Shown here: in pieces, positions 1 through 64,000 of the stretch
How positions within the stretch are numbered: position 1 is the stretch's first letter
How the letters are laid out: the number at the start of each line of letters is the position of its first letter
Translations under genes and position numbers: made by a program
Assembly: GCA_965203885.1 (NCBI GenBank)
Contig: OZ241920.1
Coordinates: 3,073,476-3,137,475 of the forward strand
Source of the DNA: a bacterium
Lineage (GTDB): Bacteria > JAAXHH01
DNA length: 64,000 bases
Direction of reading: 5' to 3'
The notes under the pieces: generated by a model
The model's database searches: none
Seen by the model: the letters and a program-made list of their open reading frames with translations, nothing else
Told to the model about the DNA's origin: nothing

Positions 1-141
1 GTGTCGCAGGCGCAGATGGTCCTGCCGCCTCCAGGCATGGTGGTTGTGCTCGGTCCGTGTGATGAAATCGTTCGCGCCGGTCCCGGAGCGTGCAGCAAAG
101 ATGCATCGACTACACCGAAGCCGACTTGACTATCTTCTTTA

Positions 142-456
142 CTATCCATCAATGACGCCTAATAACTTCAGTAAACTCCAGAGATTCATATAACCGGCAA
201 AAACCGCCGCTATTATCGCGGAGTGTTTAATGAAAGGAATTTGATTGTCCCAATTTTTAAAACTACCCCAATAGCTTAGAATTAACAAATTTGCCAAAAC
301 TGTAATTGTGTAAACCGGATCTAGTCCGTACACGTACATCAGATCAAGAAACGATGCGGCTGAATCTTCTTGCAATTGACCGGGGTAGGACAGGATGTTC
401 CAAATTGATTCAAACACATCACTTATGGACATAATGGTACATTCGATACTTGTCAC
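142..456 (-). CDS. hypothetical small hydrophobic protein in AT-rich cassette; possible second immunity or orphan cassette ORF
   Basis: 104-aa ORF in a visibly AT-rich block (1-1200) that contrasts with the GC-rich rest of the window; hydrophobic stretches; no recognisable family. Confidence 0.3.
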   Translation of the reverse strand: MTSIECTIMSISDVFESIWNILSYPGQLQEDSAASFLDLMYVYGLDPVYTITVLANLLILSYWGSFKNWDNQIPFIKHSAIIAAVFAGYMNLWSLLKLLGVIDG

Positions 457-862
457 CCTGCCCTCTCCCTGTTCGTATTACCGATCGGCAAAAGAAAAAC
501 CGGTAGCTTTCTCATGATCCAGTAGCCTCTCATTGTTTCGAGGCAAACGCCAGCAATCGGTTTCTGAACTACTTGCCATCAAACGAGTGTGAGGAAAGAG
601 GACACATGTTTGAACTTTCGCCTATCTGGATGTCTCATTTTATGGAGCCTGCACATCGGGGGAGTCGTGATAACTGAAGTCAATTATACCCACAATCCGT
701 AGCAGGCTCAACAAGCTGAAAAAAGCACTACCACACACTATAGTGGCTTGATAGTGATAACACCACTTTCTCAGAATACGTCATCATGTACGAGGACCGT
801 GTGCCCATAACATGATAAAGTCAGTTACACAAAATCCGTGACAGACCCGACAGACCCCAAAC

Positions 863-1114
863 TTAAAGCCGCACTAACCTAAGATGGTTTATCAAAATGT
901 CTCGATCATGCCCTTGCTTCTCTTCAGTTAACTCATCACCTGCCCACGAAGGAGTCATCAAATGATCATGATTCGGTACTTTGCCCTGCCTTAATAGTTT
1001 CAGCCTATACTCCAAAAGCTCAAGGCCTTCTTCATCAAAGCAGACAACGACTTCATCTATCTCCCAATCTGCAGTATTGCATTCCTTGCTAGGTGTTACT
1101 TCGACGGTTAGCAT
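863..1114 (-). CDS. putative immunity protein for the adjacent RHS C-terminal toxin
   Basis: 83-aa acidic ORF immediately downstream (same strand) of the RHS C-terminal tip, AT-rich like the toxin tip; the position matches polymorphic-toxin/immunity architecture. Confidence 0.35.
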   Translation of the reverse strand: MLTVEVTPSKECNTADWEIDEVVVCFDEEGLELLEYRLKLLRQGKVPNHDHLMTPSWAGDELTEEKQGHDRDILINHLRLVRL

Positions 1115-1200
1115 ATTGTCCTCATTCTCCTGTAAAGTACTTTTTCTTTTCTAAAGGTCCTCTGTAACGTTTGTACCGATTGACATCGACATGAGTTGGT

Positions 1201-1593
1201 TCACCAGATCTGTTGTTTACATCTATGTGAAATGAGCGACCCGTTTAGCGTCGTGGTTCGGCTGGCAACCTTTAGTCCTTTAGTTACTACTTTCCACAGT
1301 ATCCTCCCATCCGGATCCACATATTTCAGCGGATTATTGGCGGTATAGGCATACGGGCTGATCCCCGGGTACTCATTCTGCATGGAATCCGGCCGCAGGA
1401 ACCTGCCCGTGTCGTTAGCGTACGACCTTTCCAGCATATAGTCAAGACGGGACTCGGCGTCTCTCTCGTGGCCGGTATACCGGAACCTGGTGGCGTCGGT
1501 GCCGCGCTCCTGGTGCCATCGCGCTCCTGTTCGGCCCTCCAAGCACCGCCGTCCAGGTCCGACGCTCGGCCGCTCGCCTGGTCGAGACCGCAT
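1201..1593 (-). pseudogene. orphan/truncated RHS (YD-repeat) protein fragment: end of RHS repeat-associated core plus variable C-terminal toxin tip
   Basis: Translation contains 'RYTGHERDAESRLDYMLERSYANDTGRFLRPD' (the conserved RHS-core 'RYTGKExD...YYxARYYDPxxGRF' region) and 'NNPLKYVDPDGR' (the DPxG[RL] core boundary), followed by a short non-conserved C-terminal tail. The ORF has no upstream YD-repeat region. GC drops from genome-like in the core-encoding part to AT-rich in the tip. Confidence 0.6.
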
Positions 1594-1987
1594 TCCTGAT
1601 CGCTCGCTCGCGGAGTGGATATATCATTTCAGATTTTTATGTTGATTCTTATATTGATCAATATTGACCATATATATTTTCACGTTTTTTCATAATACCG
1701 CCATATACCGCCCGCCGCGCTATACGGCCGGAGACGCTGAACGGCCGCTCATCACGCTCTCTCGTCACGACCGCAGACACTGGCCGCCCACGCCGACCGC
1801 GACATACAGCCGCAGACACCGGCCGACCACTCGTCACGGCGCCAGGCACTGGCCGCCCCGCGACGCGGACCCCTCGCCACGACACCTTGACCCCCTGCCG
1901 TTCTACTGTTATATTTCGAAGTAATTCGTTCCGGTACGTTTCCACTCCGCTTCAAGACCGTAGGATTTGCCCGAAAGAAGGATATCT

Positions 1988-2755
1988 ATGCCCGCCAACC
2001 TGCTTGCGTGCCGAACGGCAAGTTACGGAAAGTTCAGCGATGCCGCCTGGACCCATCTGCCCACGACGGGCGTGCGCCACGTCGAGATCAACGCCCCCGC
2101 GCCGGACGAGGTGGACCAGGTCAGGGCCCGGCTCGCGCGTCACGGGCTGTCGGCCAGCAGCCTGCAGTGCCCGGTGGAGATCGAACACGAAGACGCGGAC
2201 GCGCGGCTGACCCCCCACCTGGAGGCCGCGGCGGCCCTGGGCGCCGGCCTGCTCTTCGTGAGCGTCCAGGCCGGTGAGCTCGACAAGAAGGTGGCTTACG
2301 AACGGCTGCACCGCTGCGGCGTCAAGGCCGCCGGATACGGGATCACCATCGGAATGGAGACCCATCCCGACCTGATCACCAACGCGGCCGTCGCCCTGGA
2401 GACCATGCGCGGCGTCGACCACCCCAACGTCCGCGTGAACTACGACACGGCCAACGTCCACTACTACAACCGGGACGTGGACCACGTCGACGAGATGGAA
2501 AAGGTCATCGACTACATCGGCAGCATGCATCTCAAGGATACCGACGGCGGATACAGGACCTGGTGCTTCCCGACCTTCGGCGAGGGAATCGTCGATTTCA
2601 GGAAGGTCTTCGACCGGTTGAACGCCCACGGGTTCTACGGGCCGTTCACCATGGAGATCGAAGGCGTGGAAGGCGAATCGCTCGACGAAGAAGCGACCTG
2701 CCGGCGCGTGGCGGACTCGGTGGCGCACCTGCGCAGCGTCGGGTGCGACGTGTAG
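1988..2755 (+). CDS. sugar phosphate isomerase/epimerase (xylose isomerase-like TIM barrel)
   Basis: ORF 1967-2755; second ATG at 1988 is preceded by aagaagga (RBS-like); typical TIM-barrel isomerase sequence (HVEIN..., IGMETHP..., NYDTANV...HLKD). Confidence 0.75.
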   Translation: MPANLLACRTASYGKFSDAAWTHLPTTGVRHVEINAPAPDEVDQVRARLARHGLSASSLQCPVEIEHEDADARLTPHLEAAAALGAGLLFVSVQAGELDKKVAYERLHRCGVKAAGYGITIGMETHPDLITNAAVALETMRGVDHPNVRVNYDTANVHYYNRDVDHVDEMEKVIDYIGSMHLKDTDGGYRTWCFPTFGEGIVDFRKVFDRLNAHGFYGPFTMEIEGVEGESLDEEATCRRVADSVAHLRSVGCDV

Positions 2756-2769
2756 GGGACGGGGCGTCC

Positions 2770-3303
2770 ATGGCTGAATCACAGCTCCGGATGGTGCGGC
2801 CCGGCCTGGACGATCTTCCCGGGATGGAAGTGCCGGAAGGATACGGACTGAGGACCTACCGGCCCGGCGACGAAGCGGCCTGGTGCGAGATCATGAACAC
2901 GGGCATCGGGACGGGCTGGACGGCGGAGAAGTGCCGCGGGGAGTTGACGGAACGGGATCCGTTCATGCCGGACGGCTGTTTCTTCGCGACGCGCGCGGGG
3001 GAAGCCGTGGCCACGGCCTGCGCATACGACGTGCGGCCCGAGGGCGTCAACGCGGCGCAGGTGCACATGGTCTGCGCGAAACCCGCCCACCGGGGGCGGG
3101 GCCTGGGCCGTCTCGTGACCCTGGCCGTGCTTCATTTCATGCGGGAGCAGGGCTACGCGGCCGCCTTTCTGGGCACGGACGATTTCCGCGTGCCGGCCGT
3201 CAGGACCTATCTCGGGCTGGGATTCATACCGGACTATATCGAGGAAAGCCACCGGGCGCGCTGGTCCGCCGTTCTGGCGAAAATCGGCGGACAGCCGGTC
3301 TGA
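2770..3303 (+). CDS. GNAT family N-acetyltransferase
   Basis: In-frame ATG at 2770 within ORF 2563-3303 (upstream part overlaps the previous gene); 'AQVHMVCAKPAHRGRGLGRLVT' acetyl-CoA binding motif (R/Q-x-x-G-x-G/A). Confidence 0.75.
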   Translation: MAESQLRMVRPGLDDLPGMEVPEGYGLRTYRPGDEAAWCEIMNTGIGTGWTAEKCRGELTERDPFMPDGCFFATRAGEAVATACAYDVRPEGVNAAQVHMVCAKPAHRGRGLGRLVTLAVLHFMREQGYAAAFLGTDDFRVPAVRTYLGLGFIPDYIEESHRARWSAVLAKIGGQPV

Positions 3304-3345
3304 CCGCGGCGGCCTGACCGCGGCGGCCTGAAATCACCATTTTAT

Positions 3346-4245
3346 ATGAGGACGATCCACATGCACCGCTTAGTACGCCGTATATTCTGCCGCGCAACCC
3401 GTCCCGCGATCGAGGCGGCCCGTCCCGCGATCGAGGCAGCCCGTCCCGCATTCGAGGCGGCCCGTCCCGCGATCGAGGCGGCCCGTCCCGCGATCAAGGC
3501 GGCCTTCACCGTCCTGGCTGTCCTGGCCGTCCTGGCCTTCCTGTCGCGGACGAGCCCGGCCAGCGCCCAGGAGAGCGCGCCAGCCGTGGACGTGCCCCCC
3601 GTCTTCATCACCGGGATCGGCATCCTCGGCGGATTCCCGGCGGGCGAGTTCGGCGAGAACGTCACGAACCCGGGGGTCGGCATATCCGGATTCATGGGCT
3701 ACATGATCCCCCGGACGCCGGCCGTGATCGGCCTGGACCTGGGCTACCTGATCTACGGCCACGAGCGGCGCAAGGAGCAATTCAGCTTGACGATACCCGA
3801 CGTCCTCGTCGACGTGGTCACCGAGAACAACATCTTCAAGATGAACGCCTTTCTCCGCCTGCAGACCGATACCGATCCCCTGCGTTTCTACGTTGAAGGC
3901 GTCGTCGGCTTCAACTACCTGTTCACCAGCACGACGATCGAGGAAAGCGACCGGATCAGCGGCCACGACGTCGCCAGTTCCAGGAACCTCGAAGATTTCG
4001 CCTTTACCAAGGGCGTGGGCGGCGGGGTGCTGATCGAACTGTGGCGCAGCGATGAGCGGACGCCGCAGAACCGCTCCCTGCGGACCGTGTCCCTTGATTT
4101 CCGGATGCGCTACCATGACGGTTCCGAGGCCGATTACCTGAGGCGGGGCGATATCGTCCGCAAGTCGGGTTCGGCCGAGCTCAACATAACCAAGTCGACC
4201 ACCGACCTCATCACGGCCCATCTCGGCGTGGCGATAGACTTCTAG
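3346..4245 (+). CDS. outer-membrane beta-barrel protein with N-terminal tandem heptad repeats (alternative start 3361)
   Basis: Signal-like 'FTVLAVLAVLAFLSRTSPASAQE'; alternating amphipathic beta-strands; C-terminal '...GVAIDF' aromatic terminus typical of OMP barrels; N-terminal (RPAIEAA)x5. Confidence 0.6.
   Translation: MRTIHMHRLVRRIFCRATRPAIEAARPAIEAARPAFEAARPAIEAARPAIKAAFTVLAVLAVLAFLSRTSPASAQESAPAVDVPPVFITGIGILGGFPAGEFGENVTNPGVGISGFMGYMIPRTPAVIGLDLGYLIYGHERRKEQFSLTIPDVLVDVVTENNIFKMNAFLRLQTDTDPLRFYVEGVVGFNYLFTSTTIEESDRISGHDVASSRNLEDFAFTKGVGGGVLIELWRSDERTPQNRSLRTVSLDFRMRYHDGSEADYLRRGDIVRKSGSAELNITKSTTDLITAHLGVAIDF
3399..3503 (+). repeat. 21-bp tandem repeat x5 (ccgtcccgcgatcgaggcggc), in frame within the 5' end of the OMP gene
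   Basis: Five near-identical 21-bp units read directly from the sequence; encodes RPAIEAA heptads. Confidence 0.9.
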
Positions 4246-4314
4246 CGAGTGGGTCCCCAGCGCGCCGGCGGTCACCCGCGCGCCGGCCATTACCTCACAT
4301 CCGGAGGTTTCAGG

Positions 4315-5715
4315 ATGATCCAGGACGATTTCAAAATCGAGAGCATTCCAGAGGCGGAGTGGCAGGTATCCCGCCGATCGTTCATGAAACGGCTGGCCGG
4401 CGGGATCGCCGCGGGCGGCGCCCTGGTCTACGGCTCCTCCGCCGCGTCCTCAGCATTCGCGTCCCCGGCCTCGGCCTCGCCGGGCACCGCATCCTTCGAC
4501 GCCGCGTCCTCCGCCGCCGCGTCCCCGGTCGAGGACCTGGAGACGGCGGTATCGGGCGAAGACCCCGGCGGCGAACGGTACTGGCACGCGGTCCGGAGCC
4601 AGTTCCTCCTCCGGGACAACCTGGCGCTGATGAACGCCGCCAATCTCTGCCCGTCGCCCTATCCGGTGATGGAATCGGTCTTCAAGTACACCCGGGACCT
4701 GGATTACGACGCGTCCTTCCACAACCGGACCAAGTACCGGCAGATCCGGGAGGAGACCCGCGAGAAGATGGCCCGGCTCCTGGGCGCCCATTCCGACGAG
4801 ATCGCGCTGGTGCGGAACACGAGCGAGGCCAACAACTGCATCAGCACCGGCTATCACCTCGGGGCGGGCGACGAGGTGCTCCTCTCCGACCTGAACCATC
4901 CCTCGAACAACCAGGCGTGGCAGGTCAAGGCCCGGCGCTTCGGGTTCAGGATCAACTACGTGTCGGTCCCCGTGGTGCCCCGGAGCGAGGACGAGATCTT
5001 CGAGGCCTTCGAGCGGGCGTACACCCCGGCGACGAAGGTCATGTCCCTCACCCACGTGTCCAACCGCACCGGGCTGACCATGCCGGCCAAGAGGCTGTGC
5101 GCGGCGGCGCGGGCCCGGGGTGTTTTCTCCCTCGTGGACGGCGCCCAGAGCTTCGGCGCCCTGAAGATCAATCTCGCGGACATGGGATGCGACGCCTACA
5201 CGGGCAGCGCGCACAAGTGGTTCATGGGCCCGAAGGAGGTCGGCGTGCTCTACGTCCGCAAGGACAGCCAGGACGCCGTCTGGCCCAGCATCGTGAGCGC
5301 CGGCTGGCGGGACGAAGTGGAGGGAAGCGCGCGGAAGTACGAGGTCCTCGGACAGCGCGACGACGCGGCGCTGACGGCCACCGGACGGGGCGTCGATTTC
5401 CACGAGAAGATCGGGGCCGGCCGCGTGGAGGCCCGCATGCGCCAGGTGGCCACGGCCATCAAGGAAGGCCTTTCCGGGCTGCCCGGCGTTACGCTTTCCA
5501 CGTCCATGGAGCCCGCCCTCTCCGCCGGGGTCGTCATCTTCAAGCCGGGCGATCTCGATCCGCGCAAGGTCTTCGACCGGCTCTACGCGAAGTACCACGT
5601 CGCCGGCGCGGGCATGGGCCCCAACGTCCGCCTTTCGCCTCATATCTACAACACGCTCGACGAGGCGGACCGCGCCGTCACCGCCGTCGCGGAGATCCTG
5701 AGGGACGGAGTCTGA
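4315..5715 (+). CDS. class V (IscS/isopenicillin-N-epimerase-like) PLP-dependent aminotransferase with twin-arginine signal
   Basis: Start 'MIQDDFKIESIPEAEWQVSRRSFMKRLAGGIAAGGALVYG' carries an RRxFxK Tat motif plus hydrophobic h-region and a Ser/Ala-rich linker; 'SAHKWFMGPKEVGVLYV' PLP-lysine region; long class-V fold. Confidence 0.8.
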   Translation: MIQDDFKIESIPEAEWQVSRRSFMKRLAGGIAAGGALVYGSSAASSAFASPASASPGTASFDAASSAAASPVEDLETAVSGEDPGGERYWHAVRSQFLLRDNLALMNAANLCPSPYPVMESVFKYTRDLDYDASFHNRTKYRQIREETREKMARLLGAHSDEIALVRNTSEANNCISTGYHLGAGDEVLLSDLNHPSNNQAWQVKARRFGFRINYVSVPVVPRSEDEIFEAFERAYTPATKVMSLTHVSNRTGLTMPAKRLCAAARARGVFSLVDGAQSFGALKINLADMGCDAYTGSAHKWFMGPKEVGVLYVRKDSQDAVWPSIVSAGWRDEVEGSARKYEVLGQRDDAALTATGRGVDFHEKIGAGRVEARMRQVATAIKEGLSGLPGVTLSTSMEPALSAGVVIFKPGDLDPRKVFDRLYAKYHVAGAGMGPNVRLSPHIYNTLDEADRAVTAVAEILRDGV

Positions 5716-5753
5716 GCCTTACCGCCGGTGCAGGTCCACCGCCTGACGGGCCC

Positions 5754-7199
5754 ATGTCAAAGCGAAACGCCGCGGTCATCCTCTATGCCGCGCTGCTCGC
5801 CGCGAGCGCGCTCCAGGTCCTCCAGTCGATCGTCGTCGCCCATTTCTTCGACCCGGAATACCTGGCCCCCTACCGGTACGGCATCCTGGCCGCCGGGTTC
5901 GCGTACCTCTTCGCCGCCGGGCTGATCGAGAGCGTCTTCTACTTCATCTCGGGGAAATACGCCCCGGAAGCCCGCAGGTACGCGGGGAACACCCTGGCCG
6001 GCTGCGTGGCGGTCTTCCTGGCCCTCCTCCTGCTGTTCCACCTGCTCGTCAAGCCCTACCTGCTCGTCCACACGGAGCTGGGACCCTATCTCCGGGAGGT
6101 GGGCGCCTACCTCCTGATCGCCCTGTTCCTCTTCGTGAACGTGGCCGCCCACAACGTCCTGGTGGGGACCGGCCGCACGGCCGCCGCCAGCGGGCTCCGC
6201 CTGTTTCAGTACCTGCTGCGCGTCTCGGCCGTCGCCGCCGCGCTTTTCTCCGGGCAGATCTCGTCCATCTACGGACTCATCGTGCTGATCGTGCTCCTGG
6301 AGGCGTTCCAGACGCTCCTCTACGGACTCGTCCTCCTCGGCGGGAAACAGCTGTCCTTCCGGCTACGGGGCATCGAGGCCGGGGCCCAGTACCGCTACGC
6401 CCTGGGACTGGGCGTCGCCGGGTTCGTTCCCTTCATCAACGCCAGCCTGGACAAGATCATGATCAGCGCCTTCCTGGGCGCCTCGAGCTTCGCGGTCTAC
6501 AGCGTGTCGGCCATCGAGCTGCCCATCGCCGGCATCCTGATGAGCGTGTTCGGGTCGGTGCTCTTCTCCACCTACGTGGGACACGCCGAAAGCGGCGATC
6601 ATCGGTCCATGGCGGCCCTGTGGCGCAAGTGCTCGACCTGCGGCATGATCGCCATCGTCCCCGCGGGGATCTTCGTCTTTCTCTTCTCCGACGTGCTGTA
6701 CCGGCTCATCCTCCCGGACGCCTACTTCGAGGGACACCGGGTCCTGGGTATCTACGCGCTGCTCCTCCTGCTCCGCTTCAACAGCCCGGACGTGCTCGCC
6801 CGGGCCCTCAACCGGAACGCCGTCATCGTCCAGGCCGCCGCCGCCTCGCTGATCGTCAACGTGGCGGGCAACCTGGTCTTCATCCCGGCCTTCGGCCTCT
6901 GGGGCGCGGCCCTGGCCACACTGTGCGGCACAGCCGCCGGATGGATCTACTACCTGGCCCGGTACGCCCGGCTGCTGAAGCAACCCGTCAGCGCGCTCCT
7001 CCCCTGGAAGCCCTACGTCCTCCTGACCGCCATTTCGGCGGTCTTCTTCGGCGCGGCCAGGTGGACCCTCGACCGGGTCGAGGTCAGCGCCGCCCTGGCC
7101 GTCCTGGGCATGGCGGCCTATCTCTGGTACGCCTTCCGGCTGCTGGACCGGCCGGAGAAGGAGTACGTGCGGGGCCTGGTGAGAAGGATAGGATTGTAA
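5754..7199 (+). CDS. polysaccharide biosynthesis protein / Wzx-like flippase (MOP superfamily)
   Basis: In-frame ATG 5754 inside track ORF 4359-7199 (the 5' part of that ORF is out-of-frame read-through over the aminotransferase); ~12 predicted TM helices, typical Wzx/PST layout. Confidence 0.7.
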   Translation: MSKRNAAVILYAALLAASALQVLQSIVVAHFFDPEYLAPYRYGILAAGFAYLFAAGLIESVFYFISGKYAPEARRYAGNTLAGCVAVFLALLLLFHLLVKPYLLVHTELGPYLREVGAYLLIALFLFVNVAAHNVLVGTGRTAAASGLRLFQYLLRVSAVAAALFSGQISSIYGLIVLIVLLEAFQTLLYGLVLLGGKQLSFRLRGIEAGAQYRYALGLGVAGFVPFINASLDKIMISAFLGASSFAVYSVSAIELPIAGILMSVFGSVLFSTYVGHAESGDHRSMAALWRKCSTCGMIAIVPAGIFVFLFSDVLYRLILPDAYFEGHRVLGIYALLLLLRFNSPDVLARALNRNAVIVQAAAASLIVNVAGNLVFIPAFGLWGAALATLCGTAAGWIYYLARYARLLKQPVSALLPWKPYVLLTAISAVFFGAARWTLDRVEVSAALAVLGMAAYLWYAFRLLDRPEKEYVRGLVRRIGL

Positions 7200-7339
7200 T
7201 TTTTTCGCAGGTTTTGTATTTAATCTCCGACTGGTACTATATTGACAGTGCATTTGAATGAATGTATTGGTCGAATATCGCCATAGGACCTTCATCGGGC
7301 CGCCCGTACAAATCCCCTTTCAATTCCTGGAACCGAAAA

Positions 7340-7510
7340 CATGTCTACGAGCAACAACAAGAAAGCGCAGATAAAGGTTCACAGCACCGTATTCGGCGTA
7401 CAGCGTATAGACAGAAACGAGTTCACCAGAAGCAAGAAGGCCATGGACACCATCCGTAAATTCATGGAACGTGATCACAAGTTTCAGAAACGAGCGCACG
7501 GAAAGTGAGT
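7340..7510 (+). CDS. small basic hypothetical protein (56 aa), low-GC
   Basis: ATG at 7340, stop TGA 7508-7510, 3 bp before the next ATG (7513); below the ORF-track size cutoff; translation MSTSNNKKAQIKVHSTVFGVQRIDRNEFTRSKKAMDTIRKFMERDHKFQKRAHGK. Confidence 0.25.
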
Positions 7511-7512
7511 AG

Positions 7513-8253
7513 ATGTCCTTCAGTATTTTCGCACTACCCCTCCTTGCCGGCTACCTGTTCCTAATCTGCTGTCACAATTACCGTTACGAAATCCTCAGAG
7601 CATCCGGCTACCATGTTTTTTTGAAATCCGGCATCGCCGGACTGGCTCTGTTCGTGTTGTCATACCTTCAAGTTCGCATGCTATCGTTATACTCACTTGA
7701 TTACATATGGACGTTCTTCAATCTCAATGAAATCTCAGCAACTTGCTTTTTAAGTATGCTTACGGGCGTTTGGAGTGCGCTCATTTTCAATCTGTTCAGA
7801 GACAAAGACTCCTCAATACGAAAGAGCGCACATGAAAACGGAGCATTTACAGAAATCTTGTTAAGAGATGCAATGCGTAATGTAGATCTGGTTTCTATCA
7901 CGACCAAAAGCAGGAAGTATTATGTTGGGTTTGTTTTTGAGACCGGACTGGAAAGCAAAGGCGGTGAAGGAGATTTATCGCTTATTCCTGTGGCGAGTGG
8001 ATACAGGGAAGAAGATTCATTGAATCTCAATCTCAATCTGAACTACATTTCCGTATACAGGGACGTTTATAAAGACGAGATTAACTCCTTTGTAGAGAAT
8101 GAATTGAAAATTGAGGAAACAGAACTGATCGAGTTCCTTTCAATGCTTGTAGAACCGTATTTTCGAGTGGCTGTACCCAAGACGGAAGTCGCTTCCGTCA
8201 GGTATTTCGATTATGACATTTACGACAGATTTCACTCGGACGACCTTAAATAG
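7513..8253 (+). CDS. hypothetical membrane protein (three N-terminal TM helices plus ~150-aa soluble domain), low-GC, no recognisable family
   Basis: 246-aa ORF in a ~1.1-kb AT-rich insertion between GC-rich flippase and GT2 genes; hydrophobic helices at ~5-25, 38-58, 75-95. Confidence 0.5.
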   Translation: MSFSIFALPLLAGYLFLICCHNYRYEILRASGYHVFLKSGIAGLALFVLSYLQVRMLSLYSLDYIWTFFNLNEISATCFLSMLTGVWSALIFNLFRDKDSSIRKSAHENGAFTEILLRDAMRNVDLVSITTKSRKYYVGFVFETGLESKGGEGDLSLIPVASGYREEDSLNLNLNLNYISVYRDVYKDEINSFVENELKIEETELIEFLSMLVEPYFRVAVPKTEVASVRYFDYDIYDRFHSDDLK

Positions 8254-8292
8254 GTAAGCGAATCTGTAATTACCCTGATTTCGTATACGGAA

Positions 8293-9216
8293 ATGAACCC
8301 TGCCGAACCCCACGTAACCATCGTCATACTCAACCTGAACCGGGAATCGGACACGCTGGAGTGCCTGGAGTCCGTCGCGCGCATGACCTACCCGTCCTTT
8401 TCGGTCGTGGTCGTGGACAACGGATCGACCGACGGGTCGCCGGACGCCATCGAGGGCTGGGGACGGGAGAACCTGCCCCTGGCACTCATTCGCAACGCCG
8501 ATAACCGGGGTTTCGCCGGGGGCGGCAACCAGGGCATGCGCCACGCGCTGGCGGCCGGCACCGATTACGTGTTCCTGTTGAACGACGATACGGTGGTAGA
8601 TCCCGACGTATTGGATATCCTCGTTCGAGCGGCGGAACGTTCCGGCGATATCGGCATGGTGGGTCCCAAGATATACCAGTATGGAAAGGGCAAGATACTC
8701 GACTCGGCGGGTACGCGTACGATACCGTGGCTGGCCCAGGGGTTCCTCGTCGGCCACGGGGAAGAGGACCGGGGCCAGTACGATGCCACGGCCGAGATGC
8801 CCTACATCACGGGGACGGCGCTCCTGGTCAAGCGCGCCGTGCTGGAGCAGGTCGGACTGATGGATGAGGACTATTTTTGCTACTTCGATGACTTCGACTG
8901 GGGAATGCGGACGCGGGAAGCCGGTTACAAACTCTATCTGGAGCCCAGGGCGGTGATCCGCCACAAGGGGACGCAGACCATCGGTTTAAACAGTCCATTC
9001 TATATGCTTCACATGGTGCGCAGCAGGATTCTGTTCGCGAGAAAACACGTGCCGCACCTGCCGTTTCTGTTCGCGTTCCTGCCTTACCTTTTTCTGTATC
9101 GGTATCTACGTCCGCTCGCTATCTTGGTCATCCGCCGCAGGTGGACCCACCTGGGCGCGCTCCATCGCGGGATCCGGGAGGGATTCGCCGCCCGGATCAC
9201 GTCGGGCAACGGTTGA
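8293..9216 (+). CDS. family 2 glycosyltransferase (GT-A fold)
   Basis: 'VTIVILNLNRESDTLECLESV...VVVDNGSTDGS' and 'LLNDDTVVDPD' DxD region, typical GT2. Confidence 0.8.
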   Translation: MNPAEPHVTIVILNLNRESDTLECLESVARMTYPSFSVVVVDNGSTDGSPDAIEGWGRENLPLALIRNADNRGFAGGGNQGMRHALAAGTDYVFLLNDDTVVDPDVLDILVRAAERSGDIGMVGPKIYQYGKGKILDSAGTRTIPWLAQGFLVGHGEEDRGQYDATAEMPYITGTALLVKRAVLEQVGLMDEDYFCYFDDFDWGMRTREAGYKLYLEPRAVIRHKGTQTIGLNSPFYMLHMVRSRILFARKHVPHLPFLFAFLPYLFLYRYLRPLAILVIRRRWTHLGALHRGIREGFAARITSGNG

Positions 9217-9291
9217 AGGGAACGGTTGAAGGGAACGACTGAAGGCACCGGTTTGATACACCAGTCGTGTCCTTCGTTCATGGCGCGGCAA

Positions 9292-9362
9292 CAGACCGGG
9301 CAGACCGTACTGACCCAGCAGACCGGGCAGACCGGGCAGACCATACAGACCGTATAGACCGT
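9292..9362. repeat. 9-bp microsatellite (cagaccggg-like unit x ~8, imperfect) in GT2-yfhO intergenic region
   Basis: Read directly: cagaccggg cagaccgta ctgacccag cagaccggg cagaccggg cagaccata cagaccgta tagaccgtt. Confidence 0.85.
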
Positions 9363-9374
9363 TAAAGGGCATTC

Positions 9375-11870
9375 ATGGCGAAGAAACAACCACATACGCG
9401 ACCCGATCGGCGCAGAACCGGCGGAGCGGACAGAACCCGCGGCTCGGCCAGGGACCGGCGGGAACGCTCGGCGCGCACGGAACGCACGGCACGAACCTTG
9501 CATCCGTACGTCCAGGATGCCTTGTTCTGCCTGGTGATCGCGGTGTTGGCCATCTTCGTTTACCGCGGCTATATCATCGAAGGCAAGATGGACATCCGGC
9601 CAGATTTCATTGGCCAGGCCATTCCCTTCGACCGCTTCGCGCAGGACTTCGCAAGCCGGTCCGGCGAAACGCCCCTCTGGTACCCCCACATCTTCGGCGG
9701 CATGCCCTTCCAGGCCAGCGGCACCTATCACCATCTGCAGTACAGCTTCGAAGCCCTGGTCAACGCCGTCCTGCCGGACGGGCTCATCGGCGCGCTGCAC
9801 GGCCGCTTCTTCTTCCACCTGCTCCTCGGCGCGGTCTCCATGTTCTTCCTGGCGCGGGCCCTGTCGCTCTCGCGGCCCGCGTCTTTCGTCGCCGCGGCGG
9901 CCTTCGTGTTCTCCACCCACATGATGGCCACGGAACACGCGAACCGGTTCATCTGCTTCATGCACGTCCCCCTCGTCTTCCTGGCCGCCTACCGCGTATT
10001 CGATCGCGGCAGGGTGTTCGACATGGTATTGCTCGGCGGCGCCTTCGGCTCGCAGTTGTGTTCCTTTCATCCCCAGATCGCCTTCTACACGGCCATGCTG
10101 ATCGGCCTGTACGCCGCGTACGCCGTGATCAACGACCTGCGGGACCGGGCGCCCGCCGGCATCATGCTGAGGAAATCCGGTCTTTTCGCGGGCGGAATCG
10201 TCCTGGCCCTGGCCGTCGCGGCGGTGCTCGTGCTGCCCATGCAGGAATACGCGCAGTATTCCGTCCGGGGCCTCTCCGTCGGCGGCAGCGGCGTCAACGC
10301 CCCCTTCGCCACGAGCTGGTCGTTCCCGCCCATCGAAGTGCTGACCTTCCTCATCCCATCCTTCGCCGGGTTCGGCGGGCTCTTCTACTGGGGGGACATG
10401 CCCTTCACGGACTTTCCCAACTACCTGGGCGTCGTCGTTTTCGTGCTGGCGGTATCGGGCGTAATCCTTCGCCCTTCGCGCATGACCGCCTTCCTCGTCC
10501 TGGCGGCCGCGCTGGCGCTCCTGGTCTCCTTCGGGCGGCACCTGCCCCCCGTATCCTACGTCATGCTCCACTTCGTCCCCTTCTTCGCCAAGTTCCGCGC
10601 GCCGGTCATGATCCTGGTGATCGTGCAGTTCGCGGCCGCCCTGCTGGCGGGATACGGCGTGCACGCGCTGATCGAACGGATCCGCGCGGGCCGGGACAGT
10701 CTGAGGCGCTTCGCGACGCGGCTGTGCTGCGTGGCCGGCGGGGTGCTCCTGCTGGTCCTGGTCCTGACCGTGTTCGAGTCCTCCTTCCAGTCCTTCATGA
10801 CGGGCGTCTACGTACAGGCGGACGCGGCCCACGGTTCGCGCGCGGGCCTCCTGGACAACGCGGATTACCACGCCCGGCTCAACGCCATGCGTTTCGGCCT
10901 GCTCATGGCCGACCTGTGGCTCATGACGCTGTTCCTCTGCGCGGCGGCCGCGCTGCTCTTCGCCACCCGCAAGGCGGGCCCGGCGCTGTTTGCCGCCGGC
11001 GTGAGCGCACTCCTCGCCGTCGACCTGCTGCTCGTGGCCTCGCGGGTCGTGAACCCCGAAGACGATCCCGCGCGGATCCAGGCCCATTACGCCGCCCGCG
11101 AAAACGAGATCGTGAAGGCCCTGGAGGAAGACACCGGCCTGTACCGCATCCTCCCGCTGTCCGAGTTCTCGTCCAACGAGTACGGATACTTCGGCATCTC
11201 CAGCATCGGCGGCTACCACGCCGCCAAACTCGGTATCTACCAGGAACTCATGGACCGGGTGGGGTTCAGCTCCTTTCCGGTTTTGAACATGCTCAATACC
11301 CGTTACCTTGTGTCCCGGCAGCCTCTACCGGAATCCGGGCTCTCGCCCGTGGCCGAGTCCGACGGCGGATACCTCTACCGGAACGACGCCGCGCTGCCGC
11401 GGGCCTTCCTGGTGGACAGCGTGCAAGTCGTCGCCGGGAAGGACGCCGTCTTCGAAGCGTTGAACGAGCCCGGGTTCGAACCCGGCGAGTACGCGATCCT
11501 GGAGCAGCCCGTCCGGGAGGCGTTGGGGCCGCTGGGCGAATCCTCCGTGGAGATCACGGCGCACACGCCCCATCGCATCGAGGTGGCGGTGGAGGCCGAC
11601 GCGCCGGGCCTGCTGGTGCTCAGCGAGATCTACTATCCGGCCGGGTGGAGCGCCACGATCGACGGCGAGCCCGCCGAGATATACAAGACCAACTACGTGC
11701 TGCGCTCCGTGGCCGTCCCGGCGGGCCGTCATGAAGTCGTCATGACCTTTGCCCCGTCGAGCTTTGCCACGGGACTCCTCGTGAGCCGGATCGCCGGCAC
11801 GCTGGTCCTGGCCGGGTTGATCGCCGCGGGCGCGATGCGCATCAGAAAGCGCCTGAAGGCCGGGGCCTGA
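9375..11870 (+). CDS. yfhO: YfhO family membrane glycosyltransferase (GT-C fold)
   Basis: 831 aa; many N-terminal TM helices (e.g. 'LWYPHIFGGMPFQASGTYHHL', 'FFLARALSL'), large C-terminal extracytoplasmic domain ending in a TM anchor; adjacent GtrB-like GT2 reproduces the known CsbB-YfhO / GtrB-GT-C pairing. Confidence 0.75.
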   Translation: MAKKQPHTRPDRRRTGGADRTRGSARDRRERSARTERTARTLHPYVQDALFCLVIAVLAIFVYRGYIIEGKMDIRPDFIGQAIPFDRFAQDFASRSGETPLWYPHIFGGMPFQASGTYHHLQYSFEALVNAVLPDGLIGALHGRFFFHLLLGAVSMFFLARALSLSRPASFVAAAAFVFSTHMMATEHANRFICFMHVPLVFLAAYRVFDRGRVFDMVLLGGAFGSQLCSFHPQIAFYTAMLIGLYAAYAVINDLRDRAPAGIMLRKSGLFAGGIVLALAVAAVLVLPMQEYAQYSVRGLSVGGSGVNAPFATSWSFPPIEVLTFLIPSFAGFGGLFYWGDMPFTDFPNYLGVVVFVLAVSGVILRPSRMTAFLVLAAALALLVSFGRHLPPVSYVMLHFVPFFAKFRAPVMILVIVQFAAALLAGYGVHALIERIRAGRDSLRRFATRLCCVAGGVLLLVLVLTVFESSFQSFMTGVYVQADAAHGSRAGLLDNADYHARLNAMRFGLLMADLWLMTLFLCAAAALLFATRKAGPALFAAGVSALLAVDLLLVASRVVNPEDDPARIQAHYAARENEIVKALEEDTGLYRILPLSEFSSNEYGYFGISSIGGYHAAKLGIYQELMDRVGFSSFPVLNMLNTRYLVSRQPLPESGLSPVAESDGGYLYRNDAALPRAFLVDSVQVVAGKDAVFEALNEPGFEPGEYAILEQPVREALGPLGESSVEITAHTPHRIEVAVEADAPGLLVLSEIYYPAGWSATIDGEPAEIYKTNYVLRSVAVPAGRHEVVMTFAPSSFATGLLVSRIAGTLVLAGLIAAGAMRIRKRLKAGA

Positions 11871-11948
11871 CAACGTAGACGCCGGACGCCGAAACCGCCT
11901 GAAGGCCGCGGCCTGACGCGAAGACAACTGACACCAAAGACGCAAACC

Positions 11949-12662
11949 ATGAAACCGCTGATCATCATCCCCACCTACAACGAACTGGAGAACATCCGGC
12001 GCCTGCTGCCCGAGCTGATGGCGCTGGATCCGGATATACGCGTGCTCGTGGTGGACGACAACTCGCCGGACGGGACGGGGAAGCTGGCCGACGAGCTGGC
12101 CGCGGGGAACGAGCGGATCAGCGTCCTCCACCGGCCCGGCAAGCTCGGCCTTGGATCGGCTTACGTGGCGGGTTTCAGGTACGCGGTCCGGCAGGACGTG
12201 GACTGCGTCTTCGAGATGGACGCGGACTTCTCCCACGACCCCGCCATGATACCCAGGTTCCTGGAGGAGATCGCGTCCTGCGACGTGGTGATCGGGTCCC
12301 GGTACGTCAGCGGCATCAACGTGGTGAACTGGCCCATGTCCCGGCTGCTGCTCAGCTATTTCGCCAACATCTACACCCGCCTGGTCACGGGCATGACGAT
12401 CCGGGACGCCACCTCGGGATACAAGTGCTTCCGCCGCGAAGTGCTGGAGAACATCGCGCTGGACGACGTCCGGTCCGACGGGTACGCCTTCCAGATCGAG
12501 ATGAATTTCAGGTGCTGGCGAAAGGGGTATCGCCTGCGTGAAATCCCCATTATCTTCGTAGACCGGCGTTCGGGCACGTCGAAACTATCCCGGGGCGTGA
12601 TCAGCGAGGCGGTCTGGATCCCCTGGTGGCTGCGCCTGCAGCGCCTGCTGCGCCGCATGTAG
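11949..12662 (+). CDS. polyprenyl-phosphate sugar synthase, GtrB/CsbB/Dpm1-like GT2
   Basis: 'IIIPTYNELENI...VLVVDDNSPDGTG' and 'EMDADFSHDP' (DxD / Dpm1 signature); soluble ~237 aa. Confidence 0.85.
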   Translation: MKPLIIIPTYNELENIRRLLPELMALDPDIRVLVVDDNSPDGTGKLADELAAGNERISVLHRPGKLGLGSAYVAGFRYAVRQDVDCVFEMDADFSHDPAMIPRFLEEIASCDVVIGSRYVSGINVVNWPMSRLLLSYFANIYTRLVTGMTIRDATSGYKCFRREVLENIALDDVRSDGYAFQIEMNFRCWRKGYRLREIPIIFVDRRSGTSKLSRGVISEAVWIPWWLRLQRLLRRM

Positions 12663-12696
12663 ATACGCTTCGACACGGAGACGGAGGGAGCCCATC

Positions 12697-13497
12697 ATGT
12701 TGTCAGATAAGCAACTCCAGCACTTCAGGACCTTCGGGTTCGTGGTCCTCAGGCAGGTCTTCACGCCGGACGAGCTGGCCGTGATCAACCGGGAGTTCGA
12801 TCACGGGCTGGAATCGGCCTACCGCCACCTGCCCTTCGACGGCACGGTCCGGCACTGGGTCACGATGATGGGGGAGTCCACGCCCTTTTTCGCGAACCTG
12901 CTGGAGGACGACAGGCTCTGCGGCGTCGCCGAACAACTCTATGGCGAGGATGCGCTGGGGGTCGCGGCGGACGCCAACCGGTACGTCGGCAACACGGGAT
13001 GGCATCCGGATACCCACAGCATCCACCAGTACGGCATCAAGTTCGCCTTCTACCTCCAGCCCGTGGGACCGGAAACCGGGGCGCTGCGCGTCATTCCGGG
13101 TTCTCACCGCAACCCGTACCACGGCGAACTCAGAAAGGTGATGCCGGAACTGGGCCTGCCCGTCGCGGACGTGCCGGCCCACGTCTGCGCGTCCGAACCA
13201 GGCGACGTGGTGGGGTTCGACCTCCGGCTGTGGCACGCCAGCTTCGGAGGTTCCAGCGACCGCCGCATGTGCACCTGCGTGTATTACAACAATCCGAGGA
13301 CGCCGGAAGAACTCGAAACAACCCGGGAGCAGGGAGCTAACAACGGCAAGGCGACCGCCAAGTACAACCGGCCCGGCGATCCCCTGGTGGATCCGCACTG
13401 GCTCGCCAATCCCGGGGGCAGCCCCAAGCGACAGCGGTGGCTGGACCGCCTCCTGGAACTCGGTTTCTACCAGGACGTCACGGCCGGCGGTTCATGA
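12697..13497 (+). CDS. phytanoyl-CoA dioxygenase (PhyH) family Fe(II)/2-oxoglutarate oxygenase
   Basis: 'GWHPDTHS' HxD motif plus a distal His ('LWHASFGG'); PhyH-like length. Confidence 0.75.
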   Translation: MLSDKQLQHFRTFGFVVLRQVFTPDELAVINREFDHGLESAYRHLPFDGTVRHWVTMMGESTPFFANLLEDDRLCGVAEQLYGEDALGVAADANRYVGNTGWHPDTHSIHQYGIKFAFYLQPVGPETGALRVIPGSHRNPYHGELRKVMPELGLPVADVPAHVCASEPGDVVGFDLRLWHASFGGSSDRRMCTCVYYNNPRTPEELETTREQGANNGKATAKYNRPGDPLVDPHWLANPGGSPKRQRWLDRLLELGFYQDVTAGGS

Positions 13498-14279
13498 TGC
13501 GCAGCCGCCTCAGGGACCTGCTGAACGAAGGGAAGCCCGCCGTCGGCGCTCAGCTCCGGTTCGGCTCCCCCGCCGTCGCGGAACTGGCCGGACTGGCCGG
13601 TTTCGACTGGATCCTGATCGACACGGAGCACGCGCCCCAGACGCCGGTGACCGTGCAGGCGCAGGTCCAGGCCGCGTGCTGCACGCCGGCCACGCCGATC
13701 GTCCGGATCACCCGCACCGACCCCGACCTGATCAAGCTATACCTCGACATGGGCGCCATGGGGATCGTCGTCCCCTTCGTGAACACCCCGGAGGAAGCGA
13801 AGACCGGGGCGGACGCCTGCCGCTATCCCCCGCGCGGCACGCGGGGATGGGGGCCTCACCGCGCCGCGGGGTACGGCCTGTTCGAAGAGGAATACACCGC
13901 CGGGATCGACGACGCCGTGGTCTATCTCCCGATCATCGAGTCCGCCGAAGCGGTCGACCGTATCGACGCCATCATGGCCGTGGAGGGGGTGGACGGCTGT
14001 ATCGTGGGTCCGGTGGACCTGTGCATTTCCCTCGGAGTCCCCTTCCGGTTCGACCACCCGAAGTACCTCGACGCCCTCCGCCGCGTGCGGGAAGCCGGAC
14101 AGCGCGCGGGAAAGCCCGTGGGCCATCCCCTGCTCGGTCCCGTGGACGACGAGGAGAACGTGCGCAGGCAGGTGGAAGAAGGCGTGCGCCTGCTGCTCGT
14201 CGGAGGCGACGAGCCGGTCCTGAAGGACGGGTTCCGGCGGGCGGTCGAAGAACTGGCGTTCCTGCGCAGGGACGGATAG
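13494..14279 (+). CDS. HpcH/HpaI family aldolase (2-keto-3-deoxy sugar acid aldolase-like)
   Basis: 'FDWILIDTEHAP' and 'CRYPPRGTRG' (the conserved Arg-Gly aldolase motif); start overlaps the upstream stop (ATGATG at 13494), suggesting translational coupling. Confidence 0.8.
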   Translation: MMRSRLRDLLNEGKPAVGAQLRFGSPAVAELAGLAGFDWILIDTEHAPQTPVTVQAQVQAACCTPATPIVRITRTDPDLIKLYLDMGAMGIVVPFVNTPEEAKTGADACRYPPRGTRGWGPHRAAGYGLFEEEYTAGIDDAVVYLPIIESAEAVDRIDAIMAVEGVDGCIVGPVDLCISLGVPFRFDHPKYLDALRRVREAGQRAGKPVGHPLLGPVDDEENVRRQVEEGVRLLLVGGDEPVLKDGFRRAVEELAFLRRDG

Positions 14280-14339
14280 GATCGTCCGCCGCCCGACTCA
14301 TTCCGCCATAGCGTACGCGGCCGTCCGCCGCGGCCCGCG

Positions 14340-15338
14340 TTAAGCCTGATCCTTCGGTTTACGGACGATCATGGCCTGGCTCACCGTGGACAGCCCCAGC
14401 AGCATGGCCGCCAGATCGATCAGGCAGCTTACCGACTTGGTAATGAAGTTTTCGTAGCTGATCAGGCTGTACATGAATCCGGTCGAACCGGGCGCGTGGG
14501 GTTCCATGCCCAGCTTGATGCGGAGACTCCCGGGCCAGTGGCTCGCTTCGACGATGGCGCCGTGGGATTCTATCTCCAGGCCGCATCCGCTTACGCAGGC
14601 CGCGAGGGCCTTGCGGGAGAACAGGTGGAAGTGCCTGGGGATACTCAGCGCCATCCAGTGGTTCCGGAAGAAGTAACGGGATAACCCGTGCAGGTCGGGC
14701 GTCTCGAGATACAACACGCCTCCCGGCACGAGATGGTCCGAAATCCACCGGACCAGCCGGCCGGGATCGGTCACGTGCTCGATGACCTGCTGGCAGATGA
14801 CGGCATCGAACCGTTCCCCGCATTGCACGTCCTCGATCGGGCCTTCCATGAGGGTCACGCCGCGGCCGGAAAGGTAGGACCGGGCTTCCGGCTCGAACTT
14901 GAGGTCGTTGGCGAAGAGTTCGAGAGGAAAAGGGGCGAGTTCCGCCAGATAGGCGAGATTGCCGCCGAATCCCGCGCCGATATCGAGCACCCGGGAACCG
15001 GCCCGGAGATTCGCGATCACTTTCCGGATCCATCCCCGGTCGAGCACGTTGAGCTTCAGCCACCTTAAGGGGGCGAAGGCGGGGTACTCGATTTCCGTGA
15101 CGCGCACAATGTAGTCGCGGGGATAGATGCGGTCTATGTCCGCCATCCGGACCCTCGGCGACAGGTACACGTGTCCGCAATCCGCGCACGCGACGAACCG
15201 GAACCGGTTGTCGCAGGTGCGGTACTCGAAGTCGTATCCCTCGAAGACCGGCCGCGGCTGCGTCTCGGCGCTTCCGCACATCGCGCAGGCGACCGGCACA
15301 AGTTCCAGTATATGACCAGAACCGATTTTACTATCCAT
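14340..15338 (-). CDS. class I SAM-dependent methyltransferase with N-terminal Cys4 zinc-ribbon (sugar C-methyltransferase-like)
   Basis: 'CAMCGS...CADCGHV' zinc ribbon followed by 'VLDIGAGFGG' motif I; start taken at the second Met of ORF 14340-15377. Confidence 0.75.
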   Translation of the reverse strand: MDSKIGSGHILELVPVACAMCGSAETQPRPVFEGYDFEYRTCDNRFRFVACADCGHVYLSPRVRMADIDRIYPRDYIVRVTEIEYPAFAPLRWLKLNVLDRGWIRKVIANLRAGSRVLDIGAGFGGNLAYLAELAPFPLELFANDLKFEPEARSYLSGRGVTLMEGPIEDVQCGERFDAVICQQVIEHVTDPGRLVRWISDHLVPGGVLYLETPDLHGLSRYFFRNHWMALSIPRHFHLFSRKALAACVSGCGLEIESHGAIVEASHWPGSLRIKLGMEPHAPGSTGFMYSLISYENFITKSVSCLIDLAAMLLGLSTVSQAMIVRKPKDQA

Positions 15339-15389
15339 ACAACTCCGTCTGTTCCAGATACCTGGATCTACAGTCAAGACGACCTGATC

Positions 15390-16262
15390 TCATCCCGGTT
15401 TTTTGCAGAGTATATACAGTCCCATGGCCACTTCGTGAGCGCGTTCGTTCTTTACCAGAACGTAGTCTGCAAACTTGAATGGCCACAGCAGCACAAGGGG
15501 CACAAGCCTGAAAAGACCGTTAACGTATCGGTTGTTTGAGAACGAAAAAAGTTCGAACCAGTCAGCTGCAATTGCTGTGAAAGCGGATCCAGGACCGACA
15601 CATACGCCTTTCTCAACTACCTTGTACTTATCAAACAGAATCTTCAGGCCTTCGATTGTGTACCGTTGAAAGTCATTTGGATATGCATGAAAATGTGCTA
15701 TGAATGGTAGTTCCGTATAGACATACCCTCCTGGTTTCAACACACGAAACATTTCATCAACCACACGATTCGGATCCCTCACGTGCTCCAGCACAGCAGT
15801 ATTGTATATTAGTTTGAAGGTGTTGTCTTCGAAGGGAATCTCTAATGCGGAAGCGACGACATCCACATTTTCAAACCGATCGATATCGAGATTAACCTGA
15901 TTAGTGGCAGATGCAGTGGTTCCTGAACCTACTACAAGTCTTAACTCTTCCTCGTATTTCGACCAGATTTCTGCAACACGAGGGGTAATCGGCAGGTGTA
16001 AGGTACTTCCGATACCTTTCTTTAGTACGTTAAGGCACTTTTCCAACAATCCCGTTTTGAACTCCGACCGCATTTGATCGGCTTTCTCGAAATCGTAATG
16101 CAAACGCTGATGTTCGGCTTCCTCCAGAAGGACCGGTACCTCATCTATCACTGGGAATCTGTGATCTGAATCCCGACAAGCAAAGAGGTCGTTCGATATT
16201 CTGGTCAGATTACCGTGACACCTCGGACACCGGAGAAGGTGCTCGAATCGTTCGAGATTCAT
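15390..16262 (-). CDS. SAM-dependent methyltransferase (Methyltransf_11-like) with N-terminal Trm112-like zinc ribbon; lower GC than neighbours
   Basis: 'LLRCPRCHGNL...FACRDSDHRFPVIDEVPVLL' Trm112-like; 'LEHVRDPNRVVDEMFRVLKPGGYVY' motif post-II; visibly lower GC than the adjacent methyltransferase. Confidence 0.75.
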   Translation of the reverse strand: MNLERFEHLLRCPRCHGNLTRISNDLFACRDSDHRFPVIDEVPVLLEEAEHQRLHYDFEKADQMRSEFKTGLLEKCLNVLKKGIGSTLHLPITPRVAEIWSKYEEELRLVVGSGTTASATNQVNLDIDRFENVDVVASALEIPFEDNTFKLIYNTAVLEHVRDPNRVVDEMFRVLKPGGYVYTELPFIAHFHAYPNDFQRYTIEGLKILFDKYKVVEKGVCVGPGSAFTAIAADWFELFSFSNNRYVNGLFRLVPLVLLWPFKFADYVLVKNERAHEVAMGLYILCKKPG

Positions 16263-16494
16263 GACTGAATACCATCGAAAACGCGGTCAGTTCGAGCAGC
16301 GCTCCCCCACATCGCGCAGGCTACGGGCGTCAACTCCAGCTCGACACCGCTGTCAATGGGGTTCATGGGATGGACCGGCCGTGTTGTGGGGACCCGGCGC
16401 GCCCCGAGGAGGACTCCAGCCGGCGCGCCCCGAGAGGGACTGCTGCCGGCGCACCTCGGGCAGGCAATTGCTTCCGGGCGCCCCGGACGGATGG

Positions 16495-16896
16495 CTACTC
16501 GGAACGCGCCCTGATGCGGTTGACCGCGCGGTCCAGCGAGGCTTTCGCCCGTTCGGCGTCGACGCCTTCTTCATCCGAATCCAGGCGCCGGCGCGCCCGC
16601 TCCTCGGCCTGTTGCGCCCGAGCGACGTCGATGTCGCCCACCTCTTCGATGGTCTCGGCCAGGATGGTCACCTGGGACCGCAGCACTTCGACGAATCCGC
16701 CGGACACGGTGTACCGGGTACGGCCGCCGGCGTTCCGGATGGTCAGGACGCCCGGCTGCAGCGAAGTGAGCATGGGCACGTGGCCGATCAGCACCTCGAA
16801 GTATCCGTCGGCGCCCGGCGCCAGCACGCTGCGCGCCTCGCCCTCGTAGGCCATGCTGGAAGGCGTAACGATGACTAAGGGGAACTCGCCCGCCAT
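16495..16896 (-). CDS. atpC: F1 ATP synthase epsilon subunit
   Basis: Epsilon-subunit-like length and sequence; position 3' of atpD. Confidence 0.9.
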   Translation of the reverse strand: MAGEFPLVIVTPSSMAYEGEARSVLAPGADGYFEVLIGHVPMLTSLQPGVLTIRNAGGRTRYTVSGGFVEVLRSQVTILAETIEEVGDIDVARAQQAEERARRRLDSDEEGVDAERAKASLDRAVNRIRARSE

Positions 16897-16899
16897 GAT

Positions 16900-19192
<2,293 letters not shown>

Positions 19193-19210
19193 GGCGCCCT
19201 TTCTACGACT

Positions 19211-20755
19211 CTACGACGTGAACGTCTTGCTGAATTCCCCGGCCGCGTCACGGATGCGCTGTTCCGCGTCCTCGGTCAACTGTTCGGTCTCCCTGATCTC
19301 GCGGCCCACGTCCGAATGATGCGTCTCCATGTACTCGAGGAACGCGTCCACGAAGGGCTGCACCTGGTCCACGGCCAGGTCGTTCAACAGGCCGTTGACG
19401 CCCACGTACAGGGAAAGGATCTGCTCCTCGACCGCCATGGGCCGGTACTGGGCCTGCTTGAGCAGCTCGACCAGCCGCTCGCCCAGGTGAAGTTCCCGCT
19501 GCGTGGTCTGGTCCAGGCCCGACGTGCCGAACCGGGCGAAGGCCTCCAGCTCGCGGTACCGGGCGAGCGAGGTCCTGAGCAGCCCGGCCACCTGGCGCGA
19601 CTTCATCGCCTTGATCTGCGCCGCGCCGCCCACGCGGGAAACCGACAGGCCCACGTTGACCGCCGGCCGCTGTCCGGCGAAGAACAGGTTGGACTCCAGG
19701 AAGATCTGGCCGTCGGTGATGGAAATCACGTTGGTCGGGATGTAGGTCGACACGTCGCCGAACTGGGTCTCGATGACCGGCAGCGCGGTCAGCGACCCGG
19801 CGCCGTACTCGTCGCTCATCTTGGCCGCGCGCTCCAGGAGGCGGGAATGGAGGTAGAACACGTCCCCCGGATAGGCCTCGCGGCCGGGCGGACGGCGGAG
19901 GTTCAGCGAGAGCTGGCGGTAGGCCACCGCGTGCTTGGTCAGATCGTCGTAGATCACCAGGGCGTGCTTCCCGCTATCGCGGTAGTACTCGCCCATGGTC
20001 GCCCCGCCGTAGGGCGCCAGGAACTGCATGGGCGCCGGCGTGCTGGCCGAGGCCACGACCACGGTCGTGTATTCCATGGCGCCGTGTTCTTCCAGGGTCG
20101 CCACGGTCTTGGCGATCGTGGACCCCTTCTGGCCGACGGCCACGTAGATGCAGACCATGTCCTGGCCCTTCTGGTTGATGATCGCGTCCAGGGCCACGGC
20201 CGTCTTGCCCGTCTGCCGGTCGCCGATAATCAGCTCGCGCTGTCCCCTTCCGATGGGGAACATGCTGTCGATCACCTTGAGCCCGGTATACATGGGCTCG
20301 TTCACGGGCTGGCGCTGCACCACGCCGGGCGCCTTCGTCTCGATCGGGCGCGACTCCGCCCCTGCGATCGGCCCCTTGCCGTCGATAGGCCGGCCCAGGG
20401 AATCCACCACGCGGCCCAGCATGCCGTCGCCCACGGCGCACTCGACGATCCGCTGCGTCCGCTTGACCGGATCGCCTTCCTTGATCAGTTGGTCGTCCCC
20501 GAAGAGGATGCACCCGACGTTGTCTTCCTCGAGGTTGAGCACCATGCCCACCACCTCGTTGGGGAACTCGACGAGTTCGTTCGCCATCACGTTGGAGAGG
20601 CCCTGCACCCGGGCGATCCCGTCGCCCACCTGGAGCACGGTGCCCGTTTCGTAGATGTCGACCTCTCTCTTGAAGTCCAGTACCTGCTGCTTCAGGAGCT
20701 CGGAGACCTCGTCCGCACGAATTGTAATCTCATCAAACGCCATAGTCTTCTCCAT
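19211..20755 (-). CDS. atpA: F1 ATP synthase alpha subunit
   Basis: 'GDRQTGKTA' P-loop, conserved alpha sequence. Confidence 0.97.
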
Positions 20756-20761
20756 CGATGC

Positions 20762-21304
20762 TCATTTTCGAACGAGCGCCTGCCGGACCCGCTGGAGCTG
20801 GGTCGCCAGGCTGCTGTCGAATACCTGGTCGCCTACGCGAACCACGAACCCTCCGATCAAATCCCGGTCCACGGCGGTCCTCATGCGGACACGCTTGCCC
20901 GTCTGCGCCTCGAGTCCTGTTTTCAGGTCGCGCTCCTGCCCTTCGGAAAGCGCCACCGCGCTCGTCACGTCCGCGTTGACCACCCCGTCCCATTCGTCCA
21001 GGATGTCCCGGCAGGCTTCCAGGATCTCCGGAAGAAGGCGCGCCCGCCGCCGGGAAGCCAGCAGGTAGAGGAAATTGAGGGTGATGTCCTGGACCTTGCC
21101 TTCGAACAGCTCGCCCAGGATGCGCTGCTTCACGTCGCCCGGGATGACCTTGTCCGTGATGAAATCCACGAAGGGTCCGGAGTCCCGGCACAGCCGCTCG
21201 AACGCCGCGATTTCGCCGCGGGCCGTATCCAGCGTCCCCACTTCCGACGCGGCTTCCAGCCACGCGCCCGCGTACCTTTGTGCGATGTCTTTCGTACTGG
21301 CCAT
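20762..21304 (-). CDS. atpH: F1 ATP synthase delta subunit (OSCP)
   Basis: Position between atpF and atpA; OSCP-like sequence. Confidence 0.85.
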   Translation of the reverse strand: MASTKDIAQRYAGAWLEAASEVGTLDTARGEIAAFERLCRDSGPFVDFITDKVIPGDVKQRILGELFEGKVQDITLNFLYLLASRRRARLLPEILEACRDILDEWDGVVNADVTSAVALSEGQERDLKTGLEAQTGKRVRMRTAVDRDLIGGFVVRVGDQVFDSSLATQLQRVRQALVRK

Positions 21305-21313
21305 GGCTGCCCG

Positions 21314-21823
21314 CTATTCCTTCTCAGAGGGGATCTGCGCGATGAACTCGTCCACGACTTTCCGGTGCTCGGCCGCGTCCAGCGTGCTGTTCAGGACCCG
21401 GCCGGCGATCTCCACCGCCAGGTCGCCCACCTGCGCCCGCAGTTCGGCCACGGCGAGTTCCTTCTCGCGCCGGATCGTGTTCCGCGCTTTCTCGAGCTCG
21501 CGCTCCGCGTCCCGCTGGGTCTCCTCGAGGATCCGGCCGCGCTCCGCGTTGGCCTGGTCGACCGCGGCATGCATCTTCTCGCGGGCCTCGGCCTCGATTT
21601 CGTCGAGCCGCCGCCGGGCTTCTTCGTGGAGACGGTCCAGCTCCGCCCGGTCCGCGTCCAGTCCTTCCTGGCGGTCGCGGATATCCCGTTTCCTGTCCTC
21701 GATGGCCTGGGCGATTATGCCGAAAACGTACTTCTTCAGGACGAAGAACAGGATGGCGAACCCGATCATCTGGATGATCAGGGTGCTCAGGTCAATGCCA
21801 AGATCGTGCAGTATGTCTAACAC
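21314..21823 (-). CDS. atpF: Fo ATP synthase subunit b
   Basis: N-terminal TM helix plus long charged coiled coil. Confidence 0.85.
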   Translation of the reverse strand: MLDILHDLGIDLSTLIIQMIGFAILFFVLKKYVFGIIAQAIEDRKRDIRDRQEGLDADRAELDRLHEEARRRLDEIEAEAREKMHAAVDQANAERGRILEETQRDAERELEKARNTIRREKELAVAELRAQVGDLAVEIAGRVLNSTLDAAEHRKVVDEFIAQIPSEKE

Positions 21824-21889
21824 GCGCTATGCTCCTTCGAACGCCGGCGCCACGCTCCAGGGGGGCGTGCGCCGCAAGCCGCTCGTCTT

Positions 21890-22162
21890 CTACTGGGCGA
21901 GGCGGGTCAGTTCCATGACCTGCTCGAAGGAAGGCAACTGTCCCTGGAGCATGAAGAACACCAGCAGGCCGTAGATCGCCAGCGACTCCATGAAGGCCAG
22001 GCCGATGATCAACACCAGCTGAATGCGGCCGGCGGATTCGGGTTGACGTGAAATGCCCTGGCAGGCCAGGCCGGTGGCGATGCCCTGTCCAACGCCGGAA
22101 CCGATTGCCGCAACCGAAACGGCAAGGGCTACGCCAAGTCCTAAACCCATGTAGTACAGCAT
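21890..22162 (-). CDS. atpE: Fo ATP synthase subunit c
   Basis: Two-helix hairpin, '[20 protein letters not shown]' Gly-rich helix, acidic residue (Glu) in helix 2. Confidence 0.9.
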
Positions 22163-22276
22163 GAAAAAGGCTCCTTTCGGAATGGAGATTGAATTACGAC
22201 TGCATCATAACGTCGATTGCAAAACGTCGATTACATAACGTCGATTACACACAAACTGTACTCATCAAACGGCCCG

Positions 22277-23089
22277 TCAGTGGTCTTCCTCCCCGTGGTC
22301 GTGATCCAGGAACTGGGCCACGTACACGGCGCTGAGCACCGAGAAGATCATCGCCTGGACCGTCCCTGAAAACACGCCGAACATCAACATCGGAACCTGC
22401 ATCGGCACGAAGGGCACCTCGAGGGCGCCGATAAGAAACACCGGGGACAGACCCAGCAGCACCAGTACGATCATCTCTTCTCCGAACACGTTTCCGAAGA
22501 GGCGGATCGACAGGGAGATGACCTTGGCGAACTCGCCGACGATATGAAGCGGGCACATGAGCACGCCCATCCACTTGGGTTCGCCCCAGAAATGCCAGAG
22601 ATAGGCCTTGAGCCCGATCTCGCGCAGGCCGATGAGATGGGCCGCCACGATGGAGATGAGCGCGAACCCGAGCGTGGTGTTGAGATCGGCGGTGGGCGAC
22701 TGCATGCCGGGTATGACGCCCAGCATGTTCATGAACCAGATGTAGATGAAGAAGGAGGCGAAAAAGGGTATATACTTCCTGCCGCGCTCTCCGACGATGT
22801 TGAGGAAGAATCCCGTCAGTCCCTCGACGGCCATTTCGAATAGCGCCTGGACCGAGCCTTCGGGAATGCGCTTGAACGTTCTTACCGCGATGGTAACGAG
22901 AACGAGGATGATTGCGAAGACGAGCAGGGTGTTCAGCAGGAGATCCGGCTGCCGGACGGGTTTGGGGATCCATTCGGCCAGCGGACCCAGCAAGTAGAAT
23001 AACCCATGTAGAATCGAGTAGTGCGCTTCACCGCTTCCTCCCTCAGACGCCATCTCCAGAGAGAGGACACTCGACCACGGAGTAGTCAA
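22277..23089 (-). CDS. atpB: Fo ATP synthase subunit a
   Basis: 'LSIRLFGN' conserved Arg region of subunit a; five to six TM helices. Confidence 0.9.
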   Translation of the reverse strand: MTTPWSSVLSLEMASEGGSGEAHYSILHGLFYLLGPLAEWIPKPVRQPDLLLNTLLVFAIILVLVTIAVRTFKRIPEGSVQALFEMAVEGLTGFFLNIVGERGRKYIPFFASFFIYIWFMNMLGVIPGMQSPTADLNTTLGFALISIVAAHLIGLREIGLKAYLWHFWGEPKWMGVLMCPLHIVGEFAKVISLSIRLFGNVFGEEMIVLVLLGLSPVFLIGALEVPFVPMQVPMLMFGVFSGTVQAMIFSVLSAVYVAQFLDHDHGEEDH

Positions 23090-23113
23090 AGGATTACCTC
23101 CTTGCCGAAGGGA

Positions 23114-23563
23114 TTACTTCGGCTTGTCCAGTACGGCGGTCCAGTCGGCCCGCCCATCTCCCGGACCCTGCCTCGCGAGCAGGATCAGTCCGCACAGGGT
23201 CACCGTGAAGGGGACCAGGGATACGCCCGTCAAAAGCCCGATCGGGTGGAACCATTCGCTCGAAGTCACGAAATACAACACGATCCCCAGCAGCGGCAGC
23301 TTGGCCATCAGCAGCAGGAACAGCCGGTTGCGGTTCCGCTTGACGCGCGCGCCGGGCGTCACGTAACGGCGGACCAGCCAGGCCGTGATATACAGCATCG
23401 TCAGCCCGGTCATCGATCCGACGAAGAAATTGACGGCGAGCAGGTCCGCGCCCGCCACCCGCGCCGCGACGGCGCCGACCACGGTCAGCACGGCGCTGAC
23501 CCGGTAGACCCGCGGCAGGAACCGCCTCAGCGGTTCGCCGTCATGTTCCGTCGTTCGCCCCAT
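23114..23563 (-). CDS. atpI: ATP synthase protein I-like small membrane protein
   Basis: Four hydrophobic helices; sits between atpZ-like ORF and atpB; family assignment from position. Confidence 0.5.
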   Translation of the reverse strand: MGRTTEHDGEPLRRFLPRVYRVSAVLTVVGAVAARVAGADLLAVNFFVGSMTGLTMLYITAWLVRRYVTPGARVKRNRNRLFLLLMAKLPLLGIVLYFVTSSEWFHPIGLLTGVSLVPFTVTLCGLILLARQGPGDGRADWTAVLDKPK

Positions 23564-23816
23564 CTCTCTCCCGTTCCGCCGCTTCCAGCTTTCTGTTCAG
23601 GCGTTTCAGCGTCCTCGCCATCTCGAGGAACCCGGCCACGACGCCGAGCATGGCGCCGACGACGCCGCCCCAGGGGGCCCACTCAGGCCAGGCCAGCTCG
23701 ACCTGGTGACCCAGAAAGTATCCTATCGCCGTGGCGAAGACCAGGGTCAGGCCGATCACGGCGAGTTCGCCGGCTTCCCTCATGTACTGCCATCGGCCCT
23801 GCGTGTTCCGTGTCAT
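23541..23816 (-). CDS. atpZ: AtpZ/AtpQ-like small membrane protein preceding the atp operon
   Basis: 91 aa, two TM helices, basic C-terminus; first gene of the atp operon as in many bacteria. Confidence 0.5.
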   Translation of the reverse strand: MTRNTQGRWQYMREAGELAVIGLTLVFATAIGYFLGHQVELAWPEWAPWGGVVGAMLGVVAGFLEMARTLKRLNRKLEAAERERDGANDGT

Positions 23817-23822
23817 AGACCA

Positions 23823-24434
23823 TCAGTCGACGCTCGATCGGTATGGAGATCCATGCGTGCGGCCGCCTTCGCCTGCGCCTCCACCGCTTCCACCTGCGCC
23901 TGCGCCGCTTCCGCCTGCGCCGCTTCCGCCTGCGCCGCTTCCGCCTGCGCCGCTTCCGCCTGTGCCTGCGCCGCTACCGCCTCGATCGCTTCCGCCTGCG
24001 CCGCTTCCGCCTGCGCCTGTGCCTGTGCCTGTGCCGCTACCGCCTGCGCCTGCGCCTGTGCCAGTGCCGCTACCGCCTGCGCCGCTTCCGCCTGTGCCGC
24101 TCTCGCGGCCGTCGCCGCCGTACTCTTCCGCCATGGACGAATTCCCGTGGAAGACCGCCCCTTCCTCGATGACGAGGGACTTGGTCTTCAGGTCGCCGAC
24201 CAGGGTGGACTTGCCGCCCAGGAGCACGTGTTGCGATACGGTCAGGTGGCTCTCCACGTAGCCGTGGATGACCGCGGTCTTGGACGATATCGCCGATCCC
24301 ACGATCCGGCCGGACTTGCCGACCTCGACCCCTTCGGTGGCTCTCACGTCGCCGATCACGGTGCCGTCGACCCGGATATTGCCCTCCACGTCCATCGAAC
24401 CGTTCACTTCAGCGCCTTTGGCAATGATCGTCAT
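23823..24434 (-). CDS. bactofilin (DUF583) cytoskeletal protein with long Gly/Ser/Ala/Thr-rich C-terminal tail
   Basis: Core 'GSMDVEGNIRVDGTVIGDVRATEGVEVGKSGRIVGSAISSKTAVIHGYVESHLTV...GDLKTKSLVIEEGAVFHGN' is a typical bactofilin beta-helix; tail encoded by GGSGAGG-type repeats (23860-24120). Confidence 0.8.
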   Translation of the reverse strand: MTIIAKGAEVNGSMDVEGNIRVDGTVIGDVRATEGVEVGKSGRIVGSAISSKTAVIHGYVESHLTVSQHVLLGGKSTLVGDLKTKSLVIEEGAVFHGNSSMAEEYGGDGRESGTGGSGAGGSGTGTGAGAGGSGTGTGTGAGGSGAGGSDRGGSGAGTGGSGAGGSGAGGSGAGGSGAGAGGSGGGAGEGGRTHGSPYRSSVD

Positions 24435-24477
24435 ACCGCGCTCCCGATGTCGTCCCGCGCCCGATGACCCGGGCATG

Positions 24478-25392
24478 TCAGCGATTCGCGCCCATGCTCA
24501 GCAGCAGATCGTCCCAGTGGATGACCTCGGGCAGGTAGCCGCGAGGATCGACGGGGACGTTGTCTTTCAGGACTTCGTAATGCAGATGCGGCGCCGTACT
24601 GCGGCCCGTATTCCCGACCAGGGCGATGATCTGCCCGCGGCGGACCGACTGGCCGCGGTCGACCCGCAGCAGCGCGTTGTGGCCGTAACGCGTCGAAATA
24701 TCGTATCCGTGATCGATCTCGACCAGCCAGCCCAGGTCCTGGTCCCAGTCCGCGAACGTCACGGTCCCATCGGCGGTGGACATGACCGGCGCGCTTTCGC
24801 GGGCGGCGACGTCCAGGCCGTAATGCGTCCCGGCGATGGGATCGTCCCCGTGATGGAACTCCCGCGTAACCCAGCCCGCGACGGGCCATATGGACGGCAC
24901 GTACCGCAACAGCGCCGCGCGCTCCCCGGCGGCGGCTTCCACCCTCGCGGGGAGGCCGTCATCGGTCAGAAAGGGCAACCCGTCCCGGCGGGCGGCCAGG
25001 AGGCCGTAGGCTTCGTCCACGCCCGCCGGCGACTCGGAATCGAACCGCTCGACGCCCGCCAGCCTGCGTATCGACCTGTGGGTCTCCTTCAGTGCCTCCA
25101 GCTCCCGGGTCAGTTCCATGGTCTTTTCCTCTACCGACCGCATCTGCGCCTGCCAGGAATATCCGAAAGAAACGTCGGCGATTCCGGCCGGCAGGGCCAG
25201 GATGATCACCGGCGCGACCAGGGCCAGTCCCACCACCACGACGAGCGCGCCGAACAGGAATCTCGGCATGCGAATCTCATGCGCCCGTCCCGATCGGTCG
25301 GAGACGAAAACCACTGTCATCCAGTGTATTCTGGACATGGCCGACACCGCCTCGGATACGTACCTTCGTCCCCGTTCCGCCGCGCCTCGCAA
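24478..25392 (-). CDS. M23 family (LytM-like) metallopeptidase, membrane-anchored
   Basis: 'THYGLDVAA' (HxxxD) and 'TAPHLHYEV' (HxH) M23 motifs; N-terminal TM helix; coiled-coil segment; true start may be internal (e.g. 25269). Confidence 0.8.
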   Translation of the reverse strand: MRGAAERGRRYVSEAVSAMSRIHWMTVVFVSDRSGRAHEIRMPRFLFGALVVVVGLALVAPVIILALPAGIADVSFGYSWQAQMRSVEEKTMELTRELEALKETHRSIRRLAGVERFDSESPAGVDEAYGLLAARRDGLPFLTDDGLPARVEAAAGERAALLRYVPSIWPVAGWVTREFHHGDDPIAGTHYGLDVAARESAPVMSTADGTVTFADWDQDLGWLVEIDHGYDISTRYGHNALLRVDRGQSVRRGQIIALVGNTGRSTAPHLHYEVLKDNVPVDPRGYLPEVIHWDDLLLSMGANR

Positions 25393-25502
25393 CGGAATCG
25401 GCGCGACGGCATAAATATAGGCCGCCGGCCCGAAATGTCAAAGAATATCGATAAAATAAAGGGGCTGAACGGGCGAGGGGCGCAAACGGGGTTCGGCGGG
25501 TT

Positions 25503-26363
25503 TCACAGACGGACTTTCAGCAGTTCGAGGATACGGTTCAGATCGTCCGTGGAATAGAACTCGATTTCGATCTTCCCCTTGTGCTGCCTGCGATTGATGT
25601 TCACCTTCGTCCCGAGTATGCGCTGCATGACGGACTCGGCGGCCGCGAGGTCGTGGGGCTTGCGCGCCGGGGCGCTTTCCCGCTTCTCCTCGTAGCGTTT
25701 CTTGACCAGCTCTTCCACCTTGCGCACCGACAGGCCCTTCCTGACGACCTGCTTGCACAACTCGGCCTGTTCCGCGCGGTTTTCGAGTCCCAGCAGCGCC
25801 CGCGCGTGGCCCATGGTGATCTCATCGGCCAGGAGGCACTTCTGGACTTCGGCCGGCAGCTTCAACAGCCGGAGCGTGTTGGCCACCGTCGTCCTGTTCT
25901 TGCCCACGCGGGTGGCGACCTCTTCCTGCGTGAGGTGGCATTCCTCCTGCAGCCGGAGGTATGCCCGGGCTTCGTGGATCGGGTTCAGGTCGTCCCGCTG
26001 GATGTTCTCGATCAGCGACAGTTCCATCATCTCTTCGGGCGACGAGACCGCCATGACGATGGCCGGTATGGTCTGGTAGCCCGTCTGGCGAGCGGCCCGG
26101 AGCCTCCGCTCGCCGGCGATGAGTTCGTATTCCCCCTGCCCGTCCTTCCGCCGGACGGTAACCGGCTGGATCACGCCCTTTTCGAGAATGGACCGGGCCA
26201 GTTCATCGAGCCGGGCCTGGTCGAAGGACTGCCGCGGCTGGTAGGGGTTGGCCGAAATGCGGTCTATCGGCACCTGGAGCACGCTCTGCCGGCCTTCCTG
26301 ATCTTCCGGAAGATCAGGAATCAGCGCTTCCAGCCCCCGTCCCAGCGCTTTCCTGGCTGCCAT
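25503..26363 (-). CDS. parB: chromosome partitioning protein ParB
   Basis: 'KALGRGLEALIP' N-terminus, 'IAGERRLRAARQTGYQTIPAIV' ParB box; its start overlaps the parA 3' end by ~50 bp. Confidence 0.9.
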   Translation of the reverse strand: MAARKALGRGLEALIPDLPEDQEGRQSVLQVPIDRISANPYQPRQSFDQARLDELARSILEKGVIQPVTVRRKDGQGEYELIAGERRLRAARQTGYQTIPAIVMAVSSPEEMMELSLIENIQRDDLNPIHEARAYLRLQEECHLTQEEVATRVGKNRTTVANTLRLLKLPAEVQKCLLADEITMGHARALLGLENRAEQAELCKQVVRKGLSVRKVEELVKKRYEEKRESAPARKPHDLAAAESVMQRILGTKVNINRRQHKGKIEIEFYSTDDLNRILELLKVRL

Positions 26364-27120
26364 TTGCAATCACCTCTCTGGCTAGATTCATGTAGCTTTC
26401 CGCTCCCGACGAGAGAATATCGTAGAGGATGATCGGACTGCCGAAGCTCGGCGCTTCGCTCAGCCGGACGTTCCTCGGGATCGTCGTCTGGTAGACTTTG
26501 TCCGCGAAGTACTGCTTGGCTTCCACCTCGATCTGCCGTGAGAGATTGAGCCGCTTGTCGTACATCGTCAGGAGGATGCCTTCGATCTTCAGGTTGCGGT
26601 TCAGGTGCTTCTGGATCTTCCGGATCGAATTGAGGAGCTGCCCGAGTCCCTCGAGGGCGTAATACTCGCACTGAATGGGTATCAACACCGAGTCGGCCGC
26701 CGTGAGGGCGTTCAGTGTGAGCAGGCTCAGGGAGGGCGGGCAGTCGATCAGGATGTATTCGTACTCGTCGCGTATGGGCTTGATCGCCTCTTCCAGCTTC
26801 CGCTCCCGGGCGATGGCCGATACGAGCTCGATCTCGGCGCCCACCAGCCGCCGGTGGGCCGGAACGGCGTGCAGCGCGGGGATCTCGGTCTGCTGGACGG
26901 CGTCCCCGATGTCCCGTTCTTCCAGCAGGACCTCGTAGATCGTCACGTCCAGCGTCCGGTCCTGCAGCCCGAGCCCGGACGTGGCGTTCGACTGCGGGTC
27001 CAGGTCGACCAGCAGCGTCTTCTTTTCCTCGACGCCCAGGCAGGCGGACAGGTTGACGGACGTCGTCGTCTTGCCCACCCCGCCCTTCTGATTCGCGATC
27101 GAAATGACCTTGCCCATCAA
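26314..27120 (-). CDS. parA: chromosome partitioning ATPase ParA/Soj
   Basis: 'KGGVGKTTTSVNL' deviant Walker A. Confidence 0.92.
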   Translation of the reverse strand: MMGKVISIANQKGGVGKTTTSVNLSACLGVEEKKTLLVDLDPQSNATSGLGLQDRTLDVTIYEVLLEERDIGDAVQQTEIPALHAVPAHRRLVGAEIELVSAIARERKLEEAIKPIRDEYEYILIDCPPSLSLLTLNALTAADSVLIPIQCEYYALEGLGQLLNSIRKIQKHLNRNLKIEGILLTMYDKRLNLSRQIEVEAKQYFADKVYQTTIPRNVRLSEAPSFGSPIILYDILSSGAESYMNLAREVIANGSQESAGTGAGSADS

Positions 27121-27148
27121 TTACCCACCGTCACTTTAAAAACGCAAA

Positions 27149-27640
27149 TTACCCGCCGCCAGCGGAACGGATCAATACCACGGCGTGGGCCGCGATACCT
27201 TCTTCCCGTCCCGTGAATCCGAGTCTCTCTGAAGTTGTGGCTTTGATCGACACGCGGTCGTCCGGCAGTCCGAGGGCTTCGCCGACCCGGCGGCGCATGA
27301 GCGGCACGAAGGGCGACAGTTTCGGACGTTCCGCGACGACGGTGGCGTCCACATTCGATACAGTATAACCCGATTCGCCCAGCGCGTCAACAATCCGTTG
27401 GAGCAGGACGAGGCTCGAAATACCGCGGTATTGCTCGTCGTCATCGGGGAAGTGATTCCCGATATCGCCCAGCGCGGCGGCGCCCAGGATGGCGTCGCCG
27501 ATAGCGTGGGAAAGCACGTCCGCGTCCGAGTGGCCCTGCAGCCCGCGCTCATGGGGAATGGTCACGCCGCCCAGTACGCAGGGCCTGCCGTCCGCGAAGG
27601 CGTGGACGTCGTAGCCGGTTCCTACGCGCATGTCATCCAT
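27149..27640 (-). CDS. ispF: 2-C-methyl-D-erythritol 2,4-cyclodiphosphate synthase
   Basis: 'RVGTGYDVHAF...GHSDADVLSHAI' canonical IspF. Confidence 0.92.
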   Translation of the reverse strand: MDDMRVGTGYDVHAFADGRPCVLGGVTIPHERGLQGHSDADVLSHAIGDAILGAAALGDIGNHFPDDDEQYRGISSLVLLQRIVDALGESGYTVSNVDATVVAERPKLSPFVPLMRRRVGEALGLPDDRVSIKATTSERLGFTGREEGIAAHAVVLIRSAGGG

Positions 27641-27732
27641 ATTCGATGGCCTCTTTCGCAGGTTGCGCCGGTTGCCGATTGCGCATCTTTCGTCGGTTGC
27701 GCCGGTTGCGACACCGGCGAGCTCTCGCGCGG

Positions 27733-28497
27733 TCAGATCCGACCCTGCCGCCGCAGGATGCGCTCCGCGACTTCCAGGTCCTCGGCCGTGGTCACCTTGA
27801 TGTTGTCGGGAGCGCCTTCCAGGACCCGCACCACGTATCCGGCCCGTTCCACCAGTTCGGCGTCGTCGGTCCCCACGTAGCCCTCTTCGCGGGCCCGTTC
27901 ATGGGCGGTCCGGAGGATCCCGTACGCGAACGTCTGGGGCGTCTGCGCCCGCCAGAGCGACGACCGGTCCGCCGTCGCCTCCACCACGCCGTCGCGGATG
28001 ATCTTCATGGTATCCGTGGACGGGGTCGCCGAGATCACGGCGCCGTGCCGGGCACCTCCCTGGATGGACGCTTCGAGCGCACCCTGCTCGACGCAGGGCC
28101 GCGCCGCGTCATGAATCAGCACGGACGCGGTGTCTTCGTCAAGGGCCATCAGGCCGCGGTAGACCGACTCCTGGCGCGTGCTCCCGCCGGCGACCACCTC
28201 GGCAAGCTTCGGAAAGGCATCCGAAGAGGCGTCGCCCGGTCCGCCCGGGACGCCCGGGTCGTCCGGTTCTCCCGGTTCGGCCAGTCTACTTGGTCCGGCC
28301 AGAAGCGCCCGGCAGGACGCCACCCGGGACGGCTCCACCACCAGCACGTATCCCTCCACGGCCGGACACGCCTCGAAAACCGAGAGGGTGTGAGCCAGGA
28401 TCGACCTGCCGCCGATCGTAATGAATGGTTTCTCCTCATCCGACCGCATGCGCAGGCCAAGCCCGGCCGCGGGGATGATGCCCATCACGGAATGCAC
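27733..28497 (-). CDS. ispD: 2-C-methyl-D-erythritol 4-phosphate cytidylyltransferase, with a ~26-aa Pro/Gly/Asp-rich insertion
   Basis: 'IIPAAGLGLRM' N-terminus, 'VLIHDAARP', 'TFAYGIL'; insertion 'PSRLAEPGEPDDPGVPGGPGDASSDA'. Confidence 0.85.
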   Translation of the reverse strand: MHSVMGIIPAAGLGLRMRSDEEKPFITIGGRSILAHTLSVFEACPAVEGYVLVVEPSRVASCRALLAGPSRLAEPGEPDDPGVPGGPGDASSDAFPKLAEVVAGGSTRQESVYRGLMALDEDTASVLIHDAARPCVEQGALEASIQGGARHGAVISATPSTDTMKIIRDGVVEATADRSSLWRAQTPQTFAYGILRTAHERAREEGYVGTDDAELVERAGYVVRVLEGAPDNIKVTTAEDLEVAERILRRQGRI

Positions 28498-28510
28498 GGC
28501 TCCGTCCTCC

Positions 28511-29770
28511 TCAGACGATCAGCATGGCGTCGCCATAGCTGTAGAACCGGTATCTCTCCCTGACCGCTTCCTCGTAAGCGGAAAGGATCAGCTCCCTTCC
28601 CGCGAAGGCGCTCACCAGCAGCAGGAGCGTCGACTTCGGGAGATGGAAATTGGTCAGCAGCGCGTCGACGAGCCGGAATTCGAAAGGGGGATAGATGAAA
28701 CACCGGGTGCGGCCCTCGTACCGGCGCGGTTCGAGTACGGGACCGGCCGGTCCGGCGCCACGAGGCGCTCCATCGGCGCCACCGGCCGCGATGGTCTCAA
28801 GTGCGCGCACGGTCGTGGTCCCCACGGCGACCACGCGCCCCCTGCTCCGCCTTCCCAGAATCGCTTCCGCTTCGTGGGCCTCCATGCGGTAGTATTCCGC
28901 GTCCATTTCGTGGTCCTCCACGGCATCGGAACGGATGGGCTGGAACGTGCCCGGTCCGACGTGGAGCAGGACCGGCACCACGGCCGTGCCCCGCGACCGG
29001 ATGCGGTCCAGCAGGGGCGCCGTGAAATGCAGTCCGGCCGTGGGCGCGGCCACGGCGCCGTATTCCTCCGCGTAGACCGTCTGGTAACGGTCCCGGTCGG
29101 ACGCGTCCGGATCGCGGCGAATGTAGGGGGGCAGCGGCGTGCGGCCCACCCGCTCGATGACCCGGAAAACTTCCGCGTCCCCCTCGAAACGGACCTGTCG
29201 TATATCCGGACCGGGCTCGTCCTCCACGACGGCGGCCAGCGCGCCGTCCTCCAGTTCGATGCGCGTCCCCCTGGCGAGCCGTGCGCCCGGCTTCAGCAGC
29301 GCTTCCCAGCGGGCGGGCGACGCCTCGTCCACCGGCCCTGTTTCGCCGACCGGCCCTGCGTCGTCCACCGGCGCCGCTTCGCCCGCCGATCCTGCCTCGT
29401 CGACCGGGCGGACCAGCACGACTTCGACCTTCCCGCCGGTTTCCGGCCGCGTGCCCAGCAGCCTGGCCGGCATCACCCGCGTCCGGTTGAGCACCAGCGT
29501 GTCGGCCGGGGCCAGGTAGTCCGCAATATCACGGAACGTCCGGTGTTCGATCGCCCCGCCGCGCCGGTGCACCACCATCAGCCGGGACGCGTCGCGGGGT
29601 TCGGCGGGGTACTGGGCGATCAGGTCTTCCGGCAGGGTATAGTCGTATTCGGCTAGATTCACGGATGATCGCAAGGTCTGCTGCGCGGAACGCTCCGGGC
29701 GGCCGTCACTCAAACGCTCCGGGCGGCCGCCATGCTCATATCGGCCGGGAACGCTCCGGACGGCCGTCAC
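28511..29770 (-). CDS. queA: S-adenosylmethionine:tRNA ribosyltransferase-isomerase (true start probably internal)
   Basis: '[29 protein letters not shown]', '[10 protein letters not shown]'; contains a Pro/Ala/Gly-rich low-complexity insertion. Confidence 0.85.
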
Positions 29771-30801
29771 TCGAACAGGCCGGCCTGCGGCTTCGTGTTC
29801 GCGGTGAACCCCAGGTGCCCGTACGCCAGCTCGGTGGCCACCCTGCCCCGGGGCGTGCGATTGATCAGGCCCTGGACGATGAGGTAGGGCTCGTACACCT
29901 CCTCGAGCGTTCCGCTCTCCTCGCCCACGGCCACGGCCAGCGTGTTCAGGCCCACGGGGCCGCCCGCGTATTTCTCGATGACGGTCGTGAGGATCAGCCG
30001 GTTCATGTCGTCCAGGCCCATGTGGTCCACGCCCAGCATTTCGAAGGCGGCCTTCGCGGTCTCCCCGTCGATGCGGCCGTCCCCCTTGACCTGGGCGTAG
30101 TCCCGCACCCGCTTCAGGTACCGGTTGGCGATGCGGGGCGTTCCCCGGGACCGCCGGGCGATCTCCATCGCTCCGCCGTCATCGGCCTCCACGCCGATGA
30201 TCTCGGCCGCCCGGTTGACGATCAGGAAGAGTTCCTCCGGCGTGTAGAAATCGAGTCGGATGGGGATGCCGAAACGCGCCAGGAGCGGCGCCGTCAGAAG
30301 GCCCGTGCGCGTCGTCGCGCCGACCAGGGTGAACCGGTCCAGGGTGAGGGACAGGGATCGGGCGCTCGGTCCCCGGTCCACCAGGATGTCGATCTTGAAA
30401 TCCTCCATGGCGGCGTACATGTGCTCTTCCACGACGTTGTTCAGCCGGTGGATCTCGTCGATGAAGAACACGTCTCCCGGCTGCAGGTTGGTCAGGAGTC
30501 CCGCCAGGTCGGCCGGCCGTTCCAGCACCGGTCCCGCGGTCTGCCGGATCTCCACGCCCATCTCATTGGCCAGAATGGTGGCCAGCGTGGTCTTGCCCAG
30601 TCCGGGCGGTCCGTGAAGCAGCACGTGGTCGATGTGGTTCTCGCCGCGGGTCTTCGCCGCCTCGATATACAGCTCCAGCTCCGCCTTGGCCTTTTCCTGG
30701 CCGGGGAATTCATCGAACCGGCCCGGCCTCAGCGCGCGGTCGAACTCCGTATCCTCGTCAAACCGGTCGGGGTCGGTCAACGGGTAGTCCCGCTCGTCCA
30801 T
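29767..30801 (-). CDS. ruvB: Holliday junction branch migration ATPase RuvB
   Basis: '[12 protein letters not shown]' Walker A, conserved RuvB. Confidence 0.95.
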
Positions 30802-31410
30802 CTACTGCCCTCCCTGGTTCCGCAGGACCAGACGAATGATCTCCGCCGCCGCGGGGGTTTCCGCGCTTTCGGACATCACCCGGACGACCTGCCGGCGCGC
30901 TTCCGGGTGATCGTAGCCCAGGGCCACCAGGCCCATGATCGCGTCGTCCGCTTCGGGCGCCTCGCCCGACGGCGCCACGGGAAGGGTCTCCGCTCTGCCG
31001 GTATCCATGGAAGCCAGCTTGTCGCGCAGTTCCATGATCAGCCGCTGCGCGGTCTTCCGGCCGATCTTGGGCAGCGAGACCAGCTTGCCGACGTCTTCGT
31101 TGATGATCGCCGCGGTGAACTCGGCGACCGTCGCCCCCGAGAGGATGTTCAGGGCCACGCCGGGCCCTATGCCGGGCAGGGTGATCAGCACTTCGAAAAG
31201 CCGCTTCTCGTCCACGGTCGCGAAGCCGTAGAGCTGCATGCCGTCTTCCCGCGCGTGCAGCACGGTTTCCACGCGCACGTGGGAACGGGGCGGACCCAGG
31301 GCCTGGTAGGTGGAAAGGGGGACGTCCACGTACAGGCCGATCCCGCCGACGGACACCGTGATGCCCTCGGGCTGCTTGTCGACCAGTTCACCTTCGACGA
31401 ATGCGATCAA
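30802..31410 (-). CDS. ruvA: Holliday junction DNA helicase subunit RuvA
   Basis: 'MIAFVEGEL' N-terminus, 'LPGIGPGVALNILS' HhH. Confidence 0.92.
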   Translation of the reverse strand: MIAFVEGELVDKQPEGITVSVGGIGLYVDVPLSTYQALGPPRSHVRVETVLHAREDGMQLYGFATVDEKRLFEVLITLPGIGPGVALNILSGATVAEFTAAIINEDVGKLVSLPKIGRKTAQRLIMELRDKLASMDTGRAETLPVAPSGEAPEADDAIMGLVALGYDHPEARRQVVRVMSESAETPAAAEIIRLVLRNQGGQ

Positions 31411-31906
31411 CCGCCTGGATCCTTCCGGTTATCCTGTGATAGTGACAGATGGCGACCGCCAGCGCGTCCGATGCGTCTTCCGGTATGGGTTTACGATCGG
31501 GGCTTCGGTCGAGGTTCAGCATGGCGCTGACCATGTACTGCACCTGCTGCTTCGACGCGCCGCCCGCGCGGACTATGGCCATCTTCACCTCGCGCGGGGC
31601 GTATTCCCAGACCTGCAGTCCCCGGTTCGCCGCGGCCAGGAGGGCGACCCCGCGGGCGTGGCCCAGCACGAGGGCCGCCCTCGGAAACCGTCCGCCGAAA
31701 GTGGATTCGACGGCCACCAACTCCGGCCGGGTCCGGTCGATGACCTCGCACAGGCCGTCGTAGATGACCTTCAGCCGGTCCGGAAGGGCCTTTCGCGACC
31801 CGGTCCGCACCACGCCGAAGTCCAGGAGCCTGCACTGCCTGTCCCGGGCCTCGATCACGCCGTATCCCGTAATCACGCTGCCCGGGTCGATTCCGAGGAT
31901 GATCAT
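31388..31906 (-). CDS. ruvC: crossover junction endodeoxyribonuclease RuvC
   Basis: 'MIILGIDPGSVITGYGVIE' canonical RuvC. Confidence 0.92.
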   Translation of the reverse strand: MIILGIDPGSVITGYGVIEARDRQCRLLDFGVVRTGSRKALPDRLKVIYDGLCEVIDRTRPELVAVESTFGGRFPRAALVLGHARGVALLAAANRGLQVWEYAPREVKMAIVRAGGASKQQVQYMVSAMLNLDRSPDRKPIPEDASDALAVAICHYHRITGRIQAVDRIRRR

Positions 31907-31915
31907 GGATACCCG

Positions 31916-32665
31916 CTACCCGTTCATCTCCTCCAGCATCCGGTCGTCCACGTCGAAATTGGCGTAGACGTGCTGAACGTCGTCGTGGTCCTCGAGGACT
32001 TCCATCAACCGGAGAAGCTGTTCCGCGTCCTTGCCCGCGACCGCCACGGTGGACTGCGGGATGCGGCCGATCCCGGCCCGCAGGGGGGCGAACCCGCCTT
32101 CCTCGAGCCGGACCCGCACCGATTCGAAATCGGAAACGGCGGTCAGCACGTCCAGGGTATCTCCTTCGTCCAGGATGTCTTCCGCGCCGGCGTCGAGGGC
32201 GGCCATCATGACCACGTCCTCGTCGACCCCGCTCTTGTCCACGACGATCGTGCCCTTCTGGTCGAACATCCAGGCCACGCAGCCCGCCTCGCCCATGTTG
32301 CCGCCGTTCTTCGTGAAGGCATGGCGCATCTCGGAGGTGGTGCGGTTCTTGTTGTCCGTCACCGCTTCCACCAGCAGCGCCACGCCGGCCGGGCCGTATC
32401 CCTCGTAGACCAGTTCCTCGTAGTGGACGCCGTCCAGCTCGCCCGTGCCCCGCGCTATGGCCCGGTCGATGTTGGCCTGCGGCACGTTTTCCGCCTTGGC
32501 GGCGAGCACGGCCGTCCTCAGCCGGGGGTTGCCGCTGGCCGAACCGCCGCCCTGCCGCGCGGCGATGGTGATCTCCTTGATGACCCGGGTGAATATCTTC
32601 CCGCGGGCGGCGTCTTTCTGCTCCTTCTTCCGCTTGATCGTGCTCCACTTGGAATGCCCGGACAC
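31916..32665 (-). CDS. yebC: YebC/PmpR family DNA-binding transcriptional regulator
   Basis: 'MSGHSKWSTIKRKKEQKDAARGKIF' canonical YebC N-terminus. Confidence 0.92.
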   Translation of the reverse strand: MSGHSKWSTIKRKKEQKDAARGKIFTRVIKEITIAARQGGGSASGNPRLRTAVLAAKAENVPQANIDRAIARGTGELDGVHYEELVYEGYGPAGVALLVEAVTDNKNRTTSEMRHAFTKNGGNMGEAGCVAWMFDQKGTIVVDKSGVDEDVVMMAALDAGAEDILDEGDTLDVLTAVSDFESVRVRLEEGGFAPLRAGIGRIPQSTVAVAGKDAEQLLRLMEVLEDHDDVQHVYANFDVDDRMLEEMNG

Positions 32666-32674
32666 CGTGCCTCC

Positions 32675-35029
32675 TCAGGGGATCGTGACGACCCGTTTCC
32701 CCGTACCCGTGTTATTGGATGTGTCCCTGGCGCGAATGGCGAGAGTATGCTCGCCGGCTTCCAGTCCGTCCAGGGCGATCTCGAATGCCTCCGTCTTGGA
32801 ATCCGTGACGCCGTCCCCGGGGTGGACCACCCGCCAGTCGCCCCCGTCAATGGCGTATTCCACGCGGTAAAGGGGACTGGCGCCGTCCTGGACCATGAAG
32901 GAAAGCCGGCCGGCCGTCACGTCGATCCGGGTTACCCGCGGACCGGTATTGTCCACCAGGAACGGCTCGCTGAGGCGTTCCGACTCCAGGGCCTGGTCCG
33001 GCGGATTCGACGGCCCGTCGCTGGCCACGACGCGGACGACGTATGTTCCGTCCGGGAAAGTCTCGGAATCCCAGGAATAGGAAGGGGTGCGCCGTTCCGA
33101 CTCCAGGAGCTTCCACGCTTCTTCCGCTTCGCCCCGGAAGTAGATCTCGAAGGACAGTCCGTCCCCGTCGGGATCGCTCGCCTGAACGGCGATCGCCCGC
33201 ATGCCCTTCCGGTAGGCGGGCGCGCCGGCCGACGCGTTCTGGCCGCGGCCGTTGGCGCGGCCGCCGACCTGCGCGGCGATGCCCGGGGGAAGATCGGACG
33301 GCCCGTCCGGACCCGGCGCGGCGTCACGCAGGTAGACGCCCGGCTCGTAGACCGTGACCGAATGCACGGTGGGCGGATTGTTCCGCGTCAGGTACGCCGC
33401 CGAAACGGACGAGACCGAGGGCGTTTCCCCGTTCCCCGTACTCAGCTCCGCCTTCCACTGCAGGTAGCGGGCGGGCGGGCAGGCCAGGGCCTCCCCATCC
33501 GGATCCGTATAGGGACCGGTCCAGTCGCTCCAGGTCTGGTCGGGCGTATCCGTATTGCCCGAGCGGGCGTACAGGCGGACCGCCGTCCCCTCGGGCTGCT
33601 CGGTCTCCCACCGGATACGGCCCCACCGCGCAATGCCCCGGGTATCCCGGACGTCGGACGTGTACTCGCCTTCGCGCACGGGACGGGAGCTCAGGCGGTA
33701 CAGGTTGCCGCGATTGCTCGTCGCCACGGCTATCCCGCCCGTTGCGAGGGGCATCAGCGCCGTGATCTGCGATTCCTCGAGTTCGTTCAGCAGCGTGCCC
33801 CGGCCCCGTTCCCGGACGCTGTAGAGCCGGCCGCGCGAGCCCGTGCCGATGAGCAGCTCATCTTCCCCGCGTAGCGCCAGAGACAGGCATACGTCCGTCC
33901 CGGACCGCCACCATTCCTCCACCCGGCCGTCCGGATCTATCCTGAGGACGACGCCGCCGCCCGTGGCGAAACCACGGCCGGCAGGCCGGTCCGCGCTCTC
34001 CGCCGAGGCCGCCGCCTCGACCACGTTACGGACCGCGTCGCCGCCCGGCTCGTCGGGAGCCCGGGACGGCGGGGGCATCGATCCGCCCGGCCGGCCGGCC
34101 CGGCGCGGTCCGCTCAGCGCGCCGGCGAACACGGCGCCGTCCGAAGCGACCTGGAGGGCGTTCACTTCGCCGTAGGGTGAATCGTACAGGACCGAAAGGG
34201 CGCCGTCAGAAGCGATCCGGTAGATCCGGCCGCCCGGCTCGGTGCCCGCGATCAGCCGGCCCGATCCGTCCACGGCCAGGGCCATGACATGGGCTTCCTC
34301 CAGCTCGGCCAGCAGACGCGCATCGCCGTCCGCGTCGATACGATATATCCTTCCCTGCTCGCCCGTGCCCGCGTACAGCCCGCCTTCCGCGTCCAGCGCA
34401 AGCGACCAGATGTAGCGGGTCGCGCCGTCCGCGTTGCCGTCCGTGCTGCCATCGTCCTGCGCGCCGCCTTCGTCCTCCGCACCGCCGTCGTCCGCGCCGC
34501 CGTCGTCCGCCGCGTCGCCATCGCCGGCCGTTCCGCTACCGTCCTCCCCGCCGTCATCGCCGGCCGCGCCGCCATCGCGCGCGGGATCGAAAAACACCGT
34601 GTGGGTCCCGTCCGCGTCGATCCGGTAGATCCGGCCGTCGGGGAAAGTGGCGGCGTAGACCCGGTCGTTCCCGTCGATCGCCACGCTGCGGATTTCCAGC
34701 TCTTCGGCGTCAAAGAACACCTCGGACCGGCCCGACGAGTCTATACGGTACAGCCTGCCGTCGTTCCCCGTGCCCGCGTAGAGGTTCCCCCCGGAATCGG
34801 CCGCGAGGCTCCATATCAGCGGTTCGTCGCTCTCGAAAACGGGGTCCAGGACCGGCGACAGCGTCAGGCGGCCCTTCCCGGTTATGGAAACGTCCCGGGA
34901 CTCGCCCTTGAGGAAATCTCCGTGTCCGGCCTGTTTCCAGATTACCGGCGTCGACGCAACGACGCCGAACACGGCCATCAGCAAGACCGATGCCATGAGC
35001 GGCGCGCGCCATCGCGGGATCCTGTTCAA
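32675..35029 (-). CDS. large secreted/anchored repeat protein: N-terminal signal anchor, ~6-8 'DG(R)IYRID' blade-like repeats (beta-propeller) interrupted by acidic Gly/Asp-rich inserts, C-terminal Ig/FN3-like beta-sandwich domains
   Basis: 'GNDGRLYRIDSSG', 'DGRIYRIDADG', 'QGRIYRIDADG', 'GGRIYRIASDG' repeats; 'DGGEDGSGTAGDGDAADDGGADDGGAEDEGGAQDDGSTDGNADG' insert; C-terminal 'SDPDGDGLSFEIYF...' sandwich-like region. Confidence 0.6.
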   Translation of the reverse strand: MNRIPRWRAPLMASVLLMAVFGVVASTPVIWKQAGHGDFLKGESRDVSITGKGRLTLSPVLDPVFESDEPLIWSLAADSGGNLYAGTGNDGRLYRIDSSGRSEVFFDAEELEIRSVAIDGNDRVYAATFPDGRIYRIDADGTHTVFFDPARDGGAAGDDGGEDGSGTAGDGDAADDGGADDGGAEDEGGAQDDGSTDGNADGATRYIWSLALDAEGGLYAGTGEQGRIYRIDADGDARLLAELEEAHVMALAVDGSGRLIAGTEPGGRIYRIASDGALSVLYDSPYGEVNALQVASDGAVFAGALSGPRRAGRPGGSMPPPSRAPDEPGGDAVRNVVEAAASAESADRPAGRGFATGGGVVLRIDPDGRVEEWWRSGTDVCLSLALRGEDELLIGTGSRGRLYSVRERGRGTLLNELEESQITALMPLATGGIAVATSNRGNLYRLSSRPVREGEYTSDVRDTRGIARWGRIRWETEQPEGTAVRLYARSGNTDTPDQTWSDWTGPYTDPDGEALACPPARYLQWKAELSTGNGETPSVSSVSAAYLTRNNPPTVHSVTVYEPGVYLRDAAPGPDGPSDLPPGIAAQVGGRANGRGQNASAGAPAYRKGMRAIAVQASDPDGDGLSFEIYFRGEAEEAWKLLESERRTPSYSWDSETFPDGTYVVRVVASDGPSNPPDQALESERLSEPFLVDNTGPRVTRIDVTAGRLSFMVQDGASPLYRVEYAIDGGDWRVVHPGDGVTDSKTEAFEIALDGLEAGEHTLAIRARDTSNNTGTGKRVVTIP

Positions 35030-35038
35030 ATGCAGCTC

Positions 35039-37102
35039 CTATCGCTTTACGGTCAGCCTGCTCCAGTGCTGCCCGGCGACGACGTAGTCCGTCCGGACCG
35101 TTTCTTCGGCAACCACCTTCTCGCGGATCGGTATGAAACTGCCCTTCGTCCGCTCGGAATCCATGACGGCGAGGACCGACGGGGGCAGACCGGGCATCTC
35201 CCTCCCTTTGAGCATGCCGCCCGCGCCGCCCTGGAACATCTTCAGGTATATCCGGTTTCCGGTGCGGCGGTTGTTGAGCAGTTCGATCAGCCGGGGGCCG
35301 TCCGTGGGCCTGTACCGCTGGGGAACGGCGTTCAGATCGTGGCGGGTTACGGCCCGGGAGGAACCGACCAGTACCTGCACCTGCCCGGCGGATATGGTCT
35401 TGGGGACCGTCACGTCGAACCGCTTGACCACGCGGCCGCCCCGGTAGGGCCGGAGGTACACCCTGACCTCCAGCGTGTCCCCCGGTTTCAGGGTATCCGA
35501 TCCGAACCAGACGTCTTCGATGACGGCCGTCCGGCGTTCGTCCGACGAATGGAGCTCGATCCGGAGGGACTCTATCATCGGGGTCACGAACCGGTTGTCG
35601 AGCACGAAATTGAGCACGCCGTTCACGTCTCTGGCCAGGGCCGGCAGGGACGCCCGTCCGGAGAACTGGTCGTCGAAGACCACGTCCGGATGGTCCCGCA
35701 GTTCGATCCGGCCGCCGAGCGTTATCGTCCGCTCACCGGACGCGCGGCCGTTCGCGAAGATCGTATTCGTCACCGCCATGTTTACCAGCATCGGCGTCCA
35801 GCCGTTCGCCATCATCACGTCGAACCGGTAGTTCCGGGGCGCGCGGCCGGCATCGACGTAGGAAAGCTCAACCGGTATCATAGGCGCCGTATCGCCGAGC
35901 TGGCCGTATATCCCGTTCGTGTGGTCCCACAGGACCGAACCGACTTCGTCCGTCACGCTGCCGACTTTCGTGGACCCGGTCTGGTCCGGGACGACCGTGA
36001 TGATCTCGGCCCGGTTCATCGGGATGTTCAGGGCGCCGGTCCATAGGAAGGGATGTCCGAAGGCCAGAATGGCGTCTTCATCGCGCCAGGTGACCGTACC
36101 CGTGCCCGCCATATTGTAATCGCCCCGGATGAGCTGCGCGCTCACGGCGGCGCCGGGTTCCAGGGCGGCTTTCCCGCCGCTCGACGACGCGCCGTCCTGT
36201 TCCGGGACCGCAGCATCGCCGGCCTGTACGGGGTCCGAAACCGCGCCTGCCGAAACCGCGCCGGACGGCCCGACGCCCCGGCTGCCTCCGCCGGCCACGG
36301 GAACGAGCCCTCGCCGGCGCAGGTCGCGCTCGAACAGGCTGACCGTCATGGGATGGAAACCGGAAAGCACCATGGGCACGGCAATGGGCTTGAGGCCGGA
36401 CGGACCCGAAGGGGTGCCCGGATGTCCGGCGAACTCCGTTTCCGAACGGTCTTCGGCTGGCCAGGGGGATGGGGGACCGGCGCCCGTGCCGCCCGGTTCG
36501 CCCAGCCAACCCGATCCGCCAGGCCAACCCGGCCCGTAATCACTCTGGAGGTCTCCCGGTCCGCCCGGCCCGTAATCACTCTGGAGGTCTCCCGGTCCGC
36601 CTGGTCCGCCCGGCCCGTAATCACCGCTGGGCCCGCCCGTCCCGTCCCGGTCTCCGCTGGGGGCGTTCCGGTCCGGCGCCGGTTCGGTCTCCACGGCATC
36701 CCGTATGGCCAGCATATGGCCGATCGGCGTAACGCCGCCGATGGGTTTCATCGGAAACGCGCCGAAGCGGTACGCCAGCGCGCCGACGAGTTTCCCGTCG
36801 ATGTACACCGGGCTGCCGCTCATCCCCGCGATGACCCCCGCGTCGTCCACGTAGGGGCCCGAAACCCCCACCATGATGATATCGTGTTTCGCGTAGAAGA
36901 TGTTCTTCATGACGCCCAGCACTTCGATGTGGAAGGTATCGATCCGGGCATCCTGGAAGACCGTGAGGCCGTATCCGCGCATGCCCGGCCGCACCTCGTC
37001 GATATCCATGAACCCGGAGGCGGACTGGGCCGCTGCCGGCACGCCGGGCGCGAGCAGGCATGCGAAGAGGGAAAGCGCGACGACCGTTCGATTGATGTGC
37101 AT
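35039..37102 (-). CDS. SpoIVB-like peptidase S55 family serine protease, secreted, with Gly/Pro-rich repeat insertion
   Basis: Signal peptide 'MHINRTVVALSLFACLLAPGVPAAAQSA'; 'IAGMSGSPVYIDGKLVGALAYRFG' matches the S55 catalytic-Ser motif (GMSGSPxxxxGKLxGA); 'DYGPGGPGDLQSDYGPGGPGDLQSDYGPGWPGG' insert encoded by a 36-bp direct repeat (~36520-36600). Confidence 0.65.
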   Translation of the reverse strand: MHINRTVVALSLFACLLAPGVPAAAQSASGFMDIDEVRPGMRGYGLTVFQDARIDTFHIEVLGVMKNIFYAKHDIIMVGVSGPYVDDAGVIAGMSGSPVYIDGKLVGALAYRFGAFPMKPIGGVTPIGHMLAIRDAVETEPAPDRNAPSGDRDGTGGPSGDYGPGGPGGPGDLQSDYGPGGPGDLQSDYGPGWPGGSGWLGEPGGTGAGPPSPWPAEDRSETEFAGHPGTPSGPSGLKPIAVPMVLSGFHPMTVSLFERDLRRRGLVPVAGGGSRGVGPSGAVSAGAVSDPVQAGDAAVPEQDGASSSGGKAALEPGAAVSAQLIRGDYNMAGTGTVTWRDEDAILAFGHPFLWTGALNIPMNRAEIITVVPDQTGSTKVGSVTDEVGSVLWDHTNGIYGQLGDTAPMIPVELSYVDAGRAPRNYRFDVMMANGWTPMLVNMAVTNTIFANGRASGERTITLGGRIELRDHPDVVFDDQFSGRASLPALARDVNGVLNFVLDNRFVTPMIESLRIELHSSDERRTAVIEDVWFGSDTLKPGDTLEVRVYLRPYRGGRVVKRFDVTVPKTISAGQVQVLVGSSRAVTRHDLNAVPQRYRPTDGPRLIELLNNRRTGNRIYLKMFQGGAGGMLKGREMPGLPPSVLAVMDSERTKGSFIPIREKVVAEETVRTDYVVAGQHWSRLTVKR

Positions 37103-37382
37103 GGGGCCGCTGCCTGGTGAACAGGGGATCGGGAGGCGACTTGAAACTACTGCAATATAAGGCCGCACCGCGTGCGTGGGCAACTGCTTTGTAACGGCCG
37201 CCGAAGGATCGCGGGGCAGCCGTTAACAAAAGAAATCGCTTGACTTACCGCGATGGTTCCTCGAAATTCAGACGGCGGCGGAAGGGTCCGGAAGAGCAGG
37301 TACGGCGCCGGTCCCGGCCCGTCCTGATACCTGTCCTGAAACCAGTCCGGAAACCTGAATCCGGAAACCTGTCAGGAGCGTC

Positions 37383-38366
37383 ATGAAACGTCCCGGGCAC
37401 GAAAAGCCCTCCGATGAGAACGTGGTGCCGATCTGCAACATGACCATGTCCGAAACGCGCAGCCAGATCGGCGCGCTGTCCTCCCAGATCGTACAGTCCT
37501 ACGACACGATCGGCGGCCTGAACCGTATCGACGGCAAGAACCTGCCTTCCAGGGAACGGGTCTACGGCATGCTGAAGGACCTGCTTGCGCTCTGCTTCCC
37601 CGGATACTTCGGCGCCGAACCCCTCGTGACGAAGAACGTGGCCTTCTACGTGGACGGACTGGTGGACGACATCTACATCCGCCTGAGAGAGGAAGTGACC
37701 CGGAGCCTCATGCACGACGCGCAGTGCAAGGGGAAAGACCCCGTGGCCTGCGAGGAGATCGCAAACCGGATCGCGCTCGAGCTCCTCGAGGCGGTCCCCG
37801 GCATCCGGAAGCTGCTCATGGGCGACGTGGAGGCTGCCTACGACGGCGATCCCGCGGCCAAGAGCCATGACGAGATCATCCTGAGCTATCCGTGCGTGGA
37901 AGCCATCGCCACCTACCGGATCGCCCATGAACTCTATCTCCGGAAGACGCCGCTCATTCCGCGGATCATGTCCGAGCACGCCCACAGCCGCACGGGGATC
38001 GACATCCACCCCGGCGCGACCATCGGCACCCGATTCTTCATCGACCACGGTACGGGCGTCGTGATCGGGGAGACGGCGCTGATCGGCAACAACGTGAAAC
38101 TATACCAGGGCGTGACGCTGGGCGCGCTGAGCTTCCGGAAGGACGAAGGCGGCCGTCTCGTCAAGGGCGGCAAGCGCCACCCCACCATAGAAGACGACGT
38201 GGTGATCTACTCGGGCGCCACGATCCTGGGCGGTGAAACGACGATCGGGCACGACTCCGTGATCGGGGCCAGCGTATGGTTGACGGAACCGGTCCCGCCC
38301 CATTCGAAGGTTACCATCGGCAACCCGAAGCTGGACGTGGTGAAACACGACGCCCGGACGGCCTGA
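37383..38366 (+). CDS. cysE: serine O-acetyltransferase with extended N-terminus (true start may be internal, e.g. 37440)
   Basis: 'DIHPGATIGTRFFIDHGTGVVIGETALIGNNVKLYQGVTLG' hexapeptide-repeat SAT core. Confidence 0.85.
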   Translation: MKRPGHEKPSDENVVPICNMTMSETRSQIGALSSQIVQSYDTIGGLNRIDGKNLPSRERVYGMLKDLLALCFPGYFGAEPLVTKNVAFYVDGLVDDIYIRLREEVTRSLMHDAQCKGKDPVACEEIANRIALELLEAVPGIRKLLMGDVEAAYDGDPAAKSHDEIILSYPCVEAIATYRIAHELYLRKTPLIPRIMSEHAHSRTGIDIHPGATIGTRFFIDHGTGVVIGETALIGNNVKLYQGVTLGALSFRKDEGGRLVKGGKRHPTIEDDVVIYSGATILGGETTIGHDSVIGASVWLTEPVPPHSKVTIGNPKLDVVKHDARTA

Positions 38367-38409
38367 CCGGACGGCCTGAACGAACGCCCGGACGGCCTGA
38401 CCGGACGGC

Positions 38410-39354
38410 CTAACCCCCCTCTTCCGCGATATATTTCTCCGCCTCCATGGCGGCGGCGCATCCCGTCCCCGCCGCCGTGACCGCCTGGCGGTACACGTGG
38501 TCCTGCACGTCCCCGCCCGCGAACACGCCGGGCACGCTGGTGCGCTGCCTCCTGTCGGTCAGGATGTAGCCCTGTTCGTCCAGGTCGAGCTTGTCCCTGA
38601 AGATCCCGGTATTGGGCGTATGGCCGATCGCGATGAAGAGGCCCTCGGCGTCCAGCACCCGTGTCCGGTCCGTTTCCAGTTCCCGCACGCGGACGCCGGT
38701 CACCCCCGCGGTTTCGTCGCCCAGCACCTCGTCTATCACGGATCCCCATTGGAACGTTATCTTCGGGTGTTCGAGAGCCCGTTCCTGCATGATCCGGCTC
38801 GCCCTCAGTTCGCGGCGGCGGTGAATGATCCAGACCCGGCTCGCGAACCGCGTCAGGAAGAGGCCTTCCTCCATGGCGCTGTCGCCTCCGCCCACCACGG
38901 CGACCTTCCGGTCCCGGTAGAAGGCGCCGTCGCAGGTCGCGCAGGTGGAAACGCCCCGGCCGAAGAACGTGTCCTCTCCCGGCACGCCGAGCAGCCGGGG
39001 CGAGGAACCGGTGCTGATCACCGCGGCCTTGGCCGTGTATTCGCCCCGGTCCGTGCGTATCCGGTGGGCCCCCGGATCGAAATCCACCGAGACGACCTCC
39101 TCGTACTTCATCACGGCGCCGAAACGCTCGGCCTGCTCCCGCATGCGGTCCATGAGATCCATGCCGCCCAGGCTCTCGGGGAAGCCCGGGAAGTTTTCGA
39201 TCTCGCTGGTGAGCGACAACTGTCCGCCGACCGTGCTGCCCGTCAATACGACGGGGGACAGGTTCGCCCGGGCCGCGTACAGGGCCGCCGTGTACCCCGC
39301 CGGGCCCCCGCCGATGATGACCACCTGCTCCGTTTCAGCCCGTTCCTTTTCCAT
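38410..39354 (-). CDS. trxB: thioredoxin-disulfide reductase
   Basis: 'VVIIGGGPAGYTAALYAARA', 'CATCDG' redox-active site, 'GIFAIGDV'-like 'GVFAGGDV'. Confidence 0.95.
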   Translation of the reverse strand: MEKERAETEQVVIIGGGPAGYTAALYAARANLSPVVLTGSTVGGQLSLTSEIENFPGFPESLGGMDLMDRMREQAERFGAVMKYEEVVSVDFDPGAHRIRTDRGEYTAKAAVISTGSSPRLLGVPGEDTFFGRGVSTCATCDGAFYRDRKVAVVGGGDSAMEEGLFLTRFASRVWIIHRRRELRASRIMQERALEHPKITFQWGSVIDEVLGDETAGVTGVRVRELETDRTRVLDAEGLFIAIGHTPNTGIFRDKLDLDEQGYILTDRRQRTSVPGVFAGGDVQDHVYRQAVTAAGTGCAAAMEAEKYIAEEGG

Positions 39355-39412
39355 CTCTTTCCTTTTCTATCCCTTTGCCGTCGCGGACCGGACCGCTTCT
39401 CGCGGCACCGCG

Positions 39413-41008
39413 CTATTCGATCCGCTTGATGATGTGAAAACCCATGGACGTCTCGACGACCGCGCTCAGTTCACCGACTTGCAGTCCCATCGCGGCCCGC
39501 TCGAATTCCGGGATCATCTCGCCCGGACCGAAGAACCCGAGGTCGCCTCCGACGTTCCGGCTCGAATCGATGGAGGTCTCCCGGGCCAGTTCGACAAAAT
39601 CGGCGCCGGCCTCCAGCCGTTCCATCACGGCCTGCGCTTCCGCCTGCGTGGCGACGACGATCTGGCGGACGCGTATCTTGTTGGATTCGATGGCCTTCGT
39701 CCTCTCCTCCACGACCCGCCTGACCCGGCTCAACGCGGCCTTCAGCGGCGCGTTTTCCGGCGCGAGGGCGAGGGCCTGTTCGTACTGGGCAATCGCCTGG
39801 CCGAATTCTTCCCGCCGTTCGTGTATCATGGCGGTTTCCGCGTAAATGCGGGGGTCTCTCGCGCCCATTTCGAGTATCTCCCCGTAGTACTCCAGGGCAT
39901 CGGAAAAGCGGCCTTCGGCGAAGGCGAGGCGGGCCAGCGCCACGCGCGGAACCACCGACTGCCCGCCGACCTCCAGGGCCCGTTCCCAGACCGCGCGCGT
40001 GCTGTCCGGCTGGTCCTTGTTCTGGTAGGCGGTCCCCAGGTTCATGTAGGCGTCCATGTAGTCCGGCGCGAGTTCGACGGCCCGCTTCCATTCCACGATC
40101 GCGTCGTCGACCCGATCCATGTTCAAGTATGAAACGCCGAGATTGAGATGGATCCTGGGCAACTGGTCTTCCGGGGGAGACAGGGTGAGCACCTTCTCGT
40201 AGGTATCGGCCGCCTTTTCGAATTCCTCGGTATCGGTATATACCTTGCCGAGATTCGTGTAGGCGTCGACGTAGGAGGAATCGTCCTCGATGGCCTGCCG
40301 GTAGTGGTGGATCGCTTCGTCGAGATACCCGCCCTGGTTGTACACGAACGCCATGGCGGTATGGGCCGCGGCCAGTTCCGGCGGCCCCTCCATCATCCTG
40401 TCGTACTGGGTCCGGGCCCAGGCGTAGACCGTATCGGTGGGAACGATCGTCATGCGCGCGATGCTGAGCGTATCGCCCTCCACGGTCTTCTTGAACGCAT
40501 CCAGCGCCGCGTTCATGTCCCCCCTGGCGTGATGTACCAGGCCGAGCGTAAGGTAGGCGGCGGCAAAGCCTGGCGCGACCTCCAGGGCGTGTTCGATATG
40601 GACCTGGGCGCTGTCGATCTCTCCCTGCGCATAGTACACGGCGCCCAGGTTGTTCTTCGCGAGGGCGACGGCGGCCAGGAACTGCTGCAGCGCCGCCTGC
40701 TGCCGCTGCTCGGGCGTCAGGGTGGTGTCCGGTTCCGCGCCTTCCCCGGCGGCCGCGCCGGACTGGCCGACCGGGATCAATCCGGCGGGCGCGGGGGTCT
40801 GCTGCGCATCGGTCCCGGCAGAAGTCTGGGTCTCGGCTTCGGTAGACGCCTGGGCGCCGGCCTCGGCAGAAGTCTGCGTATCGGCCTCGGCAGACGTCTG
40901 GGCGCCGGCCGGAGCAACCCAGAATATGCAGAGAAAAAGGACGCTAAGGGCCGGCGTCAGGACCGTACGAAACGGTGCGCCGCCCCGTGCATGGTTGCTT
41001 AAGCTCAT
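39413..41008 (-). CDS. secreted TPR-repeat protein fused to a C-terminal PpiC-type (parvulin) peptidyl-prolyl isomerase domain
   Basis: Signal/TM 'ALSVLFLCIFWVAPAGAQ'; 'TSAEA(D/G/E)TQ' repeats; multiple TPR-like helices; C-terminal 'GGDLGFFGPGEMIPEFERAAMGLQVGELSAVVETSMGFHIIKR' parvulin signature. Confidence 0.75.
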   Translation of the reverse strand: MSLSNHARGGAPFRTVLTPALSVLFLCIFWVAPAGAQTSAEADTQTSAEAGAQASTEAETQTSAGTDAQQTPAPAGLIPVGQSGAAAGEGAEPDTTLTPEQRQQAALQQFLAAVALAKNNLGAVYYAQGEIDSAQVHIEHALEVAPGFAAAYLTLGLVHHARGDMNAALDAFKKTVEGDTLSIARMTIVPTDTVYAWARTQYDRMMEGPPELAAAHTAMAFVYNQGGYLDEAIHHYRQAIEDDSSYVDAYTNLGKVYTDTEEFEKAADTYEKVLTLSPPEDQLPRIHLNLGVSYLNMDRVDDAIVEWKRAVELAPDYMDAYMNLGTAYQNKDQPDSTRAVWERALEVGGQSVVPRVALARLAFAEGRFSDALEYYGEILEMGARDPRIYAETAMIHERREEFGQAIAQYEQALALAPENAPLKAALSRVRRVVEERTKAIESNKIRVRQIVVATQAEAQAVMERLEAGADFVELARETSIDSSRNVGGDLGFFGPGEMIPEFERAAMGLQVGELSAVVETSMGFHIIKRIE

Positions 41009-41041
41009 ATGCCACCGCCTTCCGGTATGGATCACTATATC

Positions 41042-41193
41042 GGTCCCGCGCTTCATCTCAGCGGCTCCGCGTCTCTTCTGGTCCCGCGCTTCGTCTCAGC
41101 GGCTCCGCGTCTCATCTGGACCCGCGCTTCCTCTCAACGGCTCCGCGTCTCTTCTGGTTCCCCGCTTCGTCTCAACGGCTCCGCGTCTCCTCA
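41042..41193. repeat. 38-bp direct tandem repeat x4 (ggtcccgcgcttcgtctcagcggctccgcgtctc(t/a)tct-like)
   Basis: Four units starting at 41042, 41080, 41118, 41156 read directly; no unique spacers between units. Confidence 0.9.
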
Positions 41194-42515
41194 GGTTCCA
41201 GCTCGCACAAAATCTCCAGGGCCTCGCCCACCAGCGCGAAACATCCGGTCACGAGGACCAGGTCGTCCGGTTGCGCCAGGGCCTTCGCCTCCGCGACGGC
41301 TTCCGCGACGGACGGCGCCGTCCGCGACGGCGTTCCAAGCGCCGCGCAGGCCGCCGCCACTTCCGCGGGACCGGCCTGCCGGCTTCTGAGTACCCGCCGC
41401 TCGGGGACGAGGATCTCGTCGGCGTATTGCGCGATGACCCGGCACAACGCGCCCACCGCCTTGTCGCGGTGCGCGGACAACACGACGATGACGCGGCGGG
41501 CCGGGAAGAGCCGGCGCAGGCTGGCCGTCAGGTTCTCCGCCGCCAGCACGTTGTGAGCGACGTCCAGTACCAGCCAGGGGCCGCTCCGGATCAGCTGCAT
41601 GCGTCCCGGCAACCGTACCGTCGAGAGGCCGCGGCGTACCCCATCGGCCGTTATTTCCATGCCCCGCTTCGCCAGGGCCTCCGCCACGCCCACGGCCACG
41701 GCCGCGTTGCCGGCCTGAAAAGCGCCGGACAGCGGGAGCGTGACCCCTTCGTACGACCCGCCGGCCGTCTCGATATCCACCACCTGCCGGCCCACCGCTT
41801 CTTCCCGGAGGGCGTACCGCACGTCGACGCCCGCCTCCACGAGGGGGCTCGACCGGAGCCGGCAGGCCTCCCGGATCACTTCCGATGCCTGCGGCGGCTG
41901 GGCGGCGGAAACGGTGCAGGCGCCTTCCTTTACGATCCCGGCTTTCTCGCGGGCGATCTCCGCAATCGTCTCGCCGAGGCGGTCCGTGTGGTCCAGCCCT
42001 ATGGGCGTAATCGCGCAGGCCATCGGCTGGATCACGTTGGTCGAATCCAGCCGCCCGCCGAGACCGCACTCGACCACCGCCAGGTCCACCCGGCGTTCCT
42101 TAAAATACACAAAGGCCAGGGCCGTGAGTATATCAAAAAACGAACCCATGCCCTCCGGCCGCAGCCGGGTTCCTTCGATGGCCGGACGCGCGCGTTCGGT
42201 CAGTCCGGCGAACGCGCGTTCGGTGATGGGCTCGCCGTCGACCTGGATGCGTTCGCGCAGCGACACCAGGTGGGGCGACGTGTACAGGCCCACGCGGTAG
42301 CCGCTTTCGCGGAGGATGGACGCGATCATGACGGCGGTGGACCCCTTCCCCTTGGTCCCCGCCACGTGTACCGATTTCCAATGCCGTTCGGGATGGCCGA
42401 GGGCTTCCGTCAGCGCGGAAATGCCCGCCAGGTCCATGCGTTCCGGCGCGGCGCCCGGCATCTTTTCGAAATCCACGAAGTCGTAGAGATAGTCCAGCGC
42501 CTCTTTGAAGGTCAT
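41172..42515 (-). CDS. folC: bifunctional folylpolyglutamate synthase / dihydrofolate synthase
   Basis: 'HVAGTKGKGST' Mur-ligase P-loop, 'TSPHL', FolC length. Confidence 0.88.
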   Translation of the reverse strand: MTFKEALDYLYDFVDFEKMPGAAPERMDLAGISALTEALGHPERHWKSVHVAGTKGKGSTAVMIASILRESGYRVGLYTSPHLVSLRERIQVDGEPITERAFAGLTERARPAIEGTRLRPEGMGSFFDILTALAFVYFKERRVDLAVVECGLGGRLDSTNVIQPMACAITPIGLDHTDRLGETIAEIAREKAGIVKEGACTVSAAQPPQASEVIREACRLRSSPLVEAGVDVRYALREEAVGRQVVDIETAGGSYEGVTLPLSGAFQAGNAAVAVGVAEALAKRGMEITADGVRRGLSTVRLPGRMQLIRSGPWLVLDVAHNVLAAENLTASLRRLFPARRVIVVLSAHRDKAVGALCRVIAQYADEILVPERRVLRSRQAGPAEVAAACAALGTPSRTAPSVAEAVAEAKALAQPDDLVLVTGCFALVGEALEILCELEPEETRSR

Positions 42516-42519
42516 ACGC

Positions 42520-43737
42520 TCATCCCGTACCCGTCAGGGTCTTCGCATACTCGAAGGGGCGCGACACCGCCCTGCGTCGCAACGCGCCGAATCGCCTCCG
42601 CGCCGGGGCGGAAACGTCCGCGCTGTCGGCGATGCGCTTGAACACGTTCCTGCCGGGGCGGGCGTTGACTTCGATGATCCAGGGCGTGCCGCCGGCGTCC
42701 GGCACGATATCGAGTCCCACCTCCCCGATGGGCCCGAGTTCCGCCTCCATCCGTCCCCATGCCGCGAAGGACGCCTCCGCCGCGTCGCGCAGGACCTTCT
42801 CGCGGGCGGACCGGCCGTACAGCGCGTCGAGCACGGGTTCCGCCTCTTCGGAACGGGCGCCGTTGCTCAGGTTGGACGTTGGGCCGCCCGTCTGGCTGAC
42901 GCGGGCCGCCAGGCCGGTCAGGATACACTTCGAACGGCCGTTCTTCTGCATCAGCAACCGCAGGTCGAACCGCGGGAAACGCCTCCGGCCCGGGGGTTCG
43001 GCCGCGATCCCCTGCTGCACCAGGCAGTCGGGGGATCCCGCGGCGCCCTGTCCCGCCAGCTCCATGATCCGGTCCCTCGCCGGCCGCGCGCCGCGTATCT
43101 CGTAGGTCGCGGCCAGCGTCCGTATGACGTGGCGTCCGTCCCCGTACCGGACGACCTCGATGACGCCCGTGCCCTGGGACCCCGCCCTCGGCTTGATGTA
43201 CACGTGATCGTAGCGGAACAGAAAGGCCCGCAGCGACTGCTCGTCGAGCAGGGCGGTCCGCGGCACGGGGAGGCCGCCGCCGGCCAGGCGCCGGTACGTC
43301 TCCAGCTTGTCCGCCGCCAGTCGGATGAAGGTGAGGGGGTTCACGAAGGAGATACCGGCCCGGTCGAACAGGTCCCGCGCCCGCTCCGCCGCGACGGATC
43401 CGGCCGGATCGACCACGGGCGCGCGGTCGTAGATGACCGCCGGAAAGGGCTCGCGGCCGCATTCGACCCACCTGCCGTCCACGACCGTGGCCGGCTTTAC
43501 CGTGCCCTGCCCGGGGTCCACGTCCGTCGCGTCGAACACCACCGCGCGCAGGCCGAGCTTCGCCGCGGCCTGGCAGCACTCCGCGAAAAACCCCGTGGGC
43601 GGGCCGAAGGGACGGCCTGCCTCGTCGGGCGCGCGGCGGCTCAGGATGCCCACGGTCGCCACGGCCGGCTTCAGGATGCCCACGGTCGCCACGGCCGGCT
43701 TCCGGTCCCGCGTGTTCGCGGTTTCCTTCGTCTTCAT
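42520..43737 (-). CDS. YheC/YheD family ATP-grasp protein (RimK/tubulin-tyrosine-ligase-like ligase)
   Basis: 'VGIL' N-terminal motif duplicated (KPAVATVGIL x2, from a 27-bp direct repeat); 'DHVYIKPRAGSQGTGV', 'LDIVPDAGGTPWIIEVNARPG' ATP-grasp C-terminal region. Confidence 0.6.
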   Translation of the reverse strand: MKTKETANTRDRKPAVATVGILKPAVATVGILSRRAPDEAGRPFGPPTGFFAECCQAAAKLGLRAVVFDATDVDPGQGTVKPATVVDGRWVECGREPFPAVIYDRAPVVDPAGSVAAERARDLFDRAGISFVNPLTFIRLAADKLETYRRLAGGGLPVPRTALLDEQSLRAFLFRYDHVYIKPRAGSQGTGVIEVVRYGDGRHVIRTLAATYEIRGARPARDRIMELAGQGAAGSPDCLVQQGIAAEPPGRRRFPRFDLRLLMQKNGRSKCILTGLAARVSQTGGPTSNLSNGARSEEAEPVLDALYGRSAREKVLRDAAEASFAAWGRMEAELGPIGEVGLDIVPDAGGTPWIIEVNARPGRNVFKRIADSADVSAPARRRFGALRRRAVSRPFEYAKTLTGTG

Positions 43738-43740
43738 GAT

Positions 43741-44823
43741 CTAAGCGGACCGGGTGGGACGGACCGCACGGACCGCACGGACCGCATGGACCGGACGGGC
43801 CATCCGTTTCACTTCGTCCAGTGTCGACCAGGTCATGTCGCCCCGTTCCGAAAAGGACAGGGCGGACAGCGCGGTGCCGTAGGAGAGTCCGGCGGGGAGA
43901 TCCTCCCGCAGCAGGCCGTACAGCAGGCCGGCGTCGAAGGCGTCCCCGGCGCCGAGGCGGTCGACCGGTTCCACCGCGTAGGGCTTCGTGTAGAGGAAGC
44001 CCGTCTCCGCGGACCAGCCCACGGCCCCGCCTTCGGCCAGCGTAAGCACGACGATCCCGTTCCCGAACCGGCCGTGAAAGGCTTCGATCGTCGCCTCCGG
44101 CGCGCCGTCCCATCCGAAGATCAACGCCGCGTCGGCGGCGGTCGACACCAGGACGTCGACCTGGCCCAGCAGGGATTCCAGGACCTCGCGGGCCCGTTCC
44201 TGCGTCCACAGCTTGGCCCGGTAGTTGATGTCGAACGACGTCCGGTACCCGCCCTCCGCCCGGCCGCCGAGGACCCGGGCGACGGTCTCGAGGCACGACG
44301 GGCCCAGGGACGCCGTGATGCCGGAGGTATGCACGATCCGGGCGCCGGACCGCAGCGCCCTTTCCACCACCTCGGGCGTCATTCCGGTCGCGGCGGAACC
44401 GGCGCGGTCGTAGACGACCCGGCTGCCTCTCGGCGGCGTGCCGGGTTCGAGAAAGAATACGCCGGCCCGACTGGGCCGACTGGGCCGCTCGCGCTGCTCC
44501 TGCTGATCGGGCCGCTCGGGCCGACTGGCCCGAGCGGGCTGCTCCGGCTGCTCAGCCCGCCCGGCCCGCCCATCAACCCAGGCCACGTGGGACGTGTCCA
44601 CGCCGTGGAGGGCCAGGCGGGAGGCGATCCAACGCCCGGCGGGATGATCGGGGAGGGCGGAGACCCAGGCCACGCCGGCGCCCATCCTGGCCAGGGCCGC
44701 CGCCATGTTGGACTCCGTGCCCGCCGCGTCGGCCCGCAGGTAATCGGCCTGTTCCAGCATCTCGCCGTCCACCGGCGAAAACCGGATCATCGTCTCGCCG
44801 AACGTAACGACATCGTAACGCAT
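43741..44823 (-). CDS. PfkB family carbohydrate kinase (2-keto-3-deoxygluconate kinase-like) with internal low-complexity insertion
   Basis: Start 'MRYDVVTFGETMIRF' (cat at 44821-44823); 'LGAGDAFDAGLLYGLL' PfkB signature 2; insert 'PEQPARASRPERPDQQEQRERPSRPSR'; upstream in-frame Met codons of ORF 43741-44994 are unlikely starts. Confidence 0.75.
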   Translation of the reverse strand: MRYDVVTFGETMIRFSPVDGEMLEQADYLRADAAGTESNMAAALARMGAGVAWVSALPDHPAGRWIASRLALHGVDTSHVAWVDGRAGRAEQPEQPARASRPERPDQQEQRERPSRPSRAGVFFLEPGTPPRGSRVVYDRAGSAATGMTPEVVERALRSGARIVHTSGITASLGPSCLETVARVLGGRAEGGYRTSFDINYRAKLWTQERAREVLESLLGQVDVLVSTAADAALIFGWDGAPEATIEAFHGRFGNGIVVLTLAEGGAVGWSAETGFLYTKPYAVEPVDRLGAGDAFDAGLLYGLLREDLPAGLSYGTALSALSFSERGDMTWSTLDEVKRMARPVHAVRAVRAVRPTRSA

Positions 44824-44885
44824 TCGGTCCGACCGGCCGGAAAGGGAAGATGACATGTTCGGATGGATGGGGCGGGCGCGGCGCT

Positions 44886-45854
44886 TCAGGCGTAATGACA
44901 GGCCACCCAGTGGCCGCTTTCGTTCTGTTTGAGTTCCGGCTCGTGCACGGCGCAGTCGTCCTTCGCGATGGGGCAGCGTGGATGAAAACGGCAACCGGAG
45001 GGCGGGTCGACCGGACTGGGCACGTCGCCCGTGAGTTGAATGCGCTGTTTCTGGCGCCGCTTGCTGATCTCCGGGACGGCGGACAGCAGGCTCTGCGTAT
45101 AGGGGTGCTGGGCGTTGTTCGTCACCTCGTCGGTCCGCCCCGCCTCGATGAGCTTGCCCAGGTACATGACCCCGATGCGGTCGCTGATGTGGGCGACGAC
45201 GGCCAGGTTGTGGGCGATGAACATGTAGGTCAGGTTCAACTCGTCCTGCAGGTCCTGGAGCAGGTTCAGGATCTGGACCTGGATGGACACGTCCAGGGCG
45301 GACACGGGCTCGTCGCAGATGATGAGGCTCGGGTTCAGCGCGATGGCCCGGGCGATGCCGATACGCTGGCGCTGGCCGCCGCTGAACTCGTGGGGATAGC
45401 GGTCCACGTAGGCTTCGCTCAGTCCGACCATCTCGAGCAGGCTGACCAGCCTCGCCCTTCGTTCTTCCCGTCTGCCCACGCGATGGATGTCGAGGGGCTC
45501 CTGCACGATGTTCCCCACCGTCATGCGCGGGTCCAGGGAGGCGTAGGGGTCCTGGAAGATCATCTGAAGCCGCTTGCGGACGGGCTTCAGCTCGTCTTCG
45601 GACATGTCCGCCAGGTCGTTGCTCTCGAAGAGGACCCTCCCCGCCGTGGGCCGGTAGAGCTGCAGGACCGTCAGGCCGAGGGTGGACTTTCCGCAGCCGC
45701 TTTCTCCCACCAGCCCGAAGGTCTCGCCCCGGTCGATGGAAAAGGAAACGCCGTCCAGCGCCCGCACGGTACCGCCTTCTTCCTTGCGGCCCAGCCCTTC
45801 TTCCAGTTCGAAGTGCTTTACCAGGTTATCCAGTTGCAGCAGGGGCTCGTTCAA
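44886..45854 (-). CDS. ABC transporter ATP-binding protein, OppF/DppF type
   Basis: 'GESGCGKST', 'LSGGQRQR', C-terminal oligopeptide-type Cys-rich extension. Confidence 0.88.
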   Translation of the reverse strand: MNEPLLQLDNLVKHFELEEGLGRKEEGGTVRALDGVSFSIDRGETFGLVGESGCGKSTLGLTVLQLYRPTAGRVLFESNDLADMSEDELKPVRKRLQMIFQDPYASLDPRMTVGNIVQEPLDIHRVGRREERRARLVSLLEMVGLSEAYVDRYPHEFSGGQRQRIGIARAIALNPSLIICDEPVSALDVSIQVQILNLLQDLQDELNLTYMFIAHNLAVVAHISDRIGVMYLGKLIEAGRTDEVTNNAQHPYTQSLLSAVPEISKRRQKQRIQLTGDVPSPVDPPSGCRFHPRCPIAKDDCAVHEPELKQNESGHWVACHYA

Positions 45855-45875
45855 CGCGTCCTCCGGGATGGCATG

Positions 45876-45950
45876 CGGCCGGCGTCGGTGCGGCCGGCGT
45901 CGGTGCGACCGGCGTCGGTGCGGCCGGCGTCAGTACAGCCGGCGTCAGTA
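45876..45950. repeat. 15-bp tandem repeat x5 (gcggccggcgtcggt then acagccggcgtcagt variants) between the two ABC ATPase genes
   Basis: Read directly at 45876-45950. Confidence 0.85.
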
Positions 45951-46925
45951 CAGCCAGCAGGCGCAGTCGTGTTCCCGCGCCACGTCCTTCAGTTCCGGGT
46001 CGTCCCCGCACAGGTCGAAACGGCTGGGGCACCGCGGCGCGAACCGGCAGCCGGCGGGCAGCTGGATCAGGTTCGGCGGCACGCCGTCGATGGGTTCCAT
46101 GCGTTCCTTCACCGTCGGGCCGAGCTTGGGCACGGACTGGAGCAGGCCGTGCGTGTAAGGGTGCTTCGGGTCGTCGAGCAGCGTGTCCACCGGGCCCGAT
46201 TCGATGATCCGGCCGGCGTACATGACGATCACCCGGTCGCACACCTCGCCCACGACCCCGAGATCGTGGGTGATGATGACGACCGACATGTTCAGTTCTT
46301 CCTGGAGCTTCATCATCAGTTCCAGGATCTGCGCCTGGATGGTCACGTCCAGCGCCGTGGTCGGCTCGTCGGCGATGAGCAGCTTGGGGTTGCACGCGAT
46401 GGCCATGGCGATCATCACGCGCTGCCTCATCCCCCCGCTGAACTGGTGGGGGTAGTCGTTGAGGCGCTGCTCCGGGCTCGGGATGTTGACCATCTGCAGC
46501 AGTTCGATGCTGCGGTCCGTCGCCTCCTTCTTGTCGAGGCCGAGATGGAGCTGGAGGGGCTCCCGAAGCTGCCATCCGATGGTCAGTACCGGGTTGAGGG
46601 ACGTCATCGGGTCCTGGAACACCATGGAGACGATATTGCCCCGGATCTCCTGCATTTCGGGTTCAGAGACGGTCCGCAGGTCGACCGCGGGCTGGTCGGC
46701 GCCGGGCCGGAACAGGATGTTGCCGTTGACGATGCGGCCCGGGGGACTCGGGATGAGCCGCATGATGGAAAGCACCGTGGCGCTCTTGCCGCATCCGCTC
46801 TCCCCCACGATGCCCACCGTTTCCCCTTCCGCCACGTCGAAACTGACGTCGTCCACGGCCCGCACCGCGCCGCCGCGGGTGAGGAAGTGGGTCGAAAGGT
46901 TCTCAACCTTCAGTAAGGGTTCCAT
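45945..46925 (-). CDS. ABC transporter ATP-binding protein, OppD/DppD type
   Basis: '[10 protein letters not shown]', 'FSGGMRQR', oligopeptide-type C-terminal extension. Confidence 0.88.
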
Positions 46926-46952
46926 GGGTCCATGCTTCCCGTCATTACGCGC

Positions 46953-49040
46953 TCAGTCTTCTTCCAGGGCCTTGGCTTCTTCGATGACCTTGTTCTCGAT
47001 TTCCTTGGGCATTTCCTCGTAGCGGACGAATTTGCGCGCGTGGCTGCCGCGGCCGTGGGTAATGGACCGCAGCACGGTCGAGTACCGGTACAGTTCGGCC
47101 AGCGGCACTTCGGCCCGCACCACCTGGTTGCTGCCCCGGGGGGACATGCCCAGGATGCGGCCGCGCCGGCTGGAAAGATCGCCCATGACGTCGCCCATGT
47201 AGTCCTCGGGGACGACCACGTCCACTTCGTAGATCGGCTCGAGCAGGACGGGGCGGGCTTCCATGAAGGCCTTCTTGAACCCCATGGACGCGGCGACCTT
47301 GAAGGCCATTTCGGATGAATCGACCGTGTGGAACGAACCATCGTACAGCGTGGCCTTCAGGTCGACCACGGGATACTTGGCCATCACGCCCTCCACCATG
47401 GCCTCCTGGATGCCCTTGTCCACCGCCGGGATGAACCGGCTGGGGACGGCGCCGCCCACGATGCCGTTGTCGAATTCGTATCCTTCGCCGCGCTGCCTGG
47501 GTTCCACGCGCAGCCAGACGTCGCCGAACTGCCCGCGTCCCCCGCTCTGCCGCTTGAACCGGCCCTGGGCCTCGGACCGGCCCTTGATCGCCTCGCGGTA
47601 GGGGATGCGCGGCTGCACCATCTCGACTTCCACGCCGAAACGGCGGCTGAGCCGCTCCACGATGAGGTCCAGGTGCATTTCCCCGGCGCCGGCCAGGATC
47701 AGTTGCCTGATCTCGCTGTTGTACCGGAAGGTAAAGGAAGGATCCTCTTCGTGCAACCGGGACAGGCCGGTGCTGATCTTCTCCTCGTCGTCCTTGCTCT
47801 TCGGCAGGATGGCCACGTTCGCCACGGGCTCGGAGAATTCCACCCAGGCCACGTCGAAGGCTTTCTGCCGGATGCACAGTCCGTCGCCGGTGTGGGTGTC
47901 CTTCAGTTTAACGGTCGCCCCGATCTCGCCGGCGCGGATGGCGTTCAGCTCATGCCGCTCGTGGCCGTTGGTCTGGTAGATCTGCCCGAACCGTTCCGAC
48001 GTGTTCTTGGACGAGTTGTACACGTCGCCGCCGTGCTTGATCTCGCCGGAGAACACCCGGAAATAGGTGAGTTCCCCGATGTGGGCCTCGGAGACCGTCT
48101 TGAATACCAGGGCGGCCAGGGGGCCGGACGGGTCCGGATCGAGGGCGACTTCCTCGCCGTCGCCCGAGCGGGTGACCGTCACCGGCGGGCGGTCCGCCGG
48201 AGAGACCATGAACGCGGCCGCCGCGTCCATCACGCCGGAGACCCCGACGTTTGCCGAGGCGCAGGTCGCCAGGACGGGGAAGACGGCGCCTTCCCGCACG
48301 CCTTTGCGCAACCCCTCCAGGAGCTGCTCGTCGGTGAGCGCGCCTTCTTCGAAGTAGACCTCGAGCAGTTCGTCGTCGGATTCCGCCACCGATTCCACGA
48401 GCTTTTCGCGGTATTCGTCCGCCTGGCCGGAGACCTCGCCGGGGATCGCCGACCGGGTCCCCTTGCCGTCGCCGCCCGCGAAGGTCACCGCTTCCATGGC
48501 GACCAGGTCGACGACGCCGGAGAAGCCCTCGCCTTCGCCGATCGGGATCTGGACCGGGACGGCCTGCGTGCCGAACCGTTCCTGGATGCGGCCGAGCGCG
48601 TCGTAGAAGTCGGCGTGCTCCTTGTCCAGCTGATTGATGACCACCATGCGGGGCAGGCCGTACTGTTCCGCGTACTCCCAGGCGCGCTCCGTCTCCACCT
48701 CGATGCCTTCGATGGCCTTGACCACGACGGCCACGTTGTCCGTGACGCGCATCGCGCAGTGGACCTCGCTGGTGAAATCGGAATAGCCCGGCGTGTCGAG
48801 GATATGGAGGTTGTGGTCGTTCCACTCGCAGTGCAGCGGCGTGAGGTTCATGGAAATGCGGTGTTCGATCTCTTCCTCGCGGTAGTCCGATACCGTGTTG
48901 CCGTCCTCCACGCTCCCGAGCCGGGTCGTGGCGCCGGCGTTGAAGAGCATGGCTTCCGCCAGGGAGGTCTTGCCGCTTCCCCCGTGGCCCGCAAGGCAGA
49001 TATTCCTTATTTTTTCGATGTTGTATTCCTTCACGAACAC
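46953..49040 (-). CDS. elongation factor G paralogue (EF-G II-like translational GTPase) with non-canonical G1 motif
   Basis: Five-domain EF-G architecture (695 aa); G1 reads 'AGHGGSGKTS' instead of canonical 'AHIDAGKTT'; 'DTPGYSDF' G3; 27 bp upstream of the OppD-like gene. Confidence 0.85.
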   Translation of the reverse strand: MFVKEYNIEKIRNICLAGHGGSGKTSLAEAMLFNAGATTRLGSVEDGNTVSDYREEEIEHRISMNLTPLHCEWNDHNLHILDTPGYSDFTSEVHCAMRVTDNVAVVVKAIEGIEVETERAWEYAEQYGLPRMVVINQLDKEHADFYDALGRIQERFGTQAVPVQIPIGEGEGFSGVVDLVAMEAVTFAGGDGKGTRSAIPGEVSGQADEYREKLVESVAESDDELLEVYFEEGALTDEQLLEGLRKGVREGAVFPVLATCASANVGVSGVMDAAAAFMVSPADRPPVTVTRSGDGEEVALDPDPSGPLAALVFKTVSEAHIGELTYFRVFSGEIKHGGDVYNSSKNTSERFGQIYQTNGHERHELNAIRAGEIGATVKLKDTHTGDGLCIRQKAFDVAWVEFSEPVANVAILPKSKDDEEKISTGLSRLHEEDPSFTFRYNSEIRQLILAGAGEMHLDLIVERLSRRFGVEVEMVQPRIPYREAIKGRSEAQGRFKRQSGGRGQFGDVWLRVEPRQRGEGYEFDNGIVGGAVPSRFIPAVDKGIQEAMVEGVMAKYPVVDLKATLYDGSFHTVDSSEMAFKVAASMGFKKAFMEARPVLLEPIYEVDVVVPEDYMGDVMGDLSSRRGRILGMSPRGSNQVVRAEVPLAELYRYSTVLRSITHGRGSHARKFVRYEEMPKEIENKVIEEAKALEED

Positions 49041-49330
49041 CCCTCCTCTTCGGGACTCCGACCGGCCACCGCGATTCAGGTTCTTTTCGTTTTGCAGGAC
49101 TTCCGGGAAAAATCCTAATATGACTGTGTACGCGTCCCGCTGTCAAGTTTTTCGGGCCGGCCGTCCGCCCCGACGGGAGCGCCGCCGCGAAAGGCGCCTG
49201 GACAGGACCGGAACACGGCGCGGAGGAGGCCGGGCCCGGACCGCGGCGCCTGCTTCAGCGGATGGCGCCTGGACAGGACCGGTGCCTGGAACGAAAGCGC
49301 CCTTCAGCACATAAGCGCCTGGACCGCAGC

Positions 49331-49370
49331 CAAAAAAGAAAAGGCGCCCGAAATGAATCGAGCGCCTTTC
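49331..49370 (-). terminator. rho-independent terminator of the rRNA operon (after 5S)
   Basis: On the minus strand: GC-rich stem (aaaggcgctcga / tcgggcgccttt) with 6-nt loop followed by a U-rich run (ttttcttttttgg) immediately 3' of the 5S rRNA. Confidence 0.75.
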
Positions 49371-49375
49371 CGGCA

Positions 49376-49495
49376 TCCCCCGGCAGCGTCCTACTCTCCC
49401 ACAAGGTCACCCAAGCAGTACCATCGGCGCAAGAGGGCTTAACTACTCTGTTCGGAATGGGAAGAGGTGTTTCCCCTCCGCTATCGCCACCGGAA
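49376..49495 (-). rRNA. rrf: 5S ribosomal RNA
   Basis: Reverse complement aligns to bacterial 5S (e.g. 'ggcagcgtcctactctccc', 'accatcggcgc'); boundaries +/-5 nt. Confidence 0.9.
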
Positions 49496-49546
49496 GAAAT
49501 GGGGTGCAATTACAAGGAATGAGAGAACGACGACGTATCATGGAGC

Positions 49547-52615
<3,069 letters not shown>

Positions 52616-52750
52616 AACAAATGCTACTGTGCTTGAGTGCTCCGATGTTACAACGCCGTTCCCGTCATTCCTATGTAATTGTCAAAGAGCGGGCGCCGTC
52701 TTCGTCGTGCTGGCCGTACCGGTCGTACTGGTCCTGCCGACGGTGCCCCA

Positions 52751-52826
52751 GTGGAGATAACCGGGATCGAACCGGTGACCTCCGGCTTGCAAAGCCGGCG
52801 CTCTCCCAGCTGAGCTATATCCCCGG
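52751..52826 (-). tRNA. tRNA-Ala (anticodon TGC)
   Basis: Reverse complement 'ggggatatagctcagctgggagagcgccggctttgcaagccggaggtcaccggttcgatcccggttatctcca'; anticodon loop cTTTGCAa. Confidence 0.93.
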
Positions 52827-52833
52827 CTTTCGG

Positions 52834-52911
<78 letters not shown>

Positions 52912-52998
52912 CCGTTGCTTCAGGCCCCCCCGCTCCAAAAAACATGACAGCGTGCACGCCGTTCGCCGGACAAGTCGACCTCGAGTTGCGATAACTCT

Positions 52999-54555
<1,557 letters not shown>

Positions 54556-54869
54556 ATAAAAGAAAAGTCCAATCTTGAATTGCATCTGTGTGAACCCCCC
54601 GGACGGATCCGGAGAGCCCTTGCCAGACGACTAGGACATGCACGCTGCCATGTTTTCAAAGAGCGTAATCTTACCGCAACCCGCGCAAGATACACAGCCG
54701 GGTATATGAAGTCAACAGGTTTCTTTATTTTTAATTCCTGTTGACCAAACAGCCGTCGTACAGCGGGATTCGGGCCCGAAACGGGGGTCCGAACCTGGGG
54801 CGGCAAACCGCGTTCCTCGCCGGGATTGCGCGGCCGGTTCGGGCCGATCAGGGGCCCCGCCGGGAGGCG

Positions 54870-55892
54870 CTATCCGGGCACGCTTCCGAGGGGCTCGATC
54901 GACAACAATCCGCTGCCGTTTGCAGGGTGCGAATCGTTGCCCTGTCCGGGGTGCGCGGCGGCCTGGTGCGAGCCGTTCCTGTTCGTCCCGTGTGCCCCGC
55001 CGGATCCCGAAGGCGCCCCGCCGCCGACGCTGTCCGCCTGGTCGGCCGCGTGGTAGGAGCTGCGGACCAGGGGGCCGGACTCCACGTGGGGGATGCCGTA
55101 CGCCTCGCCCGCCTGCTTGAACCGGGCGAATTCGTCCGGGTGATAGTGCTTGCGCACCGGCAGGTGCTTCTTCGTCGGCTGCAGGTACTGACCCACCGTC
55201 AGGATGTCGCTTTTCACCGCGGCCACGTCGCGCATCAGGGCGTGGACGGCTTCGTCCGTCTCGCCGAGCCCCACCATGATGCCCGTCTTCGTCTTCGCGC
55301 CGCGGGCCTTCGCGCGCTCGAGCAGTTCCAGGGACTGGTCGTACCGCGCCTGGGGCCGCACGGTCCGGTACAGGTCCGGCACCGTCTCCAGGTTGTGGTT
55401 CAGCAGGTCGGGACGGGCGTCAAGCACAGTCTGGAGCGCCGCTTCCGATCCCTTGAAATCGGGGATGAGCACTTCCACGCCCACGCCCGGGCACCGGCGG
55501 CGGATGGCCCGGATCGTCTCGGCGAAGATGGGCGCGCCGCCGTCCGCCCGCTCGTCTCGGTTGACCGAGGTGATCACGGCGAACCGCAGGCCCAGCTTCT
55601 CCACGGCGCCGGCCACGCGCTCAGGCTCGTCCCAGTCCAGCCCCTTGTCCGGCCGGCCCGTCTTCACCGCGCAGAACCCGCAGCTGCGCGTGCAGATGTC
55701 GCCCAGGATCATGAAGGTGGCGGTCCGCTGCTCCCAGCATTCCCAGATATTCGGGCACTGGGCGCTCTCGCAGATGGTGTGGAGCCGGTTGTCCCCGACC
55801 AGGCGCTTCAGCTCCCGGAAGTTCGGCCCCTGCTTCAGGCGCACCTTGAGCCACGGGGGCTTGGGCACGTGGGATGTGGTCGATTCGCTCAT
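54870..55892 (-). CDS. lipA: lipoyl synthase with ~50-aa low-complexity C-terminal extension
   Basis: '[13 protein letters not shown]' and 'CTRSCGFC' Fe-S cluster motifs; tail '[39 protein letters not shown]'. Confidence 0.9.
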
Positions 55893-56171
55893 GTTACCTT
55901 AACGGGTTCCGGCGATGCACGTACTCAATAGGCACCGCGAGACGATGCTTGCGGTTTGGAGCCAATGGTTCGGCGACGGGGCCAGCTTGAAATCCGGTTG
56001 GCCGGCATCACGCCTGCGCGGCCGGCATCCTGCCGCCATCAGGAACAAAAAGCGACCCTCCGGCAACGGGAACAGTGGTTCCGCGCCGGAGCGGCCGCCA
56101 TGGTTGTCAGGTTCTCTGCTTGCTCTTTGTTGTCCGGGTTACGGTCGAGGCCCGACCGGTTGTTTCGAGCC

Positions 56172-56666
56172 TCATCCAGGCTTCATTTCGGGCGCGCCGT
56201 CGTCCCCCGGCGAAATGACCACGGCCTCCTCGCCGAGATGGCCCGCGATGGTCTGCGACAACTCGTTCAGGTCGGTCCGGCAGAAACCCGTGTTGCTGTC
56301 CAGGATCCCGCCGCTGTCATCCATGAGGAACCACGTCGGCACGTTCGTCAGTCCGAAATCCGAGGAGGCCCAGTGGGTGGCGTCGTACACGTTCTCGAAG
56401 GTCGCGCCGTGCTCTTCCATGAACGCCCGCGTGTCCTCCGGCGTGTCCTGCGAGACGCCCACTACCCGGAATCCACCGTTGCCGCCGTAGGCCTGGTGGA
56501 TCTTCTCGAAATAGGGGGCGCTGAACTTGCAGGTCCCGCAGCCCACCTTGTAGAAGACCGCCAGCAGCCAGCCGCCGTCCGCCTGGTCGCCCAGCGACGT
56601 CGACTGTCCGTCCGCGTCTTCCAGCGTGACTTCCGGGGCCGCGACCCCGGCTTCCAGGAACGCCAT
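56172..56666 (-). CDS. thioredoxin-like thiol-disulfide oxidoreductase (TlpA/AhpC-TSA redoxin family)
   Basis: 'FYKVGCGTCKF' CxxC active site in a thioredoxin fold. Confidence 0.7.
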   Translation of the reverse strand: MAFLEAGVAAPEVTLEDADGQSTSLGDQADGGWLLAVFYKVGCGTCKFSAPYFEKIHQAYGGNGGFRVVGVSQDTPEDTRAFMEEHGATFENVYDATHWASSDFGLTNVPTWFLMDDSGGILDSNTGFCRTDLNELSQTIAGHLGEEAVVISPGDDGAPEMKPG

Positions 56667-56999
56667 GAATTACTCCCGTATGGGTTGGGATATGGTATTA
56701 AGAAGTACTCGATTACGACATGCTTAGCAGGTGACAACGATCGTTTTTTGTACGAATGTGCTCTAATACCTATATTAATCGGATACACGAAAAGTGTCAA
56801 CGATCCTGTGGTATCGTAACTGGAACGGATCGCCAAGTTTTGAATGCCCATATCGAGCTATGGAAGCGCTCGTCCGAACCATTAAAGGCTGGGAAGCTAG
56901 CTCAAAACTACCAAGAAACCTCGAATCTCTTTGAAAGATCAATGTTTAGACTATATTACGAATTAAACGGCCAAGGTCTTCTACACGCGGAGTTTAATC

Positions 57000-57209
57000 A
57001 TGGCGAAGCTGCAATCGACGACTTTCCAAACTGAGATTCCCACCGGTCTGGCTTCGCAGGCCCAAAAACTGGTCGAGGCCGGCTGGTTTCGTGATCTCGA
57101 CGAACTCGTCCTGGACGCACTGCGACGTTTTCTGGAGTCCCATCGTGAAGAATTGATGGAAGATTCTATTCGACAAGACCTCGAGTGGGGTCTGACAGGC
57201 GATGAATAA
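57000..57209 (+). CDS. type II antitoxin, UPF0175-like (partner of DUF3368 PIN toxins)
   Basis: 69 aa; 'LVEAGWFRDLDELVLDALRRFLESH' resembles UPF0175 antitoxins; overlaps the downstream PIN gene by 8 bp. Confidence 0.55.
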   Translation: MAKLQSTTFQTEIPTGLASQAQKLVEAGWFRDLDELVLDALRRFLESHREELMEDSIRQDLEWGLTGDE

Positions 57210-57699
57210 ACCGACGCCAAGCGTTGTATGCGATGCCGGTCCCCTGATACATCTCGACGAACTCGACGCACTGTCGTTGTTGAACGATTTCGATCCCGTA
57301 CTTGTGCCCGAACAAGTCGGGCAAGAGGTATCCCATCATCGTCCGGGCGTGCTTGACGATTCCGTCTTGCGCTGTCAACAGGTCGGTGTCGTCATACCCT
57401 CGGATCCATCCTTTCAAATCCTGGCGCAAACCCTATCTCTGGATATCGGTGAACAAGCGGCATTGAAACTGATGCAAGGGCATCCTCAAGCTATCTTCCT
57501 GACGGATGACGCCGCCGCCCGGCTGGCTGCGTTCACCCTCGGCTATCGCGTGCATGGAAGTATTGGTATTCTGGTACGTGCTATTCGACGCCATCAGCTG
57601 TCAAGAGACGAAGTTAAAGAGATACTATGTACGATTCCCCGCAGGTCTACGCTCCACATCCGCCCGGATTTACTTGTGGATATAATCAAAAAGCTGTGA
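57202..57699 (+). CDS. PIN-domain toxin (DUF3368 / PIN_3-like, VapC-type)
   Basis: 'VVCDAGPLIHLDELDAL' N-terminal PIN acidic motif; 'IFLTDDAAARLAAFTLG' second acidic motif; length ~165 aa. Confidence 0.7.
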   Translation: MNKPTPSVVCDAGPLIHLDELDALSLLNDFDPVLVPEQVGQEVSHHRPGVLDDSVLRCQQVGVVIPSDPSFQILAQTLSLDIGEQAALKLMQGHPQAIFLTDDAAARLAAFTLGYRVHGSIGILVRAIRRHQLSRDEVKEILCTIPRRSTLHIRPDLLVDIIKKL

Positions 57700-57870
57700 T
57701 TCGCAGCTTGATGCGTTCTTCTCTCCCAGGCATTCGTCTATCCGTTTGATATCCCGCCAACGGCCTGGTTACTGTCGATCATATCCCTGCGCCATCAACA
57801 GTAAATCGTCGTTCTATTTTTGATCTTTGAGCCCGTTGAGTCGTCTTATTCTACGTAACGATTCGCTTTT

Positions 57871-59775
57871 TTGATCTTGCGCGAGGCTCCAATGACAACC
57901 ACCACACACGACGACACGTATAGCATCCTGCAATGCCTGCAGGGAAACGCCAACGCCTTCGAATCCTTGGTCCGGCGGTATCAGAACGCCGCTTTCGCCG
58001 TGGCGCTGGGCTACCTCCGGGACCGTACGGACGCCGAGGACGTTGTGCAGGATGCTTTTGTCGCGGCCTTCTGCAAGCTGTCGCAACTGAAAGATCCGGC
58101 CGTTTTCGGCAACTGGTTTCACCGTATCGTAGTCAACCGTTGCAAGGAGTGGAGCCGTCGTAACAAGGCGGGTCGTCTGAGCCGAGTCGATCCGGATGCT
58201 GAACACATTCGCGACGAATTCCCCCAAGCGGACCGTATGCATCGGGAATACATCGAGTGTCTAGAGCTATGGGATGAAGTCGAAAAGCTACCCGAACATT
58301 ACCGCCAGGTCGTCACGCTGTACTATTACACCGGTTTTTCACTGAAAGAAATCGCCACGTTTCTCGACATTCCCGAATCCACGGCGAGAGGGCGGCTGTA
58401 TCAATCCCGAATCCGACTGAGAAACGCGTTATCGCCCCAGGAGAAGGAGACCATCGCCATGAGTCAGATCGATGTCACTGAAGATGTCCAGGATGTGGTC
58501 TGCAAGATCGCTAGGGAGGACTTTAAAGAAAAGACCGATATGGGTGACGTGGAAAACATCGTCCTCTATTGCGGCGTCAGCACGGAAGTCGAGATAAAAC
58601 AGGCCGAAGGAGATCAGGTCGTAATCGAAGGCTCGAAGATCGCGTTGGGTCTGACGGAGGACGAAGCGCGAAGTAACCTCAGTGGGTTTCATGTTTCTCA
58701 TGACCAGGTCGACGATTACATGGAAACGGGTCCGCACGACGGAGCGTTGTTTCTCAGCGCCAAGCACTGGTTTCCTGATAACGTCCCGTACACCGAACCT
58801 ATCAGCAAGTACTGGAAACGCGATCTGAAGAACGAAAGCGTACTCGACGATAAGCGGGGCGGTGTCAGAATGGTCGACGCCTTACCGGATTCGAAGCATG
58901 AAATCAATGCGTTCCTGCCGTTGCCGGGACCTGCGGAGAAAGGCCTGGGGAAGTCGATACGGGTCACGGTTCACGCTTCGGATGCGCGACCCATCAGAAT
59001 GACCAGAGATGCCGTGTCAGACAACGTCGAGCGTATATTCCGGTCCATGCAGTCCGATAACACCAGGCTATACGGACCCGCGACGTACTGCCATCTTTCG
59101 GTCGCTGTTCCCGCCGGCGCGAACATCTCGATTTTCAGGTCGGACAAGGTGAATGTCGATGGCCTGGATGGTTCACTGATGGCTTATTCCTGCTCTTCTT
59201 GCAGGGTAAGCGAGATAACGGGGGACGTTTACCTGTTCAACAGCATGTTTTCGGATATAGGAAGCGTGGGCGGCTCGTTGTACCAGCGCATGTACGGGTA
59301 CGGCGGCGATGGAGGCTGCAGCATGGACGGCAACATGCTGCGACGAATTCCCTATCAGCACGAAGGAAAGATCGAAGCGGTCATGGGCGACGTGGATATC
59401 GACGTCGGATGCATGGACTTGAACGCGCTCGACCTCGAGGGCGATATCGCCATTTACAACCGATATGGCAGAACCCGGGTGGCTCAGAGTGGCTACAACA
59501 AAGGGCAGCGGTGCTATGTCCGAAGTGTTTCCGGCGACGTTGACCTGGTCCTGGACAGGAAAAGGGCGAAAGACGTCCGCCTGGTCATGCATACCGTTTG
59601 CGGTGTGGCGAAGTACGGGGAGTTGAAAAAGTTAATGCCCATCATATCATGGGCACACAACGAATACTGGATGACGCTGGCATCAACGTACGACTTCGCA
59701 AATCCAGACATCACGGTCTTAACGGAAAGCGGCACCGTCGACATCATCGTGGCGAAGAACGGCAAGCACAGTTGA
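57871..59775 (+). CDS. ECF-type sigma-70 factor (regions 2 and 4) fused to a ~440-aa C-terminal domain with Toastrack/DUF4097-like 'GDVD(I/L)' repeats; no transmembrane segment evident
   Basis: N-terminal 'ESLVRRYQNAAFAVALGYLRDRTDAEDVVQDAFVAAFCKL' (sigma r2) and 'LPEHYRQVVTLYYYTGFSLKEIATFLDIPESTARGRLYQSRIRL' (r4 HTH). C-terminal 'SGDVDLVL', 'GDVDIDVG', 'GDVYLFN', 'SGTVDIIV' beta-helix-like repeats and Cys-rich segment (SCSSC, GGCSMDG, GCMD). Lower GC than genome. Confidence 0.7.
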   Translation: MILREAPMTTTTHDDTYSILQCLQGNANAFESLVRRYQNAAFAVALGYLRDRTDAEDVVQDAFVAAFCKLSQLKDPAVFGNWFHRIVVNRCKEWSRRNKAGRLSRVDPDAEHIRDEFPQADRMHREYIECLELWDEVEKLPEHYRQVVTLYYYTGFSLKEIATFLDIPESTARGRLYQSRIRLRNALSPQEKETIAMSQIDVTEDVQDVVCKIAREDFKEKTDMGDVENIVLYCGVSTEVEIKQAEGDQVVIEGSKIALGLTEDEARSNLSGFHVSHDQVDDYMETGPHDGALFLSAKHWFPDNVPYTEPISKYWKRDLKNESVLDDKRGGVRMVDALPDSKHEINAFLPLPGPAEKGLGKSIRVTVHASDARPIRMTRDAVSDNVERIFRSMQSDNTRLYGPATYCHLSVAVPAGANISIFRSDKVNVDGLDGSLMAYSCSSCRVSEITGDVYLFNSMFSDIGSVGGSLYQRMYGYGGDGGCSMDGNMLRRIPYQHEGKIEAVMGDVDIDVGCMDLNALDLEGDIAIYNRYGRTRVAQSGYNKGQRCYVRSVSGDVDLVLDRKRAKDVRLVMHTVCGVAKYGELKKLMPIISWAHNEYWMTLASTYDFANPDITVLTESGTVDIIVAKNGKHS

Positions 59776-59823
59776 ATGGCCGGCCGTAGATGAACACACG
59801 ATATTTACTCCTCGCGTCAATCC

Positions 59824-60942
59824 TTACTCCTCGGTGACGGTCTCCTCGGGGACGGCCTCCTCGGTGACAGCCTCCGCGGGGAGGGTTCCTACGCCAAGTG
59901 ATGCGGGACCTTTCCTGAACACGAACGGGAACCGCATGCGCATCTTTACACGCTCACCTTTACGCACTGCCGGCGTCCAGACCATTTTCCGAGCAACGTC
60001 CAGCATCAGAGTGTCCACGGCAACGCGACCTGACGACATTTCGACGAAAGCCGCGACCACGTTGCCAGTAGTACCTACCACGACTTGAACCATTGTGATT
60101 CCATCGAAATTGAGATCAACGACATCGGTGGGCATAGTGGGGTGATAGACAGCCTCTGCTATCGTGTCCACCGTTGTGGTCGTATAGATGCCGGCTTCTT
60201 CGTCGACCTCCAGTTCCGGGAGCCTGGTCGGAGGCGGTTGGACGGCCAAGTCCGGATGGGCTGAAGTAGGCGGTTGGGCGGCCGAGTCCGTTTGGGCTGC
60301 TGAAGACAGTTGGACTTCCGGTTCTGGTTGATCCTCATCGCCTGCGGCGGCAGCAGCCACCATTTTCGAAATCTCCGAGATACGTGCCTCCGCCGAATTG
60401 GTATCGGTGAAATCGACGGGGGACAATTGCAACACATTGCCGGTCCGGTCGATCAATACGCTGTAAGGTGAAGACGGCAGATCAAAGGGCGAATCGACGG
60501 CCAGATACACGGGAAAGCTGTACCTGAATTTCTCCACGATCGGCGTGATCTCCTCGGCCGATTCCGCCTGGAGCACGCCGACAACCGGGACATTGTCCCC
60601 GATCACCGATCCGAATAAAGACATCATGTCGAGGTACATTGGAAATTGCCGCGCCCCAAAAAACAGGAGGAACAAACGCCCCTCACCGAAATTCGGCAGC
60701 TCGGCAGGCTGGCCGTGTTGGTCGACCGCGGGGAAGGGGGCGATAAACGGCGCGCCGAACATCTTTTCCGCCTGGAGCACGCGGATTTCCACCTGGGCGT
60801 TGTATAGCCTGTTCTGCGCATTCTGAAGTTCCCGGATTTGCCGGTCATTGAGCCAGAGGAGGGCGATGCTCAATGCGGCGAGGACCGCGACGGCGACGTA
60901 AAGGTATCGCCGGATGTTGGTACGTGGGGCAGGTGTGGTCAT
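59824..60942 (-). CDS. membrane-anchored TonB C-terminal domain protein with a degenerate (CxxC-less) thioredoxin/TlpA-like central domain and Pro-rich linker
   Basis: N-terminal TM 'YLYVAVAVLAALSIALLWL'; central 'RLFLLFFGARQFPMY...PVYLAVDSPF...SVLIDRTGNV' thioredoxin-like without catalytic cysteines; Pro-rich 'AQPPTSAHPDLAVQPPPTRLPE'; C-terminal 'VVDLNFDGITMVQVVVGTTGNVVAAFVEMSSGRVAVDTLMLDVARKMVWTPAVRKGERV' TonB_C-like. Confidence 0.55.
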   Translation of the reverse strand: MTTPAPRTNIRRYLYVAVAVLAALSIALLWLNDRQIRELQNAQNRLYNAQVEIRVLQAEKMFGAPFIAPFPAVDQHGQPAELPNFGEGRLFLLFFGARQFPMYLDMMSLFGSVIGDNVPVVGVLQAESAEEITPIVEKFRYSFPVYLAVDSPFDLPSSPYSVLIDRTGNVLQLSPVDFTDTNSAEARISEISKMVAAAAAGDEDQPEPEVQLSSAAQTDSAAQPPTSAHPDLAVQPPPTRLPELEVDEEAGIYTTTTVDTIAEAVYHPTMPTDVVDLNFDGITMVQVVVGTTGNVVAAFVEMSSGRVAVDTLMLDVARKMVWTPAVRKGERVKMRMRFPFVFRKGPASLGVGTLPAEAVTEEAVPEETVTEE

Positions 60943-61273
60943 GTCGCTGGTTCCATGGTTAGGGACAATGGTGATGTTTGGGGACAGTTATGATTGGGCA
61001 AATATTACGTAAGGGACAATTGCAGTAAATTGCAATGGTATAGCTTTGCAAACGTCCGGTCAACTGAACTGGTTCCCAAATGCACGACGAATGACGCGCG
61101 AACGGACTGCGCGCGGAAGATTTGGCCTCGAACGACGACGCGCGGCCTGCGTGCGGTCATTCGAATTTCTATTCAATTCAGCATTCCTTCACGTTTCCCG
61201 CACGAGATTTTCTTCCGAAACACGACTATTCCTGAATAACACCGAATCACACACCCGGTTTCAGGCAGGCGTC

Positions 61274-62011
61274 GTGCATCCATCTAAACGAAATACACCC
61301 GATCCCCCGCTGATCCGCTTCCAGGATCTCCGCCGGTCCTTCCCGATGGGCGGGGAGCGCATTACCGCGCTCAGGGGCGTCTCCGCGGTCATTCGCCTGG
61401 GCGAATACGTGGCCGTGATGGGGCAGTCCGGGTCCGGAAAGTCCACCCTTATGAACATCCTGGGCTGCATGGACAGGCCGACGGCGGGCCGCTACGAACT
61501 CGACGGGAGGCCGGTGGAAGCCCTGTCGGAAGACGAGCAGGCCATGATCCGCAACCGGAAGATCGGGTTCGTGTTCCAGGCCTTCAACCTGCTTCCGAGA
61601 ATGGATGCCCTGCGCAACGTGGAGCTGCCGCTGCTCTACCGCGGAATGGACGGAAAGGAGCGGCGAGGTCGCGCCATGGAAGCCCTGGAATCGGTGGGCG
61701 TCGGCGACCGGACCCGCCACAGGCCCAACGAGATGTCGGGCGGTCAACGGCAGCGCGTGGCCATCGCCCGCGCGCTGGTGGGCGAGCCTTCCATCATTCT
61801 GGCGGACGAGCCCACGGGGAACCTGGACAGCGGGACCGGTGAGGAGATCATGGCCCTTTTCGACCGTCTGAACGGGGAAGGCCATACGATCGTGCTGGTG
61901 ACCCACGAAGCGCACGTGGCCCGGCACTGCAGGCGGATCGTCCGTCTGCGCGACGGGCGGATCGAGATGGACCGTTGGATATCGCGGCCGCCGAGCGCGA
62001 TGGCCGGATGA
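61274..62011 (+). CDS. ABC transporter ATP-binding protein (LolD/MacB/FtsE-like), probable GTG start
   Basis: 'GQSGSGKSTLMNILG' Walker A, 'MSGGQRQRVAIARAL' signature, 'ILADEPTGNLD' Walker B; no ATG upstream of Walker A in frame, GTG at 61274. Confidence 0.8.
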   Translation: MHPSKRNTPDPPLIRFQDLRRSFPMGGERITALRGVSAVIRLGEYVAVMGQSGSGKSTLMNILGCMDRPTAGRYELDGRPVEALSEDEQAMIRNRKIGFVFQAFNLLPRMDALRNVELPLLYRGMDGKERRGRAMEALESVGVGDRTRHRPNEMSGGQRQRVAIARALVGEPSIILADEPTGNLDSGTGEEIMALFDRLNGEGHTIVLVTHEAHVARHCRRIVRLRDGRIEMDRWISRPPSAMAG

Positions 62012-62026
62012 GGGGAATAGCGACGC

Positions 62027-64000
62027 ATGCGGCGGCCGGCCCTGTTCATCGCGGTCTGCTATGTCATCGGCATCCTGCTGGGGCACCGCCTGGCCGTTTC
62101 GCCGGTCCTCTTCGCGCTGGGTGCCCTGGCGGCCATCGCTTCGGGTTACGCGCTCTTACGGACCCGCGGACCCGCCGCTTCATCCCTTCAGGCCTGCATG
62201 GCCCTGTGCATCGTTCTCGCGGGCGCCTTCTGGTACGCCGTGCAGGTCCGGGTCGTGCCGTCGAACGACATCCGGCGATTCTGCGACCAGCGGCAGCGCC
62301 ACGCCCTGACCGGCACGATCGTCCGAACGCCCGAGGTCAGGGACCGGTTCACGCTCGTCACCGTGGTCGCGGACTCCATCTCGACGAACAGCGAGCGCCG
62401 GACCGCACCGGTTACGGGACGCCTGCAGGTTCGCCTGACCAGCGGCATCGATCCCGGCCGGTACGGCGACCGGGTCGTCTTTTCGGGCCGCCTGCGCCGG
62501 CCGCAGCCCGCCCGCAACCCCGGCGGGTTCGACGCGCGGACGTACTACGCGAGCCGGGGCGTCCTCGCGCTGATGAGCGTGCGCGACGCGGGAAGCTACC
62601 GCGTGACGCTCCGCAACCGGTCGTTCACCTGGCAGACCGGGGTCATCGATCCGCTCCGGAACAGTATTGAGCGAACGATCGACCGGACCATGCGGGGCGA
62701 TTCCGCCGCCCTGCTGAAAGGCATCCTCCTGGGCGCGCGGCGCCAGCTGCCCGAAGAACTGCTCGACACCTTCAAGACGATCGGGCTGGCCCATATCCTG
62801 GCCGTGTCCGGACTGCACGTCGGCCTGATCACCCTGGTGATCCATACGCTGCTGTTCGTCCTCAGGCTCCCGCGGCACGTCGTCGTCGCCGGCACGCTGG
62901 GCGTCCTGGTGCTGTACGCCTTCATCACCAACCTGACGCCGTCGGTCATCCGCGCCACGATCATGGCGGCGCTTTTCCTGGCGGGCCGGCTGCTCGACCG
63001 GCAGACCGACACCGTCAACATCCTCGCCGTGGCGGCCATCGTCATCCTCCTGATCTGGCCCACGGCTCTCTTCGACCTGAGCTTCCAGCTGTCCTTTCTC
63101 GCGACCTACGCCATCATCGCGGGTTATCCCAGGATGAAGGATCTGCTCCCCGACCGGCTCTCCCGTTCGGAGAAGTGGTGGGCCCGGTGGCTGCGGGACG
63201 GGCTGCTGGTCTCGGTCGCCGCGCAGCTGGGCACGCTCCCCGTGGTGGCGGGCGCGTTCTACCAGGTTTCCTGGATGTCGGCGGTCGCGAATCTCTTCAT
63301 CGGGCCGCTGGTCTTTCTGAATACGACCTTCGGCGTGCTCACCGTCCTGACCGGTCCCCTGCTGATCGAAATCGCCCGACTCTTCAGCGCCGCCAACGCG
63401 GTGGTCCTGTTCGCCATGATCCATCTTTCGACGGCCCTGTCCGGCGTGCCGACCGCCCTGGTGAAAGTACCGGCGCCATCCGGCCTTTTCTTCGCATCGT
63501 TCTACGCCGCGGGCCTGCTGCTGATCTGGAACCCGGGCGAGCCCCGAATGCGGCGGGCCAGGCTGGGGCTGACGGCCCTTTCCGTCCTGCTGTTCGGCTA
63601 CAGCCTGCTGCCCGGCCGGTCGCTCGAGATCACCGTCCTCGACGTCGGACAGGGCGACGCCGTCTTCATCGCCTGTCCCAACGGGCGCACCCTGCTGGTC
63701 GACGGCGGGGCGCGATCCCCCTTCTATGACGCGGGCGCCCGCGTCATCGTGCCCTTCATGCGCGCGGAGGGACACCGCCGCGTGGACACGATGATCGTCA
63801 CCCATCCCCACCTGGACCACTACGGCGGTCTCCGGGCGGTGGCGGAGACCGTGGACGTGGGCGAGGTCCTTTCGAGCGGCGTCGGGTCGGAGTCCGATTC
63901 CTACCGCGCCTGGCGCGAGACCGTCGACCGGCGCGGCATCCCGTACCGTACCGTCGAAAGGGGGGACACGCTGGCGGCGCTGGGCGGCGTGCGCGGCCAC
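62027..64000 (+). CDS. comEC: DNA internalisation competence protein ComEC/Rec2 (DUF4131, competence domain, start of metallo-beta-lactamase domain), 3'-truncated by the window end
   Basis: Not in the ORF track (runs off the window). Manual translation from ATG 62027 is open to 64000: '...TFKTIGLAHILAVSGLHVGLITLVIH...' (ComEC competence motif) and 'LEITVLDVGQGDAVFI...VDGG...MIVTHPHLDHYGG' (MBL fold HxHxDH). The 606-aa minus-strand ORF 62180-64000 is its antisense shadow. Confidence 0.85.
   Translation, partial: MRRPALFIAVCYVIGILLGHRLAVSPVLFALGALAAIASGYALLRTRGPAASSLQACMALCIVLAGAFWYAVQVRVVPSNDIRRFCDQRQRHALTGTIVRTPEVRDRFTLVTVVADSISTNSERRTAPVTGRLQVRLTSGIDPGRYGDRVVFSGRLRRPQPARNPGGFDARTYYASRGVLALMSVRDAGSYRVTLRNRSFTWQTGVIDPLRNSIERTIDRTMRGDSAALLKGILLGARRQLPEELLDTFKTIGLAHILAVSGLHVGLITLVIHTLLFVLRLPRHVVVAGTLGVLVLYAFITNLTPSVIRATIMAALFLAGRLLDRQTDTVNILAVAAIVILLIWPTALFDLSFQLSFLATYAIIAGYPRMKDLLPDRLSRSEKWWARWLRDGLLVSVAAQLGTLPVVAGAFYQVSWMSAVANLFIGPLVFLNTTFGVLTVLTGPLLIEIARLFSAANAVVLFAMIHLSTALSGVPTALVKVPAPSGLFFASFYAAGLLLIWNPGEPRMRRARLGLTALSVLLFGYSLLPGRSLEITVLDVGQGDAVFIACPNGRTLLVDGGARSPFYDAGARVIVPFMRAEGHRRVDTMIVTHPHLDHYGGLRAVAETVDVGEVLSSGVGSESDSYRAWRETVDRRGIPYRTVERGDTLAALGGVRGH

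What the first reader, a model, noticed from the sequence alone, without database searches (positions are those of the whole stretch)
1..1660. Orphan RHS C-terminal toxin tip with candidate immunity cassette in an AT-rich block
ORF 1201-1593 (-) encodes only the last ~100 residues of an RHS repeat-associated core (RYTGHERDAESRLDYMLERSYANDTGRF...NNPLKYVDPDGR) followed by a short, unrelated C-terminal tail. It lacks the >1000-aa YD-repeat body. Its 5' (core-encoding) part is GC-rich like the host, while the tip and the two downstream small ORFs (863-1114, 142-456) are markedly AT-rich. This is the signature of an orphan rhs-CT/immunity module retained for recombinational toxin switching, and the genome presumably has a full-length rhs elsewhere. 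The toxin tip is very short (~35 aa after DPDGR), so it may be a truncated remnant; the immunity ORF has no recognisable family.
Basis: partly seen in the sequence, partly recalled or inferred. Interest (0 to 1): 0.55.

Follow-up and report, generated by a model that had tools for sequence, protein, structure and literature searches.

The report
Decayed orphan RHS toxin, immunity genes kept
This is the wreck of a spare bacterial RHS toxin cassette: the toxin is truncated, internally deleted and frameshifted, but two small immunity genes next to it are intact, an ordinary and well-known kind of locus.

Summary
ORF 1201-1593(-) carries the last ~67 residues of an RHS repeat-associated core (TIGR03696, E 5e-18). 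No YD-repeat body exists anywhere in the 64-kb window. The block 101-1300 is the most AT-rich stretch of the window (43% vs 63.5% GC).

The interpretation needs correcting in three ways.
- The tip is a dead toxin, not just a short one. Against three intact relatives it lacks 1 nt (1256|1255) and 301 nt (1247|1246). This removes the linker and most of an Ntox37-like predicted RNase domain and frameshifts the remainder.
- The 83-aa ORF does have a family. It is an Imm32 immunity protein, the published partner of Ntox37, and is identical in protein sequence to one that follows an intact toxin on another contig.
- The 104-aa ORF is a second orphan immunity gene. It belongs to a small unnamed family that always lies about 20 nt after RHS genes with a Gly/Ala-rich tip. 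Here that toxin is gone.

The block is a mosaic of at least five RHS-array fragments. It most likely serves as orphan immunity rather than as a toxin reserve. This is a new member of a known kind, of low to moderate interest. The source genome was not found, so whether it has a full-length rhs elsewhere is untested.

The parts
1303..1519 (-). 5'-truncated RHS repeat-associated core remnant, ending in the DPDGR motif
   Evidence: TIGR03696 E 5.1e-18, profile positions 12-75 of 76. blastn 78-89% identity to the core regions of many RHS genes in Gemmatimonadota loci, with homology starting at 1519/1505.
1520..1593 (-). Non-RHS 5' extension of the mechanical ORF (ATG at 1593). Probably not a real N-terminus.
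   Evidence: Residues 1-30 are matched by none of 361 RHS relatives. The alignment shows homology lost upstream of about 1510-1519.
1258..1302 (-). First 15 codons of the pre-toxin linker (ILWKVVTKGLKVASR). This is the last authentic in-frame part of the tip.
   Evidence: Matches L001, P0001, P0002 and P0003. Followed by the 1-nt deletion at 1256|1255.
1246..1256 (-). Lesion zone: a 1-nt deletion (1256|1255) and a 301-nt deletion (1247|1246) relative to intact relatives
   Evidence: Global alignments to L001, L004 and L002 give identical breakpoints; blastn agrees.
1122..1246 (-). 3' remnant of the Ntox37-like toxin domain. In the ancestral frame it reads TGRSFHIDVNNRSGEPTHVDVNRYKRYRGPLEKKKYFTGE*, which is out of frame with the core.
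   Evidence: frame 2. 91.5% DNA identity to L001 405-831. The invariant HID and HVDVNR motifs of the family are in alignments A2 and A4.
863..1114 (-). Intact Imm32-family immunity gene (83 aa)
   Evidence: PF15566 E 2.8e-4. 69 homologues, most with PF15566. Identical protein on L001 directly after an intact toxin. dN/dS 0 to 0.18.
781..848 (-). Short sequence shared with the DNA next to IS256-type (Transposase_mut) genes in relatives. Probably an IS-end remnant.
   Evidence: 89.7% identity to L002 1852-1919, at the 3' end of a Transposase_mut gene. Also present downstream of the Imm32 genes of L002 and L004.
489..725 (-). Fragment of another RHS-array module: intergenic DNA plus the first ~15 codons of a 188-aa lipoprotein-like immunity gene (ATG at 533). 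It contains a promoter-like site at 711-683.
   Evidence: 91.6% identity to L006 11367-11603. Promoter-like TTGAGC-17-TATAAT, nearly conserved in L006. ATG position.
142..456 (-). Intact 104-aa orphan immunity gene of an unnamed family (all-helical, two hydrophobic segments). Its cognate Gly/Ala-rich RHS tip is deleted.
   Evidence: 16 homologues, all 104-105 aa. The gene lies about 20 nt after the RHS stop codon in L080-L084. dN/dS 0.09-0.39. AF2 model helical, pLDDT 73.
457..496 (-). Last few codons of the Gly/Ala-rich toxin tip plus the ribosome-binding site of the 104-aa gene
   Evidence: 97.5% identity to L085 102-456, and homology to L080-L084 from 487/485.
1..93 (-). Weak RHS-body-like pieces in two frames running off the window edge. 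Possibly the start of a further, also damaged, orphan fragment.
   Evidence: ARSGTGANDFITRTEHN matches L006 RHS 783-799 (E 0.003), and MPGGGRTICACD matches 926-941 (E 0.29). blastn of window 44-1 hits RHS bodies in L002 and L003.

Best explanation
The AT-rich block 1-1519 on the minus strand is the decayed end of an rhs orphan array in a GC-rich bacterium, probably of the Gemmatimonadota.

**Module 1.**
- It was once a complete 'RHS core, helical pre-toxin linker, Ntox37-like toxin, Imm32' cassette.
- It has lost everything upstream of the last ~67 core residues.
- It has also lost 1 nt and 301 nt inside the tip, so no toxin can be made.
- Its Imm32 gene is untouched.

**Downstream of module 1.**
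- An IS-end scrap.
- A 237-bp scrap of another module: its promoter region and the first codons of a lipoprotein-type immunity gene.
- A second intact immunity gene of 104 aa, whose Gly/Ala-rich, probably membrane-active, RHS tip has been removed down to its last few codons.
- RHS-body scraps at the window edge.

**Inferred function.** The locus no longer arms the cell. It still supplies two immunity proteins that would neutralise Ntox37-type and Gly-rich-type RHS tips delivered by related neighbours.

**Shown:** the anatomy, the lesions, the family assignments and the conserved toxin-immunity gene order in relatives.

**Inferred:** expression of the immunity genes and their protective role.
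For: - **Core.** Profile match.
- **Intact relatives of the same cassette.** L001 and L002, L003, L004 inside RHS arrays with full bodies.
- **Lesions.** Identical breakpoints against three relatives. The remnant is readable in the ancestral frame.
- **Toxin family.** Homologues are named 'toxin 37' by their sources. The Ntox37-Imm32-RHS association is published (PMC3482391).
- **Imm32.**
- **104-aa family.** It sits in the immunity position in five independent RHS contexts.
- **Mosaic segments.**
- **Purifying selection on both immunity genes.** Imm32 shows 5 synonymous and 0 non-synonymous changes against L001, with dN/dS 0.06-0.18 against L004 and L002. The 104-aa gene gives 0.09-0.39.
- **Recurrence.** A near-identical relative (L085) has also collapsed the toxin in front of the 104-aa gene, leaving DPDG plus 29 aa. 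P0004 is a frameshifted copy of the Ntox37-like tip.
- **Precedent.** Protection by orphan immunity genes is an established concept for Rhs and T6SS systems (PMC10539506, PMC12247911; seen as title and abstract only).
Against: - No expression data exist. The promoter-like and terminator-like sites are no more frequent than in shuffled sequence.
- The dN/dS values mostly reflect selection before the toxin was lost, so continued selection in this lineage is not proven.
- The source genome and its reads were not available. The deletions could not be checked against raw data, and the array beyond position 1 is unseen.
- The Pfam Ntox37 and Imm32 models match only below their gathering scores.
Confidence: 0.72

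Rival explanations
1. This is a functional orphan toxin/immunity reserve. [quoted passage not shown]
For: About 215 bp of core sequence with 78-89% identity to other RHS cores remains. Orphan displacement is documented in Salmonella (PMC3967940; title and abstract only). Relatives keep intact orphans of this same cassette (L003).
Against: The tip lacks 302 nt, including the linker and roughly two thirds of the toxin domain, and it is frameshifted. A swap would produce an RHS with no toxin. No full-length rhs is present in the 64-kb window.
Confidence: 0.08
2. This is an assembly or sequencing artefact. The locus would really be an intact RHS gene or array that was collapsed or mis-joined at repeated RHS sequences.
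For: RHS arrays are repetitive and the junctions fall at module boundaries. Several related long-read contigs show RHS genes split into adjacent ORFs (L002, L004), as indel errors would produce. The deletion junction was not found in any other public contig.
Against: Five different junctions would all have to be artefacts. The 5' flank is a unique housekeeping-type gene with its own intergenic region. A clean 301-nt loss is not a base-calling error. Both small genes are perfectly intact. An independent contig (L085) shows the same kind of toxin collapse.
Confidence: 0.08
3. This is inert genomic debris. The whole block would be a dying array, and the two immunity ORFs are intact only because decay is recent, so they confer no benefit.
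For: Every toxin-side element is broken. Promoter evidence is at chance level. Divergence from the nearest relatives is small (dS 0.05-0.10), so there has been little time for disabling mutations to accumulate.
Against: Two independent immunity genes are intact while every toxin sequence next to them is destroyed. The same pattern recurs in L085, and P0004 is a further frameshifted copy of this tip. This suggests selection against toxins and for immunity. The changes against the closest relatives are 8 synonymous to 1 non-synonymous.
Confidence: 0.2

Closest known systems
Orphan rhs-CT/rhsI modules of Enterobacteriaceae (Salmonella Typhimurium LT2, E. coli; PMC3967940, PMC3150448)
   Same: A fragment holding only the 3' end of the conserved RHS core, a variable AT-rich tip and an immunity gene immediately downstream. 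It lacks the YD shell. Relatives carry the same cassette downstream of full-length rhs genes (L003, L006).
   Different: Here the toxin part is destroyed by 1-nt and 301-nt deletions. No main rhs gene lies upstream; the neighbour is a divergent TIM-barrel gene. The host is a GC-rich, probably Gemmatimonadota, lineage rather than a proteobacterium.
Ntox37 / Imm32 polymorphic toxin pair (Zhang et al. 2012, PMC3482391; Pfam PF15535 and PF15566)
   Same: The gene order is RHS, then toxin, then an ~80-aa immunity protein. The toxin has a conserved E, basic residue and Hx[DH] signature (SYHID and HVDVNR). Homologues are named 'toxin 37' and 'Imm32 family immunity protein' by public sources.
   Different: This clade scores below the Pfam gathering thresholds. 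The window retains only the last ~40 codons of the toxin, out of frame. The RNase activity of Ntox37 is a prediction, not an experimental result.
Orphan immunity genes and polyimmunity loci (PMC3482391 section 39; PMC10539506; PMC12247911)
   Same: Immunity genes without a working cognate toxin, in the same orientation, from unrelated families. They plausibly protect against non-kin toxins.
   Different: There are only two genes, separated by toxin, IS and module scraps. It is therefore a decaying toxin array rather than a compact, toxin-free polyimmunity operon as defined by Zhang et al.
Small membrane immunity proteins of membrane-active toxins (for example the two-TM families Imm-CdiI and Imm17 in Table 3 of PMC3482391)
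   Same: The 104-aa protein is small and helical, has two hydrophobic segments, and follows a Gly/Ala-rich hydrophobic toxin tip.
   Different: There is no sequence or fold match to any named family. Its hydropathy peaks (1.3-1.4) are modest, and membrane insertion was not tested.

Membership tests
RHS repeat-associated core (TIGR03696) | Profile match above the curated cut-off, ending in the DPxG[x] cleavage motif | tested here: met
   65.4 bits against a cut-off of 32.5, E 5.1e-18, profile positions 12-75 of 76. The motif PLKYVDPDGR is present.
Full-length RHS/YD toxin | YD-repeat shell of more than 1000 aa upstream of the core | tested here: not met
   tblastn with four full-length RHS proteins against the whole window gives only 1503-1285. 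A divergent unrelated gene lies at 1967-2755.
Orphan rhs-CT/immunity module | Partial core, a variable tip and an adjacent immunity gene; homologous cassettes also found fused to full-length rhs genes | tested here: met
   In L002 and L003 the same tip lies in arrays with 2426-aa or fragmented RHS bodies, and Imm32 follows it.
Orphan rhs-CT/immunity module | An intact toxin-coding tip able to yield an active toxin after recombination | tested here: not met
   1-nt and 301-nt deletions with a frameshift.
Orphan rhs-CT/immunity module | Location downstream of a main rhs gene in the same genome | not testable with these tools
   None in the window. The source genome was not found.
Ntox37 (PF15535) | Pfam profile match at or above the gathering score | tested here: inconclusive
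   The intact relative L001 scores 13.6 bits, P0096 19.7 and P0071 19.3, against a cut-off of 27.8. All hit the same profile region. Sources name the homologues 'toxin 37'.
Ntox37 (PF15535) | Conserved E, [KR], Hx[DH] signature, and association with RHS and Imm32 (Zhang et al. 2012) | tested here: met
   E, H, D, V, N and R of ExxHVDVNR and the HID motif are invariant or nearly invariant in 30-54 homologues. Imm32 lies downstream. Table 2 of PMC3482391.
Ntox37 (PF15535) | RNase activity | not testable with these tools
   Only predicted in PMC3482391. There was no structural match to a solved nuclease.
Imm32 (PF15566) | Pfam profile match at or above the gathering score | tested here: inconclusive
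   The window protein scores 21.2 bits against a cut-off of 27, E 2.8e-4. Most of its 69 homologues (E down to 1e-48) carry a precomputed PF15566 hit.
Imm32 (PF15566) | Encoded immediately downstream of a polymorphic toxin gene (Ntox12, Ntox37 or Ntox7) | tested here: met
   8 nt after the toxin stop in L001 and 2 nt after it in L002. In the window it lies 7 nt after the stop of the ancestral-frame remnant.
Polyimmunity locus (sensu Zhang et al. 2012) | Tandem immunity genes never interrupted by toxin genes or cassettes, with short intergenic distances | tested here: not met
   The two immunity genes are 406 nt apart, separated by IS and module scraps, and are preceded by a toxin remnant.

The most novel reading that the evidence does not exclude
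Two linked readings remain open.
- The 104-aa helical protein and the ~210-aa Gly/Ala-rich RHS tip it always follows may be an undescribed membrane-targeting toxin/immunity pair.
- This lineage may repeatedly delete toxin domains while keeping the immunity genes. That pattern is seen twice in the window, once in L085 and probably in P0004. It would show rhs orphan arrays being converted stepwise into immunity-only loci.
Probability: 0.35. Interest if true: 0.45.

Novelty: new member of a known kind. Interest (0 to 1): 0.25.

Why it matters
It gives a base-pair-resolved example, outside the Proteobacteria, of how an rhs orphan cassette decays. The toxin is lost through truncation, an internal deletion and a frameshift, while the immunity genes stay intact. 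That fits the view that orphan immunity, not spare weaponry, is what selection keeps. It also flags a small unnamed immunity family and its Gly/Ala-rich RHS tip as candidates for a new toxin/immunity pair. Nothing here challenges current understanding.

Tried and rejected
- **Finding the source genome.**
  - Exact-protein look-ups of four window proteins failed.
  - The genome-contig scan gave only 74-88% relatives.
  - Two exact junction searches in metagenome contigs gave nothing.
  - The array left of position 1 and the rest of the genome therefore remain unseen.
- **Synteny.** The neighbouring window genes show no synteny with any of the 85 fetched loci.
- **Profile searches.** Pfam and NCBIfam found nothing for the 104-aa protein, the Gly/Ala-rich tip, the L006 188-aa immunity protein or the L006 toxin with a HELFGH motif.
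- **Fold searches.**
  - The Ntox37-like model (toxin domain pLDDT ~90) matched only Rhs cores through its N-terminal part.
  - The 104-aa model gave only non-significant globin-like hits.
- **Exhaustive HMMER search with the 104-aa protein.** It found 38 representatives, but the large multi-stretch hits look compositional.
- **Frameshifted full-length rhs.** Rejected.
- **Upstream ORF 1658-1945(-).** The 95-aa ORF has no family and overlaps a GC-rich imperfect repeat. I treat it as non-coding.
- **Microhomology.** No clear microhomology was seen at the 301-nt deletion ends.
Full report
**Observation**

The 130-aa ORF 1201-1593(-) matches the NCBIfam RHS repeat-associated core model TIGR03696. 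The match has E 5.1e-18 and 65.4 bits against a cut-off of 32.5, over residues 30-96 and profile positions 12-75 of 76. So the RHS assignment holds at profile level, but only about 67 core residues are present.

At the DNA level, clear homology to RHS genes from related loci begins at 1519-1505 and is lost upstream. None of 361 RHS relatives matches ORF residues 1-30. The ATG at 1593 is therefore probably an accident of the junction.

The composition contrast is real. Positions 1401-1600 are 60-71% GC and 101-1300 are 35-48%. The stretch 101-1300 is 43% GC, the lowest of all 1.2-kb windows in the 64 kb (mean 63.5%, sd 5.7).

**No hidden RHS body**

I ran four full-length RHS proteins from related loci by tblastn against all six frames of the whole window. 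They give one significant hit only, 1503-1285. Upstream of the fragment lie about 370 bp of non-coding DNA and then a divergent xylose-isomerase-like TIM-barrel gene at 1967-2755(+). The non-coding stretch consists of an AT-rich segment and a GC-rich imperfect repeat at 1718-1858. The reading 'full-length rhs with sequencing errors' is rejected.

**What the tip was**

- The 83-aa protein occurs with an identical sequence on an 852-bp ENA contig (L001). There it sits 8 nt after an uninterrupted gene end.
- That gene end reads ...NNPLKYVDPDGRILWKVVTKGLKVASRAYDAAKKGK...KGLGNPFKGKTPEQIDRMFRKKGYDPRGKNPLKGKGGYVNPKTGRSYHIDQRNRSGEPPHVDVNRSKRYRGPLEKKKYFTGE*.
- A database search with this tip found 167 relatives. 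Several are named 'toxin 37' or 'polymorphic toxin type 37 domain-containing protein' by NCBI, UniRef or JGI.
- The tip is modular. After DPDG comes a helical linker of about 90 aa, which is shared with proteins carrying other toxin domains (P0005 with PF15545, P0006 with PF15529). Then comes an ~80-aa domain with invariant G, S, D, E, H, D, V, N and R positions, including SYHID and HVDVNR.
- The current Pfam Ntox37 model matches this clade only below threshold, at 13.6-19.7 bits against 27.8. I therefore call the domain Ntox37-like.
- Zhang et al. 2012 list Ntox37 (all-beta; E, [KR], Hx[DH]; RHS repeats; immunity Imm32) among 'predicted metal-independent RNase toxins' (PMC3482391). That activity is a prediction.
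- An AlphaFold2 model of P0002 gives the toxin domain pLDDT of about 90 or more, as one helix plus five strands. Foldseek against the PDB found nothing significant beyond the Rhs core.

**The lesions**

Global alignments of window 1350-1111(-) to the intact genes in L001, L004 and L002 give the same blocks each time. The window lacks 1 nt at 1256|1255 and 301 nt at 1247|1246 (blastn).

- The authentic reading frame ends after ILWKVVTKGLKVASR.
- The next 18 residues of the ORF are out of frame.
- The surviving 3' piece (1246-1122) reads, in the ancestral frame, TGRSFHIDVNNRSGEPTHVDVNRYKRYRGPLEKKKYFTGE*.

The toxin has thus lost its delivery shell, most of its core, its linker and about two thirds of its catalytic domain. 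It is a pseudogene.

**The immunity gene of module 1**

ORF 863-1114(-) hits Pfam Imm32 (PF15566) at E 2.8e-4 and 21.2 bits, below the cut-off of 27. However, 69 homologues were found, down to E 1e-48. Most carry a precomputed PF15566 hit, and an 88%-identical one is named 'Imm32 family immunity protein [Gemmatimonadota bacterium]'. Imm32 is the published partner of Ntox37.

Substitution counts against relatives:

| Comparison | Synonymous | Non-synonymous | dN/dS |
|---|---|---|---|
| Imm32 gene vs L001 | 5 | 0 | 0 |
| Imm32 gene vs L004 | 12.0 | 3.0 | 0.06 |
| Imm32 gene vs L002 | 19.0 | 16.0 | 0.18 |

**The second small ORF**

- ORF 142-456(-) is a real gene family. It has 16 homologues, all 104-105 aa and 55-99% identical, with no Pfam or NCBIfam family.
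- In five independent contexts it starts about 20 nt after the stop of an RHS gene. These genes are 2387 and 2424 aa full-length proteins, a 652-aa orphan and two truncated contigs.
- After DPDG, the tips of those RHS genes are ~210-aa Gly/Ala-rich hydrophobic domains with no family.
- The protein is predicted all-helical (pLDDT 73). It has two moderately hydrophobic segments and no structural match. I read it as the immunity protein of a probably membrane-active tip. That reading is an inference.
- In the window only the last few codons of that tip survive (457-496).
- A 97.5%-identical Logan contig (L085) has DPDG followed by only 29 residues before the same gene. That is an independent collapse of this toxin.
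- dN/dS is 0.09 against L085 and 0.27-0.39 against more distant copies.

**The rest of the block**

- Window 848-781 matches DNA at the end of IS256-type transposase genes in L002. The same sequence lies downstream of Imm32 in L002 and L004.
- Window 725-489 is 91.6% identical to L006 11367-11603. In that Gemmatimonadota-like MAG chromosome, this is the region upstream of, and the first codons of, a duplicated 188-aa lipoprotein-like immunity gene within a classical array of a main rhs gene plus orphans.
- This segment carries a promoter-like TTGAGC-17-TATAAT at 711-683(-), nearly conserved in L006. Such sites are not enriched over shuffles.
- The truncated 26-codon ORF starting at 533(-) ends in a TGA that overlaps the GTG start of the 104-aa gene.
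- Window 93-1(-) has weak RHS-body similarity in two frames. This suggests a further damaged fragment running off the window edge.

**Interpretation**

The locus is the decayed upstream end of an rhs orphan array. Every toxin-side element is broken and both immunity genes are intact. The likely current function is orphan immunity against RHS tips of related strains. Orphan immunity is established for Rhs and T6SS systems (PMC10539506, PMC12247911, PMC3967940, PMC3150448; I saw these as titles and abstracts only). Expression and protection are inferred, not shown.

**Organism**

The organism is probably a member of the Gemmatimonadota, judging from the nearest RHS cores. This was not verified independently, although the window contains a full rRNA operon that could settle it.

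**Verdict**

- This is a new member of a known kind and of low to moderate interest.
- The only mildly novel elements are the unnamed 104-aa immunity family with its Gly/Ala-rich tip, and the recurrent pattern of toxin deletion with immunity retention.

Noticed in passing
window 49378-54560 (-): A complete rRNA operon (5S, 23S, two tRNAs in the spacer at 52752-52911, 16S). It explains the ORF-free, 55% GC stretch. The 16S could identify the organism, but no rRNA reference was available here.
   Followed up: partly
window 7100-8400: A second markedly AT-rich island (39-48% GC). It contains a 246-aa ORF (7513-8253, +) with no Pfam family, next to a family-2 glycosyltransferase (8293-9216). It follows a long ORF (4359-7199, +) whose C-terminal half is very hydrophobic and has no Pfam hit. 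It is possibly a horizontally acquired piece of a polysaccharide-synthesis cluster.
   Followed up: partly
window 3398-3504 (and 3296-3331, 3509-3543): A 21-nt tandem repeat of 5.1 copies at 91% identity. It encodes ARPAIEA heptads near the N-terminus of a 299-aa ORF (3346-4245, +) with no Pfam family.
   Followed up: no
window 1718-1858: Four imperfect copies of a ~29-nt GC-rich motif (CTCGTCACGRCSSCAGRCACTGGCCGCCC), found nowhere else in the window. They lie between the RHS remnant and the divergent TIM-barrel gene. A 32% GC stretch at 1601-1700 sits next to them. Function unknown.
   Followed up: partly
L080 816-7979, L081 707-7981, L082 6021-7979: RHS proteins whose tip after DPDG is a ~210-aa Gly/Ala-rich hydrophobic domain with no Pfam family, always followed by the 104-aa gene. 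This is a candidate undescribed membrane-active toxin/immunity pair.
   Followed up: partly
L085 1-456: In a 97.5%-identical relative, the RHS core end DPDG is joined to only 29 residues before the 104-aa gene. This is an independent internal collapse of that toxin.
   Followed up: yes
L006 10750-12125: The 188-aa lipoprotein-like immunity gene after a toxin with a HELFGH motif is present twice in tandem (10750-11316 and 11559-12125). L006 also shows orphan fragments that all start at the same RHS positions.
   Followed up: no
P0001-P0006; P0002 residues ~110-188: A ~90-aa helical linker between DPDG and the toxin (LWKVVTKGLKVA...DVFAIIDLATDQGD). It is shared by tips with different toxin domains (Ntox37-like, PF15545, PF15529) and has no Pfam hit in our scans. 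From memory it resembles a pre-toxin 'TG' type domain; that was not tested.
   Followed up: no
P0004 and P0124: P0004 is a frameshifted copy of the same Ntox37-like tip. An Imm32 homologue (P0124) has the same longest-contig length (435,322 bp). This is probably another case of a broken toxin with intact immunity, but adjacency was not verified.
   Followed up: no

What the first reader, a model, noticed from the sequence alone, without database searches (positions are those of the whole stretch)
7200..8290. AT-rich ~1.1-kb insertion carrying a 56-aa basic ORF and a 3-TM orphan protein inside the glycosylation cluster
Between the GC-rich flippase (ends 7199) and GT2 (starts 8293) lies a strongly AT-rich segment of foreign composition. 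It contains a sigma70-like TTGACA (7242-7247), a 56-aa lysine/arginine-rich ORF (7340-7510, below the track cutoff), and 3 bp later a 246-aa protein with three N-terminal TM helices and a soluble domain matching nothing I recognise. The tight two-gene arrangement, compositional anomaly and placement inside a surface-polysaccharide locus (a common landing site for phage-defence or phage-receptor-modifying cargo) make this a candidate horizontally acquired small-protein/membrane-effector pair. It could be abortive-infection-like, a membrane toxin plus regulator, or a novel glycan-modifying accessory.
Basis: partly seen in the sequence, partly recalled or inferred. Interest (0 to 1): 0.6.

Follow-up and report, generated by a model that had tools for sequence, protein, structure and literature searches.

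The report
Mobile small-protein plus membrane-protein cassette
The AT-rich 1.1-kb segment is a real, anciently acquired two-gene cassette (a 55-aa basic protein plus a 246-aa three-helix membrane protein) from a large, unnamed, untested family that rides on prophages, plasmids and islands, sits in the known P2-phage defence hotspot, and is most likely a phage-exclusion module.

Summary
Observation confirmed. Window ~7195-8290 has GC 0.43 (GC3 0.49-0.64) against flanks of 0.62-0.67 (GC3 0.79-0.93). It holds a 55-aa basic ORF (7341-7508) and, 4 nt later, a 246-aa ORF (7513-8253).

It is an insertion. Three relatives at 84-86% identity have flippase abutting GT2 with nothing between. There is no target-site duplication.

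It is old and selected: a sister species carries it at the same divergence, with omega 0.09 and 0.11. The large gene was lost twice independently (677-bp and 143-bp deletions) while the small ORF stayed intact.

The pair is conserved in about 140 loci fetched across many phyla, and divergence of the two proteins is correlated (Mantel r = 0.85). The large family has 3,265 clusters, all "hypothetical". It matches phrog_3630 and weakly Pfam DUF6338.

In enterobacteria the pair lies in the P2-like gpA-portal hotspot beside bSEFIR/TIR, Septu, IetAS, retron and GmrSD genes. It is also on a lambdoid Stx prophage and an IncC plasmid. Rousset et al. 2022 catalogued it as unnamed entries #43 and #57; no test is recorded.

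The model gives three TM helices plus a cytoplasmic beta domain, weakly Sm-like.

Best reading: a candidate phage-exclusion or abortive-infection cassette with a membrane effector and a small partner. Function is inferred, not shown. It is not a glycan enzyme.

The parts
7195..8290 (+). Inserted low-GC segment of about 1.09 kb. The boundaries are approximate, to within a few bases.
   Evidence: GC is 0.43 against 0.62-0.67 in the flanks. Relatives L148, L149 and L151 have flippase followed directly by GT2 with no homologue of either ORF. The insertion replaced the last few codons of the flippase. There is no TSD or inverted repeat.
7200..7340 (+). AT-rich leader (GC 0.43) upstream of the small ORF. 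It contains TTGACA at 7242-7247 and is a possible cassette-borne promoter region.
   Evidence: The sequence is conserved in L006 and L076. No full sigma-70 promoter is found by the scan. No Rfam family matches.
7341..7508 (+). Small partner gene: 55 aa, basic (net about +10). Predicted beta-hairpin (residues 13-23) followed by helices (25-53).
   Evidence: Translation is. Omega is 0.086 against L006. The family has 239 database homologues of 53-94 aa. It lies directly upstream of the large gene in nearly all loci. AlphaFold pLDDT is 70. It is retained intact in both lineages that lost the large gene.
7513..8253 (+). Large gene: 246 aa. Three TM helices (about 1-23, 34-62, 73-96) followed by a cytoplasmic helix-plus-beta domain. 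Invariant motifs are K135-x-Y137-x-G139 and P159-x-x-S162-G163-Y164-R165.
   Evidence: Translation is. The phrog_3630 match is E = 1.5e-24 over the full length. The profile search finds 3,265 clusters. The AlphaFold model has pLDDT 75.9. Foldseek's 50 best PDB hits are Sm/LSm chains (or an Sm-based cage), at E about 0.02. Omega is 0.07-0.11.
7616..8292 (+). Segment deleted in same-species strains L076 and L077. This is a presence/absence polymorphism of the large gene.
   Evidence: blastn shows L076 and L077 (97-98% identical) join window 7615 to 8293 at an ATG microhomology. That leaves 34 codons of the large gene and an intact small ORF.
7981..8123 (+). Segment deleted in the sister-species lineage (L001-L003, L006). 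The deletion is 143 bp, shifts the frame and removes the PxxSGYR motif.
   Evidence: blastn window against L006 and L001. The truncated 162-aa product is P0001, seen on 6 contigs.

Best explanation
WHAT IT IS. The segment is a self-contained, mobile two-gene cassette. It was inserted between the flippase and GT2 genes in an ancestor of this Gemmatimonadota lineage. It has been kept under purifying selection, and its large gene is polymorphic for loss.

MOST LIKELY FUNCTION. It is most likely a phage-exclusion or abortive-infection type module.

THE LARGE PROTEIN. It inserts in the inner membrane with its N terminus outside and three TM helices. Its conserved beta-rich domain, weakly Sm-like, faces the cytoplasm.

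THE SMALL PROTEIN. It is basic, is likely translationally coupled to the large one, and is its cytoplasmic partner.

PROPOSED MECHANISM (INFERRED).
1. The cytoplasmic domains oligomerise into a ring.
2. The ring bundles the TM helices into a latent pore or an entry-blocking complex.
3. The small protein holds this complex in check, like an antitoxin, or couples it to a phage cue.
4. Infection releases the block and the membrane is permeabilised, or phage DNA entry is blocked.

SHOWN HERE.
- The segment is an insertion.
- Both ORFs are under purifying selection.
- The pair is conserved and the two proteins diverge together.
- The cassette is carried on mobile elements and lies in the P2 defence hotspot.
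- The large gene has been lost repeatedly while the small ORF was kept.

INFERRED ONLY.
- Membrane topology.
- Oligomerisation.
- Pore or exclusion activity.
- The role of the small protein.
- Any anti-phage phenotype.
For: INSERTION. Empty sites occur in L148, L149 and L151. GC and GC3 contrast sharply with the flanks.

REAL, SELECTED GENES. Omega is 0.086 (small) and 0.07-0.11 (large), with dS equal to that of the flanking GT2.

CONSERVED PAIR.
- An upstream small ORF is present in about 60 of 66 genomic loci and forms one family.
- All 70 viral-contig copies with an intact start also have it.
- Small ORFs from MAGs, viral contigs and enterobacteria link up.
- Mantel r = 0.85 between the divergence of the two proteins.
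- There is no conserved third gene: 367 neighbours fall into 298 clusters.

MOBILITY AND DEFENCE ASSOCIATION.
- In Salmonella phages SEN4/SEN5, Klebsiella phage ST15-OXA48phi14.1 and an E. coli O157:H16 prophage, the pair lies between replication gene A and the portal gene.
- That locus is the experimentally defined P2 defence hotspot (PMC9122126).
- De-replicated neighbours in viral loci include bSEFIR x4, HEC-05/06, PtuA, IetA/IetS, a retron RT, SspE/GmrSD, PIN_12 and TIR.
- Rousset Table S5A shows the pair with changing companions: SieB, PIN_12, DUF262/DUF1524.
- It also occurs next to hokD on a lambdoid Stx1d prophage and on an IncC plasmid.
- It occurs in a MAG island with two AbiEi/AbiEii pairs and transposases, and near Type I R-M genes in several MAGs.

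COST OR TOXICITY SIGNATURE.
- There were two independent deletions of the large gene in one small clade, with the small ORF kept.
- About 16 of about 68 loci have a broken large gene, and about 13 of those keep an intact small ORF.
- No locus has an intact large gene and no small ORF.

ARCHITECTURE. Three TM helices plus a beta domain. Foldseek's 50 best PDB hits are Sm/LSm chains (or an Sm-based cage).
Against: - No experiment exists for any family member. Rousset et al. list it (#43, #57) but report no test of it.
- No PADLOC model matches either protein, in any version tried.
- The P2 hotspot also carries non-defence cargo, such as partition systems and CDT toxin (PMC9122126).
- Many MAG contexts are housekeeping or adhesin genes.
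- The defence enrichment around MAG copies was not tested against a genome-wide background.
- The Sm-like call is weak. Foldseek E is about 0.02 and a profile comparison with an Sm protein was not significant (P = 0.19).
- Oligomerisation could not be modelled.
- The asymmetry in gene loss is only suggestive. The large gene is a four-fold bigger target, the loci were found through the large protein's N terminus, and some MAG frameshifts may be assembly errors.
Confidence: 0.5

Rival explanations
1. It is a selfish addiction module of the toxin-antitoxin kind. A membrane toxin and a small antitoxin stabilise prophages, plasmids and islands, with no dedicated anti-phage role.
For: The two genes are tightly coupled. 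The cassette is carried on prophages, an IncC plasmid and islands. The putative toxin gene was lost repeatedly while the small gene was kept, and the large gene is never found without the small one. It lies next to hokD in one prophage.
Against: The gene order and sizes fit no described TA type, and neither protein matches a TA family in Pfam, NCBIfam or PADLOC. The chromosomal copy has stayed under purifying selection for dS of about 0.4 at one site, which addiction alone does not need. The boundary with defence is blurred, because many TA modules also abort phage infection.
Confidence: 0.2
2. It is other mobile-element cargo that acts at the membrane but is neither defence nor addiction. Examples are an ion or stress channel, a lysis-timing or superinfection-signalling factor, or a host-fitness (lysogenic-conversion) factor.
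For: The architecture of three TM helices plus an Sm-like beta domain recalls MscS-type channels. That comparison is from my own knowledge, resting on the fold hits. Many MAG contexts are ordinary metabolic or porin genes. The P2 hotspot also holds non-defence cargo. A DUF6338 gene in P. stutzeri is reported as widely conserved and expressed with small proteins (PMC10433244).
Against: There is no sequence relation to MscS or to any solved structure and no Pfam channel family matches. The patchy distribution, low GC relative to the host almost everywhere and within-species presence/absence are typical of accessory conflict genes rather than physiology genes.
Confidence: 0.17
3. It is a glycan-cluster accessory. 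On this reading a membrane protein modifies or regulates the surface polysaccharide made by the surrounding flippase, GT2 and YfhO genes, and may alter a phage receptor.
For: It lies inside a co-directional glycosylation cluster: aminotransferase, flippase, GT2, YfhO, GT2. One other copy (L071) also follows a MatE-family transporter.
Against: There is no homology to glycosyltransferases, acyltransferases, Wzy/Wzz or Gtr proteins. No glycan families appear among the commonest neighbours in 140 MAG and 85 viral neighbour proteins. Same-species strains and relatives keep the cluster without the large gene or without the whole insert. A different gene occupies the same junction in L150.
Confidence: 0.04
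4. In this genome the insert is a decaying remnant with no function.
For: Close relatives carry deletions of the large gene. No convincing promoter was found.
Against: The window copy is full length and keeps every invariant family residue. Omega is 0.07-0.11 over dS of about 0.4, including the part downstream of the deletion seen in L006. So decay in the relatives is recent, and the window allele is intact.
Confidence: 0.09

Closest known systems
Unnamed entries #43 and #57 of the P2-like hotspot catalogue (Rousset et al. 2022, Cell Host Microbe, Table S5B; PMC9122126)
   Same: They belong to the same protein family. The family HMM scores #43 at E = 1.9e-48 and #57 protein 1 at E = 8.4e-26. 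They share the SGYRDKD motif, and #57 is also listed with a 78-aa small partner. They occur 93 and 75 times among 18,150 E. coli P2 loci.
   Different: These are enterobacterial prophage versions only 24-26% identical to the window protein. They were catalogued with a note of '2 TM' and given neither a name nor a recorded test. The window copy is chromosomal, in Gemmatimonadota, and not inside a recognisable prophage.
PHROG phrog_3630 (unknown function) and Pfam DUF6338 (PF19865)
   Same: The phrog_3630 match covers the full length at E = 1.5e-24. 13 of 70 family representatives hit DUF6338, the best at E = 1.6e-5.
   Different: Neither family has a known function. The window protein itself does not hit DUF6338, and the hits by its relatives are mostly below the Pfam gathering score.
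Lambda RexAB, and other defence systems with a transmembrane effector (for example Hydrolase+3TM, RT-nitrilase+1TM and 2TM+1TM+TIR from the P2/P4 hotspots)
   Same: This is a 'works like' comparison. They are prophage-borne multi-gene modules in which a cytoplasmic component controls a membrane protein believed to kill or arrest the infected cell (PMC9122126). They share the hotspot habitat.
   Different: There is no sequence homology. The AC1 2TM, 1TM and TIR proteins do not match either family HMM. Here no enzymatic or NTPase sensor is present, and the partner is only 55-90 aa.
MscS-type mechanosensitive channels
   Same: This is an architectural analogy from my own knowledge: three TM helices followed by a cytoplasmic Sm-like beta domain that drives heptamer formation.
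   Different: There is no detectable sequence relation. MscS chains are not among the 50 listed Foldseek hits. The oligomeric state of this protein is unknown.
Membrane-toxin toxin-antitoxin pairs (for example GhoT/GhoS and Hok-type toxins)
   Same: A small two-gene module with a membrane-active component. The loss pattern, in which the large gene is lost and the small one kept, resembles orphan antitoxins.
   Different: The putative toxin is far larger and has a folded cytoplasmic domain. There is no homology, and toxicity is untested.

Membership tests
phrog_3630 / this unnamed 3TM family | Full-length profile match, with the invariant motifs K-x-Y-x-G and P-x-x-S-G-Y-R present | tested here: met
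   phrog_3630 matches at E = 1.5e-24 over residues 5-242. The window protein carries all invariant columns.
This cassette (small plus large pair) | A homologous small ORF lies immediately upstream on the same strand | tested here: met
   The window 55-aa ORF scores E = 4e-18 against the small-family HMM. The gap to the large gene is 4 nt. The same arrangement holds in genomic, viral and plasmid loci.
Pfam DUF6338 (PF19865) | A score at or above the Pfam gathering threshold of 26.5 bits | tested here: not met
   The window protein has no hit. 13 of 70 relatives hit at E <= 0.01 (best 1.6e-5); the two whose bit scores were shown (13.9, 18.2) are below threshold. This indicates a remote relationship only.
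Known anti-phage defence systems (PADLOC-DB v2.0.0) | An HMM match to a component of a described or candidate system | tested here: not met
   There are no hits for the window proteins or for the phage and MAG homologues at E <= 1.
Anti-phage defence system (operational definition) | Genomic association with known defence genes, or presence in variable hotspots of mobile elements | tested here: met
   The pair lies in the P2 gpA-portal hotspot. Its neighbours there include bSEFIR, PtuA, IetAS, a retron RT, HEC-05/06, GmrSD and PIN_12. Around MAG copies the association is weaker and was not tested against a background.
Anti-phage defence system (operational definition) | Measured protection against phage on heterologous expression | not testable with these tools
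   No experiment is found in the literature searched. Rousset et al. list the family but do not report testing it.
AC1 '2TM + 1TM + TIR' system (Rousset 2022) | Homology to its three proteins | tested here: not met
   The sequences were taken from Table S2A. Neither family HMM hits them.
Sm/LSm-fold domain | Significant structural or profile similarity to Sm proteins | tested here: inconclusive
   Foldseek's 50 best PDB hits are Sm/LSm chains (or an Sm-based cage) with target-normalised TM-scores up to 0.73, but E is only 0.016-0.065. Model pLDDT in the beta domain is 59-85.
MscS mechanosensitive channel | A match to the Pfam MS_channel family or to solved MscS structures | tested here: not met
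   There is no Pfam hit. A profile search against PDB sequences found nothing relevant. No MscS chain is among the 50 listed Foldseek hits.
   There are no such hits at E <= 1.
Toxin-antitoxin module | The large protein is toxic and the small protein neutralises it | not testable with these tools
   There is only indirect evidence. The large gene was deleted twice with the small ORF kept. No intact large gene is found without a small ORF.
Transposon or IS-type mobile insertion | Terminal inverted repeats, a target-site duplication, or a transposase/integrase | tested here: not met
   There are no boundary repeats. The only tRNAs in the window are at 52.7-52.9 kb. The insert encodes no recombinase.

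The most novel reading that the evidence does not exclude
The cassette is a genuinely new anti-phage system, spread from E. coli prophages and plasmids to uncultured Gemmatimonadota, Latescibacterota, Binatia and Dehalococcoidia. In this reading a membrane-anchored ring of Sm-like domains acts both as sensor and as pore, perhaps binding incoming phage nucleic acid or a nucleotide signal at the inner membrane. A 55-90-aa basic partner gates it. The system has no enzymatic domain at all.
Probability: 0.3. Interest if true: 0.72.

Novelty: new variant of a known kind. Interest (0 to 1): 0.55.

Why it matters
If the defence reading holds, this is one of the more widespread still-unnamed cassettes in the best-studied defence hotspot. 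The large family has 3,265 clusters at 50% identity. The E. coli version is on at least 1000 contigs. It accounts for at least 168 of the 18,150 catalogued P2 hotspot loci (entries #43 and #57 together).

It has an unusually minimal make-up: no nuclease, NTPase or signalling enzyme, only a three-TM protein with a small beta-barrel domain and a mini-protein partner. That makes it a tractable model for how a membrane effector is held in check and then triggered.

It is directly testable, because E. coli alleles with native promoters exist.

For genome annotation, the work links a large set of 'hypothetical' small ORFs, some misnamed 'multidrug ABC transporter ATPase', to a conserved partner gene.

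For this genome, it shows that the anomaly in the glycan cluster is hitch-hiking mobile cargo rather than part of the glycosylation pathway. It also documents a within-species presence/absence polymorphism typical of conflict genes.

Tried and rejected
FAMILY SCANS. Pfam, NCBIfam and PADLOC scans of both window ORFs gave nothing. Phage and MAG homologues against PADLOC and Pfam gave only weak DUF6338 hits.

AC1 SYSTEM. I first suspected the Klebsiella-phage arrangement (pair, then a 69-aa ORF, then TIR) was the validated AC1 '2TM+1TM+TIR' system. I rejected this. The AC1 proteins are unrelated, and the TIR protein is the stand-alone bSEFIR.

STRUCTURE BY SEQUENCE. A profile search of PDB sequences found nothing. 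hhalign against a canonical Sm protein was not significant.

BOUNDARIES AND SIGNALS. I found no TSD or inverted repeats at the boundaries, no promoter or terminator above chance and no Rfam family.

LITERATURE. Searches for DUF6338, phrog_3630, Sm-like TM defence and recent P2-hotspot screens found no characterisation.

OTHER.
- The first alignment was too diverse for the genome scan, so I re-ran it with a tighter one.
- The small protein of Rousset #57 did not link to the others by BLAST.
- The glycan-accessory idea was rejected on neighbour statistics and on the empty or deleted alleles.
Full report
1. THE OBSERVATION

The segment is real. GC in 300-nt windows falls from 0.67-0.69 to 0.40-0.49 between about 7200 and 8290. 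The segment GC is 0.43 against 0.634 for the window. Third-codon-position GC is 0.64 (small ORF) and 0.49 (large ORF), against 0.79-0.93 in the neighbouring genes.

The ORFs are a 55-aa basic protein at 7341-7508 and, 4 nt later, a 246-aa protein at 7513-8253.

The flanks are a 481-aa weak MurJ-like transporter, a GT2, a YfhO-family protein and a second GT2, all on the + strand. TTGACA at 7242-7247 exists, but no full promoter passes the scan. No Rfam family is present.

2. AN INSERTION, BUT NOT A RECENT ONE

A metagenome scan with the flippase found three relatives at 84-86% nucleotide identity (L148, L149, L151). In these the flippase stop is followed within about 5-30 nt by the GT2 start, and tblastn finds neither ORF. 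These are empty sites.

The insert is about 1.09 kb, at window ~7195-8290. It replaced the last few flippase codons. It has no target-site duplication and no terminal repeats.

In L150 the same junction holds a different GT2-like gene of about 1 kb. So this junction is a recurrent insertion point.

A sister species (L006, a Gemmatimonadota MAG, and L001-L003) is syntenic over about 15 kb at 85-90% identity and carries the insert at the same divergence.

| Comparison with L006 (Nei-Gojobori) | omega | dS |
|---|---|---|
| Small ORF | 0.086 | 0.44 |
| Large ORF, N-terminal part | 0.114 | 0.39 |
| Large ORF, C-terminal part | 0.069 | 0.76 |
| Flanking GT2 | 0.19 | 0.49 |

So both ORFs encode real proteins, and the insert predates the split of the two lineages.

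3. THREE ALLELIC STATES

The window has both genes intact.

The sister species has a 143-bp frameshifting deletion (window 7981-8123) that removes the most conserved motif.

Strains of the same species (L076 on a 400-kb contig, and L077; 97-98% identity) have a 677-bp deletion (window 7616-8292) at an ATG microhomology. It leaves 34 codons of the large gene and an intact small ORF.

So the large gene was lost twice independently while the small gene was kept.

Across the roughly 68 non-enterobacterial loci, the large gene is truncated or fragmented in about 16. The small ORF is intact in about 13 of those. No locus has an intact large gene without the small ORF.

This is suggestive of a costly large gene, but it is not proof. 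The large gene is a four-fold larger mutational target. The loci were ascertained through the large protein. Some MAG frameshifts may be assembly errors.

4. THE PAIR IS A CONSERVED, SELF-CONTAINED CASSETTE

Size of the families:
- A word-indexed search found only 16 homologues of the large protein.
- A full profile search found 3,265 clusters at 50% identity. Of these, 523 have E <= 1e-30, and nearly all are 220-250 aa.
- The small protein has 239 database homologues of 53-94 aa.

Evidence that the two genes belong together:
- In 65 genomic loci, a small same-strand ORF ends within about 50 nt of the large gene almost everywhere. The loci are mostly MAGs of Latescibacterota, Binatia, Arenicellales, Dehalococcoidia, Acidobacteriota and Gemmatimonadota.
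- These small ORFs form one family, with core consensus PKIYV-TxRGxxYVKADELLRSKKAR-xIEKM followed by a polar tail.
- All copies on 70 IMG/VR viral contigs with an intact start have the same arrangement, with gaps of -1 to 13 nt.
- Small ORFs of MAGs, viral contigs and enterobacteria link through core-region BLASTP hits (E from 2e-4 to 1e-8) and an hhalign match (70% probability, P = 4e-5).
- Pairwise divergence of the small and large proteins is tightly correlated (Mantel r = 0.85; 0 of 2000 permutations reach it; 44 loci).

Nothing else is conserved around the pair. 367 neighbouring proteins fall into 298 clusters. The large gene is lower in GC than its flanks in nearly every host.

5. WHERE IT LIVES

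Prophages:
- tblastn against phage genomes hits Salmonella phages SEN4 and SEN5 and Klebsiella phage ST15-OXA48phi14.1, all Peduoviridae.
- In those phages, and in an E. coli O157:H16 P2-like prophage, the pair lies between the replication gene A and the portal gene.
- Rousset et al. 2022 showed experimentally that this locus is a hotspot of anti-phage systems (PMC9122126).

Rousset et al.'s own tables:
- Table S5A lists the E. coli pair (WP_000094764 + WP_000212611) with changing companions: SieB, PIN_12, DUF262/DUF1524.
- Curated Table S5B contains family members as unnamed entries. #43 has 93 occurrences. #57 has 75 occurrences and is listed with a 78-aa small partner.
- The family HMM confirms both, at E = 1.9e-48 and 8.4e-26.
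- Neither entry appears among the tested systems I could read.

Neighbours in the viral loci (de-replicated):
- PADLOC hits include bSEFIR (4), HEC-05 and HEC-06, PtuA, IetA/IetS, a retron RT, SspE, NsnA and Type II methyltransferases.
- Pfam hits include TIR, SEFIR, GmrSD_N, PIN_12 and DUF4145, bounded by portal genes.

Other carriers:
- A lambdoid Stx1d prophage, next to hokD and a beta-family/sce7726 pair.
- An IncC conjugative plasmid.

MAG contexts are mixed:
- One is a clear island with two AbiEi/AbiEii pairs and transposases.
- One has an Eco57I-type R-M gene and a STAND ATPase nearby.
- Several have Type I R-M genes.
- Others have porins, metabolic enzymes or giant adhesins.

Every database copy is annotated 'hypothetical'. 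The small protein sometimes carries plainly wrong names.

6. WHAT THE PROTEINS LOOK LIKE

Large protein:
- It has three hydrophobic segments (about 1-23, 34-62 and 73-96).
- Loop 1 is basic (+3/-1) and loop 2 is acidic.
- By the positive-inside rule this predicts N terminus outside and C terminus inside, so the C-terminal domain is cytoplasmic. This is an inference.
- The AlphaFold model has pLDDT 75.9. It shows the three long helices, a helical linker, then a beta-rich domain with inserted helices.
- Invariant residues cluster in the domain (K135, Y137, G139, P159, S162, G163, Y164, R165, Y178, F232) and at the membrane (G13, Y14, G32-Y33-H34, G43, N93).
- Foldseek's 50 best PDB hits are Sm/LSm chains (or an Sm-based cage), with target-normalised TM-scores up to 0.73. 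E is only about 0.02.
- A sequence-profile comparison with an Sm protein was not significant.
- I therefore treat 'Sm-like' as a lead, not a finding.

Small protein:
- It is modelled at pLDDT 70 as a beta-hairpin plus a long helix with a basic tail.
- It has no structural match.

Relation to named families:
- phrog_3630, of unknown function, matches at E = 1.5e-24.
- 13 of 70 family representatives weakly match Pfam DUF6338.
- The only paper that mentions DUF6338 notes such a gene in an operon with small proteins in P. stutzeri (PMC10433244).

7. INTERPRETATION

The evidence fits a mobile, self-contained two-gene cassette of the conflict-gene type.

My best-supported reading, at about 0.5, is a phage-exclusion or abortive-infection module. 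The large protein would be a membrane effector whose cytoplasmic domain drives assembly. The small basic partner would restrain it or couple it to a phage cue.

| Status | Point |
|---|---|
| Shown | The segment is an insertion |
| Shown | Both ORFs are under purifying selection |
| Shown | The pair is conserved and diverges together |
| Shown | The cassette is carried on mobile elements and occupies the P2 hotspot |
| Shown | The large gene is lost repeatedly |
| Inferred | Membrane topology |
| Inferred | Oligomerisation |
| Inferred | Pore or exclusion activity |
| Inferred | The role of the small protein |
| Inferred | Any anti-phage phenotype |

Rivals:
- A pure addiction module (0.2).
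- Other membrane cargo, such as a channel or a conversion factor (0.17).
- A decaying remnant (0.09). This is contradicted by omega and by the intact motifs.
- A glycan accessory (0.04). This is contradicted by the lack of homology, the neighbour statistics and the relatives that keep the glycan cluster without the large gene or without the insert.

8. NOVELTY

The family is not characterised anywhere I could search. It is absent from PADLOC v2.0.0. It has been seen before only as unnamed catalogue entries.

If it is a defence system, it belongs to the known kind of 'prophage-borne module with a membrane effector'. It would be unusual within that kind for its undescribed, enzyme-free architecture and its very broad host range. 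I therefore rate it a new variant of a known kind.

Interest is moderate (0.55). It is a good, directly testable candidate rather than a surprise, and its function is unproven.

Noticed in passing
window 15294-16300: This is a second, independent low-GC (0.46) insertion. A SAM-dependent methyltransferase gene at 15390..16262 on the minus strand (Methyltransf_11, with a Trm112p-like N terminus) sits next to a paralogous high-GC methyltransferase at 14340..15377. It is absent from the sister species L006 but present in the same-species contigs L076 and L077.
   Followed up: partly
window 1-1450: This is a low-GC (0.46) stretch at the window start that is not shared with L006. ORF 863..1114 (minus strand) weakly matches immunity protein Imm32 (E = 2.7e-4). 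ORF 1201..1593 (minus strand) matches phrog_10385 (E = 2.6e-12). It may be another piece of mobile or conflict cargo.
   Followed up: no
L150:1166-2221 (the junction equivalent to window 7199|8293): In one relative, the same flippase|GT2 junction is occupied by a different GT2-like gene of about 1 kb (GC 0.49, 30% identical to the downstream GT2). The junction is therefore a recurrent insertion point in this glycan cluster.
   Followed up: partly
window 52751-52911 (minus strand): tRNA-Ala(TGC) and tRNA-Ile(GAT) lie adjacent to each other. This is the usual 16S-23S spacer arrangement, so an rRNA operon probably lies here. Two mildly low-GC stretches at 56600-58000 hold ORFs with no Pfam match.
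   Followed up: no
L075:5758-5973 and cluster 4: The 71-aa small partner protein in E. coli and Salmonella is widely annotated as 'multidrug ABC transporter ATPase' or 'YobD (UPF0266)'. These names are impossible for a 71-aa soluble protein. The misannotation appears to have propagated.
   Followed up: no
L152 (Salmonella IncC plasmid pSTY1-2010K-1587, record 29562-30560): The cassette (68 aa + 262 aa) lies in the accessory region of a conjugative IncC plasmid. It sits between a 547-aa AAA ATPase with mer genes on one side and a DNA methyltransferase on the other. 25 Salmonella plasmids carry a homologue.
   Followed up: partly
L047 and L046 (Arenicellales MAG OZ243928.1); L035, L065: Some genomes carry two or more copies of the family, in some cases within about 7 kb of each other (for example L047 2278-3000 on the plus strand and 9021-9767 on the minus strand). 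Candidatus Multivorans genomes have several dispersed copies.
   Followed up: no

Follow-up and report, generated by a model that had tools for sequence, protein, structure and literature searches.

A predicted circularly permuted S55 peptidase encoded beside an exported beta-propeller protein

Gene layout at the locus

The window, which is the whole 64-kb stretch of DNA analyzed here, contains two adjacent ORFs that were both confirmed as real, and both lie on the minus strand: 37102–35039, encoding the peptidase, and 35029–32675, encoding the propeller protein. The peptidase gene comes first and the propeller gene second, with 9 nt between them. In the original prediction of two large exported ORFs at 32675–35029 (784 aa) and 35039–37102, the coordinates and the co-orientation were correct, but the strand and the gene order were wrong. 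The pair was also placed downstream of yebC, whereas it lies upstream of yebC-ruvCAB-queA, and the length of 688 aa given for the peptidase included the stop codon, the protein itself having 687 aa. All features described below are on the minus strand unless stated otherwise.

A consensus scan detected a promoter-like site (TTGCCC, an 18-nt spacer, and TATATT; 37154–37183) about 50 nt 5′ of the peptidase start codon. The transcription unit probably starts at this site, because the upstream neighbor of the peptidase gene, ORF 37383–38366, is divergent. A longer TTG-initiated ORF of 714 aa starting at 37183 was dismissed because the N-termini of the homologues agree with the ATG at 37102. At the gene junction (35030–35041), the TAG stop codon of the peptidase gene (35041–35039) overlaps AGGAG (35040–35036), the ribosome-binding site of the second gene, which is followed by 6 nt and the TTG start codon at 35029. 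This layout is as would be expected from translational coupling.

The neighboring genes encode YebC, RuvC, RuvA, RuvB, QueA, a hexapeptide transferase, a TrxB-like reductase, and a TPR-PpiC protein. Sporulation genes were absent among the neighboring ORFs, in line with the non-sporulation context proposed earlier. As context, yebC, ruvC, ruvA, ruvB, and queA (28511–32665) are co-directional, with gaps of at most 9 nt or overlaps. No further copy of either gene of the pair was found elsewhere within the 64-kb window. Long antisense ORFs (31310–33874 and 34289–36046 on the plus strand, and others) were dismissed as high-GC artefacts.

Domain structure of the two proteins

The first gene (35039–37102, 687 codons plus stop) is assigned, from profile, alignment, and homologues, to a putative exported and circularly permuted S55 (SpoIVB-type) serine peptidase. 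Examined by eye, both proteins of the pair have an N-region with Arg and a hydrophobic stretch, so that their N-termini look like Sec signals. In the peptidase, the putative Sec signal peptide covers residues 1–26 (MHINRTVVALSLFACLLAPGVPAAAQ; 37025–37102); no lipobox was seen in this region by sequence inspection, and homologue N-termini have the same shape with a variable sequence. The Ser half of the S55 domain (residues 30–135; 36698–37015) follows directly and was modelled as six strands and a helix (pLDDT 91–97), with Ser95 in GMSGSP. The S55 catalytic motif GMSGSPVYIDGKLVGALAYRFG named in the original prediction is present at residues 93–114. A PDZ domain had been suggested as something to look for upstream of this motif; Pfam detected none in the protease, and the stretch from the signal peptide to Ser95 is only ~69 residues long.

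The Ser half is followed by a disordered tether (tether 1, residues 136–235; 36398–36697; pLDDT ~31–50) that holds the previously noticed repeat insertion DYGPGGPGDLQS, which is encoded by a 36-nt tandem repeat (2.2 copies, 95% match; 36528–36608). Tether 1 is 100 aa long here versus a family median of 45 and a minimum of 30, which means that it is doubled in this lineage. A small conserved beta-beta-alpha-beta element (residues 236–272; 36287–36397; pLDDT 88–94) with invariant P243, G248, and G265 comes next and is too short for a PDZ domain. Tether 2 (residues 273–311; 36170–36286; pLDDT <50) is also disordered, with 39 aa versus a median of 17.5. The whole connection between the barrels amounts to 176 aa here versus ~75 aa by family medians (45 + 17.5 disordered, 37-aa folded element). 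The His half of the S55 domain (residues 312–417; 35852–36169), which lies ~220 residues later than the Ser half, contains RGD328, AFGH350PF, and D393. In the model, which had a pTM of 0.78, both halves form six-stranded barrels (pLDDT >90 for each). The C-terminal region (residues 418–687; 35042–35851) consists of confidently folded alpha/beta and beta domains in the model (pLDDT 83–97). No relatives of these ~270 aa were found, either as a Pfam match or as a significant PDB sequence match with the family profile; the best PDB match of that profile, a proteasome beta subunit (E 0.025), was not considered credible.

The second gene (32675–35029, TTG start) encodes a putatively exported propeller and beta-sandwich protein of 784 aa, as judged from the ORF, Pfam, the model, and Foldseek. 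Residues ~29–450 (33680–34945) are predicted to form a seven-bladed beta-propeller of the Reg_prop/SGL type. The Pfam matches to SGL (37.7 bits) and Reg_prop PF07494 (31 bits versus a cut-off of 20.4) both pass, the model contains 28 blade strands with pLDDT >90, and Foldseek gave a TM-score of 0.86 to a seven-bladed lyase, the best matches being sensor domains of Bacteroides HTCS proteins. The earlier reading of 'DGRIYRID' blade repeats agrees with this fold, as seven such motifs were counted. An acidic Gly/Asp insert of the kind described at the same time was also recovered. It is a Gly/Asp/Ala-rich propeller loop of 53 aa (18 G, 14 D; residues 153–205; 34415–34573; pLDDT ~42), which is encoded by an 18-nt repeat (7.8 copies; 34440–34577) and is restricted to this lineage, the family median being 1 residue. 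Another disordered loop, in blade 5 (residues 309–355; 33965–34105; pLDDT 28–38), is family-wide, being present in 93/93 homologues with a length of 37–61 aa and a poorly conserved sequence. This loop may serve as a lid or be a site of cleavage.

The propeller is followed by a beta-sandwich domain (residues 453–567; 33329–33673; pLDDT 93–98) with invariant RSGNT..TWSDW and ARYLQW motifs, and by two Ig-like beta-sandwich domains (residues 604–690 and 691–784; 32678–33220), which are defined by the AlphaFold model and conserved columns. The proposal of C-terminal Ig/FN3-like sandwiches is consistent with this all-beta model (pLDDT >90), but the Pfam and NCBIfam matches were all sub-threshold (Big_7, E 0.042; Big_13, E 0.056; OmpL47-type, E 0.0014). 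By eye, the first Ig-like domain resembles the Y_Y_Y motif (Y.Y.R..GE..W..L....WDT..VPDG.Y..RVVASD); the Pfam model PF07495 for Y_Y_Y had no match in the protein. A type IX sorting domain (Por_Secre_tail) was not detected in Pfam or NCBIfam, and a PorU match was insignificant (E 0.046). The model thus shows a fold of a seven-bladed propeller and three beta-sandwich domains.

The top Foldseek matches (E 3e-14 to 2e-11) were the ligand-binding periplasmic sensor domains of the Bacteroides hybrid two-component systems (HTCS) BT4663, BT4673, and BT3049 (PDB 4A2L/4A2M, 3OTT, 3VA6, and 3V9F), in which a Reg_prop-type propeller is likewise followed by an Ig-like domain. In contrast to these sensors, the window protein has one propeller rather than two, lacks transmembrane, kinase, and receiver domains, ends at residue 784, has no Y_Y_Y Pfam match, and adds the conserved beta-sandwich and a second Ig-like domain; the overall TM-score is ~0.3.

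S55 identity, domain order, and catalytic residues

The S55 (SpoIVB) assignment made in the original prediction is supported at the profile level. The native peptidase matches PF05580 at 32.9 bits, above the gathering threshold of 25, phmmer aligned it to the SpoIVB structure 9LNF at an E-value of 1e-4 and placed GMSGSP on the mutated active-site motif of that structure, and hhalign against SpoIVB gave a probability of 97.8% for the Ser half (SpoIVB columns 106–192). No S1-type match was found, and the Ser and His are invariant, so a trypsin-like S1 enzyme or a non-catalytic homologue, which had been raised as a possible objection, is not what the sequence resembles. All 120 homologues among the matches listed carry a precomputed PF05580 match, and the best protease matches listed all have the same length as the window protein. 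When clustered at 50% identity, the protease family falls into at least 1,863 groups (E ≤ 1e-30).

The PF05580 match of the native protein covers only profile positions 126–194 of 210. A SpoIVB-fragment search gave only short gene fragments. For comparison with SpoIVB, canonical S55 reference domains were rebuilt from the DNA of eight spoIVB (spoIVB-spo0A) loci, several of them frameshift-split. With hhalign, residues 30–113 aligned on SpoIVB 106–192, and residues 330–404 aligned on SpoIVB 11–100 in a second alignment of swapped order. When the His and Ser halves of the window protein were re-joined, PF05580 matched from position 12 to 194 of 210 in one stretch (43.3 bits, E 6e-11), and the full span was obtained in 7/10 members tested. 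The re-permuted family alignment matched SpoIVB by hhalign over 155 columns (98.9%, E 3e-17). Isolated His halves matched PF05580 positions 12–97 in 7/28 members (Pfam E 0.006–0.23), and every other Pfam family was matched by at most one of the 28. The His half alone gave an hhalign score of 27.6 (P 6e-4, probability 28%), which was higher than 60/60 column shuffles (shuffle maximum 18.2) and is of moderate significance for this half by itself. The motifs of the family and the canonical sequences could be paired as RGD..AGTGTVT/RDSAAGVGTLT, AFGH/ALGH, and GIYG/GIFG. In a PDB-wide sequence search, 9LNF was not retrieved by the His half (phmmer) or by the His-half family profile. When the complete protease model was compared with the PDB by Foldseek, nothing was found at E ≤ 0.001 and no protease was matched; this is to be expected of a permuted multi-domain chain, as Foldseek aligns sequentially. 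These profile comparisons show the domain order to be reversed relative to canonical S55, with the Ser-bearing barrel before the His-bearing barrel, and both halves to be homologous to S55, as expected of a circularly permuted domain. The permutation is an addition to the original prediction and was not visible from the data used there.

Neither Ser95 nor His350 varies among 108 homologues, and His350, Asp328, and Asp393 are invariant in 128/128 sequences from independent loci. Ser95 aligns on SpoIVB Ser378 (9LNF and canonical sequences), and His350 in AFGH aligns on SpoIVB His236 in the canonical ALGH. SpoIVB Asp363, which belonged to the triad as first proposed, corresponds to the near-invariant Gly82, and the likewise proposed Thr393 corresponds to Ala/Ser110, so neither is conserved. 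The invariant Asp393 occupies the position of an Asn in canonical sequences and is likely to be the third residue of the triad. With its nucleophile and its His both invariant, the peptidase does not look like a dead homologue, and it is likely to be an active enzyme. The paper describing 9LNF doubts a catalytic role of SpoIVB Asp363 (PMC12502668).

The window protease and SpoIVB of B. subtilis (MEROPS S55, PF05580, PDB 9LNF) would have in common an exported serine protease with two beta-barrels, GMSGSP on Ser378, a G-H motif on His236, several flanking motifs, and a catalysis in which Asp363 is seemingly not used, as reported for SpoIVB (PMC12502668). The window protease differs in having the Ser half first and the His half last, no PDZ domain, and an extra C-terminal ~270 aa. 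In its family, the barrels are joined by the long tether (~75 aa by medians, 176 aa here), Asp393 is invariant in place of Asn, and Asp363 and Thr393 are replaced by Gly and Ala/Ser. The family occurs in non-sporulating diderm phyla beside a propeller gene rather than spo0A, whereas the canonical spoIVB loci examined carry a PDZ domain and spo0A. With the SpoIVB equivalog model TIGR02860, the window protease reached 27.3 bits versus a cut-off of 305; by this profile, it is not a SpoIVB orthologue.

Conservation of the gene pair and its proposed role

The adjacency of the two genes is conserved, as the original prediction supposed. In metagenome loci found with the propeller, the protease was immediately upstream on the same strand in 63/80 (gaps of 14–421 bp), and 3 of the 80 had no protease despite at least 2 kb of upstream sequence. 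In genome loci found with the protease, a propeller was downstream in 36/74 and adjacent in 34. No propeller was present in the 3.4–10 kb examined downstream (10 kb where the contig allowed) at the other 38/74, so the protease is not strictly dependent on an adjacent partner. The paired genome loci span Acidobacteriota classes, Latescibacterota, and Zixibacteria, and the flanking genes change with the lineage: yebC-ruvCAB here, and ychF with a ZIP transporter in Terriglobia. The linkage of yebC-ruvCAB to the pair is lineage-specific, as it was seen at only 1/80 genome loci and at 1/80 metagenome loci. No third conserved gene was found beside the pair among the loci, and neither protease-propeller fusion proteins nor another direct sign of interaction was seen.

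We consider it somewhat probable that the products of the two genes form a proteolytic module that is exported by Sec and most likely resides in the periplasm, in which the propeller is the binding partner of a permuted S55 protease. The protease would have the chymotrypsin fold with the two beta-barrels swapped: the Ser95 barrel with GMSGSP first, then the long, partly disordered tether, then the His350 barrel, with Asp393 as a likely third residue of the triad. As in SpoIVB, the active site would lie where the two barrels meet, and the unrelated C-terminal ~270 aa would stand in place of the SpoIVB PDZ domain. The propeller protein would be non-catalytic, be produced in step with the protease, and bind it as an adaptor or gate that recruits substrates or controls their access. 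Catalytic activity, the triad role of Asp393, compartment, and physical interaction are what we infer for this module, together with an adaptor role by analogy.

Beta-propellers are combined with serine proteases in the tricorn protease and in prolyl oligopeptidase (S9), where the propeller limits access to the active site. Unlike the window pair of two polypeptides, for which gating is hypothetical, these are single chains with other catalytic folds. Prc-NlpI of E. coli and CtpA-LbcA of P. aeruginosa (PMC11021448) offer a functional analogy only, that of an exported serine protease whose substrates are delivered by a non-catalytic repeat protein; they are not homologous to the window pair, whose interaction is putative, since they combine PDZ-bearing S41 proteases with TPR lipoproteins as adaptors.

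The propeller could instead be a dedicated substrate, cleaved for example in loop 309–355 for maturation, release, or activation. The conserved adjacency fits this equally well, and every propeller homologue has the disordered loop of 37–61 aa. SpoIVB, which works through cleavage of specific partner proteins, would be a precedent. However, the loop is poorly conserved with no visible cleavage motif, and half of the protease loci have no adjacent propeller, which would require other substrates, so we regard this explanation as unlikely. That the two proteins are independent, their adjacency reflecting shared regulation or an inherited operon structure, is decidedly improbable: the 38/74 protease loci without a nearby propeller and the unrelated, lineage-variable housekeeping genes at the flanks speak for it, but 63/~70 informative propeller loci, at 32–54% identity, preserve the gene order and strand, gaps are short or overlapping, and the pair persists across several phyla with all other neighbors differing. 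Least probable of all is a spurious or convergent likeness of the second barrel to the S55 His half, which would leave a partial S55 domain with an unrelated barrel and maybe no working protease; the single His-half matches are sub-significant, 9LNF was not matched by the His half, and Foldseek gave no protease, but the last of these is explained by the permutation, PF05580 alone recurs, always at profile positions 12–97 and collinear with the sequence, adding the His half in SpoIVB order lifts the Pfam score from 32.9 to 43.3 bits in one continuous match, the hhalign score exceeds all 60 shuffles, the aligned His is invariant, and the motifs correspond one to one.

Beyond the proteolytic module proposed above, we tentatively raise a wider possibility, which we hold to be less likely. 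The pair may be the core of an unrecognized envelope proteolytic system in Acidobacteriota, Gemmatimonadota/Latescibacterota, Zixibacteria, and related phyla, in which a permuted S55 protease with a classical Ser95-His350-Asp393 triad would work only with its propeller/Ig adaptor or gate. Self-cleavage of the tether might leave an enzyme of two chains, and SpoIVB would be an offshoot with re-ordered barrels and a PDZ domain that has lost the Asp.

To our knowledge, S55 is known almost solely from one sporulation signalling protease. In the literature that we searched, S55 proteases that are permuted or that act outside sporulation were not described, and the sole mention was a proteomic detection in Fervidibacter. 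Permuted S55 proteins are under-annotated because sequence profiles detect only one third of the domain, and most such proteins in soil and sediment phyla are labelled hypothetical. The catalytic triad was not clarified by 9LNF (2025), the first crystal structure of an S55 protease (PMC12502668). The far larger non-sporulation branch, with at least 1,863 clusters, swapped barrels, no PDZ domain, and an invariant Asp in place of the Asn of SpoIVB, is a natural comparison for how the S55 fold catalyzes. The two-gene unit is a testable candidate for an envelope protease system in abundant, little-studied soil and sediment phyla. If the envelope-system reading is true, S55 would be a broad periplasmic family and not an invention of sporulation.

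S55 homology and circular permutation of the protease

The protease (37102–35039, minus strand) matched the Pfam S55 profile PF05580 with 32.9 bits (gathering score, 25), although the match covers only positions 126–194 of the 210-position profile; it directly follows the signal peptide. A phmmer search with the protease retrieved the crystal structure of SpoIVB, 9LNF (E 1e-4), with GMSGSP aligned on the active-site motif, and these two matches bear out the S55 assignment made in the original prediction. Ser95, His350 (in AFGHPF, approximately 255 residues further on) and Asp393 were invariant in alignments of 38 and 108 homologues; Asp328 was invariant in the former and at least 90% conserved in the latter.

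The canonical spoIVB genes upstream of spo0A (L082, L083, L086, L081 and L084) are frameshift-split into two or three ORFs, so a SpoIVB query returned only SpoIVB fragments of 80–146 aa from the protein database. Canonical SpoIVB protease domains were rebuilt from the spoIVB-spo0A loci and used for profile-profile comparison. Family residues 30–113 aligned with the SpoIVB Ser half (97.8%, E 9e-13), and a second alignment placed residues 330–404 on the SpoIVB His half, in reversed order. Re-joined with the His half ahead of the Ser half, the family alignment matched SpoIVB over 155 columns (98.9%, E 3e-17), scoring 110.9 compared with 95.2 in native order. The re-joined window sequence gave a single match to the curated Pfam profile (12–194, 43.3 bits, E 6e-11), and a single full-span match after re-joining was obtained for 7 of 10 diverse family members. 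The halves match in swapped order and the re-joined sequence gives one continuous match, the pattern that marks a circularly permuted S55 domain. Spurious similarity of the His half to S55 is less likely: that half alone scores 27.6, against a maximum of 18.2 in 60 column shuffles. Isolated His halves (residues 312–420) matched PF05580 at profile positions 12–97 in 7 of 28 family members, and no other family recurred among the 28.

Predicted active site and architecture

We infer a catalytic triad of Ser95, His350 and Asp393, because Asp393 is invariant and lies 43 residues past His350, a spacing similar to that of His57 and Asp102 in chymotrypsin, and because Gly82 and Ala/Ser110 of the protease family align with SpoIVB Asp363 and Thr393, respectively. 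Thr393 is the catalytic proposal of the 9LNF study (PMC12502668).

The AlphaFold model of the protease (pLDDT 80, pTM 0.78) consists of a six-stranded barrel with a helix (residues 30–139), a disordered stretch (146–234), a small conserved beta-beta-alpha-beta element (236–272), a second disordered stretch (273–311), a second barrel (319–417) and a confidently folded C-terminal region (418–687), for which Pfam, Foldseek against the PDB and the family profile against the PDB returned no relatives. The DYGPGGPGDLQS repeat is present as predicted and lies in the first disordered stretch, which has 100 aa in the window protease versus a family median of 45; it is a lineage-specific expansion of the tether and not a functional insertion. 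The Pfam search of the protease found no PDZ domain, and there is no room for one before Ser95, so the check for a PDZ domain upstream of the S55 motif, proposed originally, came out negative.

The propeller partner and its coupling to the protease

The second gene begins at TTG 35029 and ends at 32675 (minus strand, 784 aa). Its product has Pfam SGL and Reg_prop matches, both above cut-offs, and was modelled (pLDDT 85) as a seven-bladed propeller (residues ~29–450) with two disordered loops, followed by a strongly conserved beta-sandwich (453–567) and two Ig-like domains. The blade repeats and the acidic insert noted originally are present, and the C-terminal sandwiches are seen in the model. 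The acidic loop (153–205) is specific to the window's lineage, and the disordered loop 309–355 is present in 93 of 93 homologues. The top structural hits of the protein are periplasmic sensor domains from Bacteroides hybrid two-component systems, and its propeller part is also well matched by generic 7-bladed propellers; it contains no catalytic or signalling domain. An exported TPR and PpiC-type rotamase protein (39413–41056, minus strand) carries an N-terminal low-complexity run, AQTSAEADTQTSAEAGAQASTEAETQTSAGTDAQQ. Together with the protease (tether) and the propeller protein (acidic loop), it brings to three the exported proteins here that have a lineage-type low-complexity insertion.

The protease ORF runs from ATG 37102 to TAG 35041–35039 (687 aa). 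The stop codon overlaps AGGAG, and the propeller start follows 6 bases further on. A promoter-like site lies upstream of the protease gene (37183–37154), and the gene beyond is divergently oriented; a TTG at 37183 could in principle give a longer protein, but homologues start at ATG 37102. The motifs and repeats quoted originally were confirmed, but the predicted placement was reversed: the pair lies upstream of yebC, and the peptidase gene is the first of the two. Next on that strand come yebC, ruvC, ruvA, ruvB and queA, which overlap or lie no more than 9 nt apart. Long plus-strand antisense ORFs of 355–854 aa (31310–33874, 34289–36046 and 36053–37120) are typical high-GC artefacts, an effect that also gave numerous spurious clusters when gene neighbourhoods were compared.

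The window is ordinary chromosome, since it also contains ATP synthase, EF-G, a Mur ligase and a complete rRNA operon (16S, tRNA-Ile(GAT), tRNA-Ala(TGC), 23S and 5S; 49378–54560, minus strand). The nearest relatives are MAGs labelled Latescibacterota (82% identity, same synteny) and Gemmatimonadota. GC falls to 0.49–0.59 at 1–2000, 6000–10000, 14000–16000 and 50000–60000 (genome, ~0.66), which at 50–54.5 kb is due to the rRNA operon. In a lower-GC stretch (0.55 versus ~0.67), a 634-aa ORF (57871–59775, plus strand) begins with ~185 residues that contain ECF-type sigma-70 regions 2 and 4; its C-terminal extension of ~450 aa matched nothing in Pfam.

The protease family comprises 6,340 cluster representatives at E ≤ 1e-3 and at least 1,863 at E ≤ 1e-30; the best 150 matches are almost all 555–721 aa, except for two short fragments. 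Among 80 genome loci collected via the protease, 74 had enough downstream sequence, and in 36 of these the propeller gene lay downstream in the same orientation (34 adjacent); those lacking it were mostly Pyrinomonadaceae and Acidobacteriaceae. Among 80 metagenome loci collected via the propeller (32–54% identity), 63 carried the protease immediately upstream (gaps, 14–421 bp), and it was missing from only three loci that had 2 kb or more of upstream sequence, and from four with 0.8–1.8 kb. The pair is co-conserved, as expected of the dedicated pair proposed originally: the propeller gene is almost always accompanied by the protease gene, and the protease can stand alone. No other neighbour was conserved across the loci examined, and the yebC-ruv link is lineage-specific. 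Two pair-carrying loci (L018 and L046) are labelled Heliobacteriaceae and Acidimicrobiia; both labels look odd among carriers and may reflect binning errors. Terriglobia loci (L005, L006, L008, L021, L028 and others) share synteny about 3.5 kb upstream of the protease gene, with ychF, a gene for a ZIP metal transporter and then an ORF directly before the protease; the cluster representative of that ORF looked like an antisense artefact.

Interpretation of the pair

The evidence best supports a reading in which an exported protease has a dedicated partner that is itself non-catalytic. The first protein would be proteolytically active, probably in the periplasm, and the two would interact physically; by analogy with Prc-NlpI, CtpA-LbcA and propeller-gated peptidases, the propeller protein may serve as an adaptor or gate. 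The chief competing reading casts the propeller protein as the substrate, perhaps cut in its conserved disordered loop. Independent function of the two proteins, with which stand-alone proteases would agree, is less likely for a propeller gene so regularly found beside the protease.

Databases already label these proteins as S55 domain-containing, and a Fervidibacter metaproteome included an S55 peptidase (PMC11535203). Our literature search found no description of an S55 permutation, a conserved partner or a function outside sporulation. Where the permuted family has the invariant Asp393, canonical SpoIVB sequences have Asn (ERNTHFGIFG in L086 and SKNTFYGIYG in L084), a difference possibly relevant to the unusual triad described for 9LNF (PMC12502668).

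Follow-up and report, generated by a model that had tools for sequence, protein, structure and literature searches.

Organization of the locus

The window (the whole 64-kb stretch of DNA that was analysed) carries on its minus strand an rrn operon and its terminator, the gene for a paralogue of elongation factor G (EF-G2), a 27-bp gap, oppD-like and oppF-like genes, and genes for a PfkB kinase, an ATP-grasp protein and FolC, the last of these closing a tightly packed co-directional run. The features are listed here in the direction of transcription, with coordinates counted from the first nucleotide of the window.

54560-49378, minus strand: rrn operon, 16S-tRNAIle-tRNAAla-23S-5S (LSU and SSU matches, two tRNAs)
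49378..49494, minus strand: 5S rRNA, final gene of the rrn operon (Rfam RF00001, 108.9 bits)
49328..49371, minus strand: intrinsic rrn terminator with a stem of 14 bp and a T-run behind it (terminator scan and inverted repeat)
49187..49330, no strand: degenerate short-repeat array with a period of ~33-38 nt (~35), comprising exact 19-mers and partial copies (repeat analysis)
49117..49146, minus strand: putative σ70-type promoter of the EF-G2 gene, TTGACA-N18-CATATT (10/12 consensus matches)
49035..49112, minus strand: EF-G2 leader, ~75 nt long, which includes a GGAGG Shine-Dalgarno box (fold and Rfam scan)
46953..49034, minus strand: EF-G2 (EFG II subfamily) paralogue, 693 aa (motifs, domains, NCBIfam, tree)
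45945..46925, minus strand: OppD/DppD-type ABC nucleotide-binding subunit, 326 aa (ABC_tran and oligo_HPY domains, motifs)
45874..45946, no strand: 15-bp tandem repeat (4.9 copies) filling the oppD-oppF spacer (TRF and sequence)
44886..45854, minus strand: OppF/DppF-type ABC nucleotide-binding subunit, 322 aa, initiating at TTG behind GGAGG (Pfam, NF008453)
43741..44823, minus strand: PfkB-family kinase, 2-dehydro-3-deoxygluconokinase-like (KDG-kinase-like), with an in-frame repeat insert
42520..43737, minus strand: YheC/D-type ATP-grasp protein (PF14398)
41172..42515, minus strand: FolC, folylpolyglutamate/dihydrofolate synthase (TIGR01499, 372.6 bits against a cut-off of 162.65 bits)

A preliminary description of this DNA had put an EF-G paralogue directly downstream of an rrn operon and 27 bp from an OppD-like gene, with an OppF-like gene, a sugar kinase and an ATP-grasp protein next in line and no permease or binding-protein genes nearby. 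That layout stands: the 5S gene (49494-49378) precedes EF-G2 on the minus strand, the gap to oppD is exactly 27 bp (46952-46926) and holds no terminator, and the neighbours are as described, with folC following. The ATP-grasp protein found no match in an NCBIfam search. Recycling of peptidoglycan peptides by oppDF together with a "Mur ligase" was considered and dropped, the ligase being FolC (TIGR01499). A hairpin and T-run equivalent to the rrn terminator lies 3' of the 5S gene in the related loci L003, L005, L007, L081, L083, L085 and L086.

An EFG II-type elongation factor

The EF-G2 open reading frame extends from a first GTG at 49040 to 46953 (695 codons), whence the 695 aa of the preliminary description, which hold for that alternative start. 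Translation most likely begins at the second GTG (49034), because GGAGG lies 7 nt upstream of it and because the exact 693-aa product is present in the public protein collection, from which the 695-aa version is absent. All five EF-G domains are found above the Pfam cut-offs (GTP_EFTU, EF-G_D2/GTP_EFTU_D2, EFG_III, EFG_IV and EFG_C), as expected of the full EF-G architecture that had been proposed, and the P-loop that had been read as AGHGGSGKTS is there in the translation (A-G-H-G-G-S-G-K-T-S-L). The G1 motif is thus GHGGSGKTSL; G2 is HRISM, aligned with RGITI and with Ser at the fourth position; G3 is DTPGY, with Tyr in place of the catalytic His of switch II; and G4 is NQLD, as against NKxD. 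The domain IV loops are intact (SGGRGQ and HTVDSSE).

Family models give a consistent placement. The protein scores 931.4 bits against NF009381 (PRK12740.1-5, an "elongation factor G" subfamily of the EF-G2-like PRK12740 group; cut-off 583 bits) in a match spanning positions 2-688 of 692. It also passes the canonical EF-G equivalog TIGR00484 (735 bits, cut-off 659), and despite that score it departs from canonical EF-G, to which it is ~45% identical, in its Tyr for His, its P-loop (GHGGSGKTS) and its G4 motif. It is related to the Bacteroides-type family NF058620 (EFG2_Bacteroid) without being a member (668.3 bits in two stretches, cut-off 1000), and it is not a tetracycline ribosomal protection protein of the Tet(M)/(O)/(Q) kind (NF012153, 286 bits, cut-off 775). 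Its G1-G4 motifs fit the consensus of 44 EFG II-type sequences and not that of 45 canonical ones (P-loops gHGgsGKTsL and AHIDAGKTTT, respectively), while its domain IV and V motifs are common to both sets. In an unbootstrapped neighbour-joining distance tree of these 89 sequences all 45 with AHIDAGKTT/DTPGH form one clade and EF-G2 falls among the 44 non-canonical ones. The catalytic His is missing in all of the best 120 database matches.

The EFG II subfamily was defined by Margus, Remm & Tenson 2011 (PMC3150367), its structural prototype being Thermus thermophilus EF-G-2 (PDB 1WDT/2DY1), by Gly16 where EFG I has Ala, by Leu25 and by relaxation of the G2 motif from RGITI to xxxSx. EF-G2 has all three, and like the rest of the subfamily it has the five-domain fold, a Leu after GKT[ST], no catalytic His in switch II, a gene context outside the str operon and a position apart from canonical EF-G. 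Judged by its sequence, then, the gene is a textbook EFG II/EF-G2 paralogue; motifs, tree, NF009381 and the published definition agree on what the preliminary description had called EF-G II-like. Since the divergent G1 motif matches the EFG II consensus, it is a family signature rather than a peculiarity of this gene. Compared with the Thermus and mycobacterial members EF-G2 is much less diverged: its G4 is of the NQLD/NLLD rather than the TKLD/NKxD kind, over its whole length it scores higher with Thermus EF-G (663 bits) than with Thermus EF-G-2 (1WDT; 477 bits), and, unlike that prototype, it clears the canonical TIGR00484 cut-off as well.

OppD and OppF

OppD and OppF, whose genes are separated by 90 bp, each consist of a single nucleotide-binding domain (PF00005, ABC_tran) with a C-terminal oligo_HPY domain (PF08352), and in the translations of both the Walker A, Q-loop, signature, Walker B and H-loop motifs are all intact. 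OppF passes NF008453 (416 bits, cut-off 408); the best family matches of OppD are to OppD/DppD, under the equivalog cut-offs. The partners of such subunits in a complete Opp/Dpp importer, two permeases and a family-5 binding protein encoded alongside the ATPases, are found neither in the window nor in related loci. Pfam scans of all sizeable ORFs turned up no BPD_transp_1 or SBP_bac_5 gene in the 64 kb, and tblastn with OppB, OppC and OppA queries detected no permease or binding-protein gene there or within ±10 kb in ten relatives, so that the flank around oppDF free of such genes measures at least 19 kb on one side and at least 44 kb on the other.

The nearest outgroup homologues of the two proteins, 64-67% identical, lie in complete oppDFBCA operons, which argues that these are normal transporter ATPases whose genes lie away from those of their permeases. 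(Used as a query of the protein database, OppB of the outgroup operon L090 returned Chloroflexota-type matches only.) Within the lineage they are the best-conserved proteins of their gene block: in L007 they are 76-78% identical to those of the window, as compared with 45-54% for the kinase, the ATP-grasp protein and FolC; across the lineage their identity is 76-99%, and all relatives have complete frames for them. As far as sequence can tell, they are the usual nucleotide-binding subunits of an ABC importer of the Opp/Dpp type, and the permeases that they drive would be encoded elsewhere in the genome. They share their domains and ATPase motifs with OppD/OppF (DppD/DppF) of the peptide/nickel-family importers, the difference lying in the absence of local permease and binding-protein genes.

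ABC ATPases that are encoded apart from the several permeases they serve have precedents in MsiK of Streptomyces and MsmK of streptococci and Bacillus, which are single, homodimeric subunits of the CUT1 sugar-importer family. OppDF resembles these in being stand-alone, strongly conserved ATPase genes in a housekeeping context, presumably serving distant permeases, and differs in being a heterodimeric pair of the Opp/Dpp type. The ABC ATPases that bind ribosomes, the ABC-F proteins (EttA, Uup, ARE-ABCF), have two nucleotide-binding domains that are joined by a linker within a single polypeptide. They too are permease-less, but OppD and OppF are single-domain proteins with the C-terminal domain of a transporter family, show nothing of the fused layout, and have no ABC-F family among the best 25 NCBIfam matches of either protein.

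Gene order in related genomes

The lineage to which the locus belongs is an uncultured one, represented by metagenome-assembled genomes of 3.5-3.9 Mb that are labelled Latescibacterota, Gemmatimonadota or Zixibacteria. Its block order is lipA, rrn operon, EF-G2, oppD, oppF, kdgK-like, ATP-grasp, folC, TPR-PPIase and trxB, and the ~20 kb from lipA to the TPR-PPIase gene are fully syntenic in L001-L007 and L083. EF-G2 lies directly behind the rrn operon in eight of 12 genomes. Direct adjacency of EF-G2 and oppD is confined to this one lineage, where it occurs in three branches (the group of the window, L083 and L007). In the sister lineages L081 and L085 six genes, a partner-switching set and MlaEFD, stand between EF-G2 and oppD; in a third, L086, OppD (P0177) is encoded on the same 20-kb contig as EF-G2 and more than 10 kb from it; L087 and L088, with EF-G2 proteins 56-58% identical, have no Opp genes near EF-G2. 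Beyond the lineage only one EFG II locus in 30 has Opp genes nearby: in L022 a complete oppBCDFA operon lies upstream of the EFG II gene. A general association of EFG II with Opp was considered on the strength of L022 and rejected, the arrangement being the single case in 30 and not kept in its closest relatives (L026, L029 and L061).

These comparisons bear on the proposal of the preliminary description that EF-G2 and the two permease-less ATPases make up a ribosome-associated or stress-translation module of their own; in that case the ATPases would have the ribosome or EF-G2 as their target, and not a transporter. The genes are co-directional across a 27-bp gap without a terminator, they adjoin one another throughout L001-L007 and L083, there is no permease gene within 64 kb, and OppDF is strongly conserved, all of which speaks for such a module. 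Nevertheless, we regard it as very unlikely. Six unrelated genes intervene in L081 and L085, the genes are far apart in L086, and there is no Opp gene by EF-G2 in L087 and L088; the one neighbouring case among the 30 EFG II loci of other lineages is a complete transporter operon, as are the surroundings of the nearest outgroup homologues; and the ATPases themselves are of the transporter type, with OppD/DppD/DppF as best matches. The flanking housekeeping genes, moreover, are just as syntenic. Because the whole block from lipA to TPR-PPIase is kept in the lineage, the linkage of EF-G2 to oppDF carries no specific signal: their juxtaposition follows from the presence or absence of the six-gene block and not from functional coupling. 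The preliminary description had itself named a standard fusA2 without conserved linkage to the ATPases as the case that would speak against its module, and that is essentially what these genomes present.

Promoter and leader

Downstream of the rrn terminator and of the repeats, EF-G2 would have its own σ70-type promoter; in each of the 11 related loci the gene is preceded by a conserved sequence CTTGACA-N17-19-TAnnnT. Of the dedicated promoter/operator that had been suggested for this spacer, the promoter part is thereby upheld (the operator part is taken up below). The leader folds less stably than shuffled sequences (z = +2.5), and an Rfam scan of it gave no significant match; a riboswitch or other leader element 5' of EF-G2 was rejected on these two counts. 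oppDF is probably co-transcribed with EF-G2 in the species studied, since the gap between them is only 27 bp and has no terminator.

EF-G2 and the ribosome

Two relatives suggest what a protein of this kind may do. According to PMC12078602 and PMC12172202, which cite Han et al. 2023, and to a 2026 bioRxiv preprint, the fusA2 product (EF-G2) of Bacteroides supports GTP-independent protein synthesis, and fusA2 is under the control of Cur and carbon limitation. The protein described here shares with EF-G2 of Bacteroides thetaiotaomicron its membership of the FCB superphylum, the sequences GSGKT[ST]L-EAMLF and NTVSDY, the lack of the catalytic His and an uncommon G4 motif, NQLD. By analogy it might be expected to act as a ribosome-bound translocase independent of GTP hydrolysis. 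It differs in the residue at the His position (Tyr, where the Bacteroides protein has Ser), in its length (693 rather than 718 aa) and in the surroundings of its gene, which lies behind an rrn operon and has a σ70 promoter of consensus type with no regulator site identified, as against control by Cur. The structures PDB 7uvp and 8dmf, though deposited as TetQ, are ones that we take to be of B. thetaiotaomicron EF-G2; the G-domain of the 718-aa EF-G2-like chain of 7uvp has NQLD, GSGKT[ST]L and NTVSDY in common with that of EF-G2.

The second relative is EF-G2 of Mycobacterium smegmatis (PDB 9K0Z/9K10), which has a natural Tyr at the same position, is reported to be without ribosome-dependent GTPase and has been assigned a role in stress; in mycobacterial EF-G1 the corresponding change, H88Y, nearly abolishes GTPase activity. 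The Tyr is common to the two EF-G2 proteins, whose match reaches no more than 471 bits and is split in two; in the mycobacterial protein the loops of domain IV are moved away from the tRNA, whereas the loops here have canonical sequences.

A further reading takes EF-G2 for the main or even the only EF-G of the lineage and not for a spare paralogue. It passes the TIGR00484 cut-off, the functional loops of its domains IV and V are intact, its gene is equipped with a perfect -35 box and a good Shine-Dalgarno box, the leader is unstructured, and the gene lies directly behind the rrn operon in two-thirds of the genomes (8/12). The canonical EF-G loci that a genome scan for the paralogue brought up all belong to other phyla. 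We nonetheless consider this highly improbable: Tyr has replaced the catalytic His, the very change that nearly inactivates the GTPase of mycobacterial EF-G1; in a survey of 303 genomes EFG II never occurred without another EFG (PMC3150367); and the gene lies outside the str-operon context. A related idea is that an EF-G2 with a degenerate GTPase serves as a translocase made constitutively and in large amounts, in the extreme case as the principal or sole one, rather than as a spare for starvation. High expression is conceivable because the gene is rrn-adjacent, its promoter fits the consensus, its Shine-Dalgarno box is strong and its leader lacks structure, although we give the idea as a whole very little chance of being right. 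Were it true, routine translation would be carried out by an EF-G without the catalytic histidine, and the co-transcribed orphan OppDF would belong to the same expression unit.

The repeats upstream of EF-G2

The spacer between the rrn terminator and the promoter contains two exact copies of a 19-mer, GGCGCCTGGACAGGACCGG, at 49193-49211 and 49264-49282, together with partial copies. The preliminary description had noticed the repeated motif correctly and placed it at 49188-49206 and 49263-49281, coordinates that do not hold. Its suggestion that the direct repeats are an operator, the binding site of a regulator of the EF-G2 promoter, has something to recommend it: two exact copies, where 0.13 would be expected, lie 71 nt apart, confined to this one spacer and 47-136 nt upstream of the -35 box. 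The suggestion is exceedingly improbable all the same. In searches beyond the window, no copy was found in any relative at up to three to four mismatches or in 1.46 Mb of loci at up to three, and the 19-mer is missing even from L001 (16S 99.55% identical) and from L003, in both of which the promoter is conserved; its lack in genomes of the same species counts against an operator. The copies belong, furthermore, to a degenerate ~35-nt array that merely stretches the terminator-to-promoter spacer from ~75 to ~185 nt, and ~35 comparable short tandem arrays occupy other spacers of the window. The 19-mers represent a repeat expansion that is local and strain-specific, such as the spacers of the host genome commonly contain, and not an operator.

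Interpretation

The reading that we favour, with a probability of roughly three in four, is that the locus displays the inherited housekeeping gene order of one uncultured lineage, in which a standard EF-G2, ordinary OppDF ATPases and strain-specific repeats happen to be neighbours. That oppDF might instead be the decaying leftovers of an opp operon stripped of its permease genes has next to no likelihood: the outgroup order is D-F-B-C-A and unrelated genes follow F here, but all catalytic motifs are intact, identity across the lineage exceeds that of neighbouring genes, and the frames are complete in every relative, with no frameshifts or relaxed selection seen.

On the favoured reading of an inherited gene order, the parts would work as follows. 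EF-G2 keeps the tRNA-mimicking tip of domain IV and the ribosome-binding domains, and its GTPase centre is degenerate (Gly and Leu at the EFG II-type positions of the P-loop, a Ser in G2, Tyr where the catalytic His would be, and NQLD instead of NKxD). By analogy with the proteins of Bacteroides, Mycobacterium and Thermus it may act on the ribosome as an alternative translocase or modulator of translation, slowly and with little or no hydrolysis of GTP, beside a canonical EF-G that would be encoded elsewhere. The consensus σ70-type promoter would drive its expression downstream of the rrn terminator, probably together with that of oppDF across the 27-bp gap, without any functional coupling of the products, and OppDF would energize permeases encoded elsewhere in the genome.

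The neighbourhood of EF-G2 and oppDF is thus not a new functional module, and EF-G2 belongs to a known family. As for the elongation factor, which public sources call plain "elongation factor G", a better label would be EF-G2 (EFG II-type, catalytic His -> Tyr), and, being only mildly diverged, it may offer a convenient comparison for work on translocation that is independent of GTP hydrolysis.

Gene layout

The window (63% G+C) holds a complete rRNA operon and, beyond a terminator and spacer, a closely spaced co-directional run of genes:

upstream of the rRNA operon: lipoyl synthase and peroxiredoxin
54560-53003, minus: 16S rRNA
between 16S and 23S, minus: tRNA-Ile and tRNA-Ala
52615-49548, minus: 23S rRNA
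49494-49378, minus: 5S rRNA
49371-49338, downstream of the rRNA operon: strong intrinsic terminator (14-bp stem and T-run)
49040-46953, minus: EF-G-like ORF, after the spacer 3' of the terminator
46925-45945, minus: OppD-like gene, 326 aa
45854-44886, minus: OppF-like gene, 322 aa
44823-43741, co-directional: PfkB kinase, KDG-kinase-like
43737-42520, co-directional: YheC/D ATP-grasp protein
42515-41172, co-directional: FolC (TIGR01499, 372 bits)
after FolC, co-directional: TPR-PPIase, then thioredoxin reductase
after thioredoxin reductase, opposite strand: serine acetyltransferase gene

The gap between the EF-G-like ORF and the OppD-like gene is exactly 27 bp, and the spacer between the OppD- and OppF-like genes is 90 bp. 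The preliminary description had these genes right as far as the ATP-grasp protein; its start of the EF-G-like gene and its positions for a repeated 19-mer in the spacer need correction. The second GTG, at 49034, is a likelier start than the upstream GTG because GGAGG lies 7 nt ahead of it and because the public protein collection contains precisely the 693-aa form and lacks the 695-aa one. Elsewhere in the window, 57871-59775 encodes a 634-aa protein whose N-terminal part is of the ECF sigma-factor type (regions 2 and 4) and whose long C-terminal extension matches no Pfam family; its gene adjoins that of a TonB_C protein.

EF-G2 is a member of the EFG II family

The EF-G-like protein (EF-G2) has all five EF-G domains. 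Its top NCBIfam model is NF009381 (PRK12740.1-5; 931 bits, cut-off 583), and it passes the canonical model TIGR00484 as well (735 bits, cut-off 659). In the same profile search it fails the Tet protection models and stays below the cut-off of the Bacteroides EF-G2 exception model (668 against 1000 bits). [quoted passage not shown] In an alignment with EF-G sequences taken from genomes, 44 of them non-canonical and 45 canonical, its G1 (GHGGSGKTSL), G2 (HRISM; canonical RGITI), G3 (DTPGY; canonical DTPGH) and G4 (NQLD; canonical NKMD) all agreed with the non-canonical consensus. The loops at the tip of domain IV (QSGGRGQFGD and GSFHTVDSSEMAFK), and likewise domain V, are conserved in both groups. 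The switch II residue is Tyr or Phe, and in no case His, among the best 120 database matches. An unbootstrapped distance tree places every canonical sequence in a single clade and EF-G2 in the other half. The string GHGGSGKTS also occurs in paralogues of Ignavibacteria, Thermodesulfobacteriota and Nitrospinales. Because motifs, switch II and tree all match EFG II, the divergent G1 motif is the family signature. The proposed EF-G II-like identity is thus borne out: EF-G2 is a further member of a known family, from an uncultured lineage. At G4 (48630-48641) the window protein and PDB 7uvp both read NQLD, and most of the close relatives described below read NLLD; the Lys of NKxD is not generally conserved in EFG II.

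OppD and OppF

OppD and OppF each have one ABC domain and an oligo_HPY C-terminal domain, with every ATPase motif intact; their top family matches are OppD/DppD and DppF/OppF, respectively, and OppF clears NF008453. As had been noted, no permease or binding-protein gene is nearby: Pfam searches of every sizeable ORF and tblastn with OppB/C/A queries from L022 (a Eubacteriales MAG locus, see below) found neither a BPD_transp_1 permease nor a family-5 binding protein in the 64-kb window, and tblastn with these queries found no OppB/C/A in the ±10-kb flanks of related loci. The closest OppD homologues beyond the lineage (64-67% identity) sit in complete oppD-F-B-C-A operons, from which we infer that OppD and OppF are bona fide importer ATPases whose partners would be encoded elsewhere. 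They are not relics, being the best conserved proteins of the block (76-78% identity in L007; 45-54% for the kinase, ATP-grasp protein and FolC).

Conservation of the gene order

A search through 185,579 species genomes yielded seven close relatives (L001-L007), 3.5-3.9-Mb MAGs labelled Latescibacterota, Gemmatimonadota or "bacterium", with EF-G2 identity of 70-92%; the 16S rRNA of L001 is 99.55% identical to the window's. The order EF-G2, OppD, OppF, PfkB, ATP-grasp, FolC, TPR-PPIase is kept in all seven, with LipA upstream in L001, L003 and L005, and L083 (69%) has the same layout. It is therefore the whole ~20-kb block that is syntenic, and not just the EF-G2-OppD pair. The ATP-grasp protein has no NCBIfam assignment; its gene invariably lies between the KDG-kinase-like gene and folC (L001-L007, L081, L085).

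In the sister loci L081 (74%) and L085 (66%), six genes separate EF-G2 from OppD: a GAF-SpoIIE phosphatase, an HATPase_c_2 kinase, a STAS protein, MlaE, MlaF and MlaD. In L086 (63%) the first three of these, the partner-switching genes, come after EF-G2, with unrelated genes beyond them; OppD (P0177) lies elsewhere on that 20-kb contig, at a distance of over 10 kb. In the more distant L087 and L088 (56-58%) a HIT protein gene follows EF-G2, and no Opp genes are near it. Among 30 EFG II loci from other lineages, L022 alone has Opp genes nearby, a complete oppB-C-D-F-A operon (3956-12064) directly upstream of its EFG II-type gene, which is unrelated to the window's. Since the closest relatives of that gene, L026, L029 and L061, lack such an arrangement, it is probably coincidence. 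The direct EF-G2-OppD linkage is thus limited to the lineage and follows from whether the six-gene block is present or absent.

EF-G2 comes straight after the 5S gene in the window, as it does in L003, L005, L007, L081, L083, L085 and L086. The rRNA adjacency is thus somewhat deeper than the Opp linkage, yet limited to the same lineage. Close relatives show this junction to be a hotspot of rearrangement: in L001 a ~1.4-kb insertion without rRNA (~8600-10000) separates 5S from the EF-G2 promoter, and in L002, L004 and L006 the 10-kb flanks contain no rRNA.

The suggestion that EF-G2 and OppDF form a ribosome-associated or stress-translation module finds no support, with whole-block synteny, adjacency lost in relatives and transporter-type homologues all speaking against it. 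The locus is an inherited housekeeping gene order of an uncultured lineage.

The spacer upstream of EF-G2

The dedicated promoter that had been proposed is well supported as a prediction: a σ70-type match, TTGACA-18-CATATT (49146-49117, minus; score 10/12), has an equivalent, CTTGACA-N17-19-TAnnnT, upstream of EF-G2 in all eleven related loci. The ~75-nt leader has no Rfam match and folds more weakly than its shuffles.

The 19-mer, taken earlier for an operator, is a real repeat (49193-49211 and 49264-49282), lying upstream of the -35 box within a degenerate array of ~35-nt period that stretches the terminator-to-promoter spacer from ~75 nt in relatives to ~185 nt. The motif occurs in none of the relatives, and a search allowing up to 3 mismatches found no further copy in 1.46 Mb of locus DNA. 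TRF finds ~35 comparable short GC-rich tandem arrays in the window, for example at 3296-3543, 9208-9362, 23863-24101 and 41042-41196; most of them occupy spacers or gene ends. The gap between oppD and oppF holds an array of 15 bp x 4.9 (45874-45946), one of 38 bp x 4.1 after folC extends across the folC/TPR-PPIase junction, and one within the PfkB kinase gene (44465-44569) encodes an in-frame low-complexity insert. The repeat is best read as a strain-specific expansion and not as an operator.

What EF-G2 may do

Thermus EF-G is the best solved-structure match over the whole length of EF-G2 (663 bits), ahead of Thermus EF-G-2 (477 bits). The G domain of the 718-aa 7uvp chain shares NQLD, GSGKT[ST]L-EAMLF and NTVSDY with EF-G2. 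That chain (7uvp/8dmf) bears the deposited name "Tetracycline resistance protein TetQ". Its motifs (GSSGSGKTTL, DCPGSDDF, NQLD) are of the EF-G2 type, and its length agrees with the 717 positions of the Bacteroides EF-G2 model and not with the 638 of the one for Tet(Q). From length and motifs it would be a Bacteroides-type EF-G2, its name, it seems, carried over from old annotation.

In mycobacterial EF-G1, H88Y nearly abolishes GTPase activity; Msm EF-G2, which acts under stress, naturally has Tyr at the equivalent position. Thermus EF-G-2 keeps translocation activity, and Bacteroides fusA2, as cited in PMC12078602 and PMC12172202, supports GTP-independent protein synthesis. By analogy with these characterised proteins, and because its domain IV loops are intact, EF-G2 would most likely be an alternative translocase or translation modulator with little or no GTP hydrolysis.

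A partner-switching set, absent from the window, directly follows EF-G2 in three sister loci (L081:5961-10783, L085:2962-7658, L086:2875-5050); its kinase is RsbW-like, and MlaE/MlaF/MlaD come next in two of the three. With a stress-signalling module as its neighbour in three lineages, EF-G2 may have a related use there.
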